Assembly: GCA_000934665.2 (NCBI GenBank)
Contig: KZ539250.1
Location: 1-62,958 of the forward strand
Direction: 5' to 3'
DNA length: 62,958 nt
Origin: Catajapyx aquilonaris
Lineage: Eukaryota
Part shown: in pieces, positions 1 through 62,958 of the stretch
How positions within the stretch are numbered: position 1 is the first letter of the stretch
Layout of the letters: each line of letters opens with the position of its first letter
Translations under genes and position numbers: made by a program
The notes under the pieces: model-generated
What the model saw: the letters and a program-made list of their open reading frames with translations, nothing else
Databases searched by the model: none
Told to the model about the DNA's origin: nothing

Positions 1-27
1 GGGGGGAATTGTTCAATTTTGTATATT

Positions 28-95
28 ATATCGCTCAAAAAATAAGACAATTTTGCATTGAAACCAAATGAAAAACTGTGCTTTTTGAGCGATAT
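28..95. mobile_element. Short palindromic (MITE-like) element, ~70 bp; second copy at 37511-37588
   Basis: Arms ATATCGCTCAAAAA (28-41) and TTTTTGAGCGATAT (82-95) are a perfect inverted repeat. The loop motif AGAC(A/G)ATTTTGCATT is shared with the copy at 37511-37588. Confidence 0.5.
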
Positions 96-1452
96 GACTG
101 GAGTGGGCATATAATTTTTTGAGTAAATATTTCGAGTGAAATGGAGCACATTAACTTGTAGTTAAACGTAAGACGATTTTTAACTGTTTGTGGAATAGCT
201 ACTTTAAATCCGCCACTGTTAGCTATACCGAAAATATTCGTAAATGTGGTGGCTTAAATTTAACACAAAATATTAGCGACATTAAATTTCAAACTGTAAA
301 TCGCCATATCTGTAGATAAATATTTAACTGCCCGTTAAATAGGTGTAGATTTTTAGCATTTGACGTATTACAGGGCGGAACATTTAAATGCACAAAATGG
401 CTGTAATATTTTATACGGCATCGATTGAGATGTACTTTAAAAAAAAAAACCCAGACAGATTTTGATTGGCACTTAGACAAAATGTTTCACAAGCATGTAC
501 TTAACTCGTGGTATTGCATTCCAAACAGGTACACCGCAAGTGCACTTTCTATAAGGCCAACACTGCAAACTTAAAAGTTGCAGGAACAATGTAACATCCT
601 TGAGTTCCTTTTTTTTTTTTAGTTACTGCAATTTTATATGATGCGTGCAGAGAAAAATTACTGTCTGTCCCCCCCAAAAAAACATTTAAATAGTTTTGCA
701 GGGACAGCACTAAAATAAACCAATGGCAAGGACACTTGGGACAATTGGTGCAGGGCATAAATTTAGTAATGACATGTGCAGGGTGTAAATCAACGACGGT
801 TTTGCTTACTCTGGCAATTAACATGAATTGAAGACAATTAGGCGCAATTGAGGATGCGGAGAATTTGCCAAAGTTTGTGTGTACATCAATTTTGCATGTC
901 CATCGGAACTGCAAAAATAGTTGGTGCGGGGGAAGTAGGCCAAATTCATACAAATTAGAGTGAATTTATAGGTTTTTTTAAATACTGTGAACAAGGGTCA
1001 AGGACTTGGGGCCTAAAATTGTATGCTGTTTCAAAAAAAAATTAAGGGTGCAGCCCTATTTGACTAGCGGGCCGTGAAGCGACGGATGCACGTTTTTTTT
1101 GATAAAACTGAATGAAGCGAGGATTAGTCGCTTTTTTTTTGTACGTGTCGCTATTTACGCAGTAAATAAGGACCACTTTGTAAAGGCAAAAGCGACACTT
1201 TGTTCTCAAATGAACGTTTCAGGATTTTAAAAAAGGAGACTCATTAATCTTATAAGTACATATGGCGAAAAAAACTTTTATTTGAAAACCAGAAGCGGTA
1301 TTTAGCAGTATTTAGAGACTTTGTGACTTAAACCATGTCAAATTGTAACTTGACATTTTAAAAAAAAATCCTGAATTCAGCAAGTAATAAACGAATCTGA
1401 ATTTTGGGTTGAAATTGCATCGAAATAACGATTTAAATTATTTCAAACATAA

Positions 1453-1671
1453 CAGGGTGTCTCAACTTTTATGTCCGAACAATTATCGGAAATATTGCAC
1501 TCAGCTGCTTATTTTTTTAAAGCAGTGACTTGCGCAACCAATGATGCTTCACTGTCTTTATCAGTTGAGGGATGTGCCAGTAATGTTCGGGGCATATTCT
1601 GACTACATAGCTAGAAGATACATATAGGCTTTTCCGATAACTGTTCGGACAAAAAAAGTTGAGACACCCTG
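1453..1671. mobile_element. Non-autonomous Tc1/mariner-type MITE (~219 bp)
   Basis: About 40-bp terminal inverted repeats: CAGGGTGTCTCAACTTTTATGTCCGAACAATTATCGGAAA ... TTTCCGATAACTGTTCGGACAAAAAAAGTTGAGACACCCTG. The right end is followed by TA; the left flank is AA. No internal ORF. Confidence 0.7.
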
Positions 1672-1675
1672 TATT

Positions 1676-1830
1676 TGAACTATCCAACCTATTTAACTAT
1701 TATTTAGCCTATTCAACATATTATTTAAGCTACTATTTTAGCCGAAGAACGAATTTGAACTATTACTTTAAGATGTATTAGTGTAACCTCCAAACTATTT
1801 TATTATAAGCTATTAATTTAAACTGTATGG
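1676..1830. repeat. Degenerate AT-rich minisatellite (AACTATT-type units)
   Basis: Recurrent aactat/gctatt units; a purer array of the same motif lies at 25860-26160. Confidence 0.4.
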
Positions 1831-3188
1831 ACGGTGTATTAACTATGATGGGAAAATATTTCGTAATTACTTTAAGCTGTTATAGGAAATAGTTTGAACA
1901 ATATTACTGTTTGATTATTATTAAATTAAGCAGAAACGCCTTTATCTATATTACTTAATTTTTTAAAGCAAGGGAAGTTAAACGTAATTAATTTAGGAGA
2001 TTGAAAAGGCTTGTTTTCCGATGGCTCTGCCAGTCCCTGTTTTGAGTGTGGGTGGCCCCTGTTTTTTTGGCGGGAACAACGTGGCGCGTGTCCAACGGCG
2101 CGAAATACGAACTAGTAAGCTCATCGTCCACTGACAAAAGACGCCTATCGAGCCGATTAGGACGCAGGAAGCTCTAACTCCCATGGCCCTTTATATCCGG
2201 TCTGTCAATAATAAGGGGCCGGATGATGTCACCGTGCAGTGGAGCCATTTCCACGCGTCACATTTAGGCATTTTATTTAAACAGCCAGCACCTGTTGGAC
2301 TCTATTGTTATATCACCCATCAATTTAAAAAGCGACACTTGCGCAACCTGTGGTCATAAAAATTATGTAAATAAGAATCCAACTTCCGTATTAAAGTACA
2401 TCTGTCCACATAAGCGATGCACTCAATTGGCTATGGTTACAACAGGGTCATACATACCTGAGCCAATTAACTGTCTGGGAAAGAATGGGTCTAGACCGTC
2501 CTTGTCTCATGTCCAAGTGAACCACTTCCAACACCGATATCCAGGCTATGGTCTCCATGCTTCAAAATAACACCTCGAGTTCGTCGGGGTTTTAACGAGC
2601 ACATACGGTACCGATCTCTATTTTAGCCACTGGTTAACACAAATTTATTGCTAATGGCAGGTACAAATTAGCCGTTTTCCCCCCCTGTACGATAGGGGTC
2701 ATCTGGGAAAATGCAGATATTGCACCATACTTGGAGACAGCACAAAGTCCATGTAAATAATAACATAGTGTAAATTGGCCGGTGAACTTGACTCCCTGAT
2801 GAACCGTACCTTAGATACGCATTTTATCAGATGTTTGAGCTAGTCAACTCTGAAACAATGCGCAATTGTGAATTTTTAGTGTGCGGTACATGCTGCCAAC
2901 ACGACTACTTTTTTGTGTGTGTAAGTATACCTGAACAGGAGTTGCCTCTAACGTACCGGAATTTCCGACGACAAAACATACCCTCCAAAAATACTTTTGG
3001 CCCACACCTCCATGCATATTTTGTTGCTATTTTGATATCGATATTTTAAAATCGCATTTTTTCGATACATCGCAAGCCTTTTTGTCTCCTGTGTATAGTA
3101 TCCCTTACAGTGTATTTTCCTCCCGGTCGTGAAACTAGGACACATTGGGGAGACACTTATTTTTGTTCTATTCCCTTGTGTGAAACAG

Positions 3189-6100
3189 AGAGGCGTCTTC
3201 GGGTGCCATCTCGTTGCTCCGTGGCAAGCGGAGCGGCAGCACGTTGAGCGCTGGCAGTGGTGACCGAGGAGGCAACATGAGTCGCAACTGTCTAGCAAAG
3301 GCCAAGTCCTGCTTCGTAGGGAATGCCCTCACCTTCTGCACCATCCTCGGTGTCTGCGCGGGCATAGTCCTCGGCTTCTCCCTCCGGTTCTCAAAGTCCG
3401 AACCATGGTCCGAAAGGGACAAAATGTAAGCGAAACCATCTGACTACATCAAAGATGGCGGTACGTGGTTCTCCAGCGGGCTGCCATCTTTGATGTAGTC
3501 ACTGTGGTCTCCAGCGGATCGCCATCTTTGATGCAGTCACTGCTGTTCAATTTGATTTCTTAATGTTTTTCGTGTAAAAATTAATTGGCAGGTATGTGGA
3601 GTTCGTGGGAACTATGTTCCTGCGGATGTTGAAGGCGCTGATTCTTCCGCTGATTGTGTCGTCGCTCATATCGGCCATCGGATCACTGGACATGAGCCTT
3701 TCCGGCCGGATCGGAGCCAGGGCCATGATCTACTATATGTCAACCACCTTGTTTGCGGTGGTCCTGGGAATAATTTTGGTGGTTACCATCCATCCAGGGA
3801 GGAGCGATGTCACCAAAGCAACCGAAAAGGACACCAACAGAAACGTCACCACAGCAGACACACTTATGGATTTGGCCAGGTATTATATACAACGAAAGGG
3901 TCAGCTGTTGACAATTGTGCAACGTTTAAATTTTTGCTGACGTCGCAAGTCAGTTCTCATTAAGATGATGACTACATCTTACTCAAAAGGAAGTCTGACC
4001 ATAGACACACTTGTTGGGGTCTGAATGATCGTGAGAGAAAAAAAATAAGTTTTTGTAAAAGACGCATCCTCATTAGTATAGGTCGGCAAAAACCCTGACC
4101 CTTGTCTGTGACCCCTGGTGGTGTATGTCACAATAAGGCGGTCCCCCCCTTTTTTATTACTTACGTAAATTGTCTGGGTGTCGCAATTATTAGTATCCGG
4201 CACAACGATGAAGTGACCTCGACATCTGTTAGTCGGAAGATCATAATATTGGAAGTGATCTAGTTTTGAATAGATACTGGTTACGTCAATGTGTGACTAC
4301 ATGGTGAATGAATAACATGTGAAGCACTTGACCGTAATAAGCAATGCAAATACGCCATATTTACATATAGCGGTGTATAGAGTACGGTGTAACAGTCACG
4401 CGAGTAACAACTTTATAGTTATGCGGTTTATGCTTATCAAATGGTTTTCTCAAACTATTATCATTTTGTGTCGAAGTTTCTAACCGGAAAATCTACAGGA
4501 AAAAATTATTAAAAATTATATCAGTGCTATTGTGGTTTTTCGTACTAAGCTGCTTATTTTAAGCACAGTTTTTTTTAGATATTAAATTGCATCCGACCTT
4601 GAATCGACAGGTCTATTACACATAGTTTCATAATGAGGCCTGTATGCTTTCACTTAGAGCAGATTAGTCTGTACTGACCACAATAGATGCAACTGTAGAA
4701 ATAGATCAGCTGGAGCCTCATGGAAGCCTATCAAAGAAAGCTAGCCGCTCCCCAAAAATACCCGCTGCCCCTAGGACTCTTCCCCAAAATTTATTGACTA
4801 AAGATATGGCAGGTTGCCATTTTCCAACATAGATAATAACCACATGCTAATTATTTACGTCTATTTTTTTTTCAGAAACATGTTGCCGCCGAATTTGGTA
4901 CAAGCAGCTATCTACCAGGTGAGTTAACATGTTTTTAAAAAATCTTTTTCTGTTAGTCATGGACGTGTGAATTTGTTGGAGATCGTGTTACACGCATTGT
5001 TAAAAATACGTCATTGTGTAATATGGAAGAGTATACAGGTTGTGAGAATTTTAGTTACATAACGGCTGTAAGTAGGATTAAATAATTATAGTCTAAAGAT
5101 GCATTGAAGCCTTATGTAACGGGTGTAAATTTCAAGAATAACTTTAATAACCGAACTTTATTTGCACTTTCACACCATTGTTCAGTACATCACAGGCACA
5201 GTATCCACATAAGCGCTAAAAAGGCATAAGTCCAGGCGTAACTTGCGCTTGGCTGCGCAGACCTGTTGCAAAGACTATCTGCGCAGAAGCAGTACGTTAC
5301 GTCGTCACGGACGTGACATCCGACATCATGCTTGTTTCCGTACGCTGTTTCTACAGGAGCGCAGGCGCGTACAGTGTCATCTGGAAAAAAAATGGGGGGC
5401 GTAAGTGAGTGACCTTCACAGCACAAATATTCAGCATATGTGCAATTATTCTAACATCTGTTGCATTGCCGACTCTCAAGAGTTCAGTGTCCTTAACACA
5501 ACAAAAGCCGTACAAATTATGCCGAATCATGCACCTACATGACTGACAAGTTAAGCCTGACCTTAGTACGGCCTAGAGGTACCACCTGTGAGCTTATTTT
5601 AGCATATGTATTCTTTAAATTTTTTTTTTGGCAAAACAAGTCGATTCCGTAACAGTTACTGCACCATGCAGTTCAGATTTCGAGGGACGGACAATTAGTG
5701 TTTGCGGCGAACTATTTAGAAAAATCTGATTGCTTGTGCCAAGTCGACACTGTGTGCCAAGAGTCGTGGGACGACCAATTACTGGTGGGGTTAAAGTACT
5801 AGGAAAGTGCCACGTGGGTTTCTGCGCGCCAAAAAAAAACCGGCGTGGGTGGCGCTGGTGTCGATCCCACGTGACCATTTTGGCGGGAAAACAACTTGTA
5901 GTGGGTGTCGCCATTTTTAGTCCGGTGCGCAGTGTTTTCACGGCTAAGTTGTATTTACGACCGGAAGATGACCGTAAAAATGAGACTTACGGCCCTGTTT
6001 TTTTGCTAGTACTGTACCTTCATCAGGGTCTGAAACTGTTTTGGCGCAATAGCTGTTTGGAGGACATGCCACCTTGAATATCCACCAAACGGGGTTGTTC

Positions 6101-9040
6101 TGCATTTCGCTGCATGGCGGCACACCCGGTACGTCCGTACCGCAGCTGTAGCACTCCAGGGTATCACTCACCGTCTCTGAAGAAGACAAACAGAGATATA
6201 GAGCTTGGCGGTGGGGTTCCGTCCCCTTAGCGCGCCATCGGCGCTTGGCATCCCCGCCCGATCCGACCCACATCTTAGAGACTCTGAAAGTTGCGGTATG
6301 GCAACATGGACACCTGGAGGTCCTGGCATCATTAATATGCCAGGACCTCCACTTGAAGAAAATTATACGGATATCCACTCATTCAAGGAATTTTTTTTCC
6401 ACGCACAGCAAAAGCACATGAGATTGCGTAATGCCACGTAACATATGCTGATCAACCGGTTTTTTTTTAAAGAGATTAATCCTCCCCACATCCGGACCCA
6501 CCCTATACCGGTTATCTCATGTGTCTGGAACACGTGCGGATCATTTTTCTCGGCGGGAATTTAAATTTAGAGGGGGCCCACCCTCCCATTGCCTAAAAAA
6601 AAACTTGTACAAAAGTTTTCTCACCAACTTTTAGCCCCTCCTTTCTGATTAACATAACACTATGGCCCTTTAAAAAAAAACTAGAAGACAGCTGGAAACA
6701 TTTGACCTTGGTTCATCCTTATGTTTTTAGAATTCCGCTGAAATCACTATCAATTTTAGCAAGGTCACACTTACGTCATAATTTGGCAACGATGTGACTG
6801 ACCTGTAATCACGACGAAGATCAGCATCAAACGTGGGTCCATCCAAAATGGTTGTTTTCAAATAGTGCCAGCAGATTTTGGGAGGGTTCCGTCGGTTGTG
6901 GTAGCCTCTCGCTCATTGCGCAGCCACAAGGGGCTTTTATTTATTGCCACAAGCCTCTCCCTAGCTGGTCTGGTCCCGCCAGCATCAGTGCTGCCAACTA
7001 GGGTTTGTTTTCAAGGTGACGTCACTAAAGCATACTACGAAAACCAGGAAGGAAATATGCCCTATAATTTCATACGAAAAAAAAGTTACAGTAGATTTCT
7101 ACTGAACAGAAACAAAATGGCAGTGGGTCACCCCATGTCACCCAATGTCACAATTTTAATTTTCACCCTGAAATGTCACCAATATTATTTGCATATGAGT
7201 TCTTACACTGAGCAGAAAATTTTTGCGAAAAGGTACAGTCACATTAATCTTGTAGAAATATTTGTAACTTGTTGCGGAATTTGTCCTTATCGTGCAAAGA
7301 GGCGCTAATCAGTGGACTTTTGACATGTGCAGGTTACCAGTGAAAAAAAAAGTCTTGTTTATTTAGATTTCAAATGTTTGTCAATATTTATTGCATATTT
7401 TTGGTTGTGGTTCACACAGTGCATCGTAATGTTTTGTATGTTTCTTCAGTACAGGACAGTGCTTGTACCGCCTAAAAACAAACAAGCCGAAGAGAATAAC
7501 GAAACCGAATATGAAACAACCTCAATCTTTCCAATGGCGGTATCAACTGGCGCTACTAATGAAAGTGCTAAGCAAGCAGCAGCAGATAAGCAACGTAAGT
7601 TTAATTTTACCAAAAATTTAAATATAGTTATTTTGACAATTGTGTGTTTTTTTTTAATTTTTTTTGCAGAGGCCCTGAAGGACGAGTTGTACACATGGAA
7701 AATAGATAGCGAGTATCATGAAGGAATGAACATCTTGGGACTTGTGGTGTTCTCGACTGTGTTGGGCATAACATTAGGAAAGATGCAGGCCAGAGGACAA
7801 CCGCTTCTCAAGTTCTTCACCTGTATGTCTGAAGCCATGATGATCATCACCAATTGGGTCGTCTGGTCTGTACGACGTTTGTCATACATGCCGGTTTTAC
7901 TCTTTAAAATATTTTCTATGTTTCAGGCTGTCGCCCATTGGAGTGTTGTTTCTGATTGCGGGCAAGCTCTTGGAGAAGGAAGATTTCGGACAGATCATAG
8001 GTCAGCTTGGATTGTACTTTGTGACTGTCCTGGGTGGTCTCTTCATTCATGGCCTGGTTGTGCTTCCCATCATGTACTCGATCATTACTAAGAAATTGCC
8101 GTTTAGATTCATCGCAAACATGGGCCAGACGCTGGTGACTGCCTTCGGCACGGCCTCCAGGTACGGACACTTTTCAGATGATGTGCAATGAGTGACCAAA
8201 TGTGATTGCAGCTCTGCGACGTTGCCAATCACCATCTCGTGTTTGGAAGAAAAGAATGGTGTGGATCCTCGAGTGGCCCGATTTGTGCTGCCCATTGGAG
8301 CCACGATTAACATGGATGGTACAGCTCTGTACGAAGCAGTTGCAGCCATCTTCATCGCACAGGTGCGAGAGATACCGCTCTCTCTGGGCTCCATCATTGC
8401 CATCAGGTAATAAATACATTGACATTTTATTGCCAATTGGTCGCTAACATCTCTCCCGATTTACAGCATCACCGCAACAGCCGCTAGTATCGGCGCAGCG
8501 GGTATTCCTCAGGCTGGCCTGGTCACAATGGTGATGGTGCTGGACACCGTGGGTCTGCCGTCAGAGGACGTCTCTCTTATCCTCGCAGTGGACTGGCTTC
8601 TGTAAGTTTATAAATGAACATATGCTTTAGAAATTATTTTCCTTAGGTGACTTATTGACAACGAGAAATGAGACTGACAACATTCTATATATGAATTTCC
8701 TAGTCAGTGAGAAAAAGTCTACTGGAATCACGCTCTGTGATATGTCGATCTTGTTTAGTTATGGACAGTGTCTTAACCTCCTTTCCTTATCCACAGTGAC
8801 CGGTTCCGTACGACCATCAACGTCCTGGGTGACAGCCTGGGTGCCGGTATAGTGGACCACTTGAGCAAGAAGGAGCTTGAAAACCTTCCGATGAACCCGG
8901 ACATCCACTTGTCCAGCTCGGACCACCTCAACGGCAAAGTGTTAGCCAACAACCCAAGCGGTTCTGTCCCAGAGGTGGACCCATCCTACGCAAAGGGACC
9001 AGACGACATGGGGGCCGAGTGGCAGACCACTACCATGTGA
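3189..9040 (+). CDS. Excitatory amino acid transporter (SLC1/EAAT family), paralog 1
   Basis: Spliced exons 3189-3425, 3592-3879, 4876-4918, 7450-7594, 7670-7865, 7927-8160, 8212-8406, 8467-8601, 8797-9040, all GT-AG and in frame. SLC1 motifs: [78 protein letters not shown]. The start is either ATG 3277 or an unidentified upstream phase-2 exon, as in paralog 2. Confidence 0.95.
3441..3540. repeat. Intronic inverted repeat with a duplicated right arm
   Basis: TGACTACATCAAAGATGGC (3441-3459) pairs with GCCATCTTTGATGTAGTCA (3483-3501) and with a near-identical second copy at 3521-3539. Confidence 0.7.
5190..6842 (-). CDS. Ly6/uPAR (three-finger, quiver/sleepless-like) GPI-anchored protein, nested antisense in an EAAT paralog 1 intron
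   Basis: Exons 6842-6803 ([13 protein letters not shown], signal-like), 6176-6018 and 5380-5190 splice in frame. The product has 10 cysteines, from LECYSC to CFCADSLCN, then a small-residue omega region (RSAQPSAS) and a hydrophobic C-terminal tail typical of a GPI signal. Confidence 0.85.
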
Positions 9041-10282
9041 GGATGAGTCGGCCTCCAGAGCCGTACTTACTCCCCACAAAAAAGTTTTTAACAAAAAAAC
9101 CAAGTTTTAACATGTTCACCCACTCAACGTAAAAAAGCATGTCCCCAACCCTGTCCACCCTGAAAAAATTACCCCCCAAAAAATTCAAACCAAAAAAATT
9201 AATTAGGGCCTGTTGTTTACTCCAGTGGCCCTTTAACCCCTAAACTTGCTTTTTCACAGGGTGCAAAGAAAATGAATCCAGAGCGAGAGAGAGACTTGTG
9301 TTTTATGCCAGTGAAGGAAATCGATGCCAAAACCCGGAGTGTGATAGATGCCAAAGGAGTGCGATGAGATGAGAGGGATTTTTTTTTTGGAGAGAGAATG
9401 AGAATACACACGACACACACATACAAAAAAATGCAACCTATTATTATGACCATGTACACACCAAAAACCAGTAGGTCAAAGAGTAGATGTTGTTAATTAG
9501 TTAAAGACTCGTTTTTTTGTAAAACAGATTGTAATTTCTAACTGCCTCATCCCACCCCACTTGTTTTTTTTTTTTCCTTCTTTAGTTGATCTGTAGGACA
9601 TTATGTAGCAGCTTTTTGTTGTTGACTTTTCTCCCCTCCCCCTCCCCTTGACCTTTTTTTTTTCCACTGACCCCAAACATAATTATTAACTATTAACATT
9701 TCTTTTTTTAATTATTGTAGTGGCGTTATTTTTTTCTCTTCAAATTTTATCATGTGGCCTTGTGAAGGTCCTGAATTGTACAAAAAAAGAAGCTGCTTTC
9801 TTGTCTTCTCTTGCACACATCCTGAGTAAAGATATTTTGGGTTTTTTCATGCGACTTATTATTATTCACAAACCATTGTCCCAATGTGACCTGACAAAAA
9901 ATGTGGGGGGATGTCCCCAGCAGGTACAGTGTGAGTATATGCATTATATGCAAAAATTGCACACAGTGAATATGCATGCACACTGCAGCGGAAACACAAC
10001 AATCGTTCATAAACTGAAAGGCAATAAAAGGACGCCTGCTATATAGGGACAATTATTCTGCAACCTTCAAATAATAACCATATCTGAACTAATAGCCTCT
10101 TTGTTGGCGCCTTTTGTTACTCGTATCCATGGTGCAAATGATGACAATTGGAGCTCTGGTAATTTCTGGCCAACATTGAAATAAAAGATTCACTACCCGG
10201 TACTTTATTCAGACGGGCAATACCTGAATATATTAACTTACCTGGAGAAACGTCCATGTTCGCTTCAGAATAGGACATCACA

Positions 10283-12761
10283 ATGAGTAGCACTCCAAAA
10301 AGGTAGCGTGATCCTGTTAAGTTTTTCATTATTGATTTTTTTTAACAAAAACTTGTGTCCTTTTATTCACCATGCAGACCAAAACCTGATTTCCTTCTTC
10401 GAGGAGTCACCAGTGACATTTCATTGGGTGAATCGGAAGAGTACGTGTGCAGGCCTTGCTTTACTAGAATCAACTCATGTCTTAAGGGAAACACTTTGAC
10501 TGTGTGTACCATCATTGGTGTCATTACCGGTACAGTCCTCGGGTTTACCTTACGGTTGTGCAAAGAAGATGGCTGGTCTAACAGGGATATCATGTACGTA
10601 CATGTCATGTAGTGTTGTAGAGTACTACCTATGCCCTTATGTTGTTCATGCAGGTACGTGGAGTTCATCGGAATGTTGTTCCTCCGGATGTTGAAGTGCA
10701 TGATTCTACCACTGGTAGTTTCGTCCCTGATATCCGCAATAGGTTCTCTGGACATCACTCTGTCTGGGAAGATTGGTATGAGATCCCTGGTGTTTTACAT
10801 GATCACCACAGTGTTAGCTGTAATACTGGGCATCATCCTGGTGGTCACCATCCATCCTGGAACTTTGGGAACTGGCAAATCCGAAAAGAAGGATGCTGCC
10901 ATTGCCATTACAACTGACACCCTCATGGACTTAATCAGGTCTGATCGACGTTCATCTTCACTGTACATATTCTGTATATTCCTTTTTCTTTTCTTCAGAA
11001 ACATGTTTCCTCCAAATGTGGTAGAAGCGACCATATTTCAGGTATGAGTTACTCACATTTCATGATCAGTCTGTTATAGTTGAACTTAAATGGTATTATT
11101 TAATTTCAGTTCAAAACTGCACTTGTGCAGCCAGACAATGGTACGTGAAACTCTTGTCCTTCCTCAAAGCAATTCCAATAAGTCCAGACAGGTGCCATTA
11201 TTGTTACCTTTCAACATCCAGATCCAAATGCGAATAAGTACACCTGGACGACAAAGAACTCTGCCATCCAAAGCATGAACATCCTGGGCCTCGTAGTGTT
11301 CTCCATTGTCCTGGGTGGCACCTTAGGCATGATGCAACAAAAGGGACAACCGCTCCTCAAGTTCTTCACGTGTCTGTCCGAAGCCATGATGTGCATCACC
11401 GGCTGGATTGTCTGGTCAGTGTACGACACTAACTAATAACTATTGTGACTAATAATTAATGAGACGCGCTGTATATGAACCAACAGGTTGTCTCCAATCG
11501 GCGTCATGTTCCTGATCGCAGGGAAGCTCTTGACCAAGGAAGACCTCGGGGAAATCATAGGAAAACTTGGCCTGTATTTCTTGACCGTCCTGTGCGGCAT
11601 CCTCATCCACGGCTTCTTGGTGGTGCCCACAATCTACTGGTTCATCACCCGGAAATCGCCGGTCAAATTCATATTAAAGATGAGCCAACCGTTGATGACC
11701 GCATTCGGAACGTCGTCCAGGTAATAAGTGGATCCGGTCTGGAACAGGCCCCATTTATTAAAATTTGGACCGAATGCAATCGTTGTGGCAAAGCCACAAT
11801 AACGTTCAATAAGGCCTGTTGACGCCCTCACGATTTGACCATCGGTCGCACGATCACCGACAAAGCGGCTGGTCGTGCGACCGATGCTCAAATCGTGAAC
11901 AGGCCTTGAACGTTATTGTGGCTTTGCCACGACGTAACAGCGGATGGGCCCTCATATAACTTGCAGTTCGGCCACTCTGCCTGTGACCATCGCCTGCTTA
12001 GAAGACAATCTGGGGATAGACCCTCGAGTGGCCAGGTTCGTGCCTCCAATAGGCGCGACTATCAACATGGACGGCACGGCGTTGTATGAGGCTGTTGCGG
12101 CCATCTTCATCGCGCAGGTCAGGAACTTCCACCTCACCTTCACCGAGATCGTTACTATCAGGTAATAGGTCACACGACTCTCCATTTTAATTTAATTTAA
12201 TTTAATCCGTCCGATTTTTTTTTGCAGCATCACCGCAACAGCCGCTAGTATCGGCGCAGCGGGTATTCCTCAGGCTGGTCTTGTCACAATGGTGATGGTG
12301 CTGGACACCGTTGGACTGCCAGCAGAAGATGTGTCCCTCATCCTCGCAGTGGACTGGCTCCTGTGAGTACAGCCACTTCCAGGAGGCCTCCAACAGCCTC
12401 TCCACAAAATGGCTGCCTGCTAGGCCTATAGGCGCAATGGCCACCTCACATGAGTTACTCATGTGAGGTGGCCATCGCGCCTAGGTTAGTGCAGAGAGTG
12501 CGCTTCTGTTGGAGGCTATTTTGAGCTTCAGGTCTGCTACCTGACCGTTGAACCGAAACTGACTGTTATATCCGCAGTGACCGCTTCCGGACGGTGATCA
12601 ACGTCCTGGGGGACAGCTTCGGAGCAGGCATAGTTGACTACATGAGCAAGATGGATCTGGAGCAACTTCCGATCAATCCGGGAATGAGCAGCAGGGCCGG
12701 CTCCATCCATATGTCGCACAAGAGGCCAAGAGGCCAGATAGTGCCCAAGGAGAACCAATAA
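10283..12761 (+). CDS. Excitatory amino acid transporter (SLC1/EAAT family), paralog 2
   Basis: Exons 10283-10302, 10378-10593, 10654-10938, 10999-11041, 11110-11140, 11192-11414, 11487-11720, 11967-12161, 12228-12362, 12578-12761. Intron positions and phases match paralog 1. Motifs [20 protein letters not shown] and [12 protein letters not shown] are present; AATAAA follows the stop. Confidence 0.93.
11781..11934. mobile_element. Intronic foldback/MITE-like element
   Basis: Outer arms CGTTGTGGCAAAGCCACAATAACGTTCAA..AAGGCCTGTT and AACAGGCCTTGAACGTTATTGTGGCTTTGCCACGACG; inner arms ACGATTTGACCATCGGTCGCACGA and TCGTGCGACCGATGCTCAAATCGT. A related fragment lies at 24065-24143. Confidence 0.7.
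12386..12516. repeat. Intronic nested inverted repeat (hairpin)
   Basis: Core TAGGCGCAATGGCCACCTCACATGAG-TTA-CTCATGTGAGGTGGCCATCGCGCCTA, inside outer arms GCCTCCAACAG and CTGTTGGAGGC. Confidence 0.7.
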
Positions 12762-12842
12762 TAAACAAATAAAGCAGTTTGGGGTTTTTTTATAATGTCC
12801 TGAATTATTTTTTATTTTATTTATCAACAATTTAACGTGTTT

Positions 12843-13745
12843 TTACTTATTACTCGTGTTTGAGTTGGGTAGAGCGTGCATTTTGTTGCACATGTGTCCG
12901 GGCAGGACCATTTTGAAGAAGAAGAGGCCCAGGATGGACCCAAGCAAGACGGCCACATGTGCGCAACGGATGCCCCTGTACCACGGAGGAAGCGCAGTGC
13001 TGTTCAGGTCCAGAACCAGCGATCCGATGGTTCCTCCTGTCAGCATGAGACCGGACAGGATCAGACTGGTGTTCCCCAGTTGGACAGCACCCCATCCGAT
13101 CCATGCAGGGATCCAAACCGTGGACAGGAAGTTCCAGTCGATGTCTCCACCCTTCAACAGGGACATACCAACGTGGGTGCCACTGGAAAACAGGGAAAAA
13201 AATCAGTAAACATTCGGAAGCTCTTTACTACGCGACGAAAGTAGCGCATCTGAATGCATCTCTTTCGTTGGTTCGCCGCGTAGTAAAGATCAGCCAAATC
13301 CGGACTTCACTTACCTGTGGAAAGCCAGCATGCCTGCAGCCCATGAAAGATGGGCCGTGGCTACCCCTGTAGAGTAGAACCCCTGTGCGGCCATGGCCAG
13401 AGGTGGTGTCAGAAGCGGCAGGGAGGCCAATGCGGCCGCTCCCAACGCAGGAGTCGGGGCACCCTTGATGTGCTTCATGTCTTCCTTGGCCATGTCAAAC
13501 ACTTGCCACAGGAATGGTATGATCTGGTCAAATTTCTTGGGCCACTGGATCCTTGGTCCGGATGGAGGCAGAGGAGGAGGAGGGTTGGTGGCCTTTGGGA
13601 CTGCTCGAGGTGTCGGAGTCTGTGTAGGAGTAGGACCACCACCAGAGGATGACCAGCGCCATTGGACAGACGAGGCCAAAGGGCAGCAGTACGTCCTGGA
13701 CATCAACAATGCCCGTAGTGATGGGCAGGCCATAAAGATCGACAT
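12843..13745 (-). CDS. TMEM69: Transmembrane protein 69-like (DUF3429), probably mitochondrial
   Basis: Exons 13745-13315 and 13182-12843. An Arg/Ser-rich presequence-like N-terminus is followed by APTPAL...LPLLTPPL, WAAGMLAFHSGTHVG and LPPWYRGIR. These match the recalled TMEM69 pattern (PKPAL..GLIPFVAPPL, YGASFLSFLGGIRWG, YPNWFKALR). Confidence 0.75.
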
Positions 13746-14189
13746 CTTCTATATTTGACCTGAAAAACCACCAAAAATGTTGAGCACCCGACCTCATTAC
13801 AACTAATTAAGAACTTACCAGTCCGTGTTGCAGATTACCAAAAGGAGCTCATTCCATTTTTGAAATTTTCTTCCTCCCTATTATTGGCGGTTCCATGGTG
13901 ACGGGCCTATTGTTGCCTTCAATATTAGGGCTATCTTCCTATACCCTCATGGCCTTAGTTGCCCCAGCGTCCTAATAAACGTCATCACCAGTGGCACAAG
14001 TGGCATTTGAACCTCCCGCCAGTTCTACTTCATATTATCACCGCTGCAGCATCTGAGCGCAATTGCTGATTATAAATTTAATGTAGAATAACTAATTTAA
14101 CCGGGGCTATTAGCAGTACAATATTAATTCCAACCCAAATTTGGCACTAATTATGTAAATAATTAATGTCTAGAAAAATACCGCGTGTT

Positions 14190-14300
14190 GTTCCACTTCC
14201 GGTTCTGAAAACAAAGATGGCGGCGCTCTTTATTATTTTTCTCAAGTTTTGACGTGTCTATTTTGTGTCCATTTTTCTCAAGTTTTGACGTGTTTTGACG
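14190..14300. promoter_or_regulatory. Putative bidirectional promoter between TMEM69 (-) and the Tudor gene (+)
   Basis: ETS-like CACTTCCGG and YY1-like CAAAGATGGCGGC lie between divergent start codons about 580 bp apart; TTTTTCTCAAGTTTTGACGTGT is duplicated. Confidence 0.45.
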
Positions 14301-14327
14301 TTGAAGAACACAAAAGGTTTCCTCAAG

Positions 14328-17300
14328 ATGTCTGGGAAGATGTCCAGGAGGGATCGAATGGAGGAGAGGAAGGGGCGGCTGAGGGGCATACTCACAGAGA
14401 TGGTCCAGGAACGAGATGACGCTGTTGCCCAATTGGACGACATTGTCGCTCAGGTAAATAGTAATTAAATATTAAATAGCGCTTACCAACAAGTACAGCA
14501 AACAATTCATTATCATTACACGTTGCAGGGAAGCACACGTGCGCAGGATCTACTGAGGGAGACTTCGCCAGAGAAGTTCTTCCGGATGTGGACGGACGTG
14601 CATGCGGATGTGCAGAAATGTTTGGACAGAATTGTCCTGATGCAGCTGCAGCAGGATTCAAGCCAGGATTCCCCGAGTGAGCTCATGAGCGACGGGATTG
14701 ATGCATCGTCGCTTCAGGATCCGCTGGTTCCAATTCCGACCAGTTCATCCCCGCCGCAGCAGCTCACTCCGGAGCCGACAGATGACCTGATGCTCTGTGA
14801 CATCCCCGTTAAAGCGGCGCCGTTAGCTCACAGCCGTTGTCTGATCCCGCAGCCACAACTGGTGGACTTCACGGTTGCGGAGAAGGAGGAATCACAAGTG
14901 GATAAGCCAACAGGAGCATGCATGGAGGAGGCCCAAATTGATAGGCCAATGGAGCTGCATTCGTTCAAGTGGAATATGCAGGGAAAGTGCCAAGCGTTTC
15001 CAGGATACATTTCGTCGCCAGAAGAGTTTTGGCTCATTCCAAGCGACACCTCATCGTACGATGAGTTATGCCGAGTCTGGGAGAGACTCAGGTTGGTATT
15101 ATTTACTGACAGCGGAATTTTGGACTTGCGGTGGAATTTACAGTTTCATACAAATCCTGTGTTGTTTACAGGGAGGATGGCAACAGCGGACGTCTGAAGC
15201 CGTTGGAGTCCATGCCAGAAGAGGGTCAGTATGTTGCGGCGTTGACCTCCAAGGGCGCCTGGTACCGCGGGCAGATCACGAACGTCGAACATGACCATGC
15301 CATGGTGGTTGACGTGGACCACGGCCGTGTCAGGGCCCCAACTTACGAGTCTCTGAGGCAATTGCCTAAATATGCCTACAATGTCAACAGACATGCCGTC
15401 TTGTGCACGTTAAGAGACGCCAAGGAAGAAAGGCCAGCCAAGGTACATATGAGTGTAATAAGGTGTGGTGCCAGTTTAATTTATATTTTATGCACACAAA
15501 CAGTTTAAGGTACAGCACAAGTGTAATGGACCAAAAAAGGACCAATTCGCATCCAAGGCATGTATATTAAAGCAAAGTTATCCGCTTTGCTTTTTTGTGC
15601 CTGTAATTGGTCACTCACTCGCAGTTTTTATTACAGCAAGAAAATGCATGTGAAGAGCTAATGAGCTTTAGAAACTGTTCTTTCTCTCGAAGCTTATATC
15701 CGTCACGGTTGTTTTCATCGCAGGTGGAGGAGAGGTTCAAGGAAATAATGCACTCTAGCAGGAAGCGTGGCGTGAGAGTCGAACTGGTGATGATGTTTTC
15801 CAACGTCAAGAGTGTGGTCGACCTGTTCACAAGTGATGGGAAGGATGTGTTTCATATGCTCCAAGAATACCAAACGTCTCTGTTCAAAGTGAGTGAATTT
15901 TTTTAAAACTTTTTAAATACCCCTTGGATGCCATGTTATTTAGAGTTGTTTCCACGGTAGAGGTATAGGTTCCATAAAATCGGGTCCAGACGTTTTGCAT
16001 CACTTGACTGGAGGAGCTGCTGAGATTAGCGTCCGCTCCCTACAAGTGTGTTGTTCAAAATGAGTGTACATTACCTTACCTTATCGCAACCTTATCAAGA
16101 ATGTGCTTACACAATGAAATCTTTGTGACTAATTATACTAGCCAATACACCTATTGTTTCAGATGCAGGAAGCAGTCAATTCCAACTCGACAAATAGCTG
16201 CAAGACGTCACCAGAGCGGCCCGACATCCTGGGGCAAAGAGGAGGAGCAGGAGACGCAAGCCAAGAAGGTGCAGCCGCGCGCGACTGGTCTACGTTGGAA
16301 TTGATATCGACTTCCCCTCCACACAAACCGAAGTCGCCACCCCCAAATCTGGTCATGGATACATTTAACATCCCTCCGCCGCAGATCGATGCGAAGACCA
16401 CGCCATGTGTTCGAGTAATTATGTCGCATATGGAATCACCCGAGGAGTTCTACGTTCACATCGTGGACCCGAAGTTTGTTGGGATTGATGAGTGAGTGGT
16501 TGTACTGCGTTTAAATGGGACACAAAGTCAACCGAGAACTTGTGCTAATTTCGTAGATCTTACAGGATGAGGAAGGAGCTCAATGACTTCTACGCCAACT
16601 CGCAGATTCCGCATCCTAACGTGGACGAGCTGACTGTAGGATCCTGCTGGGCCGCCAAGTTTTCCGATGATGGGTTGTGGTATCGGGGAAAGGTATCAAC
16701 CGTTGCGAATAGTTTTGGTAGTTTTGGTAGTTCTAAACGATGCTGTTTGACAGGTAGTGGAGGTGAAGGAGCTGATGTTTCGGATGTGGTACGTGGACTA
16801 TGGCGACTCTGGGTTCGTTCGGTTGGAGGATATCCGCCCACTGATGCCCAAATTTTGGAATCGGGACGGCAGTGTTGTCTGTATGGCCTTGGGAGGAGTG
16901 GCTCCTCCTGAGCCTGATCATTCCATCTCGGACGAACCCTGTTGGGACACGGATACCCTCACTGTCTTCCAGGATATGACTTCTCGAGAAGGGGCGGAGA
17001 TAGAGGCGTACCTATTTGACAAAGACAAATGGGAAGCCATGAGCAACCGAAGAGTGCAGACAGTCAGCAAGTTATCCCCAATCCCCGTGCTTCTTTCCGT
17101 CAACTTGCAAGGCGAAGAGGTACTTTTGAGACGTGAGTTGTTAGGTTTCTGTGAGTTAATTGCAAGTTTTCTTTTAGGTGGTGGTCAACGAAGCGTTGAT
17201 CAGCTTGGGCATGGCTCGTAGGATGGGCCTGCCGACATTGGATGAGCTGACAATCAATGGAGAATCAACCACATCCGAAGAGCATTCGCCGCCAGGATCA

Positions 17301-18863
17301 ACCAATGTGGGACCTCCAGCCATGCCCGCATTTACGCGCACGGAGGAAGTCTTGGGAGCGGGAAGTCTGGAAGTAGAATCAGGAAATGCTCATGCCAACA
17401 ATGACGAAGATGATGAATTCAAGGGATGGGACCCAATGGGGGATGACTTCTATTCGGCCCGAAACAACTACGAGTTGGATACGGAAAACGCAGAAATGGC
17501 TCTGACCGGATACATTTCCCAGGACATGGAGCGAATATGCATGATGTATTATAAGAGGGGATACTGCAACCGGAGGGTGTGCGATTACGAGCATGTTATG
17601 CCGGACCCTAGTTAGTAAACTCTCTTTACCATCTTATGCTAACCGCATGGCTTACGTACCGATAAGTCTGCTTATTCATAATGAACCCTGGCAATGTTCC
17701 CAAGTATTTGTAATACACCTCACTTTACACTGATTAACTTATTCGGATTTATATCGATTGTGTTAAACTCTGCAGGATATAATTATTTTTGATAGAATAT
17801 GACAACAGCCATACCTCGCATACATGAATTGCAATTTTATTTTTTTTAGCTCTGTAAGGCCATAGTATTGGAATTAAAAGTTTTGGTAATGAAAGCAATA
17901 GATTTAATGTGTCTGTAATTAACACCTAATCCTGAGCCTTAACGAGCGAACCATTTTCAGCGGGAATCACACGCGACAAGGCACAAATAACGGTGCATCT
18001 GCCAGCGCCTAAACTTCCGCACGCCGGAACGTACTGCTCCGTGCAAGTCTCGGCCATAATTAATCCCGCTTCCTTCTACATTGTCTTCCCGCACGGACAA
18101 GTCGGATTGGGACGAATGTGGAAAAATGGTATGTAGCGTAAGCTGTTTCAAACTCGACAATATTAATTTAGATTTTGTCCTCAGAGAAAATGTGGGAAGA
18201 CCAGTTGAAGAAGGATTGCAAGATATATCGGCTCCAAAAGGCAATGCAGCATCAGTTCAAAAATTCGCGCATCACTGACGTTACGACGACTCCTGCCATG
18301 GGTGAGGTACTGGCCGCTTTGAACCGCGATGACGGGATGTGGTACAGGGTCAGGGTGAACTGTCTGACTGACGCTAGAGGAGACATGAATGTGTTCAGCA
18401 TGGATTACGGGTTCAGCTTCATGGTTAACGAGACTGATGTGCGCCATCTGCAACCGCATTTGAATCATGTGCCTGTCCAGGTATGTCCCTGTAATTTCAT
18501 GATGTGCTTAAGTTAATTGCAAGTACTTACAGGCTGTACAGTGCTTCATGAGCCACATGAAGCCGAATGGACCTGGATGGTCTCAGAAGTGCAATGATCT
18601 GTTTTATGGCCTTGTGGACAGCAAAGATCTGATTGCGTACATCCATTCCCGGTAGGCTGTGATATCTCCCATTTAAAGGCTGGATTTAGTAACGATGGTT
18701 CATTTGCAGTGGTGAGGAACTCAACACTCTGGAGGTGGATCTGTACGACGAGACTGGAACAAACATTGCAGAGTACCTGAGCCTGTCGGGACATGCGCAG
18801 ATCCAAACTCCAGCTCAGACTGTTCCGTTCCGTTCCGTAGATGTTATGCATGTACCTGGATAG
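14328..18863 (+). CDS. Multi-Tudor-domain protein with CCCH zinc finger (Krimper-like architecture; probable piRNA/germline factor)
   Basis: About 13 exons from ATG 14328 to TAG 18861-18863. The N-terminus is helical/coiled-coil-like. Three extended Tudor domains (AWYRGQI..VDHG; LWYRGKV..YVDYGD; MWYRVRV..SMDYG) are present, the first two preceded by SPEEFW/SPEEFY. C-x8-C-x4-C-x3-H (CMMYYKRGYCNRRVCDYEH) lies between Tudor 2 and Tudor 3. Confidence 0.85.
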
Positions 18864-19660
18864 GTTGCCATTGATAGGACCAGACTGGTCTGCTTTAAGT
18901 GCAAATTGCAATTAAGAGCGGCCATGTACTGTATAAAATGGAGCTCATGTATGTATTGGTGAAAATCATGCGCAAAGTTACTTGACATGATTTCCAACGA
19001 AATGTGCATGAGATTTAAGAGTGCGCAGTATTGTGCCAAATAATTGTTGGTTGAAACTCACTGCAATTATGGGATCAAAACTTATATTTTCTTAGATATT
19101 TTATAAGAATTTTGCAGCTTATATTTTTTTGAACAGAGATTTTACAGGAAGGAAAAGTAGTGACGCACAAACAAATGTTGGCAAAACCTGATGTACTTCC
19201 ACTGTGCTGCTTTAGTAACCAACGGAATGTATGCATTTATTTGAAGTGTCACTAGTGTTCACCCCCTACAAGGACAATATTTATCCCCACGTATGCTGCT
19301 AATCGCGGCCGAAACACGTAACATGTTTCAAGCATCCAACAAAGTAATTTACTGAAATCTCTTAACGTGTTTGACCAATGGCCGTAAATGAACAATCCCC
19401 CAGCTGTATTTAAAAAAATATTATGCTAGATATAAATCATGAGCGTTTTTGATAAGAAGATTTATTACCCGAGTTATGACCATGTTTACGATGTTCTTTC
19501 CCCCCCCAGTACATGTAAGTTGTAAGCGTGTGTACAATGAAAATAAAAGCATTTTCCTCAACAGTTATCATATTTTGATTCATACCTCCCTGATTTAAAC
19601 TCTTCATTAATTAACTAATTTAATTGGAACGCAATTTTGAATAATCCCGCGCGCACTTTG

Positions 19661-19730
19661 CCTGCATAAAAGATGGCGCCCACATTTTCACAATTGCCTG
19701 CATCAAACATGGCGTCCACATTTTTCAATC
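19661..19730 (+). promoter_or_regulatory. Duplicated YY1-like motifs upstream of AP-1 mu
   Basis: CCTGCATAAAAGATGGCGCCCACATTTT and CCTGCATCAAACATGGCGTCCACATTTT in tandem, about 150-200 bp upstream of the ATG. Confidence 0.35.
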
Positions 19731-19875
19731 TGTAATGAGTGAGCATCATGCCCACCAGATGTCTCCTGGATCGCAGACCAGTTGGCCTTTTCGTTCTCAT
19801 TAATTATTTTTCTCTCTCTCTCTTGTGATTAATTAGCTGGTCGCAATTAGACCGGTACCTGCTGGACACCCAACA

Positions 19876-21611
19876 ATGTCTTCCTCCTCCATCTACATCC
19901 TGGATGTGAAGGGGAAGGTAACTGAACATTTTAAAAATTGTTGTGTACGCACAGTACGCTATGTACACGCACAGTACCCCTAATTAACCAAGAAATTGCA
20001 CACAATTTTTCAGCCAACATATGTGCAGCATTAAAATAAGACACTAATTGTTACAATTGCAGGTGTTGATATCGCGCAACTACCGTGGCGATATCGACTT
20101 GGGCTTAATCGAGAAGTTCATGCCGTTGCTGATGGATAAGGAAGAGGAAGGTACGCTCACGCCCATCTTGCATACGGCGGAATGCGCCTTCTCATACATC
20201 AAGCACAACAACTTGTACATCGTGTCGACAACGAGAAAGAACGCAAATGCGGCACTCGTGTTCGTCTTTCTGCATAAGCTTGTACAGGTACGTTACACGC
20301 AGCCACTTACTGAGCGCAATTAACCCCGCAATTATTAACACAGGTAATGGTGGAGTACTTCAAGGAGCTGGAGGAAGAGAGCATTCGGGACAACTTTGTG
20401 GTCATATACGAGCTGCTTGATGAGCTCTTGGATTTCGGTTATCCGCAGACTACGGACAGCAAGATTCTGCAGGAGTATATAACGCAGGAGGGGCATAAAC
20501 TGGAGATTCAGCCGCGGCCGCCCATGGCCGTGACTAACGCGGTGTCGTGGCGCTCTGAAGGGATAAAGTACCGCAAGAACGAGGTCTTCCTTGACGTAAT
20601 CGAGTCCGTTAACCTGCTGGCCAATGCGAATGGGAATGTGCTGAGGTCGGAGATTGTTGGGGCGATCAAGATGAGGGTTTACTTGTCCGGTATGCCCGAG
20701 TTGAGGCTTGGACTTAACGACAAGGTGTTGTTCGAGAGCACTGGTCGCGGGAAGTCCAAGTCCGTTGAACTTGAGGATGTCAAGTTTCATCAGTGCGTCC
20801 GATTGTCCAGGTCAGCCTCTTGCTTTACGAGCCGTATGTAACAGAATATGTAACCGCTTTTCCATCACAGGTTTGAAAATGATCGGACCATATCCTTCAT
20901 TCCACCTGATGGCGAATTTGAACTGATGTCATACCGATTGAATACGCATGTGAAGCCGCTGATTTGGATCGAATCGGTGATTGAACGCCATGCGCACAGT
21001 CGAGTGGAATACATGATAAAGGCGAAATCGCAATTCAAAAGGCGGTCAACAGCCAACAATGTCGAGATTGCAATTCCAGTGCCAGCCGATGCGGACTCGC
21101 CCAAGTTCAAGACAAGCGTTGGAAGCGTCAAGTACGCCCCTGAGCAATGTGCGGTTGTGTGGACCATCAAATCATTCCCCGTGAGTAATCTAATCTCAGG
21201 ATGATTCATTTTCAGTTACGAGCACTTTAGTTGCACATTTGTCATGCAACTCCGATTGTCAGTAATTGTCACTTGTATAGCGGTATTGTTGCTTCAGTAA
21301 GAGATAAATGGTTGGATTGTTCTTTCAGGGCGGGAAGGAATATTTGATGAGAGCGCACTTTGGACTCCCAAGCGTCGAAGGTGAAGAATCAGAAGGAAAG
21401 CCACCAATTCAGGTCAAGTTCGAGATTCCGTACTTCACTACATCTGGAATCCAAGTAAGTAAAAAAATATCAGTTTGCTGACTCTTCATATGCTAACGAC
21501 ATACCATTCCAGGTTCGTTATCTGAAGATCATCGAGAAGAGCGGCTATCAAGCATTACCATGGGTACGCTACATCACTCAAAACGGAGACTACCAGTTAC
21601 GCACGCACTAA
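19876..21611 (+). CDS. AP1M1: AP-1 complex subunit mu-1 (clathrin adaptor medium chain)
   Basis: Exons 19876-19917, 20063-20287, 20344-20810, 20871-21180, 21329-21454, 21513-21611 give 422 aa. Motifs: MSSSSIYILDVKGKVLISRNYRGD, RDNFVVIYELLDELLDFGYPQTTDSKIL, VSWRSEGIKYRKNEVFLDVIE, YQALPWVRYITQNGDYQLR. Confidence 0.97.
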
Positions 21612-22747
21612 TTATTTTTTTTCCTGCATTCCATAATGAGGAGCCAATTTTTTGTCGGGCGGGTCATTGATTGAGTATTGTAATTGTAAATGTGCGATTT
21701 AAGTGGCGTTTAGGACCACGCAATTAATAAAGGAGCTTATTTAATTTTTATCGTCCTTTCCCTGTTGGATACTTTTCGAGTACTTTCTGGATCAATATGC
21801 GGGGCATTAACTCCTGTCTCAAACATCCTGTCGGGAGATAAAAAGCCTGCGGATGTAGCTTCATTGATTATGGTAATTTATTTGTCTTTGCAAGTGTGAC
21901 AATACCAGGCATCTGCTACCTCGCACGCAAAATGAGGCCCTCATGCATGCAGTTCGAAGTAGTTAATAAGTTCTACGTGCTTGTTGGTGCAGGTCGTGCT
22001 TTTTTATTTGCCTTTGTGGTCATCACAACATAGTTATTCAGCCCCTGGAGTATTCGCCAGGTGATGTTTTTTTCCATTTTGACTTTTCTAGAGTGCGGTA
22101 ATTAGTGTGCTTCGTTACCTTTTGGTGCTGCAAGTGTGTCAAGGCCAGAATGTCATTTCCATACCAGTGTTGTCCACTAACAAAATTTCATCCCACATCT
22201 TCGACTGTATAACACTTGCGGTTTATTAGAATAGTTCCACAAGCAATGTGCTAATATATGCGCAAACACTTACATAATGTACTGTTGCCGGAAGAACCGC
22301 AGACAAAAAGCCCGTGGAGTGGATGTAAATATTAAGTATTGCTTATGTACGACTGCGAGCAACGACATTGTAAGTACCTGTCATCTACGAACAGGATTCA
22401 TACGTGTGGTATGTACAGTTGCTGGTTCAAAATTGGGAGCGTCGTTGACCAAAGCACTGCTCCATTGTCGAGTACAATACAATTCATCATGTGTCTAATT
22501 CTCGACAGTTGCGTGGTAGAAGGCCACTCATCGTAAGGCACCTTGGGACGCCTGACGTCAGAATATAACGACGAACCAATTCTGAGAAAAGGAACTGGCT
22601 ACCACTTCGCTTCACTTCTCCGCAACCAGGTTGACAAACCCCAGCCAGCTCATATCATGTGATAAGAGCAAACTTCCTCGTCAGACTATCATCATGTTGC
22701 AGCAAATCTGATGAGCAACTAACAAGTGCGCTAATCCAGCATGTGGA

Positions 22748-24009
22748 ATGGAGAGTGCTCCGGCCGCTCTGGAGCTGACTCTTTGCGGCACGAACTCATC
22801 TCTGTCACCGAGTGCCAAACTGGAGCTGGGTTCGAGTGTGTGTTTATCAAACTCTGACTTGTCTTGCTGCCATCCTGTGGTGCCTAACGACTACGCTGTG
22901 ACCGCTGGTGTCCTCTGCAGCTTTGTGGCCATCTTCGGATCACTGGGCAACATGCTGACCTTACTTGCTTTGCCCTACGCCAGAAAGCGTGCCACTGACC
23001 CCTACAGGTAATCTCTAACCAATCTGTGGTGCTTAGCAAGAATGAAAATTACAATTTGTGATTTCAGTCCATTGAAGAGCTCCGCCACAATCCTGGTGGT
23101 GTCCCTGGCCATGTGTGACCTCCTCTACTGCATGGTTAACCTGCCAGTGTTTGCCCTCCAGTATTGGAACCGCGGATGGCACCACGGACCAGTGTTGTGC
23201 TGGATCGCTGCTTTCCTGCGACATCTCCTGGCCTTCGCTTCCTTCATGTCTCTGGCCGCAATTGCCATCAACAGATGCCTGGCCGTTTGGTCTCAAACAA
23301 CGTGCGATGTCCTCTTTGGTTGGAGAGGTGTTCCGGCCATCATATGCGTATGGCTGATGGCCCTAGTCTTCTGCTCTCCAGGACTGTTTAAGGTGTACGG
23401 ACAGTTTGGATACAACATGGAGAGTGGTCAGTGCGACATGGCTCCAGTGTCCGGTCGCAATGGGCACACCCTGATGGTCAGTCTGGCTGTGTTGCTGCCT
23501 CTTGCAACAATGGTCACGTGCTCCTGTCTCATTGTAGTCCGGTTGAGGCAGATATCCACTCCAATCATCAATTTCCAGTAAGTTATTCGATTGTTGTGAC
23601 AAATTGAGTGATTTATAGTCTGTACTATTTTTGCAGCGATGTTGGGTCCAGCACCAAAGAGTTTCTTCAGCGTCGTGACCATCGGTTGACACGCCTTTGC
23701 TTCGTCCTCTGCGGTGCTTTCTTGTTCCTGGTTGGTCCTCTGGCTCTTTGCAAAGCCTGTGGCTTCCGTTACGAGCCATGGTCCTGGATACAGCTCTCAC
23801 TAAACGCCCTATACTGGCACCACTACGCTGCCAACTTTTGCATATACGCCCTGAGAAACTCTTGCTTCCAGAAAGCCTACGGAACCTTCCTGAAGGAAGT
23901 TGTGCTTCTGCCTTTTGCCAAGTACACCCTCAGGAGAGGACCATCATTAGCATCAGAGAGGACCAACAGCACTGTGTTTACAATATCAATCAATGAGACC
24001 TCGTACTAG
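22748..24009 (+). CDS. Rhodopsin-class GPCR, Tre1/moody/GPR84-like (divergent paralog A)
   Basis: Exons 22748-23007, 23068-23577, 23637-24009. Seven hydrophobic segments; motifs GSLGNMLTLLAL, LAMCDLLYC, AIAINRC, GQFGYN..GQC, RDHRLTR, ANFCIY. Confidence 0.88.
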
Positions 24010-25859
24010 CCTGTACGAAGCATATAGTCGCAGGTAGCTGCAAATTAGCCTCCAAGAGAGGAAGAGCCACAATAACGTCTGCCGCAGGTCAATGAACATT
24101 ATTGTGGATTGGCCCCAGCCAACGAACATTATAGTGGCTTTGCTGCTCTTGGTGCCTCAGCTATACTGTGTACTCCTTTTGACCCCAACTCCTTAGACAT
24201 GCCAAAGAGGTGTCCATCAAAAGTGTCCTTCACTGTACTTCTCAACAAGAAGGGAAAAGCCCCCTTGGATGAACATCGTGACTAGGAGTGTTTCAGAATG
24301 CACCTGTTCTGCTGGTGCTAACAACACAGTGTGCACCAAGCACAACAGATATACACAAACAAAGGATGACGGATCACATGTGACTAAGTTAATGAATAGA
24401 AACAAACATATGGAAATTGTATGGACACACGTACGTGGATGTGACATGACATGGGGCGGAAATAACTGCACAATGCATGTTTTGCACCATTGTCGGGGCG
24501 TATACCAGAAGCTCCTGATCTACTCTGAATATTTCGTTAAAAGTTGTAAATGAAGTATGTACCAGTATAAACACTTAAAAAAAAAATTATTTCCTTGTTT
24601 TTATTATTGTAGTGATGCAATACCCGGTACTTGCCCTGGAGCAAACTGCCAGTACGTAGCTTACCTGCATATTGTAGTAACATATATGCAAATTACTGAC
24701 GCAAGTACCTATACCACGAACTGATTAATCTTCAGCAATTACACCACAGTCTTAAACAACACTGCAACGTACTATACGCAGCAGCATGCTTCAAATGGCA
24801 ATATTCCCAATTTTCCAGTTACATCCGGAATTAATATCTTTCTAACTACCCTATTGTTATCTCGGCGGGTAATGTTACATTGAAAGTAGGCCTATCTCTC
24901 TTGTTTACATTTTTTTCTTCTCTTTCTCTCCGTCTGGCTCCAAAATCCCAACTAGACGCGATGGGCCTTTCCAATCGCTTACTTCTGAGCAACAGGTTTT
25001 GGCAGGTGCAGTTCAAAAGACACTGGTGGGAAAACCCATTCAAAAAAATTCCCCTTAGAAGCCAGCACGAAAGACTGAGGATAAAGTACAGCTGGTTTTG
25101 ATCACTCTTCCTCATTAGCCATTTAATCACACCCTCCCTCGCCGCAGTAATTAATCTCCAGGTGGGTTATATTATCTTCGCGCTAATTCTTCCGGTGTGC
25201 TCTGGTCAAACACTGGCACCTTTGCAACCCACTTTGCAAATTAAAGGGGCTGCTCATAAATCAAACACGATGTCGCAATTTAATTAACTATAATATGTCA
25301 GCGTACAGTAATATATTTCTAGTCATTACAAATTAAGGAATTACAATTATTAAGGAATTGCAAGGAATGGTAGTAAAATTCTCGTCAAACACGATGTCAC
25401 CATTAAATTTTTTAAACGAATTGAATAAATCTTAGCTCGCATTTATATAGTCATGCAAAAAAAAAAAATTAAGTATATTGCTTAGTGAAGTATACACCGC
25501 TACAAATAATTTTAAATTATCATTTATTTAAATTCATGCAATTTTAAGAATATTGCACGATTAAAAATAATCCTCGATCACTAGTAATTTATTTATAATG
25601 TACGGTACATAATTATGTCATATTTAAAACTGGCCGTCAATATTAAAATACACAAATTAATAAAATGACAATTTAATATAATAATAATTTAATTTCGCCA
25701 TGGGCGATTAGCCCTTTTGGCCGAATCACAATTTAATATAACTAATGAAATATTACTATTTTAACCCCTTAGCTAATGATTTTACCTATTTAGCTATTAC
25801 AATAACTAACGATTGAAATATTTAACTCTTAGCAACAATTTCGTTATTGATTTTGAGTA

Positions 25860-26160
25860 ACTGTTAACTATTGGTAGCAGGGCCTATGAACTCGTATGAA
25901 CTATTAGCGACTATTGTATTTAACTATTATTAGTAGCTGTCCTAACTATTTTAACTATTTTAACTATTTAATTATTAACTTAACTATCAACTATTTTAAC
26001 TATTTTAGCTATTTTAACTTTTAACTATTAACTATTTTAGCTATTGGAACTATTAAGCTATTGGAACTATTAAACTATTGTAACTATTTTAACTATTAAA
26101 CTATTGTAACTATTGTAACTATTAAATTATTAAACTATTGAAACTGTTAAACTATATTTT
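25860..26160. repeat. AT-rich minisatellite of ~9-bp (TTAACTATT-like) units
   Basis: Many tandem degenerate units aactatt(tt/gt/aa). Confidence 0.75.
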
Positions 26161-28041
26161 AATGAATTGTAGTAATGATTTTAACATGATGTTATCATAT
26201 GAAATGGCCCAAGGTCATCCCGTGTTTATAAACTTTCCAGGTACGGATGACCCATGAACTTTGTGCGGTCAAGTTCACCGAACTTTTGCGACCCTAGGTT
26301 TTATTTATAAGTCGTCCATCACGTGGGATTTCCCAAGATGACAAGATGGGGTCATTTCAACTTCATTCCATAAGCGATGTTGGAACGATTTCCGGACCGG
26401 AATTTGAGGTTTTCCCCACCAATTTACTGCTCGGATAAATGCATTTTTTTAAAAACCCAACTCCTTGAAGCTCCTCCCACTTTGACATATACACACATGG
26501 GTACTCCAGTCTCTGGACCAATGGCAGGAGAGCAGATTGGACAAGCCCACCACCTCGTCTCCCGTCAAACTCTTGTGTCATATACACGTAGTACATATAT
26601 GAAACACACACTTGGGACGACGAGGGTCAGTCTCATATCGACAGCAGGACAGGTGAGTACACTAATTAAGAGCCCCTTTATTTACGCTTTGACATATGGG
26701 GGGGGTTTCCTTTTTAACGTTATGTTGTGGGCGCGCGTACGTCGTTGGTCCAAAGTTCGCACCAAGGGGGCAGGTTGCTCTCTTTAAAACTTGGTTGCTG
26801 GTGTCGACAATTTCAGGTGTACTGTGCGAGTTACGCAATTGCCAAATACTGGGCAACTAACTGTTCATCATGCAAAGGGTCAAGGCCACGTGCAATTATG
26901 GCGAAAAAACTTTCTTTTTTTTGCATGGTAATGACTCGCAGGTGCAGCAGGGGACACCCTTGTGAATAATGCAAAGCTGGTAAGTATAACACCTAGCACC
27001 GGTTGCAGAATAGGAAATGGAATAACATTATCAACATACAAAGGACGGCCGTTTCTGCACAGTCACTTACAATCAAACAGCCGTTTAATATTATTCAAGA
27101 TAACTGACGAAGGTGTCCTCATTAATTAGGCTCACTTATACAGAACACAATGTATACATATATGATTGTTATTATTCACATAGGCCATACGAATTTTACG
27201 TACATGTAAGGGTCATATGTCAATAATGTAATATTCAATGCACTCGTTGCGTGTGAAGAAATGAAGAGGTTGACTTATTTTTAAAACGTGCTAACATCGT
27301 TAGCAGATTGATTTCCGATAGGTTTCTTTAGGCTGAATTATTGAGTAGCCTACGGGATGGGTCACTTCTTGGGTCAAACTGTCCTTCTGATGTAGAGGGT
27401 TCACCTGCGAGATGAGGAAGGGCACGTCAATGTTTATTACCTATTGTGGTGTCAACCTTCTAGGTTTAATGCGTTTGGAGAAAATAAGGCTATTAGTATG
27501 TAACCATTGCCGGTACTGCCCTGGTACTTTGAAGGACACACATTTGTATTTTCTCCGAACCAGATCTTTGACTAACACATCCTATTTTTGTAACTACCGG
27601 CGGGGTTTATGGACGCGTAAGAAGGCGCTGTCCTGCGGTAAAAATTGAAGGTCAGGGATTACTCGAGAATGTGTATGACTCACGTAAACAAGAATTATTG
27701 TATGGGAAATACCTAAAGGAGAGGCCCCGACGTGGGTATTATAAGCGTACGTGGGGTGCGTATGAATGAAAATTGCGTTTGTACGTTACCATATATCCAA
27801 GGTCATCGCTGGTAAAACACTGATAATACCAAGAGGACAACGACCCGTTAAATCAGCACAGTGCTCCGAAGTTGTCCACCCAAGCAACCACATTTGAAAA
27901 GAAGCAACTCTGTTTATAGAAGTACGCACTGTACTTATAACACATCCTGTACATGACAAAAAAAACAAGGGAATTTCCCCCCTTCATATGTTTAAGATGC
28001 TACAAGGTCACATTTCTTATCTTCTTTTTCTTCTAAAAAGG

Positions 28042-29537
28042 ATGTGGAACTATACGTTTGACAACAATGATACGTATGACAACAATGATACGTACTACAA
28101 CAATGCGACGGAACTTCCTGATTTTTGTCGGGATTTGTCGCTAGGGGCAGAGCATTGCGTGGATCCAGGAGCGCCGCCATGTTGTTTCGCTCAAATCCCG
28201 CGGCCGTTCGCCATTTCTGCAGCGGTCCTTTGCTTCGTGGTCACCGTGGCTGGAACCATCGGGAATATGTTGACCCTGATGGCCATACCGTACGCTCGAA
28301 GCAGGTGCAAGGATTCAAACAGGTAGGATTCAAAAATGGCTTATGGATTCAAAATGGCCGCCCTCTCGCGCATAAGGCATAACCAACCTGTTCTTTCTAC
28401 ATGTATAGTTCGCTGTTCAACCCGATGACCCTTCTGGTGGTCAACCTGAGTCTGTCTGACCTGCTGTACTCCCTGTTTAACATGCCTGCGTTTGCGATGG
28501 AGTACATCAACGCTGGTTGGGCGTACGGACCTGGTTTGTGCTGGGCATCTGCATGGTTCAGACACATACCGCAGTTTGCGTCGTTCATGTGCGTCGGTGC
28601 CATTGCGTTACATCGATGTCTCATGTTGTGGTGGCCTAAGGCAGGAAAAGCGCTCTTTTCGACCTGGCATACCATACCTGCCATCTTGGCCATCTGGCTG
28701 TACGCATTCGGACTCATCATGCCTGTAGTGCTAGGGGTACGCTGCACAATTCCGTCACATTGTACTATAACACACAAAAAGATTGTCGCACTGTGTGGTG
28801 TTCGCGACTTTTTGGTTTGCCCTTCTGCCGCAAGGGGCCCCCAGCAACGACCCTTGCGGCAGGAGGGAAAACCAAAAAAGTCGCGCGACAATCTTTTTGC
28901 GTGCTATAGTACTTCACATGCTAACACTACTTCATAATTTCAGATTGACGGCAAACTAGGCTACAACTACCAGATGGGTCAGTGCGACGCTGTGCCAGTG
29001 GCAGGACGCAACTTCCATGGTCCAGCGGTGATGATAGCCATCTTGCTGCCTCTGAGTATCATGATGGTGTCCTCAGTGATGATTGTCATCAAAGTGAGGA
29101 GCAGTCGAGCCAGGTTGGGCAATATCGGTATGTGTTCAACGACAGTCGACCAGCTGTGGCGTCGAGAGATGCGTCTGACGGTACTGGTAGCGCTTCTGAT
29201 CATCGCGTACATTGTCTGCATCTCCCCAACTGCAATTGTGAAACTACTTGGAGGAGGACAGCCCGTGACGGTGTACCATGTGGTCGCCTTCTTCATCTAC
29301 TGGTCACACTTTGTCATCAACATCTTCATCTACTCGCTAAGGAACGGTGTGTACAGACGTGCGTACATACTGTTTTTCAAGGACACCCGGAAGATGGTGG
29401 TTCGAGGTGGTTCCAAGATTAAGGCCAGTCTTCCCAAACCATCCTTCAGGAGACCAAGCAACACCACGTCCTCATCGTCCTCATCTGTCTACACCATATC
29501 GAGCAATCGCACCACCTTTAGCACCGACATTACGTAA
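28042..29537 (+). CDS. Rhodopsin-class GPCR, Tre1/moody/GPR84-like (divergent paralog B)
   Basis: Exons 28042-28322, 28409-28736, 28944-29537. Motifs GTIGNMLTLMAIPY, LSLSDLLY, AIALHRC, GKLGYN..GQC, REMRLT, INIFIY. The first intron is at the same position as in paralog A. Confidence 0.88.
28762..28912. mobile_element. Intronic foldback/MITE-like element
   Basis: Outer arms GTACTATAACACACAAAAAGATTGTCGC and GCGACAATCTTTTTGCGTGCTATAGTAC; inner arms CGCGACTTTTTGGTTT..CTGCCGCAAGGG and CCCTTGCGGCAG..AAACCAAAAAAGTCGCG. Confidence 0.7.
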
Positions 29538-30264
29538 AAAACATATATAAACGTCATACATCACCCACTGCCTCTCAATATGATCTCTCTATACCTTTTA
29601 TTGTTACTTGAAAAGTATCTCTCTCAGGAGCGGCCATGTCTTATTATTGTTATGTGCGACAATCTTTTTGTGTGTTATAGTACCTGCGTAGTTAATTGCA
29701 TTTTGCGCCAATCACTGTAATTCACACATGCTACTCTCGCTGCCTTCTTATGTGTGTGAATAATGTATTTCGACAGTTTTAGAGTGTGTACATATAGAGG
29801 CTACATATGATTTTTTTTTAACGAATGCAACCGAGTGCGCAACACATCTCGCGCAAATTGATGGGGGGTAACAATATGGCTGACTTTTGCGACGTTGCCA
29901 AGGCTTAAACGAACTTTAGAGACAACCATATGTGAATTTGGCTCCCTAGCTGTGGCAACGAGGGAACAATGAAATTGCGCGAGTATGGATGCGCACCCGG
30001 TTGCGCTCGTAAAAAAAAAAATCATATTTTTTATACAAAGTACTAAAGCTTTCTGTCTGGTTGTTTACGCCTCATTTGAATGTAAGTTGCCATTAAAAAC
30101 AACCAAGTAGCATTTTATACTCTAACAAGTGATATGTATTGTCAATAACTTAATAAAATTTGTACGTTTTGAAATGTGCGCATCATAGCTTGAGGATGTA
30201 CCCAAAATTAAACTCGATTTTAGAGCAAATGTATATTAAAACCACAAGTCATATGCAACACAAT

Positions 30265-31631
30265 CTACGTCGGAGGTGGAGTTGAAGGGGATGGTCTGAG
30301 TGCCAGTATGTGCACTTGCGTACTGGCTGAGTGCATGTGGGCCATTTCGGTCATGCATGTCTTGTTGGAGAATGACCTGGAGTGACCGTTGGACACCCCG
30401 TTGCCTCCGCTTGTTCCGTCTTGTATACACAGGAGTTCCCGGAAGGCCTGACGGTACTGTCGGTTGCTGACGAAATAGATGAGTGGGTTGACCACGCTGG
30501 ATGCCCAGGCCAGGATCGATGCCAGTATGTGCACCGTTGGGTAATGCAGCTGCCAAAGAAAGATAACAATCAGATGTGCGTCACACACTTACCCAATCGC
30601 ACTTGGCCGGAACATTCTGAGAAAAATGAAAGGCTCCGGAAAGGATCATGTTGCGGTATGGTAACACTATACCTGATCGTCAGCCACGTTGACCAACATA
30701 AGTGGTAAGAAGCAGAGGAGGAAAGTGCAGAAGATGAGCACCATCATTCTTGTTAGACGCAGATCGTCTCTTTTTGGTGACGGTGTTGACGATACTGATG
30801 CCGTCTTGCCATCCCTGCATGTCAAACGATCCAGTCAGTGTGACCCCATTTGACCCTCACTATATACACTTACCCTTTGGAATGTGTGTGTGACAAAAGT
30901 GCGGTCCGACTGCGCCGCACTTTTCTGTAAATACAACCGTAGCAGACCAGTATGGCAAGACATGGAAGGAGGAATCCGAAGACGAAGAGGAACTTCTTCG
31001 GTGATCGGCCATCTTTAGGCAGTATGGTGCATGAGAACGTGGGCGGATCCAACCCGAGGCGTCCCCACACTTCAGCCAACGGTGGGGCCAACATACTGAA
31101 GCTGAATGACCACACCATCAGTATCATCACTGCCACAATCCATCCTCTGCCATACACACGCTCGTACACACCGTGCCAGGATATCAGCACGTACCTGAAA
31201 TATATGCATAGACATGTACATCCGCATCAATAGTAGTAAGACGGATGTCTATACCTATTGATGGCGATGGCCACCATGGACATCAGTGAGGCTGCCACGT
31301 TCCCGTAGAAGAAGAATGGGAATAGCCGACACAGTGGCTCTCCAAGGACCCATGCTTCGTGGATGTACCGGGATGCTGTGGCAGGGAGGTTGATGGCGCA
31401 GAAGAGGAGGTCAGCACCACAGAGGCTGAGGACGAAGGCGGTGGTGGCTTGCGACCTCAGCTTACGGCTTCGGAGTAAGGCCATTATGCTGAGGAGGTTG
31501 CCTGCAAGACCCACAGCGGACAGGACCACTGCACAGGATGCGGCCAACACTGTGGCCTCTCGAGGGAAAGGCACGGGCGAGGATGACACCGGGACATCTT
31601 CAACGCCAATGGTCGATTCGTCGTAATCCAT
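30265..31631 (-). CDS. Tre1: Trapped in endoderm 1-like GPCR
   Basis: Exons 31631-31255, 31194-30874, 30814-30673, 30549-30265. Motifs: ATTAFVLSLCGADLLFCAINLP, FFFYGNVAASLMSMVAIAINRY (NRY), WGRLGLDPPTFSCTIL, SPKKFLFVFGFLLPC, DDLRLTRMM, WASSVVNPLIY..NRQYR. Confidence 0.9.
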
Positions 31632-32326
31632 GGTTCATCTGCTGGGTGGAAAGTAAGTGCTGTTTATTTTTGATCATCTTACAGTTAGTTGGTGTTGTTG
31701 AGGTGACGATTCAATGGTACGTGCCTGTGCACATATCAGCTAGTAGCCAACTGACTGACAGCACAGCCAACTAGCCAAGGTCGACAGTATGGCAACAGCC
31801 TCCGTGCAAGAATAAGACACCCTCAGAAATTATTGATAAAACATGTTACGTAATGATAATGACGAAGACGCCCACGCATCATTTCAAGAGCCTTTGCTAT
31901 TTATACGCGGTATCACTGCATGGCCAATTGACTGTCCAACACGAGGGTTGGCATCAATAAAAATCAGAGTCCCCCCCTCTCTCCCTTTGACAAAGAACAG
32001 TCTTCTGGAATCATAAGCGGTTTCCAAGCCTGGCAGTTTCAAAGGGAGCATAGGTCACATAGGCTCAGGTTACACGTGTTTTTCTCTCTCGCGCCCTTTT
32101 TCCCTTGTTGTTTTCTCTCTGGGGGCTGTCAGGGAACGGTCGGCTGCCTCCCAACAAGAAGGGCAACGTCTCCATCAAGAAAACCTTGTCTCTATATGCA
32201 ATCTACTTGCATGTCAAGATTAGCAGACACATTATTTAGTAGAGCATCACTCACACAACAATGTCAAAGATGCATTCATTTTACCTCAAGAGACAATATT
32301 ATTGTCATCAATGTATGCCTATAGCA

Positions 32327-32327
<1 letters not shown>

Positions 32328-32393
<66 letters not shown>
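32328..32393. repeat. (ACT)n microsatellite
   Basis: Direct tandem repeat. Confidence 0.95.
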
Positions 32394-32394
<1 letters not shown>

Positions 32395-32469
32395 AGTAAA
32401 TAAATAAATAAATAAATTTTAATTAGAGGAACTGATTAGCTGCAATCACATGTGTTTAATAATGTCAAT

Positions 32470-32497
32470 TATATATATATATATATATANNNNNNNN

Positions 32498-32540
<43 letters not shown>
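32470..32540. repeat. (AT)n microsatellite spanning a small assembly gap
   Basis: Direct tandem repeat containing Ns. Confidence 0.95.
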
Positions 32541-32545
<5 letters not shown>

Positions 32546-33413
32546 GGTGGTATTTGTTTTCAATCTTTTGCAAACAAGCCATTGACCACACAGTAACTGA
32601 CCTATGGCCGGAAATGGACGGCAAGCGAGTGACCTCACCACATATATCCGTCTGGCCAGTGCTATGGTCACCACATTCCGATTTGAACCACGCAAAAAGC
32701 CAAAAATTGGTGCATTTGACGTGTTCAAAACTTGTGACCAAAATATTTTTTTTTTTAAAAAAAAAAATGGTTTCAACAGTTCTCCGCTACAATGAGTGTC
32801 GCTCTAATCGCGATTTTTTTTTGGCGGGAAAACCAGCAACAATTTAATTATTTTTGAGTAACTCACCAGCGATCTATATCCTGGACGAATCTATCCTCCA
32901 GAGGCACTTGAACAAGTGGTGGCTTGATGATGGTTCCCAGCCATCCTTCGTCTTCTTGCAAAGAGAAACGTTCCTCCCCCTTCCTCATTGGCCACTTTGC
33001 CGGCCAATGCCAGCCGGTTTCCTCCGACAGCCCGCCAATTTGCTACGCCAAAACCCCGTAAATATTGCACTTAGGTGACTGTAAACGAGTACACACACAT
33101 GTGTCACTGCACCCTCCCCTTTTTGTCATTCACATTGCTTATTATTCACCCCATCCTCATTACTAATGCCGGGTCAAATCAGCAGGACCACACACTAAAA
33201 ACAATAAGGGGTACATCATTTTGGACCAGTGATGTCACTATTCTTTACGACAAATTTCATGCTTTAGCCAAACATGGACAGTTAGTTTACACATTCATAT
33301 ATTAAATAAGTACATTAATTACTACGACTACGTCTACTATATTATGATTAAAGACGGTCAATTAAAAGATGATCCCCTAATAAAAAGCCCAAGGAGGCTT
33401 ATCAGGGGGTATC

Positions 33414-33414
<1 letters not shown>

Positions 33415-33497
<83 letters not shown>

Positions 33498-33712
33498 ATC
33501 TACTATTACGACTACGACTGCTATAACGACTACGACTATGTCTATGTCTACTATTACGACTACGACTACGTGTACGTCTACTACTATTACGACTACGACT
33601 ACGTGTACGTCTACTACTATTACGACTACGACTACGTGTACGTCTGCTACTGTTACGAGTCTTACGACCACGACGACTGTCTATTCTTCTTCTTCTTCTT
33701 CATCTTCTTCTT

Positions 33713-33764
<52 letters not shown>

Positions 33765-33887
33765 GTCTATGTCTACTATTACGACTACGACTACGTGTAC
33801 GTCTACTACTGTTACGACCACGACTGTCTTCTTCTTCTTCTTCTTCTTCTTCTTCTTCTTCTTCTTCTTCTTCTTCTTCTTCTTCTT

Positions 33888-33928
<41 letters not shown>

Positions 33929-33945
33929 GGTGCTGCTGCTGCAGC
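33415..33945. repeat. Compound trinucleotide microsatellite: (ATT)n, ACT/ACG higher-order units, (TCT)n, (ACT)n, (GCT)n
   Basis: Directly visible; it explains the poly-L/T/F/Y/I ORFs in the track. Confidence 0.95.
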
Positions 33946-34486
33946 ACTAGATAGGATAAGCTAGTTGCAAGCTAGTGACGTCGAGTGGAACTTTCGTCCC
34001 ACTGATATAGCTACTGTTAACTTAGCAGTGCCATTCCCAACATTGGTACTGCTAAGTTAGCAGTAACCAGCAGTGAGACGAAAATTCTACCCGTAATTTT
34101 CAGCCATTTTGATACGGAAGACAACAATAGAAATTTTCGATTAATTAAATGTATATGTATTAATATATTTATTAATTTTATTTGAACGTGGTAGAGTGAC
34201 CCTTATGTGAGTGTGCACTTGTTCTTGTTGGGTTGATGCCTTGATGGACACTGCATGATTGGTGGATTGGGGGTAGGGTCATGGAGATAAGCAGGAAGAA
34301 GCATAAAAAAGTTGGGTTGGATGGGATGGGATGGGGGGTGGGGGAGGGTGTGGTGGCGATGNGAGAAGAAGGGCAGCCCTTGTTTTTAGTTGGGGGGAAT
34401 TGCTTGGAGGGTAGTATAAGGTGGGTAGGGTATATGGGGGGTGGGGGAGGGAAGAAAGTTTCTCTGGAAAATGTAGCAAGATATAT

Positions 34487-34634
34487 CTGATGAGCGTCAA
34501 GGGCTGGGGAGGACGACTACGGTACACACACACACAGGGGTCCCTTCTGTCTTGATGGCGTCCTCAACTGAGCCTTTTATTGTTGCGTGGCCCACTTTGT
34601 TACTGATGAGCGTCAAGGGCTGGGGAGGACGACG

Positions 34635-34667
<33 letters not shown>

Positions 34668-34730
34668 GGTCCCTTCTGTCTTGATGGCGTCCTCAACTGA
34701 GCCTTTTATTGTTGCGTGGCCCACTTTGTT
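34487..34730. repeat. Tandem duplication of a ~115-128 bp unit containing a variable (CA)n tract
   Basis: CTGATGAGCGTCAAGGGCTGGGGAGGACGAC...GCGTGGCCCACTTTGTT occurs twice (34487-34601 and 34603-34730), differing mainly in (CA)n length. Confidence 0.9.
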
Positions 34731-37510
34731 GGCGCCGGTTCACTCATGTCGTTACATATAGGCTGCCACACTGTGGGAAAATATTCTACTCCTGCTCTAA
34801 TGACTCTGTTTGCAACCACTGATTGAACTGTGTCGCTCTCTTTAAAAAAAAAATACAATGAAATATGCTATCTGATTATGGCACATTATGTGAAAATACA
34901 CAACATATATTTTCTCTCATTTGTTTCCACCAGATCTAAACAAAATATTCCTTCTGTGTTCCAATATTTTATTCCAAATTTTAAACAAGCGTTCAATACA
35001 TCTCATTTGCCGATTTAGGTGATGAGATGCTGCTATGGCATATTATGCCATTGTTTTAGTCGCAATCGTATTCCTATTAGAGTCGCTCTTACGCAATAAT
35101 TGTATATATCTAATTAAATTAGACGCTTACTTCATCTGGACAGCGTGTAGGTAGCATATGAAGCCATATGATATACATGTGATCTTCAATATTTTTTGTA
35201 TTTAACAATGCAGCCAGGAATTGTGCTCTTACTGGTTTATTAAATATTTGCATTTTCTTGTACCAAACCTTGTGGAATCATATCCTAGTATTAATTTATC
35301 GCGTACGAAGTGTTCTGTAAATGTTAATGTCTAACAAGAAATTAATGTTCATCCTATTTCAGAAACTATAATCACACTTCACTGTCCTTGACCCAATTAT
35401 GCTCTAAATCAACGATTCCTCCGTAATTAGTGACTCTTGACAAAATTTACCACCTAATTATTAAGCTTGGCAATTTTTTTTTGTAGGAAGCAGTTGCCAC
35501 AAAAATGTTTACAACTGAAAAGAGAAACATGTTGACAATTCCGATGCCTTTACAGTACGTTTCGAAGAAGCAAAAAAAAAACTAAATCAGATCTTAAATT
35601 ACACCACCGCTATTTTGATTTACGAGATGGCTGACTACTACAGTATCATCAGACTGTAAATGGGAACAAACAGCGTATAACTTGGTCAAGGGCTCTTTTG
35701 ATGTTTCCCCTCCGAAGAAAACCTCGGGTCTCGACCTTCTAGAGGGTTCCTAACATGACAAAAAATATATATGTGTTTTTTTGGCCAGACCATCTCTAAA
35801 GGGGACTTTGAGAGCTGGCAAGTCAAGCAGGAAGCTTCAGACTGATTGCCCTCCATCTCTGTCACGTCCTCCCTCAACAACTCCATAACTCGTCAACACA
35901 AATTCTCCACCCTCCTTGTCTCATTTTTTTTGGCATCATTTAAAGTCGACCTCTGGATACAGATAGGGACATCTATTGGACACTGGCTGTAAATTGTACA
36001 AAAATAAAACAACAATTATATAAAAGATAAACAACAAACGGGCCCCGATGTGTATTAACAAAAAAAACAACACTACATTTGGCTTTACACATAACTTGTC
36101 AGCAACAATGACAAATTCGTTACAGAAACATCACGAATTTAAAAAAAATGAAACATTTGGCACCATTTAATTGACTTGAGGCATGAAATAGAAAGATTCA
36201 GGCGGAAAACTTGGGAAGATTTAGCACCTCCGGTCCATATTGTGTCACTTGAGTCTGTATTGTTGAAGTCTTTTATTATATAATATTCCAAGAGAGCTCC
36301 TTCATTCGTTGGCCACCCATATTGAAACAGCAAAATGTGTGATGGAAGCACCAGTCATAGTCCATTAGCGTCGTCACAATCATCACGACGAATTTATGGC
36401 TATATTAATATCGTCAAATCATCCCTTTTTAACAGCAGCAGTGATAAGTTGGATGTTATTAGCATTCAATCATTGTGATTAAAAACATGCTGCATTTTAT
36501 ATTGTAACTTTGCTTGAGCCTCTTGGTCCACAAACCATAACCAACAGCAGAAAAGGCACTCACATTCTCTTCGTGCTCATTGTCTTTTTAAGCACCTTAG
36601 ATTAACTTGATCTTTCTCTTTAAATAGTTGTGCCTGGTAAAATAAATATAGGTGGTCATTAGGGTCAATAATATCCCATTGAGATCGTGTTGAGATAAAC
36701 GGTCAATTACAGGGTCAGACTGCATTGAAGGCCCACTGATCAAGTGTCTTTTTTTATATAGTTCATTTGGCAGATATCAATGTGGCTGTATTAGTTTTTA
36801 TAAGCTTAATTAGCAATGTGGATACAATGCTGCATTACCCTGCTGTTAATTATTTTCCTATTGACAGCAATAAGTTACAGTTTGCCGGAATAAATATCGT
36901 AAAATTACTGGGATGTATCCAAAAAACAATGCAAAAAAAATGTTGCTGAATATAATATTATTAAATAACAACGTACTCTAAAGAGCTAACTTGAAAGCAA
37001 ATGCATTGCTGGTAGTGTAATTAACTGCTAACATCTACAACGTCCTGGCTTCGAACCATTGTAATAATAATACATGTCATCAACACTACTTCAATAAATA
37101 CGATGTGGTATGCAATATGCAAATGACCTGCCTTTAGATCTAAGAGCATATTGTATAAACAATGAAACAGTAATGGCTGGATATGTTGCTCATTTGACCT
37201 AAAACATTACCCATCATGTTCACTATTCACTATAATAGAAAGCGATTGGAAGTGTAGATATATGACCATGTTGTTCTTTTGTATTAGTTAGAGAAAGTGT
37301 TAAAACTATAAACTGTGACCACGACCGGAATGAATTAAACTAACTAGTCCAGTCAACTGTTGATAACCGAAAAAAATGCTTTTTTTTATTTTTGCATAGA
37401 AAGAAAACTTGAAAGAAATTGGGTCCATAGTGTAAAGTAGTTGTACCCCACCCTGTGTGCAGTGAAAAAGACTCGTAGTATGATCTATACAGGGTCACAC
37501 GCTGCCTACA

Positions 37511-37588
37511 GTATAATCCTCAAAAAGATGGAGACGATTTTGCATTTTCAATACAAAAATGGTCTCAATCTTTTTGAGCGATATATAC
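37511..37588. mobile_element. Short palindromic (MITE-like) element, same family as 28-95
   Basis: GTATAATCCTCAAAAAGATGGAGAC ... GTCTCAATCTTTTTGAGCGATATATAC form an imperfect inverted repeat; the loop motif is shared with 28-95. Confidence 0.5.
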
Positions 37589-37958
37589 CACCCTGTACTT
37601 TATTTATCGATAGTTGACTGTCTACAAGAATTTGGAGGAAGTTTGCTATTTTCTCCAAGAGTCAGTCTTCAGGTGAGATATTTTTAATCCCCATTAATCC
37701 CAGCCCCTACACCCTGTTAAATAGAGAAATAGTGTTTAGTGGCCATTTTGTCCACACTCCAAGCGGACGATCCACAAAGTATCAGCAAGTATCAGGTTCG
37801 TGACTCGTCCGCCAGGTGCGTTCCCAACTCGACTCGCACGCAATTTAAATAAATGCAATTATTATTATTAATTAAACAACAGGCATTATCTACAAATGAG
37901 GCGTGGGTGAGGAGCGCCGGCGATGTCCCCTGGGAGGGGGCGTCGGCGCCTGTGAGTC

Positions 37959-39093
37959 TCATTGTGGAGATGGCGTCGGTGGGAGAATTGGGTGGTTGTG
38001 GGTGTGCAGGTGGGGGAGTGGGTGCGGGAGAGAGTGTGGGTGGGTGTGGGTGGCGAAATGTGGGTGCTGAGGAGGTGGGAGACATCTGGAGCATGATGGT
38101 AGGGGTAAAGGTGGGGTTAGCCCAGGGGCGGACACCCCCATTGAGGAGGTGCCTGTGGGCAACGAGGTGTCTCTGGGGCGTCGTGGGCGTCGGCAGCAGC
38201 AACGGCAGACGAACATGAGGGCCATCAGGAGCGCCAATGCCCCTGCACAATGCCAAGCAAACGCAAGGGACACCCACACCAATGCTGAGCTGTACTCATG
38301 GGCCCCCTCAGGTGTCCCATCCAATACAGACTTACGGACACTATCACGTATCGTCTCAGTGCCGTCCCTGCAAATATTGTCCACATTACTATTAAGAAGC
38401 AATAATTCAATTATTAGCTCACCAGTGCAAGAGGAACGCGCAGTGGACAAACCAGGATCCATGCAGCACTGCAAATAGAGCCCTTGCGAACCTCCAGAGG
38501 AACGGATGTGGTGAGCAGGCTGCAGCTTCAATCAGACAGCATGCAGCACAAGAGTAGATGGACACCACCAACAGAAAGTGGACATGCTGCTCCAGGACAG
38601 CCTCTCTGGCAAGGTGGAGATGGAACATTAGGCCCTCGATGGCAAAAGCGAGGGCCAACACCAGCCGGTCCATTCCTGGTGGGACAGCCAGTGGACAGTA
38701 GTGGACCAGGACATCAGCCAGTCCGGACAAGGCAAAGAACATGTAGATGGAAGCGTAGAGCATGTCTCCAACAGGCTGGAGAGAAGCGTTGGTTGAAGGG
38801 GCGGCCATGGCCACTGAGGCTGCGATGCCCAACCCTGTGATGGACAGCTTGATGACTCCTTCGGCCGGAACATTCCGCATCCTCCAGGAGCAGCTGCGAC
38901 GGTTGTCTCCGCCACGACGCTGCTTCTTCTTGCTTCGGGACCATCCGGAAGTGGAGGAAGCCTCGGAGGAAGAGATGGTGGCGTAGCTATGTTGCTGTTG
39001 CTCCATTTGCTCCAGGGCCACCTGCACGCCCCATTTCACTCCGAAAGCCAACATGGCCGCTCCTGGGAGGATGTAGCCTGCCAGCTGCCTCAT
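37959..39093 (-). CDS. TMEM45/DUF716-family multi-pass membrane protein
   Basis: Exons 39093-38423 and 38367-37959. The N-terminal GYILPG compares with TMEM45 GHALPG; other motifs are EGVIK, YMFFALSGLADVL, LALAFAIEGLMFHLH, LEQHVHFLL, LHGSWF and FAWH. The cytoplasmic tail is Cys/Pro/His-rich. Confidence 0.8.
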
Positions 39094-42000
39094 CCTGGTG
39101 ATGATGATGCAGATTCTACCCTATACAAATTGGCACTGCATTAGTCACAATGGGATGTATGAAAAAGCAATTACAAGTCCTCCCTAAACCAAAGAACGAT
39201 CTGACGTCACAACAACCGTGTTTTCTGGGCATGCGCAGAGCGATTCGATCATTTATTCTTTCGAATGAAAATGGGCAAAAAAAAATCCACTCAATGTAAG
39301 GGAAATCGGATTCTTTCGAGTAATTTTTTCACTCGATTTGACGAGTTAAAGTAAATCTTTGCGGAGTGAAATTCGCTCATAGCATTTTGCGAAATTGCTT
39401 TCATTTTTTTGAGTGTGAGATTTTCACTCATTTTTTTAAAGAGGGATATATACGTCCATTTTAAAGTGATCGACATGTGAAATCCATTGTTCTGTACTCC
39501 GCAAGCATGTCCGTCAGATAAATAATTAACTCCATGAAAGTGCTGCCGTTCAATGCTCCAGACCCGTTACACATCGAAGAAAGTTGTCGCCTACAGCAGT
39601 ATTGCAACGACCGCTAATATTGAATTTAAGCCCCTAAGGTCAACGTACCCAGAACCGGTGCTTGAAACTGTGTTGGACAAAGGCATTAAATTCGTGGTTA
39701 TATATTATATTATATCCGAATATTGTAGCGTATATATGACCTGTCAGTACTCTTCCTAATTAATATGTTACTATGCTGATGAGCCGACGCCCATGTCAAT
39801 TATTACATCATGCTCAACAATGGCTAATTACCTGCCCACTAATGTAGTGAAACATCATACCCTATAAGAAAAACTTGCTCCTTCTGCCAAACAAGTCTAA
39901 TTAGAAAACTTGTATACAAATAAATATTAAATTAAATTAATTTCTGCAACAGAGTAGCATCCGGATTAAAAAGTAAGATTCGTTCACATATTTTTGTGTG
40001 TGATGTGTGATCAGCAACAATGTACATCTTTGTAATACTTTGATTCAAATGAAAAGAGGCACTGACCTGGTGCAATGGTTAGGCGAGGTCAGGAGCAGGA
40101 GGCTGCAGGATGGAGCCCAATCTGCAGGTGCTTTTCTCTCGCTTATACCCGAAAACTTCAGTCTACGCAGCTCTATCGATTCGTAGCCCCCCCCCCCCCT
40201 CATCCTCTCACNGCCTGGACCGTACTATGGACCACGCCTGTTTCCAACCCTACACATTATAATAACATATATACTGTAGAAGCATACTTAATTATTCATT
40301 TTGGGGCAAGCCTCAAGGCGAATAGGGATGGGCTTGAATAGCATTGTTTAAGGGTTGGAATAATTTTTGAAACCAAGTTTAAATCGGATTTAAGTTTTGG
40401 GATGGCCATGAGTACCATTAGTAGCACGCTGAATAATTAATGGCTCGAGTGGTTTTTCCTACCCAGAAATAGCAGTTTTATACACAAGCTATCCGAAAGT
40501 TCGCATAAAACATTCAGCGTCTCCGTCGTTTAAAAAAAATACAAGGTGGTGCAGTGCTCAAGTCCCAATGTGACACAGAGGAATCTCTGCAACCCAGTTT
40601 AAATAAATGCAACTATCACTAGCGCTTACATAGAAAGAAGATATGGACTGTTTACTTAAACCATAAGAGGAAGCAACAATCACAAATTATTGATCTCTAC
40701 GTACATTGTCTGTTGATTTTGTTTAATGGTTTACTTCGCATAATAATTGCTAACTAATGAATATTGACTTCACTTTTAATTACAGCTCTTGTTATATCCA
40801 TACAGGGACATTACAGGGTAAATGACATTTAAAAAAATTATATCCAACAGTCTTCTTCTCTACAATTATTATAACTGCTGGGGACAATGCTCATAAATAT
40901 TAATTGCTCTCCTTACCTTTTATTACAACTCACCAGCACTTCATCGATGCATCCACCACTCAGCAAGCCTACATCATGTGTACAGGATACATATCCGAAA
41001 TAGCTAAGTGACGTCGTCATCTCCTGTGTTGCCACGTTACCTCAAGGCTCCATCCTAAGCTACTGTATAAAGTGACATGATTCATCTGACTTGATAATTT
41101 GCAGCCCTGCCCCCAGAATTTATTTATCACCCTGTACCAGGACGTTGAACCTCACCCTGTACATACTACCCCCCCCCCCCAAAAAAAAATATCCGTTCGC
41201 AATAATAAGTACCCAAGTTATTGATTTGAAGGAGTGCAAAAAAGCGTGGTATGCAGTAAATTTTGTAGCTGACAAAACGCGATTTGTGGAGGTGCAGCTA
41301 TAGCTTTTTATAGTATGTGGGCCTGCGCATTTTGATGATAGTTATGCAGGGCATTAATTAGGGGGCGGCTGGGAGGAGCAATATTTGCAGAGTGGAAGGG
41401 GAAAAGTACGTGTAAAGCAAACATTGCGTATACACTTGGCTTCTTTTTTCATTAGGCGTGTCAGGTCCTAGGTGATAATGTAATCCATGGGTCCATGTCA
41501 CCTAATCCGACCTAATCAAAGGTGAAAGGGTCGTCGCTTTTTATCGGTTTGGTTAGATAGAAAAAAAAGAGGACACGGTCAAGGTATGGAAGAACTGCAT
41601 GTGTCCAACATTTTTCAAAAAAATTTTGGTCGATATAACCATGCCATAAATCAAACTGTTTTTTAAACCAATTTTACATACTATTGTGCCACATGCAGGA
41701 ATTTTCTTTCACACCCTGTACACACTACATCGTCGCATCAGTTTATGGAAAATAGACACTACAAAGTACAGGAAACTTCACAGTAGTATACATCAGGTTA
41801 TGTTTTCAAAAAAAAGCTACAGTTTTTTTTCTCTCCCAAATTTCTATAAGTATAGAAGTCTATTATAGCAAGGTACAAAACAACGATTTGAGTGACGTCA
41901 ATCGTGTGAAAAGGCAACGGGATTGGAGGAAGGGTTGGGTGGGTGGAATATTATAGGTTTATACAATTCGATGTTTCCAAAATAATTTGAGTGGAAAATA

Positions 42001-42508
42001 TATTGGGAAGATAACTTTTTTTTAAAGTCCTCATATATCAGTTATAGGCAAGTTTTTCAACTAATTTTTTAAAACATTAATTTCAGGTTCACACGGGTAT
42101 TGTCTTTGGGTCGTTGCAACTATCACAACTTATCCATAAGACCCCCCCCAAGTTGCATCGAACCACATTTTTATGTGCATCTAATTACCGGTATGCAAAG
42201 TGCATGCCTGCATATGAATTAGTTAACAGGCTTAGTAATGCATGAGTTCTAGCAAAAAACTGGTCCCTCAAAAGGGCAGAGGTGGAAAAAAAACCCTCTC
42301 GGTTTTTAGCGAAATGATCTGTCAAGTTTGGCGTTTCATTTCATTCATAAAATGTATGAATTCATAGCAAAAAATGGGGAAGATTGGCCAAAAAAGTTGC
42401 GCAGTAGAAACAGGCACGGTGAAAAAATCTAGCCCTTCTATACCTGGTGTCTTGTAATTCAGACACGGTATATGTCAAATTGGAGCAACATTTTTTTTTG
42501 GAAGGGCT

Positions 42509-43017
42509 TCAGACAAATGTGACTTTGGCAGTGTTCTGCGTGGTCTGTGGTATGGCGTTGACTGTATTGAGAGCCTGAAGTGCAAGTCTGTTGCAGAGTC
42601 GTCCTCTTGAAGTGTTGTGCATCCATCTCTCTCTGGCTGCCTTCATGTACTGTTGGTACAGCTTAGTTTCCTCCATTTCACGCTGTTCCTTCCGCATGTA
42701 CTTGATCATCATGAAGACAATGCCGAATGAGTAGAATGCCAGAACAACCACGATGTAAATAAGCGCATCCTGGTCACTCTGACCAAATGGAACTTCTGTT
42801 GTTGTTTCGACTATATAGAGAAAGTTGATCAATATGTATACCACCAACTATAGGTACTAACAAAATTACCTGAAGCGTTAACAGGTGCAGCTTGCTGGTT
42901 CAGTAAGTACTCTTCCAGAAGCTTTGTGATGTTGGGACAGTTTAGGGAAGCTACAGCCGCTGCTGCCACAGGTCGCGACGTTGAGGTCACAGGAACACGC
43001 AATTCAGTCGAATTCAT
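42509..43017 (-). CDS. Small single-pass membrane protein, KCNE/MinK-like (149 aa)
   Basis: Exons 43017-42870 and 42810-42509 splice in frame (450 nt). There is no signal peptide. Three N-glycosylation sequons (NST, NIT, NAS) precede one TM helix, DALIYIVVVLAFYSFGIVFMMIKYMRK, followed by EETKLYQQYM; the C-terminus is VTFV. Confidence 0.75.
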
Positions 43018-45482
43018 TGTCGTTTTCTTCAAGCAAATTAAAAATTATTAATTGACGCACCCACACGCACAGGTGATTAATTACATAGTGTTTGGACCGC
43101 CATAATTCGAGGCATAATGAATGAACACGACATTTCCATTACGTCACACCGCACACAAACAGACCTCCATTGAGCTAAATAATCCAAAATGGCCTAAATG
43201 GCTTTTCTCTGTTTCAGTCCGTTTCTCTCTCCCTTTTGCCTTTTGTCTCCAGAAACTTGGAACCCCCGACGTCAGAATAGTGTACGGAAATAGCCTGGTC
43301 TCCAGGACAACGCCTGGATCCTATATACCATCGTCCCCCCCTCTCTCATTTCAATCCAAACCAATGGCGAGAGCAAGAGAGAGCAGCTTCCATCTTTAAT
43401 GGTCTTTATCAAGATCCATTAACCTTATTACTTCCGCCCTTCAACTCACAGCATTTTGCAGTAACAGCGAAATGTCTTTGCCCCCTTTGGTTTACACTTT
43501 GGTACACTGACCGCACAGAATTGCTCATTATGATGAGGTTGTCTGTGGCTAATTTGTTGGCTGCTGGTTACAGTCGTCAGCAGTGTCATATTTGCAGAAT
43601 AATTGGTGAATTATTTTTTTCCCCATTTACCTATACCCTTACGAACATAATGACTCCTAATTAATTCGATCCCTTGCATTATTTCGTGGTTAGCTACTAA
43701 CAATGCTCGATAGATTTCAAGGCTTTCTGCAATAATTTCACATGCGATATATTTGCAAAATTAAGCTGGATTTTAAACAAAATTCGCTTTTTTTCCTACT
43801 GAATGTTCGTTGGGTTGCATTATGCCAGGATGAAACAAGTTAGAGCCAATGCTCCAACAATAGCGCCCTAAAAAGTCGCCTCAACGAAATATGCATAATC
43901 AGAAATTTTTGCTTAATTTGAATTGATGATACTGCAATTGGGGCAAATAAATGTGAACTTGAACGTCATATCCAACAAGTGTCCTGCGTGGGTGTCAACA
44001 ATGGGATGACAACAAATCATTGAGCATAGTCTCTCAGTACAATAACTGATCATATATCAAGCCAACATGATCGAAAACATATCGAATGTTGTCCTAACAT
44101 GTAGCCTTCCCCCCCTCCAAAAAAAACGGAACCACCAGTTGCAAAAACGGTCAACGACACTTACAGTAGCCTACAGTAACAAACTTGCAAAACACATTAC
44201 GTGACAAAAAAAAATACATCGATCTGTCTCCAAGCGATGTTTTGACCTTACCTGATGGTGAGAATCACATGGCTCGACTTGCTATTAATGAACGTGTGGA
44301 ATCCGGAGTTTTTCTGTCCCTTTCTCTCTGCTTTTTTTGTGTGTGTCTGTCCGAATCGATATGTTCCTGTTCACCCCCCGGCGGCTGTGTGCTCTTACAG
44401 TCCCTCTTTTCTACAACATCCCCTATATCGACAGAACTCTCTACCACTACCTGTTACTCTCCAGTCTTGCGCCTGCGTCATCACTCATGTGCTACGTGCG
44501 CTCTAACCAATCAACGTTTTGTGCACACACACAAAAAAAATTTTTAATTAAAAATAATGGAAGTATACATTTTTTTTTTTTCGCTTGACGAAGACGCAAA
44601 AAGGGTTTTGAGAGCTTTTGGGTTGGATGTTATGGGCTATTGTGCAAAGTGCAGGAACTCGTAAAATGTGTATTGGACATGGGGTAAGAAAAGGCCAAGG
44701 AAAAGGCAGAGATTTATGTACAGGGTAAAGTATAGACGTTGGCATATTATAATGAGAAAAACTAGAGCAAACAATTCCGGATTGAGTTGTCTGAATAGAA
44801 ATGTCAATTTTGCGGGCACTCAAAGGTTGATTGAAGTAGTAAAAATTCAATAGTCGATCATTGCACAGCACTCAGCTGATTGCATAGGTAAACTGTTGCT
44901 CAATTGACGCTTTTGCTTCTATATGGGCCAATTTGGACAACCTGTAGCAACATAGTGCATCTATATCGAAATCACATTTTGCGATATGGACCTAGAAGCT
45001 TCAATATCATGCATGAATAATATTTGGCAAGGTTTTTTCCCTTCACGGTTGCATATTAGTGGAGCACCCCTACTTGTATTATCAGTAGAGGAGTTAACTC
45101 GCTATCTGGAATATTAGGAAAGGCACACACAACAGACTGGCTTCCTTATCTCCCCTTATATATTTTACTGTGCATGAGATTAACAAACCGAAACTATGTG
45201 AATTGACCAACTTTGCTTTCTGCTGAACATGTCTGAGAAAAGGCTCAGAATATATTCCACTTGTTTATAAAAGTTGTCACCATAATTTACACAACATGTC
45301 CAAATATAAAATGCCGACCCGGAATTCCTACAACAGTTATTTATAGTAAAGAGCCAAGGGCATCGATGCCACGAACCAATAAATCATGTGAAATATTGGA
45401 CGAATTATTATTATGCAACAAAAATCAACTTTTTAAATGTCCATGCCATGTACAGATTTTTGTTACTATTTCGCCATTTTTT

Positions 45483-46102
45483 TAAATAGCTAAGTTTTGA
45501 AAATGGCTGAACATCGCGCGCAATACAATGCTGACGTCAGCTGGAAAAAAAACCGTAACTCAAAATCCACATCCCTTGCGGCGAGAAAAGTAAGAAAGTG
45601 TTACCGAAAGCCACCAAGAGGTGGCGTTGAAGGAAGTGGGAAAAGGAACGGGCACCCCCACCTCCATCTGTTGGATGCTTTTGGTACCACTCCTTTTTTT
45701 TCTCGCCCCAAGGGAAAGTTGAGTTACGGTCTTCTTCCAGCGGACGGCAGAATGGACATGAAAAAATAGCTAAATTTTGAAAATGGCTGAAAAAGGTGCC
45801 TTTTTAACGATACAGTTTCATCAACATTGCGCGCAATACAATGCTGACGTCCGCTGGAAAAAAAACCGTAACTCAAAATCCACATCCCTTGCGGCGAGAA
45901 AAGTAAGAAAGTGTTACCAAAAGCCACCAAGAGGTGGCGTTGAAGGAAGTGGGAAAAGGAACGGGCACCCCACCTCCATCTGTTGGATGCTTTTGGTACC
46001 ACTCCTTTTTTTTCTCTCGCCGCAAGGGAAAGTGGATGTTGAGTTACGGTCTTCTTCCAGCGAAATTTTGAAAATGGCTGAAAATGAGGCCTTTTAACGA
46101 TA
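45483..46102. repeat. Tandem ~280-300 bp repeat (two copies plus the start of a third)
   Basis: AAATAGCTAA.TTTTGAAAATGGCTGAA...GAGTTACGGTCTTCTTCCAGCG repeats at 45483 and 45763, with a partial copy at about 46062. Confidence 0.9.
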
Positions 46103-46130
46103 AATTCCCACTGTTATTAGAATTATACAT

Positions 46131-46198
<68 letters not shown>
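46131..46198. repeat. (GAT)n microsatellite
   Basis: Direct tandem repeat. Confidence 0.95.
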
Positions 46199-46551
46199 CC
46201 GTCGGCAATCTATGAGTCATTTGGTCTTAATCTAATCTAATCGTGTCTACCTATGGGATTAAATAAGCCTCGCCTACTCAAACATGGCGCCAGGAAGTGC
46301 TGGCCACTAATCATCTCCAGTTACATAACTACAAAAAAAAAATCCTCCCTGGCCAATTATTTTTCCTCCCCCATCCATAACCGTCACATTTTTATCAAGT
46401 TGGGTTTGACCCCAATTTAGGTGGGGTGACATATCCTGTCAAAAAGTTTTGTCTCATCAATTTGGCAACACTGTTTCTTGCAGAGTTGCAGAGGGTGTGT
46501 TCCACTGACAAGAAAAGTTTGTTAATGAGCTCTGTTAATTAGGGGTTGAGG

Positions 46552-49089
46552 ATGCCAGACGTGGACCAGCTGCCCCTGGAGGATGTGCTGGAGGATAGCC
46601 CACAGGTACTACATGTTGTGGGGTCACACCCATGCGGGATAAGTCACATGCTTATAATAATATTCCAGACCAGGTCGTTGGTGTCGGTGTTTGAGGAGGA
46701 CGCAAAGGAGCTGAGGAAGTACGTGGAAGGACTGCAGGACAAATGTGAGAGCGTGCTGCGGGCTGAGAGGGACATGTCCTCCGCTCTCAACGGGCTGTCG
46801 AACCATCTGCTGGCGTACGAGAAGCAGGTAAAACGATTCTACAGAAACCAGTTGGCGCAGAACTAACCTCGCACCTGCACAGAAATTCCCAGTGGAAGGC
46901 GACTCCGACTGTATCCTGTTGGACACCCTACGCCAGTTTGCAGGACATGTTGAAGAAGCGGGGTCGTGGCATCAGAGCCTGGCTGCTCAAATGCGGGATT
47001 GCGTTCTCTTTCCGCTCACTCGTTTCCTCGAGACGGATCTCCGGGAAGCTGGAGCCATGGAGGAGACATTCAAGGTTGCGCAGGCTGACTTGGAACGAGC
47101 ACATGCACGGTACGCTCGCTTGGGACGACGCAGGACGAAGGAGGACGTCGGGGTTGAAGATGAGGTGTATGCGTCGAGAAGAAAGTTTCATCGGATTGGG
47201 CTGCATTATTTTAGGCAAGTTGCATACGAAACCGTAAACCAAGAAGTTGTTACATACTGTACAGATTGAGTATTGAATATTATATACCCTGCTAAAGACA
47301 CACTTAAGTGATACAGAAATTATGTACAAAAAGGCCATTCGTATAAGAATATTTAAGAAAAAGTGTACAATTGAATCGAACGATTAATTTAATTAATTAA
47401 TTATTGGGCATTTCAGGAGACTGAACTTGCTTCAGCTGAGCCGCAAGTTGTGTCTTCTTGAACCCCTTTTGGGCTACATGCAAGCGCTTAGGACCATTTT
47501 CTGCGTGGGACACAATGTTCTGTCGTCAAAGGACACGGATGACTTTTTGGTTAACATACATGCTTGTGTGCAAGGGTGAGTTTTTCACAGGATGTTCTGA
47601 ATATTTTTTAAAAAAAGTGATGTTTCTGTTTGTACAGGGCCTACGATGACTTGCGTAAGGAAAGTCGAGAGTCAGAGGAGCTGATCGATTCGATTGTGGC
47701 GCAGAGTGAAGCCATGTACCATACCGAGCCACCTTTGGAAGTGATGCAGGCATCGCTCGATTCAGCAGTGTCGCTCAGCAAGTCAGGCCACCTGTTTGTA
47801 CGGACGTAAGTTGACTCGTCGTAACTGTGCAGCATGTACTAAGCGCAGCGGTTTTATTCGCACAGAAAATACATGGGAGTTGTGGCAAACTGGGAGAGAT
47901 GCTACCTGTACACAGAGGCTGGCCATCTGATGAGCATCGCCAAGGGTGAGGTGGGCGGGTCCCCCTTGCTGGAGCTAGGCCCCGACACTACTGTCCATGC
48001 GCTTCAATCCGAAGAGCGACGATGGGTCTTTCAAGTGTGTTCTGCCAACAAGAAGTCCGCCGTTTTGCAGGCCATGAACGAGCGTGACCGTGACGAGTGG
48101 ATTGTTGCTCTCCTTAATGTCTCGCACCATGGAGGCTACACCAAACAAGAACCAGAGGGAAAGTCGGCTGGTGGGTCCATTCTGGCTGGAATGAGCCAGT
48201 TTTTTGGCGACAAGAGGCGCAACTCGAAGGCCAGTCCAGCCACCTCTCCTGGAAGCCCCTTTGAGATGCTGATGAATGCGCCTATCGTGTTTGACCTTCC
48301 CACCCTGGATCCATCAGCCCAAGAGGAATCTAGGGACGACGTGAAAGAGGGACCACCCAGGCGCATCAATCCATTTGACGAAACAGGCTCCAGTGTGGCC
48401 GCACCAACTGCCGGACAGTTTTCAAAAGTGTTTACCGTCCGATTTCTGGGATCCATCGAAGTCCACGTAGAAAAGGAAGCTCAGGCAGTGTGGGATGCTA
48501 TTAGACATATTATGACAGCTAGGGCGGTGCACAACCTGTTCAGGTTAGTCTCTAGGGTTCACTGCCGCAGAATTCACCACAACCAGTAATGGAATTTGCG
48601 TAATGTAACAATAAATTTTTCCACAGATCAGCTGAGGTACTGATGGTTGTGAATGAGTCGTGGGTGAGACTATTGGAACCCTCGGGAAGAATGGCCCGAC
48701 TAGCTCATCGACTAGCGGATCTAACGTTCTGGACCCCACATCGCGACAATGACCGGCTTTTTGGATACGTCGTAAAAAACAACGAGTCGGACGGATGGAA
48801 ATTAAGCTGTATTGTTGTTGAGGCAAATGGGTCAGGGGAGGAGATCGGAGAAGCGTTATCTACAGCCTGTAAGAAGAAGGCAGCACCAGCCATAAAGACA
48901 AAGGAGGTGAAGCAATCGGACAAAGTAAGGTCACCCCATCTTAAAGCCGTTCTTCAGGTGTAATAGGCAACGTTGTTTTCTTTAAAGGATATTTTAGCAG
49001 CCATAGCAGCCTTAGAGGATGAGCCAGAGGAGGTTCCGGACCATCTGAAACTACTTCCGTCTGATCCACACCTAGAGAGTGACGCATGA
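46552..49089 (+). CDS. APPL: APPL adaptor (DCC-interacting protein 13; BAR-PH-PTB)
   Basis: About 8 exons. The N-terminus MPDVDQLPLEDVLEDSPQTRSLVSVFEEDA matches recalled APPL1 (MPGIDKLPIEETLEDSPQTRSLLGVFEEDA). It has a PH domain (KSGHLF..WERCY..ERRWVFQV..RDEWI), RRINPF, a PTB domain (FTVRFLGSIEV..MTARAVHNLFR..HRDNDRLFGYV) and a C-terminal ESDA PDZ-ligand-like end. Confidence 0.93.
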
Positions 49090-49714
49090 TCACTTCAATC
49101 CACGCGTTTCGTTCGTTCAAATCAGAAGACATATTTTGTTCACGATACATCACACAGGCATATCGATTGAGAATGTGATAATGGGAGTCCTCCAGAGGTA
49201 TACACATTTTACAGTATATTTTGAGTAGATGCAAATCAAATGTTGATTGTTTTATTTTGTTTGTTGTAACATACACTATTTGTATGTAATAAAAAGTTTT
49301 ATCTTAGTTTTCATTCTGCCTGCTAGGATTTATTGAAGAGGTGAAGGGAAGACAGCAAGTGTAGGTCGCGTCTTCAGAACATTTCCAGTGAGGAATTCCT
49401 GGTGCGTCAGTTCGTCCCGTGTAAGTACTGATTACTGTATGAGCATGCAGTAGTTAGAAATAATTAGGTATAATCATGAACAAGTGCATGTCATACGCTA
49501 GAAACAACTTTAACTCGGTTAATTACTGTCATATGGATACTTGTCGTCATTAACTAATTATACTGCCACATGCAGATGATTTAAAAAGTTCAGGCCAATT
49601 AAAAAAGGTACAGTAATGACACATAGTCAAGTGCTGGCAATTAAATATTTTTATTTAAATCGATTCGCTACAATTTTGGTCCTGGGGGAATTAGTGATTT
49701 TCTTGAGTCAGTGT

Positions 49715-52700
49715 TTATCTGCGGGTACAGGCCAGATCCACGTTGACAGTCTGCGAGACAGTCTTGCCTTTGGGGCACTTGAAGGTGACCTGTAATGTAT
49801 AATAACGACCTTGTAGATCATGTTACAAAGTGTTTGGTCTAGTGTAACCTCACCTGGTCAAAGCGCTGCTTAACTGGGGCGCATCCCTTTGGACAAGTGC
49901 GGATCTTGGATGACTTGCATTTCATCCCTCCAATGTTGATCTCCCGCTTCTGGCCAACTGGCTTGCATTCCTCCTCGGACTTGGAGCCGGAATCTTCATG
50001 GGATCCAGCAGTGGGAGGACGATGTGCTGATGTGGGAGTCTCTTTGTAGTGATGTGTATCCACTGGAGTTCCTCGGTTGCAGTTGGACTCGCACTCGTCA
50101 TCTTGCTCAGCTAGGAGCTTCAGGTACATCTCATCAGGCGCTTGGCACTTGTTGTCAGAAACAGCAAAGCTGGCGGCCAGTACGTTGGGGTCATCCAAAA
50201 CGCAGTCTTTGGGGCTCTTCATGTCAGCAGTCTTAAAGGATTCGAGTTTCATTAGAGAAGAGTACATTAAGTGATGCAATTAAGTTGTACCTGTTCACCA
50301 TTGAAGTCACCGCAGAGACCACAAGTGAGGTTGCGGAAAGCATTGGGGACAGCGATTCTGTATCGCATGCCGTCGGTGGTCACTTCAAGACCTTGAGGAT
50401 CCTTCTGCCACTGGAGCTGCAGTTGTCCATCAGCCGTTCTTGTTGCCACGAACACAGTCTCATCTCCATACATGCTCTTCTCAATTTCCTGTCATGATTA
50501 AATTTGTCTTAATTCATGTAAATTGACACTGATTTTAAAACTCACAATGTGCCTCTTGTCGTCCTTCACGTCCACCTTCTTGCCGTCAACGTACAGCATC
50601 GGCCTGTAATCTCCATCCTGGATCTTAATTTCCACATTGTGTCCACTTATGTAAGCCATCATTTCTTTGTACTGAGTCATATGCTGCTTGAGTAGAATAG
50701 CGAACTTGGAGTACATGGAGCAATCCATTGCAACCACTATGGGGCATGTGCCAATTCTCTGTTCGTCATACATGAAGGTGAAGTCGTCCAATGTGCTGAC
50801 ACGGCCCTTCTCCAAGTGGCAATACGCTGCATGAAAAGTCAATTGTTAGTGATACATTTTAGGCGTAAAACAGCCAATACTGACGTGTGTATTGATCTGC
50901 CATTATTCCATTAGCAAGCTGAGTCATCATGTGTGTTCCCAGCTTCATGGGCCCAACGTAAGCATGAGGTGACTTGATGGTAACAGTTCCTTGGTGCAGC
51001 TTAATTTCTGCTGACATGCGATTGTCCTTTCCAGGAATGTAGTGAACATGGACCAGCACCTCGTTTTCATCAAGGTCCCGGTTATTGCTGGTGGGGTTTA
51101 CCGCAACATAATCGTATGCATGGCTGATCATGGCAGTGGCTACATGTGTCGTTGCATTTGCCAGCCAGTCAGGGATCTGGAAATGTGAGTTGTTACGTAT
51201 GTACCGAAACACTACTATTGGGCCGACTCACCTGTCCGTCATAGTTCATAGCAAATTCATAGTGATTCAGTGTCAGTGCTTGGTCTGCTGCTTCCAAGCA
51301 AGCTTCTGGTGTTTCGTATGCCTTCATCTCACAATACTTGGTCTCTGGCGAGCTGTGTGCGTAATCTTCCTGGTCTGAACTGCGCTTGAAGGTTCCCTGT
51401 GGCAGGTATACAGTCACTATTTTTTGTGTTGGAATTAATACTCATTTACTTACATTGATATAGATGTCAGTCTCCAATGAGGTTCCTTGTCTGAGAGAGA
51501 ACTTGAGTGATGATTGAGAGTAGGTGTTTGCACGCTGGGCCAACTTATGCTGGAGGACAGGTGGTACAGGGAAGTCTGATCCAATGTCCAGAGAGGCGCT
51601 CCATGGCTCATCGTGGTCTTCCTTCTCACACTTGCGATGCAGCCAGGCTGACAGACCAGCTCCAGTAGGCTGATGATCAACTGCGATACCAACAGCAGCT
51701 TCGTAGTGCCTCTGCTTCACCCGCTCCTTGTTGGATGTTGCAAAAGTCACGGCTATGCTGCATACATCTCCGCCTGTGTAGGAACAAGTGTTGGTAATCT
51801 AACTCTTATTGAGAGACACCGTGAGTATACGTACTGGTTATGAGCTTGTGAGCACGCTTGGATGCCAGCTCCAGATGTCGTGTGTTGGGCTGGACAATTG
51901 GTCTGACAGTAATGGTCTGGGCCACCACTGGTCTACGTGATTCGGGAGAGTTGTCAATTTCTAATGGTGGGTACAAGTCATGTAGAGTTGTTGACTCTGT
52001 GCTTTCAAAGGAGCCGAACGAGCCGAACGAGCTGAAGTAGTCAGGAGTGGTGGAGTAATACATTTGCTTTCGCGGTTGCATCTTCTGGTAGTATGATGCT
52101 GGGATGGGCATCTGGCGCTTCTGCCGACGACCATGGGACTCATGACTCTGATGAGTATCATGGTCTGCATGCTCATGGCTCTCGTCGTTCTCATGGCTTG
52201 GATGAGCGTCGTGGTCTGCATGCTCGTGGCTCTGACTGTCCTCATGGCTTGGATGGGTATCATGATCTGTGTGCTCATGGCTCTGATTGTCCTCATGGCT
52301 AGGATGGGTATCGTGATCTGTGTGCTCGTGGCTCTCGTCGTTCTCATGGCTAGGATGAGCGTCGTGGTCTGCATGCTCGTGGCTCTCATCGTTCTCATGG
52401 CTTGGATGAGCATCATGGTCGGCATGCTCATGGCTTGACTTCTGGTCGTCAACTGCCCATATCTTCCCTGGGGTTCGCTTCGGGGTGTCTTGGCTTTCCA
52501 CCTGCACGTTGTACTGCATTGGCAGCATCATGTAGTAGGCCTTAGGCAGGTAATTACTGTACAGCCTGTACGTGCCTTGGCTTATGTCGCTACTCTCAGT
52601 GCTTTCTGAACTCTGGCTCTCTGCACTCTCGCTACTGTCCCATCCATCTTCTTTATTGTACATGTAGGTGAAGAGCTTCTGGGCCTTTGTGGTCTTGTCT

Positions 52701-55700
52701 GCAGTCTTTTGCTCTGAATCTGCGATGAGAAAGTTACTCACTGTGATGTACCATATTTTAGTTGATTGTTAAACTTACTGTAAGCCATGGCCATGGTGAC
52801 ACTGCTGGCTTCACTGCCAGGAATGTCGATTGAAGCATGGATGGAACCATATCCGACTGTTGGAATTGCCCATGGTGCAAGGTACCAGCCAGTTGGGGTG
52901 TTGGCTTCCATAACAGCCGCCCACAGGGACTGCGTAGTGTCCATTGAATCAAGCGTGTAGTTGACCTTGGTGTTGATACCAAACGCATGCTTTCCGTACT
53001 CCTCAACAACCTGAAATTAACATATTTTACAGTAGGATCATCACCAATGGATTCTGCTGTGACTAACCTCTGGAAGTTCCTCGTTGACAACGATAAGGGA
53101 TCCAGAAACCTCTGGAGGGCTGAGCCTGTTTAGAGAGGCAGACATGGTCTTTGGCTTTTGTTGTGCATGGAAAATGGTGACTTCCTCATCAATATGTGGG
53201 AACAAGGAGTACGAAGCGGTGACCACCTGCTGTGCTCTGTCCCAGGATATCTCGGCCAGCCCCTGTGCATTGTACATCACCTGCTTGGCCACACTGGCAG
53301 CAACATGCTTCTTGGTGGAAGGAACGAAGAATCCGATGGAACCGTACAACTGCCAATAGTAGCTGGCGTCCACGAAGGCAGTGATGTTGACCTGATCAGG
53401 AACGACGAATGGACCACGACGCATATCAGGCTTGGTCTTGGCATTCAGACCGCCCTTTATCTTGAGGACTGATGGAAACTCGAAGTTGGCCATTGCGACG
53501 GCACCCATAGCCGTGGGGTAGGCCAAAGTGTGCTCTTCACTGTACCATGCACTACGCCAGTGCATGAAATATCCTCTGTCCATTACATCGCGAAGAGTGT
53601 TCTGCCAATCTGCAATGAGCACAATTAATTATCTAATTCCCACACCACAATGACAAGTTGCTTACATGAACCAATCTTCTGGTACCAATCTCCAGCCAAA
53701 GTGAAATGCTTGGACTTGCTGTTGTCACTCTGGGCTGAAGCGAAGAATGTTGAGAAGATCGACGTGGGTCTCTCCAGCAAATGCAGTGCACTCTTAATCT
53801 TCTCCATGTTAGCTGACTGTTCCTGTTGATGACCTGATGGTGTCCCTTCAGATGATTGCTGGAAGGTGCTCTGGAAATGTTCCTTGATGCCTCGAAGGGT
53901 GTCGAACCACGATGAGAACTGGTATGGCACGAAGCTCTTCAACATTCCTGGTTGCAAGTTGTACATTAGGAATATGTTTCTAGGGAAGGCTGAGGTTCGA
54001 GAAGCATGTGTGCTCATCTCCACGAAGTATCCCAACTCAAGTTCGTAGATATAGTCAGAGTGGACATAGGCAAGAGAGTCTGCCAGTCCACACTCGATGT
54101 CCTTGATGAGAGGATAAACTCCCATTGCCTTCTTGCGCCTGTTAAGAAAATATTGATATAGAACGTAGCCTGTGTCACTTTGTAACGTACTTACAAGTAC
54201 TGATGGTGTGGATCTCGCACATCTTTTAGAGACTGCATAAGAGACTGCAAGTAGCAATGCACCTTGTGGTTCAATCCTTGGTATGACTTCAGAGCCAGAT
54301 TTTGAAGGACGACAGTGTCCGCATCTGAGTACATAAGGATGTTGATAGCTGCAATTCGCACGTCAGGATGTTCGCATTCATCCATGATGAGGGCATCGAG
54401 GACATAGGCAACAGCTGCACGGTTGGTGGACAGAGCCAGACGTATCAGGGAATACACAGCTTCAGTACGGATGAGAGGTCTCTCCGTGACCTTGCCTTCA
54501 AGGATTGGGATCATGTCTTTCAGGGTGTCGGGATGTCCCAGACGGTTGAGAGCCATCAAGTACTTCAGCTGTTAAAAAGTTTGTTACAGTAATTCAAACC
54601 TGTGTGTGTCTTCAGTACTTACCACTTTGAGAGTTGATTCTTCATCATCTCCGGTCTTCAGGTGCTGATTCAGCCTACTCTTGATATCACTATAGAACTT
54701 CTGGACGACCTTGGAATGCACGTTACAGCTGAACTCGTAGATGTTCTCAGGGAACATGAAATGCGACATGCGGGGATGGACACAAGCTTTGTGCAAGAGA
54801 TCAGCAAAGTTGACGATGGCAATAGCCTCCAGATGATTGTCGTCATCTTGAGACATTGTCCACTGGACGAATTCCTGCCAATGCAAACGGACAAATGAGC
54901 ACATGCGAGACAGAGTTAAGTGAACTATTCGACTAACCAGGATGTGCTGAAGCATTTCTTCAGTAGGTGTGGTCACGTATGAGTACAAATGCACCAGGAT
55001 ATGAGGAGCCATCGCAGTCCAGTGACCATCCTCCTTCAGTTGACCACTGCGGATCATCTCCTGGACCATCTTGATAGCAGGGTTAGTTCCTGCCATGCAC
55101 AGAGCATCCGCAAGCATAGCCCTGTGTGAATTGAAATCCTTTATCTAGTTCAATTTTTTTCCAGTCGCAGTGACACTTACTTGATTTTCTTCGGCTGCTG
55201 ACGGAAAGAAGACTGCATCTGCTGGAGTTCATTGTAGTTGAGGACCCTCAATAGCTTGATCAGATGTTGCAGCTTGTTACCGGCATCCGAGTCAATGACA
55301 GAGCTGGAGTAATCAAACATGTCGGGTATCTCATAGATGTAGGTGAGAGCCTGCTTGATGACGGTTTTCCTGCTGGGAGGAGATATCCCACTGAAGAGCA
55401 TGGATCCGTATGGGGTCAAAGGAGCTTTGTCGAGACCAGGAGACTTGACCAATGCAGAGTCTTCCTTCTGGTATTCGGCTCCAGGCCAGCGGAAGTACAG
55501 CTGAGAAACGGTACTGAATTCACCATGGCTTGGACGAGGCGCGGAGGCCATGTTGACCTCCAGAAGGTACATGCTCATGGTCGCTTTGGCAGAGGCGTCC
55601 TCAGCATCAATGAGCTGCAAGTTGGCAGCCAAAGTGTCCCTGGCTTGGATGCTGAACGGCACGAAAGACTTGTCACCGCATCCGATGTAGTTGACAGTGT

Positions 55701-56807
55701 TGCCTCTCTGTCAATTGTGTTTATTGTTAGTGGCTGAACATTTGATTCGGTCCATAAACATACCTGCATGATGTTAGCGCAAGAGTTACCACCAGGAGGA
55801 CACTTGAAGGACGGTGGGCTTCCATAGTGGATGCTGGGGTCGTTGGAGCAAGCAGATGTGTTTGTGGTCTTGATCACCTGAACGTACGGACCTTCTGGGC
55901 AGTACTTGCGCATTACTGTACGTACACTGGAGTCCCACGAAGCGACGAGATGACGAGGGAGATTCTGCACCTGGTATTCAGTGTAGCAGTCGCCCTGAAG
56001 TTGCTGTTCCTCCACGAAGAAGTGCATGATCTGCCCTTGGCTTCGACTGAGTCCAGGTGCGCTCTCTTGTTGTTCATGCTGTCTCTTGAAGGCTCCCACT
56101 TGGAACAGGCTGCACTGGTACTTCTTGAAGTTGAGTGCCGGACGAGGAAGGCCTTTGTTGGTCTCCAGCCTGTCAAACTGTGGGTGGAATTTGAGTCAGT
56201 TGATTTTCTACAATGTTTACAATTCTGGAGTCACATAATAATACCTTCTCATTCTTGTAGTGGCAGATGACAGGTGCCTGGTACTGGTCTCGTATGAGGG
56301 TTGGCATGTTGTCGCTCTTCTTTCCATTGTAATGGTTGCCCATAGGTTGGAAGGCGTCTCCTTCGTCAAACACGGTCATGGACTCCGTCTGTGGTATGGT
56401 CATATTATTTTTAATACTGATTTTACCATTGTTGCTTTTCCTACCTTTAGTAGCAGCGTCTCGTCATCTTGGGGGATAACGTTGAGAAGGTATTGAAACT
56501 CGTTGTATGCATATTGATGCTTCAGCTGGTGGATACCACTCTTGAACAAGTTGCTGACTTTGTACACATACTCGTAGCCAGGTTTGTACAGGACTGGAAT
56601 ATCAGTAAATGGAATTAAACATCATGATACGAAGACAATGATTTTCCAAACTTACCTTGCTCTGAAGGTGCTCCGACACCTGCCATACAAAGAGAAGAAC
56701 AGGATTATTAAGAACATATTCAAAATGTAGTTTCTAATCAAAGTCTTAAGATGGGAATTACCGAATATTATGGCTATGGCAAGGAGCAACTTGGTGTGCC
56801 GGTTCAT
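49715..56807 (-). CDS. Vitellogenin-like large lipid transfer protein 1 (Vitellogenin_N, DUF1943-type region, C-terminal VWD)
   Basis: Signal peptide exon MNRHTKLLLAIAIIF (56807-56762), a micro-exon at 56679-56656, then YKPGYEYVY. Further motifs: EQQLQGDCYTEY, DALCMAGTNPA, ALNRLGHP, EHPDVRIAA; VWD TLDDFTF..CGLCGDFNGE; Cys-rich tail. Stop TAA at 49717-49715; roughly 20 short introns. Confidence 0.9.
52130..52435 (-). repeat. Coding tandem repeat, 6 x 51 nt (17 aa, SHEHADHDAHPSHENDE consensus), within vitellogenin-like 1
   Basis: Six in-frame units totalling 306 nt, immediately followed by RRQKR (52129-52115). Confidence 0.92.
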
Positions 56808-56857
56808 GATGAACTCGTGCAAGGAAGCTCTAACCAGTCGGTATGAATTGGCGATTC

Positions 56858-56865
56858 CTTTTATA
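56858..56865 (-). promoter_or_regulatory. TATA box of vitellogenin-like 1
   Basis: TATAAAAG on the minus strand about 50 bp upstream of the ATG at 56807. Confidence 0.6.
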
Positions 56866-58139
56866 CAGTTTCATTTGACCTGTCCAGACAAGCAATGGCG
56901 CAAAATATATCTGCATGATCTCTGACCTAAAAAAAAAAATATGGCAGAATCTGAGCAGCTTACTTGGCTTGTGGTCTTGTGATGACCTCCATTTTTGCTG
57001 ACTTTGGTGAAAATCAGCTTAGAATTTAGCTGCGCTTGTCACTGCTGCGTACATGTTGCTTTCCAGTTTTTTACTGATACAACTATTATATTGATGACGT
57101 GCTTGGTACAATATATTTCAGGTCAACGTTAATTTTTTGGGTTTACGGGCACTTTTTATTAGGAGTACTGGCCTCACATGTTCAATACAAGCAATGAATG
57201 ATTGCAATTCAGATATTTTCGCAAGTGTTGACTCAAATGTAAAGGACCTTCAAGTGTACTCTGATTTTTGCATCTCAAATCTGCAAATTGCACAATGGTG
57301 TCAGAAATAGCATGATAATTTAATAGGACTGTTTGGCAGCTCATGCCACAATATTTATTAATCTCGACAGAAGTATATGTGACAATTACTGTACCTTTTT
57401 TGCTCATATTACACTCACACTCAGACATTACCACGAATAATATGAAATGTGTGCCAAATATACAGAGTGACTCTCAAGTCTGGATACGCAGGTAATTGAA
57501 TTACATTGTTGGTTGCCAGTTGTGCCAACTCCAAGTGCTAACTGTGCCAATTTAAACTTTACTGACTGTCAACAATCTTTATCTTATCGTTGATTTTTGC
57601 ATTCATCATTATGCAGGTCATTCACAGCTCTGTTTTTGCGAGAAAATTGTGCAGAGTTTGAACATCACAAATACGTATGTACAGTATATACGTCATGTAC
57701 AGCAGATATGATTCCTTACTCAATGAAAAGTATCCGTCAGGTTTTGGATTTCATGCGACACACAATTAGTTGCTTTATCTTAGAGGAATTTGCCCTGCCA
57801 AAGTTAGTAGATATAGTATATATTGATTCACGAACTTGCTAAAATTCTGCAAGTACGTATCTGGGGTAATTGAACTGCTGAAGGAGCACTTCAACCATGA
57901 GACTGCAGTAATTTCCGGTCATCGCATTTTCTCCAATATATCGAGGCATGCACAAATGTGCCTTGGAACGGACGTTATATCAATCCTATGGAAGTAATGA
58001 AACATACCCTAGCCATACAGTGTGTTCCAAGTATTTCTTAAAAAAATACATTAGACGCAATATATGGACAATGTAAATATGCCGTGTGCATGGCATATTT
58101 ACATCATTGTGACTGTGTATTTTCCAATGCATTTCATTG

Positions 58140-58292
58140 GCTTTTGACGTGAATACGTCTTTAAAATCGGGTCCGTATAGAGGGGGGGGNNNNNNNNNNN
58201 NNNNNNNNNNNNNNNNNNNNNNNNNNNNNNNNNNNNNNNNNNNNNCCCCCCAAATACTGAACCGATTTTAAAGACGTATTCACGTCAAAAGC
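58140..58292. repeat. Inverted repeat flanking an assembly gap
   Basis: Perfect 31-bp arms GCTTTTGACGTGAATACGTCTTTAAAATCGG and CCGATTTTAAAGACGTATTCACGTCAAAAGC, with G- and C-runs abutting the Ns at 58190-58245. Confidence 0.75.
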
Positions 58293-59576
58293 TGCGGCTT
58301 GTGTTCCCGACACAACCTAATGTTATTTTTTGTTCCTGTTTTGCACAAAACAAAATAACTGCACTTTTATTCTTCCTGTTGAATGTCTGAATGGACTTGA
58401 TATTCTGTCCGACTCACCCGTCACACTATATATACTTATGGGCAAACTGCTTGAAGTTACAGTATTAGTATAGCACACAAATCCACAACCGTTCCTTTCA
58501 CTTACCATAATTATCACGTCGTGAATTTTGGAACAAAGTGTAGCATTGTTCTCTTGTTCCTTGACCTATAAGTTACTCCTTGGAGCATACCTGTAGGCGC
58601 CAGCTATATCTTCACACAGCTGCAGGTCGACTCTCATCCCTCGATTTATATAGACAAACTGCCTGAAGATATGAGTACCATACGAAGTCCACAACTGTCC
58701 CTGTCAAAGGGCATGCCAAACAGCAGGTTTTTAATTACTGTTACGGTGTCAATTCTAGCTTTAATTTGATCAAGCAATGTTATTTTACTGTTCTCAAATG
58801 TGCCCGTAACACCTCCCTGCCCTTCAGGTCATGTGTAGCATTCCATTCAGTAACCAAGACCTACACGAGTACTGTACAGTACGTACAGTACATATATCAC
58901 ACACGACACACCGTTTACTTTGAATGCTTGTGTGCAGAACAGAACTACAGTACCGAAGTATGTTTTACTCAGAAACAGTTTCCGTATCATACAATCAAAA
59001 CGATGACTACAGGAGAACTCTCGGAAAACCTGTCAGACGCTTCCTAAAATATAGTGTTATCATGAATGAAATAATGAATTTTGATTCAAAATATCAATTT
59101 TGCTCCTATGTGATAGTGCGTCCTCATATGCTGTAGATGCCACACACTTGAACTTGAGCATGGACATTGACCTAATGAGTTGCACTTGTCCCCCACGACC
59201 TGCAAAAGATTCAGGTCACGACATTGTGATAAAAGGCGCTAACTTGGCGCATTTCCTGGATAGATATTGCATGATGAAAATCTCAGTATTGATGTAGTGT
59301 TTATCAGGGAATTTGGGCTGTAATGTTTGCATCTTGCATATCGAGAGGTAAAGGCAGGAGATATGTCACCTGAGTTTGTCTCATGATCATTGCATATTTG
59401 CATGTCACGTTGGGATGCTACGGGAATCAGGGCGGGTCGAAAACATATATACAGTGCGTTTTGATTTTTAAAATGCTTCTATTTATTCATAAATATTACA
59501 TAGGCTACCTAGGGGAGAGTACATAAGTTCTGCAGTAATCACTTCGGTAGGCGTTTCATTTGCCTAATTTCAAAGC

Positions 59577-62500
59577 CTAGTATTGGCTGTACATCTTCTG
59601 TGGGTGACCAGGGCGACCCTTCTGCTGGGCGCAGCGGGTAGGCAGGTTGACATCGAAGCGGTACTTCTTCTGCTGCTCGGCCGAGTCCTTCCTGGAGTCG
59701 CTGGCGCTGTCGCTGTCGCTCTCCTGGTCGGGACGGAACACGATCTGCAGAAGAGACAATAATTAGGAATGAAGTGAACATGGTTTGTACACATTGCGAT
59801 CAGGTCGTACCTTCTTCTTCTCTGACTGCTTGGCGTAGCATCCCTGGGGGCAGGCCTTCTGGGGCTTGACGGACTTGTAGGTCTTTCCACGGACCTCCTG
59901 GACGATGTACTCCTGGGTCATCTGGCAGTCCTGCTGCTCCTCTGAGCTCTTCCTTCCGTAAGACTGCTGGTGGGACTCCTGGCTCTCCTGGCTCTGCTGA
60001 CGGCTCTCCTGGCTGCTGCGCTGGCTCTCCTGGCTGTGGCGGTTCTCCCAGGCCTTGTGCTGCTTCTGGTGGGGCTTTTTGTGGGAGTAGCGCTCCTTGG
60101 ACTGTCCGTCGAAGGTCTCGCACTGGCGTCCGTCCTCCTTGACGCAGATCTCATCCTTAGCATCCTCATCAGACTCGCTGCTTCCGCTGGCGTCAGCCTT
60201 GCTGCTTGCCTTGCAGGACTCATCTTCGATCAGGTAGGACTGCCCGAAGAGATCCTGGCTATGCATGATACAGTCCTTGGGGCTCTTCAGCTCGGCAACC
60301 TACAAGCGCCACTATTAGAGACAATCCCTGGTCGTTATAAAAACAAGTAGGACTTACATCCTCGCCGTTGAAATCACCGCAGAGGCCGCAGGAGGCGTTA
60401 CGGTAGTAGTTGGACACCATGAGGAGCACCTGCTTGCCGTTCTTAGCCAGAGAAAGATCGAATCCGTATGACCAAGATGGAGAGCTAACGCGGATGGCCT
60501 CGTCCTCGTACTTCTGGGCGATGAGCCAGGTCTGCTTCTCACCTTCGTCACCCATCTCAGCCCACTGTCAAGGTATAGAAGTGATCAGTGAGCTTCTTAC
60601 CTAACCCAGGAAATGTGAGGTCAACCCACCTGGTACACCTGTCCGCGCTGAACATTGACGGTCTGTCCGTTAACCTTCAGTTGCTGTTGGGTAATGGCCA
60701 CCTTGTTCTCTCCAGCCAGGATCTTCAGCTCCTGTCAGGAATAAACCATATGCATTAAGATTACCTGTCATGAAATTAGTGAGGCTACAAACGTACCTTC
60801 TGGTCCTGCTGGTTCTCCTTGACCTGAATAGAGATGTTGCCCTCAGGGGAGCAGTCCATGAAGAGGACATGGTAACAATCGCTGAGGTCATACTCATAGG
60901 TCACGTTGTCCAAGGTAGTGAAGTCATCCTTGTCGATCTTGCACATAGCTGTAGGATATAAATGTAGTTAACATCTGATGTTATACATGGCATTCTCACT
61001 TGACTACATACGTGAGAATTGTCCGTTGTAAGCATATTCCATGCCACGGATGGCAACATCCTCATACAGGTTGATTGGAAGGAAGGCCTGGACGGGCTCG
61101 GGAAGAGGCATATCCTGGAGCTGAACAGTGGTCTTGGGAGTCCTGAGTTCCAGAGACACGTATTCGGAGTCAGGAGTGAAAGAGGCCTCGATGACGAAGG
61201 AGTCCTGTCCGACCTGGTTCCTAGCCTCGAAGTCCTGAGACAGGTAAGAGTAGCCCTGCATCTTGATGAAGTACAGGAACTGCTGGGTCAGGTTGCGTCC
61301 GTATGGGCCAAAGTTCTGGTAGGACACCTCGGCGGTGTAGTCGTCAAGGGTAGCGGCCTGGATGGTGGCGTCGATGCAGCTGTCGGTAAGGTAGTGGCCC
61401 TCACTCTCGTCCTTCTTGCACATCTCAGTCTCTGGGGAGGTCTTGGCGTACTGGGTCATCTCCTGGCTGCGCCTCATGTCAAGCTGTGGAGACCATTTGG
61501 ATTAATATCGTCCTTCGCAGGTCTATTCGGGGAAATGGTCAGAGACTTACATCGACATCGACAGTGGTAGCCTGCTGGTGTCCCTGCTCACGGTACTGAA
61601 CATTAGCCTTGATGGATCCCTTCACGTCCTTCTGCAGCATCTGCTGGCGGCTCAGGTAAGGAACCATGGGGAACTGGCTGGTCAGGTTGAAGGCAATCTT
61701 CCAGGGCTCCTGGTCGACTCCCTGTCTCCAGGTGGACTTGTCGCAAGGCTCGGCCTCAAACTGTGTATAGGGATTGGGTGTTACACATGCTAATCACCAT
61801 GATTACACAAAGGATCTTACCAGTCCCTGGACGCTTCCGTGGTTTCCATAGTCACCCAGAGCGGCACCGACCACCATAGAGTAGTTGGCGATGAGACCAG
61901 CAGCATCCTGGTGGCTGCGCTGCTCCTTCTCCTGGTCGAAGGTGACGATCTTGGCAGTGAAGGCGTAGATGTATCCGCTGTCGATGGTCCTCCACAGGTA
62001 GGGGTAGATGATCTTGGACACGCGGTGGTAGTCGGGGTTGGTGTAGGAGATGTACATCTTGGAGTCGTCCAGAGAGGCGGGCTTGCGATCGTGCTGGCTC
62101 AGGTGGTAGTAGTCGGCGGCGCGTGGGTAGCGCTGGGAGTAGAACTTCTGCTCCTGCCTCTGCTTCTTCTCGAAGCTCCTGGTGCGGGACTCCTGGGACT
62201 CCTGGGATGAGCTGCTGGACTCGCCAGACATGAACTTGGAGATGCTCTTGGGGCCGGTGGTGTAATGGCAGTCGTCCTCCTCGTTATCCTCGTGGCTGTG
62301 AGACTCGGAGAAGCTCTCGCTCAGAAGCTCCTCGGATGAAGAGCTGGAGGAGTTCTCATCGTCGCTGTGCTTGGAAGAGTGGGCCTTCTTGCCACATCCG
62401 GACTTGCGGGCTTGCTCTGTTAAAATCAGAAGCAATAATTATTACCATGAAGAATATTTTGAGACCAGACGTATGAATGAGAGGGAAGCATACCGTAAGC

Positions 62501-62958
62501 GAGGGCAACGGCAACGGACTTGGCCTTGGAGTTCTGGACATCAACAGAGAGACGGAACTGTCCGTAGCGCTGAGAACCGAAAGGTCCAGCATCACCAGTG
62601 ATGACACTAGCAGCAACATCCTGGATAATCTGGTACTGAGTGTAAGGAGACTGGTTCTGGGAGTCAAGCTCCATGGACATGCAACCGTCGAATCCAAGGG
62701 CGTTGGCAACATCCATCTCTTCCTGCAAGAATAATGGTGAATGTGTGTTAGTCACATTGGTACTCCTCAAATTCAGAGACGGTTGTCCTTACCTGAGAGG
62801 GGGAATCGTTGACACGGATCATCTGCTGCTGGTCATCGTCGGAGATGGTCAGATCGGCCAGGTTGTCAACGGCCACGTATGGCTCCTGCTTGACCTGCAG
62901 GAAGGTCAGGTTGGTGGAGGAATACTTCTCGGTGGGAGTGTAGATGATGGAGATTCCC
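59577..62958 (-). CDS. Vitellogenin-like large lipid transfer protein 2 (3' part; the 5' part lies outside the window)
   Basis: Spliced exons with a Ser/Glu-rich linker (SSSSSSEELLSESFSESHSHE), PETEMCKKD..TDSCIDATIQAATLDDY (paralogous to the Vg1 PETKYC..EACLEA region), VWD TTLDNVTY..CGLCGDFNGE, ELKSPKDC and a Cys-containing tail. Stop TAG at 59579-59577. Confidence 0.9.

Follow-up and report, generated by a model that had tools for sequence, protein, structure and literature searches.

A minus-strand gene of Catajapyx aquilonaris encodes a small, predicted single-pass member of a conserved protostome family with apparent sequence kinship to KCNE potassium-channel subunits

The window analyzed here, a stretch of 62,958 nucleotides taken at its full length, carries a minus-strand gene of two exons (43017..42870 and 42810..42509), which, when joined by coordinates, give a coding sequence of 450 nt specifying 149 aa and a stop. 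The joined coding sequence and its GT–AG intron bear out the two-exon, 149-aa gene proposed in a first-pass annotation made from the sequence alone. The features of the locus are as follows.

42870..43017, minus strand: coding exon 1; ATG at 43017-43015; residues 1-49 (49 codons) and the first base of codon 50. Its product is the predicted extracellular N-terminus with sequons N2, N29 and N47.
42904..42945, minus strand: conserved N-terminal motif, L-N-C-P-N-I-T-K-L-L-E-E-Y-L, residues 25-38.
42811..42869, minus strand: intron of 59 nt, GT..AG, phase 1.
42509..42810, minus strand: coding exon 2; residues 50-149, TGA stop at 42511-42509; 100% tblastn self-hit.
42698..42766, minus strand: predicted transmembrane (TM) helix, A-L-I-Y-I-V-V-V-L-A-F-Y-S-F-G-I-V-F-M-M-I-K-Y, residues 65-87, from hydropathy and AF2 pLDDT >90.
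42641..42700, minus strand: juxtamembrane segment, Y-M-R-K-E-Q-R-E-M-E-E-T-K-L-Y-Q-Q-Y-M-K, residues 87-106, helical in the AF2 model.
42512..42607, minus strand: family-specific C-terminal module, R-G-R-L-C-N-R-L-A-L-Q-A-L-N-T-V-N-A-I-P-Q-T-T-Q-N-T-A-K-V-T-F-V, residues 118-149.
42512..42520, minus strand: C-terminal T-F-V, an end of the class I PDZ-ligand type (S/T-x-hydrophobic); the protein ends in AKVTFV.
42300..42508, minus strand: 3' untranslated region of at least 209 nt; the spliced X1 contig reaches 42300, the edge of the compared stretch.

When the frame is read through the unspliced intron, it meets a stop at codon 63; across the canonical intron, the 149-codon frame is intact. In public run X1, whose run type is not on record, a 570-nt minus-strand contig covers 42928..42870 and 42810..42300. 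This contig joins 42870 to 42810, and the gap corresponds to exactly 59 nt with the ends CT..AC on the plus strand. The splice is thus independently confirmed by a contig from a run of unrecorded type; the first-pass proposal had been made to hinge on a spliced transcript, and a spliced contig is what X1 contains. X1 was the sole run found to contain the stretch, none of the runs recorded as RNA doing so, and neither AATAAA nor ATTAAA occurs in 41900..42508. Exon 1 is also matched by the spider homologue P0027 (tblastn 42960..42856, 51% over 35 aa), while exon 2 is 57-72% identical to its homologues (tblastn). A tblastn search of the window with 19 family proteins for a second copy or long N-terminal exons returned only the two known exons, all other matches having E>=0.018. 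The genomic neighbors (transporters, GPCRs, Tudor, AP-mu and vitellogenin-like genes) are uninformative on function.

The sole strongly hydrophobic stretch of the protein spans residues ~65-87 (KD19 2.57), flanked by acidic residues before and K/R after. Since hydropathy over the first 40 residues peaks at only 1.06, there is no signal-peptide-like start. Sequons N2 (NST), N29 (NIT) and N47 (NAS) all lie N-terminal of the helix, and a fourth, N115 (NTS), falls on the predicted cytoplasmic side. The protein is therefore predicted to be a small type I single-pass protein with its N-terminus outside and without a cleaved signal peptide, and the sequons predict that its N-terminal ectodomain is glycosylated. 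Four features read from the sequence in the first pass, i.e., the lack of a signal peptide, the three N-terminal sequons, the single TM helix, and the T-F-V end of class I PDZ type, all held up on computation. AF2 modeled residues 61-135 as a single long helix, confident through the TM and juxtamembrane parts. A Foldseek search of this model against the PDB gave 0 matches at E<=10, as expected, because a single helix is not discriminable.

Several segments of the protein are marked by family conservation. At the N-terminal motif, whose region (42945..42898) is matched by P0012 and P0004 in tblastn, members share the consensus C-x-N-x-T-x-L-L-x-x-Y, in which a short helix-like stretch comes after a sequon; in the search of profile A1 against the PDB, HMMER aligned this motif with the N-terminal segment of KCNE2. 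In the TM helix, the invariant family columns are Y, I, V, L, F, Y and S, and G79-I80-V81 lie opposite the KCNE1 triplet F57-T58-L59. The juxtamembrane segment aligns with the KCNE Y-I-R-S-K-K...F/Y-x-x-Y-I region, both in the KCNE1, 2 and 3 alignments and over positions 38-83 of the Pfam ISK_Channel profile. In the C-terminal module, the invariant columns are L76, A77, L78, N82, K96, V97, T98 and V100 (P0002 numbering); the KCNE alignments end before this module, which has no counterpart in the KCNE matches. Across 42 sequences, the K-V-T-F-V end varies little or not at all, and an S/T-x-V/L end is also found in most displayed members of other subfamilies.

All 49 candidates compared with the protein proved to be homologues at E<=0.01, with E-values from 1.9e-33 to 3.3e-11, which, together with the match of a spider homologue to exon 1, places the gene far beyond chance. 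Long forms accounted for 25 of 58 candidates. Searched against 1.84 billion representatives, profile A1 retrieved 455 proteins at E<=1e-3, of which 205 reached E<=1e-10. The named family members come from chelicerates, a myriapod and malacostracan crustaceans, with related subfamilies in annelids, molluscs and a nematode; no insect was among the named members found in the homologue searches. For members from Logan, ENA and JGI that carried no name, cluster look-ups supplied only Dreissena, Batillaria, Plakobranchus, Romanomermis and Ridgeia, the nematode protein being P0165 (Romanomermis culicivorax). The hallmarks of the A1 family are a Y-I-V-V-V-L-x-F-Y-S TM core, a Y-M-R/K-K-E exit, an R-L-x-N-R-L-A-L-Q-A-L-N helix and a K-V-T-F-V C-terminus, and the window protein carries all invariant columns of alignment A1. 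On these sequence grounds, we assign it to a strongly conserved protostome "K-V-T-F-V" family of predicted single-pass proteins. In a tree of 48 family rows, it branches from an unresolved arthropod polytomy and lies in none of the starred euchelicerate or decapod clades, and no lineage can therefore be assigned to it.

The first-pass annotation had suggested an invertebrate KCNE-type relative, and the sequence-kinship part of that suggestion is supported by family profiles and ISK_Channel matches. For the exon-2 product (residues 50-149), ISK_Channel (PF02060) was the best of 24,736 Pfam models (E 0.0017, 18.5 bits), though below its gathering cutoff of 22.1 bits, and Pfam held no better-matching unrelated single-pass family. 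The product of exon 1 alone had no Pfam match. Among the 42 A1 family members, 35 match ISK_Channel at E<=0.01. The 22.1-bit cutoff is exceeded by 10 of 41 homologues, which score 22.9-28.7 bits and align from profile positions ~3-13 to 83-90, a span that takes in ectodomain, TM and juxtamembrane. In a wider-family sample of 70 proteins, 21 match at E<=0.01, two of them above the cutoff. Automatic annotation already places an ISK_Channel domain on 6 of the 49 homologues. In the ESM Atlas, the nearest cluster is named [quoted passage not shown] (score 0.93), and 16 of 30 matches share the ISK_Channel set.

Taken as a single sequence, the protein matches solved KCNEs weakly (HMMER, E 0.17-0.63). 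The alignment to KCNE1 made by eye in the first pass was reproduced by HMMER as an ungapped single-sequence match of P0002 16-48 to KCNE1 43-75 (E 0.44). Profiles A1, A3 and A4, built separately and partly overlapping, were searched against 177,635 PDB sequences. All nine matches of A1 were KCNE1, KCNE2 or KCNE3 (best KCNE2, E 0.0026), four of the five matches of A3 were KCNE1 (E 0.027), and nine of the ten matches of A4, which combines 64 sequences from several subfamilies, were KCNEs (KCNE3, 7.3e-4; KCNE1, 2.8e-3; KCNE2, 8.4e-3). The mixed profile A2, made from 71 mollusc/annelid-type members, gave six PDB matches, all unrelated, and no KCNE at E<=10. Significance in profile-to-sequence matching is modest, with E between 7e-4 and 0.1.

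A stronger match came from P0190, a member of subfamily A3, which reached human KCNE1 at E 5.6e-6 (phmmer; 29.3 bits over 88 residues), all five of its matches being KCNEs, and scored 33.7 bits on ISK_Channel. That alignment includes the first sequon of P0190, which lies opposite the N-T-T near the start of KCNE1. Subfamily A3 is in turn linked to A1 by hhalign (probability 99.1%, E 1.5e-18), and profile A1 retrieves P0190 at E 2.5e-12. The KCNE alignments of P0190 and A4 start at the first sequon, end at the juxtamembrane aromatic pair and cover ~85-95 residues, interrupted by one or two gaps. The juxtamembrane motif of KCNEs is written Y-x-R-S-K-[KR]...D-P-[FY]-x-x-Y-I. In a one-gap alignment, the window protein has Y-M-R-K-E opposite Y-I-R-S-K-K, and L-Y-Q-Q-Y-M opposite P-F-N-V-Y-I / P-Y-H-Q-Y-I; it lacks the D-P and has an acidic linker instead. 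A hydrophobic helix makes up much of the matched region, and in such a helix resemblance by chance or convergence is more frequent. Together, these comparisons support kinship with KCNE, mostly at modest significance.

According to papers of 2024 and 2026, invertebrates have no known KCNE, and one (PMC13516689, 2026) describes canonical KCNE genes as not found in invertebrates except for the nematode MPS proteins. Ciona is described as having no KCNE-like gene (PMC3206303). The absence of KCNE genes from Drosophila, which the first-pass annotation had noted, is stated in print (PMC3168433). Literature searches, confined to the papers apart from their supplementary files, found no previously described invertebrate KCNE. 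As far as these searches reach, the family, whose data are public and in part automatically annotated as ISK_Channel, has apparently gone undiscussed in print.

We favor, as reasonably probable, the explanation that the gene encodes an expressed 149-aa single-pass protein, a distant homologue of vertebrate KCNEs from an old protostome family, that acts by a KCNE-like mechanism. That the locus is instead non-functional (a chance open reading frame, a pseudogene or a mis-spliced fragment) is scarcely credible. It would fit the lack of the stretch from runs recorded as RNA, the unrecorded type of X1 and the missing poly(A) signal in 41900..42508, but it is already contradicted by the 57-72% identity to homologues in distant arthropod classes with invariant motifs, and by the X1 contig with its intron removed exactly, to which the intact 149-codon frame across a canonical intron may be added. 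We also consider it improbable that the KCNE likeness is convergent or compositional, the family being an unrelated single-pass one with a similar helix and basic membrane exit. The marginal E-values of the window protein, the failure of A2 to match a KCNE, the 49 of 70 wider-family proteins without an ISK_Channel match at E<=0.01 and the empty Foldseek result (single helices being not discriminable) all point in that direction. Against this, A1, A3 and A4 match KCNEs almost exclusively among the PDB sequences, the alignments extend for ~85-95 residues and contain one or two gaps, the curated Pfam cutoff is exceeded by 10 of 41 close homologues, and P0190, which matches KCNE1 at E 5.6e-6, belongs to a subfamily linked to the window's family at 99.1%.

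A further alternative, which we regard as unlikely but worth more weight than these two, accepts a true relationship to the KCNE superfamily and gives the protein another job, as a PDZ-anchored adaptor or regulator of another channel, transporter or receptor, with function carried by the C-terminal module. Vertebrate KCNEs are promiscuous partners, which counts in its favor. The strongest conservation does lie in that module (L-A-L...N...K-V-T-F-V), for which KCNEs have no counterpart; decapod and stomatopod orthologues carry an extra N-terminal region of 150-800 residues with a hydrophobic start, unlike KCNE; and no named insect member was found, yet insects have KCNQ (PMC3168433). On the other hand, the TM and juxtamembrane parts, which contact the channel in KCNE complexes, are nearly invariant (Y19, I20, V23, L24, F26, Y27, S28, Y38), and they are the parts held in common with KCNE.

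For the favored KCNE-like subunit, we propose a mechanism by analogy with KCNE. The TM helix would pack against the alpha subunit of a voltage-gated K+ channel (KCNQ or another Kv), the helical juxtamembrane segment (Y-M-R-K-E...Y-Q-Q-Y-M) would tune gating or trafficking, and the cytoplasmic module, with its N-R-L-A-L-Q-A-L-N helix and K-V-T-F-V end, would tether the complex to a PDZ scaffold. Channel binding, a partner channel, an effect on currents and PDZ binding are what we infer for this protein. If a KCNE-like family is indeed present in chelicerates, myriapods, crustaceans, annelids, molluscs and a nematode, this class of regulators would date to early bilaterians. It would also provide a candidate Kv auxiliary subunit for genetically tractable invertebrates (spiders, ticks, crustaceans, molluscs), and would raise the question of why insects, which have KCNQ, appear to be without such a subunit. 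The invariant PDZ-type tail suggests a possible link between an auxiliary subunit and a synaptic or epithelial scaffold that is not seen in vertebrate KCNEs. The chances seem evenly balanced that KCNE-type subunits are an ancient bilaterian family and not a vertebrate invention, with several protostome subfamilies (at least three in molluscs, and one, ending in T-F-V, common to arthropods and annelids) and an original PDZ-binding tail; that the family was lost or became unrecognizable in insects and tunicates; and that vertebrate KCNEs, as a derived branch, have lost the C-terminal module, the window gene being an arthropod representative of an ancestral Kv beta subunit.

Among known systems, vertebrate KCNE1-3 (MinK, MiRP1 and MiRP2; PF02060; PDB 2k21, 2m0q, 2ndj, 6v01 and 9u7f) are the closest. 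KCNE subunits bind and modulate Kv channels, and in the matched PDB entries, KCNE chains are present in four copies per entry. Like the window protein, KCNE1-3 are ~100-170 aa long and have no signal peptide, N-terminal sequons and one TM helix that extends into the cytoplasm. The sequence Y-[IM/T]-R-[SK]-[KR] at the membrane exit, followed ~12 residues later by aromatic-x-x-Y-[IL], also appears to be common to both. Unlike KCNE, the window protein has no D-P before the aromatic pair and an acidic E-E-x-K in place of the S-N-D-P stretch, has G-I-V where KCNE1 has F-T-L, and carries the N-R-L-A-L-Q-A-L-N helix and K-V-T-F-V end that are absent from the KCNE matches. The language model placed the exon-2 product nearest to clusters of the vertebrate SMIM34A (0.91) and of unnamed chordate "ISK-domain" proteins (0.93; ESM Atlas), 13% and 40% of whose members, respectively, carry ISK_Channel; this is a lead only, given as cluster scores without an alignment or E-value. 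A literature search for SMIM34 listed no paper concerned with its function. Among nematodes, C. elegans MPS-1 to MPS-4 are described as KCNE-related single-pass proteins, with reported modulation of Kv channels (KVS-1; PMC4210162 and PMC13516689). Compared by description, MPS-1 differs from the window protein in its long cytosolic domain, reported as a kinase (PMC4210162).

Within the family, the malacostracan long forms (273-921 aa; Panulirus, Cherax, Macrobrachium, Portunus, Scylla, Eriocheir, Petrolisthes, Palaemon and Oratosquilla) are 67-74% identical to the window protein from TM to C-terminus and have the V-L-A-F-Y-S-F-G-I-V-F-M core in common with it; they differ in a lengthy N-terminal addition whose start is hydrophobic and signal-like, and tblastn found no exons of this sort upstream in the window. 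Spiders and horseshoe crabs have at least two paralogues, whereas the window has one copy. Other arthropod relatives, themselves uncharacterized, resemble the window protein more fully: LOC111614378 (Centruroides sculpturatus, P0006), LAZ67_20000111 (Cordylochernes scorpioides, P0005), T1JEY9 (Strigamia maritima, P0011) and LOC135392792 (Ornithodoros turicata, P0008) belong to the same length class (111-169 aa), are 57-72% identical to it over exon 2, and have both the C-x-N-x-T N-terminal motif and the K-V-T-F-V end.

The gene under study was read from the sequence on the minus strand.

Exons and intron of the gene, from sequence reading
43017-43015, minus strand: start codon ATG
43017..42870, minus strand: exon 1, 49 codons plus 1 base
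42869..42811, minus strand: intron of 59 nt, GT..AG
42810..42509, minus strand: exon 2, closing with TGA

When the exons were joined by coordinates in a script, we obtained a CDS of 450 nt, i.e., 149 codons plus the stop, and the unspliced frame reached a stop at codon 63. The splice was independently confirmed by a 570-nt minus-strand contig from X1, the sole public run containing the stretch (kept as contigs; run kind not on record), which spans 42928..42870 and 42810..42300 and omits exactly 59 nt, the skipped ends reading CT..AC on the plus strand. Since this contig reaches 42300, the 3' UTR is at least 209 nt long. Within it, the contig departs from the window at a single base, 42490 A>G, which may reflect allelic or strain variation. 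The intact CDS, the GT..AG intron and the contig junction bear out the coordinates and the two-exon, 149-aa structure proposed in the first-pass annotation. No second copy of the gene was found within the window by tblastn with family proteins.

The window also holds SDF-type transporters, Tudor, AP-mu, DUF716 and vitellogenin-like genes and three rhodopsin-type GPCR genes; in a eukaryotic genome, these neighbours give no functional hint for the gene under study.

Other features of the window
3578-3937, plus strand: SDF (sodium:dicarboxylate symporter, EAAT-like) exon, Pfam E 4.6e-21
7324-8088, plus strand: SDF (EAAT-like) exon, Pfam E 2.1e-9
10613-11044, plus strand: SDF (EAAT-like) exon, Pfam E 5.1e-18
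15110-18513, plus strand: multi-Tudor-domain gene, Pfam scan
20048-21201, plus strand: adaptor-complex medium (mu) subunit, Pfam scan
23012-23578, plus strand: rhodopsin-family GPCR (7tm_1), E 9e-22
28383-29534, plus strand: rhodopsin-family GPCR (7tm_1), E 2e-14
30268-31634, minus strand: rhodopsin-family GPCR (7tm_1), E 2e-20
38422-39120, minus strand: DUF716 protein, Pfam scan
53044-56195, minus strand: vitellogenin/lipoprotein N-terminal-domain gene, Pfam scan

Two near-duplicate SDF first-domain exons, about 7 kb apart, suggest tandem transporter genes, and the three GPCR genes are clustered within 9 kb, one on the opposite strand. A long simple-repeat tract occupies 33361-33961, where every frame consists of I, Y, or R/S/L repeat runs; assembly gaps appear as N runs at 32490-32497, 34362, 40212 and 58190-58245.

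The encoded protein has one strongly hydrophobic stretch, at about residues 65-87 (Kyte-Doolittle 19-window value 2.57), and no signal-peptide-like N-terminus (hydropathy maximum there 1.06 on the same scale). Sequons N2, N29 and N47 all lie N-terminal of the helix; a fourth, N115, is predicted to be cytoplasmic. The protein terminates in A-K-V-T-F-V, of which K-V-T-F-V is a class I PDZ-ligand-type end. The anatomy described at first reading, with three N-terminal sequons, no signal peptide, one TM helix and a PDZ-type T-F-V end, therefore held in full. An AF2 model built on A1, the 42-sequence alignment of the family, predicted a continuous single helix over residues 61-135 (12-86 of P0002, the exon-2 product), with pLDDT exceeding 90 for the membrane segment and at 83-85 for the juxtamembrane one.

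To assess the proposed kinship with KCNE, we searched P0002 against 24,736 Pfam models, and ISK_Channel (PF02060), the KCNE model, was the top match (E 0.0017; 18.5 bits, below the Pfam cutoff of 22.1), with residues 11-57 aligned to profile positions 38-83 of 126. When A1 members were each scanned singly, 35 of the 42 matched this model at E<=0.01, and the next family was matched by 3. The cutoff was passed by 10 of 41 homologues, namely P0005 (28.7 bits), P0010 and P0043 (26.8), P0047 (26.1), P0032 (25.7), P0040 (24.8), P0041 (23.6), P0006 and P0009 (23.5) and P0042 (22.9), whose alignments mostly begin at profile positions 3-13, within the ectodomain. Against 177,635 distinct PDB sequences, all nine matches of the A1 profile were KCNE1, 2 or 3 (KCNE2, E 0.0026; KCNE3, 0.012; KCNE1, 0.035). 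With A4 (64 sequences across subfamilies), nine of ten matches were KCNE (KCNE3, 7.3e-4; KCNE1, 2.8e-3; KCNE2, 8.4e-3), the tenth being PsbM at 0.86.

The subfamily profile A3, which contains the homologue P0190 and includes the gastropod Babylonia, gave four KCNE1 matches out of five in the same PDB set (E 0.027-0.47). P0190 itself matched human KCNE1 by plain phmmer (E 5.6e-6, 29.3 bits; 5/5 matches KCNE), its residues 73-160 aligning with 13-97 of the 2k21 chain, or 4-88 of a 129-residue chain, an alignment that takes in the first sequon, crosses the TM helix and reaches the juxtamembrane aromatic pair. It scored 33.7 bits on ISK_Channel, a model matched by 22 of 23 A3 members. By hhalign, A3 aligned with A1 at 99.1% probability (E 1.5e-18, 54 columns), and the A1 profile recovered P0190 at E 2.5e-12. 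This transitive chain links the window protein's family to KCNE1 as putative kin. In the ESM Atlas, the cluster nearest P0002 (0.93) was a chordate one bearing the name 'Slow voltage-gated potassium channel domain-containing protein', SMIM34A was also near (0.91), and the ISK_Channel set was common to 16 of 30 matches; we regard this proximity as a lead. HMMER reproduced the earlier by-eye alignment, with KCNE1 Y65-I66-R67 on Y87-M88-R89 of the window protein, and placed KCNE1 F57-T58-L59 opposite G79-I80-V81. That triplet is described in the abstract of PMC7584456 as essential for slow activation.

Using P0002 as query, 49 proteins of 55-175 aa were recovered (E 1.9e-33 to 3.3e-11). The organisms named were spiders, ticks, a scorpion, a pseudoscorpion, horseshoe crabs, a sea spider and the centipede Strigamia, and the named proteins, P0048 excepted, were all 'uncharacterized' or 'hypothetical'. 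One source lists P0048 (100 aa, metagenome contig) as 'archaellum biogenesis protein FlaJ (TadC family)', to all appearances an automatic misannotation of a member of this animal family. A search for longer proteins added 25 members from 58 candidates, the named long forms being decapod and stomatopod crustaceans (273-921 aa) with 67-74% identity over the TM-to-C-terminus part. In the malacostracan orthologues P0053-P0059 and P0206-P0221, the C-x-N-x-T motif is preceded by an extra N-terminal region of 150-800 residues that opens with a hydrophobic stretch and contains conserved cysteines, a gain that turns the KCNE-like short ectodomain into a large one.

Across A1 (n=42), little or no variation was seen in the Y-I-x-x-V-L-x-F-Y-S core of the TM helix, the Y-M-R/K-x-E membrane exit, the segment R-L-x-N-R-L-A-L-Q-A-L-N and the final K-V-T-F-V. 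A 48-row tree placed the window protein in an arthropod polytomy, apart from the euchelicerate and decapod clades, both of which were well supported; the highest identity it showed was 70%, to Panulirus. Spiders have two paralogues (P0010/P0046, Oedothorax; P0024/P0040, Trichonephila clavipes; P0043/P0044, Caerostris) with nearby locus tags and a longest listed contig equal within each pair (626,694; 745,858; 1,196,241 nt), the 'B' paralogue being the one above the ISK_Channel cutoff. Horseshoe crabs have several copies.

Among 1.84 billion representatives, the A1 profile matched 455 proteins at E<=1e-3, of which 205 reached E<=1e-10 and 17 reached E<=1e-30. The best 150 of the 455, which are those listed, form several subfamilies round a common core, A-x-x-Y-I-V-V-V-L-x-F-Y-x...Y-[LIM]-[KR]-x-E, and the few for which names were recovered are bivalves and gastropods (Dreissena, Mya, Mercenaria, Mactra, Lottia, Patella, Arion, Candidula, Batillaria, Plakobranchus, Babylonia), annelids (Capitella, Ridgeia) and the nematode Romanomermis. 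Since the Ridgeia protein has the same K-V-T-F-V end as its arthropod counterparts, arthropods and annelids have this subfamily in common; most listed members of other subfamilies also end in S/T-x-V/L. No insects were named among the matches listed in the P0002, longer-protein and wider-family searches. Since these were word-limited and cover listed matches, this is a soft indication, not proof, of loss or divergence in insects. The absence of KCNE genes from the Drosophila genome, mentioned at first reading, is stated in PMC3168433. In the literature passages searched, we found no invertebrate KCNE in print. PF02060 is already assigned automatically to 6 of the 49 P0002 homologues, and one UniRef entry bears the name 'Potassium channel domain-containing protein', so that the data are already public though apparently undiscussed.

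Could the likeness be convergence in an unrelated protein? The window protein itself scores under the Pfam cutoff, it is missing the juxtamembrane D-P of the KCNE motif, and the best-conserved part of its family, the C-terminal 32 residues, is without a KCNE counterpart, the alignments stopping before it. The hydrophobic helix makes up much of the region common to the family and KCNE, single-sequence E-values of the window protein against solved KCNEs were 0.17-0.63, and in a wider-family sample ISK_Channel was matched at E<=0.01 by 21 of 70, two passing the cutoff. Not one KCNE was matched by the A2 profile, which was built from 71 mixed mollusc/annelid-type members and has 605 columns, a mean identity of 13% and long low-complexity tails; its six matches (E 0.3-3) are unrelated. 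On the other side stand the ISK_Channel, PDB and P0190 matches, which support the KCNE-type reading as sequence kinship. With both sides weighed, the family is very probably homologous with KCNE, and convergence seems unlikely. That the locus is not a gene is scarcely credible. No runs recorded as RNA were listed as containing the stretch; the junction is present in a contig of X1. Exon 1 bears the family motif C-x-N-x-T-x-L-L-x-x-Y and is matched by a spider homologue (51% identity over 35 aa, tblastn).

As to function, we lean toward the window protein being a Kv auxiliary subunit, by analogy with KCNE; a KCNE relative with another partner is a possible though lesser prospect. The solved KCNQ1-KCNE complexes among the PDB matches have four KCNE chains each. 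By the same analogy, the helix of the auxiliary subunit would lie against a Kv alpha subunit, and the role of its juxtamembrane helix would be to modulate gating or trafficking. Taken with the N-R-L-A-L-Q-A-L-N helix, the invariant K-V-T-F-V end suggests putative anchoring to a scaffold. At the level of sequence kinship, the gene very probably encodes a member of a protostome KCNE-like subfamily with a conserved cytoplasmic module of its own.
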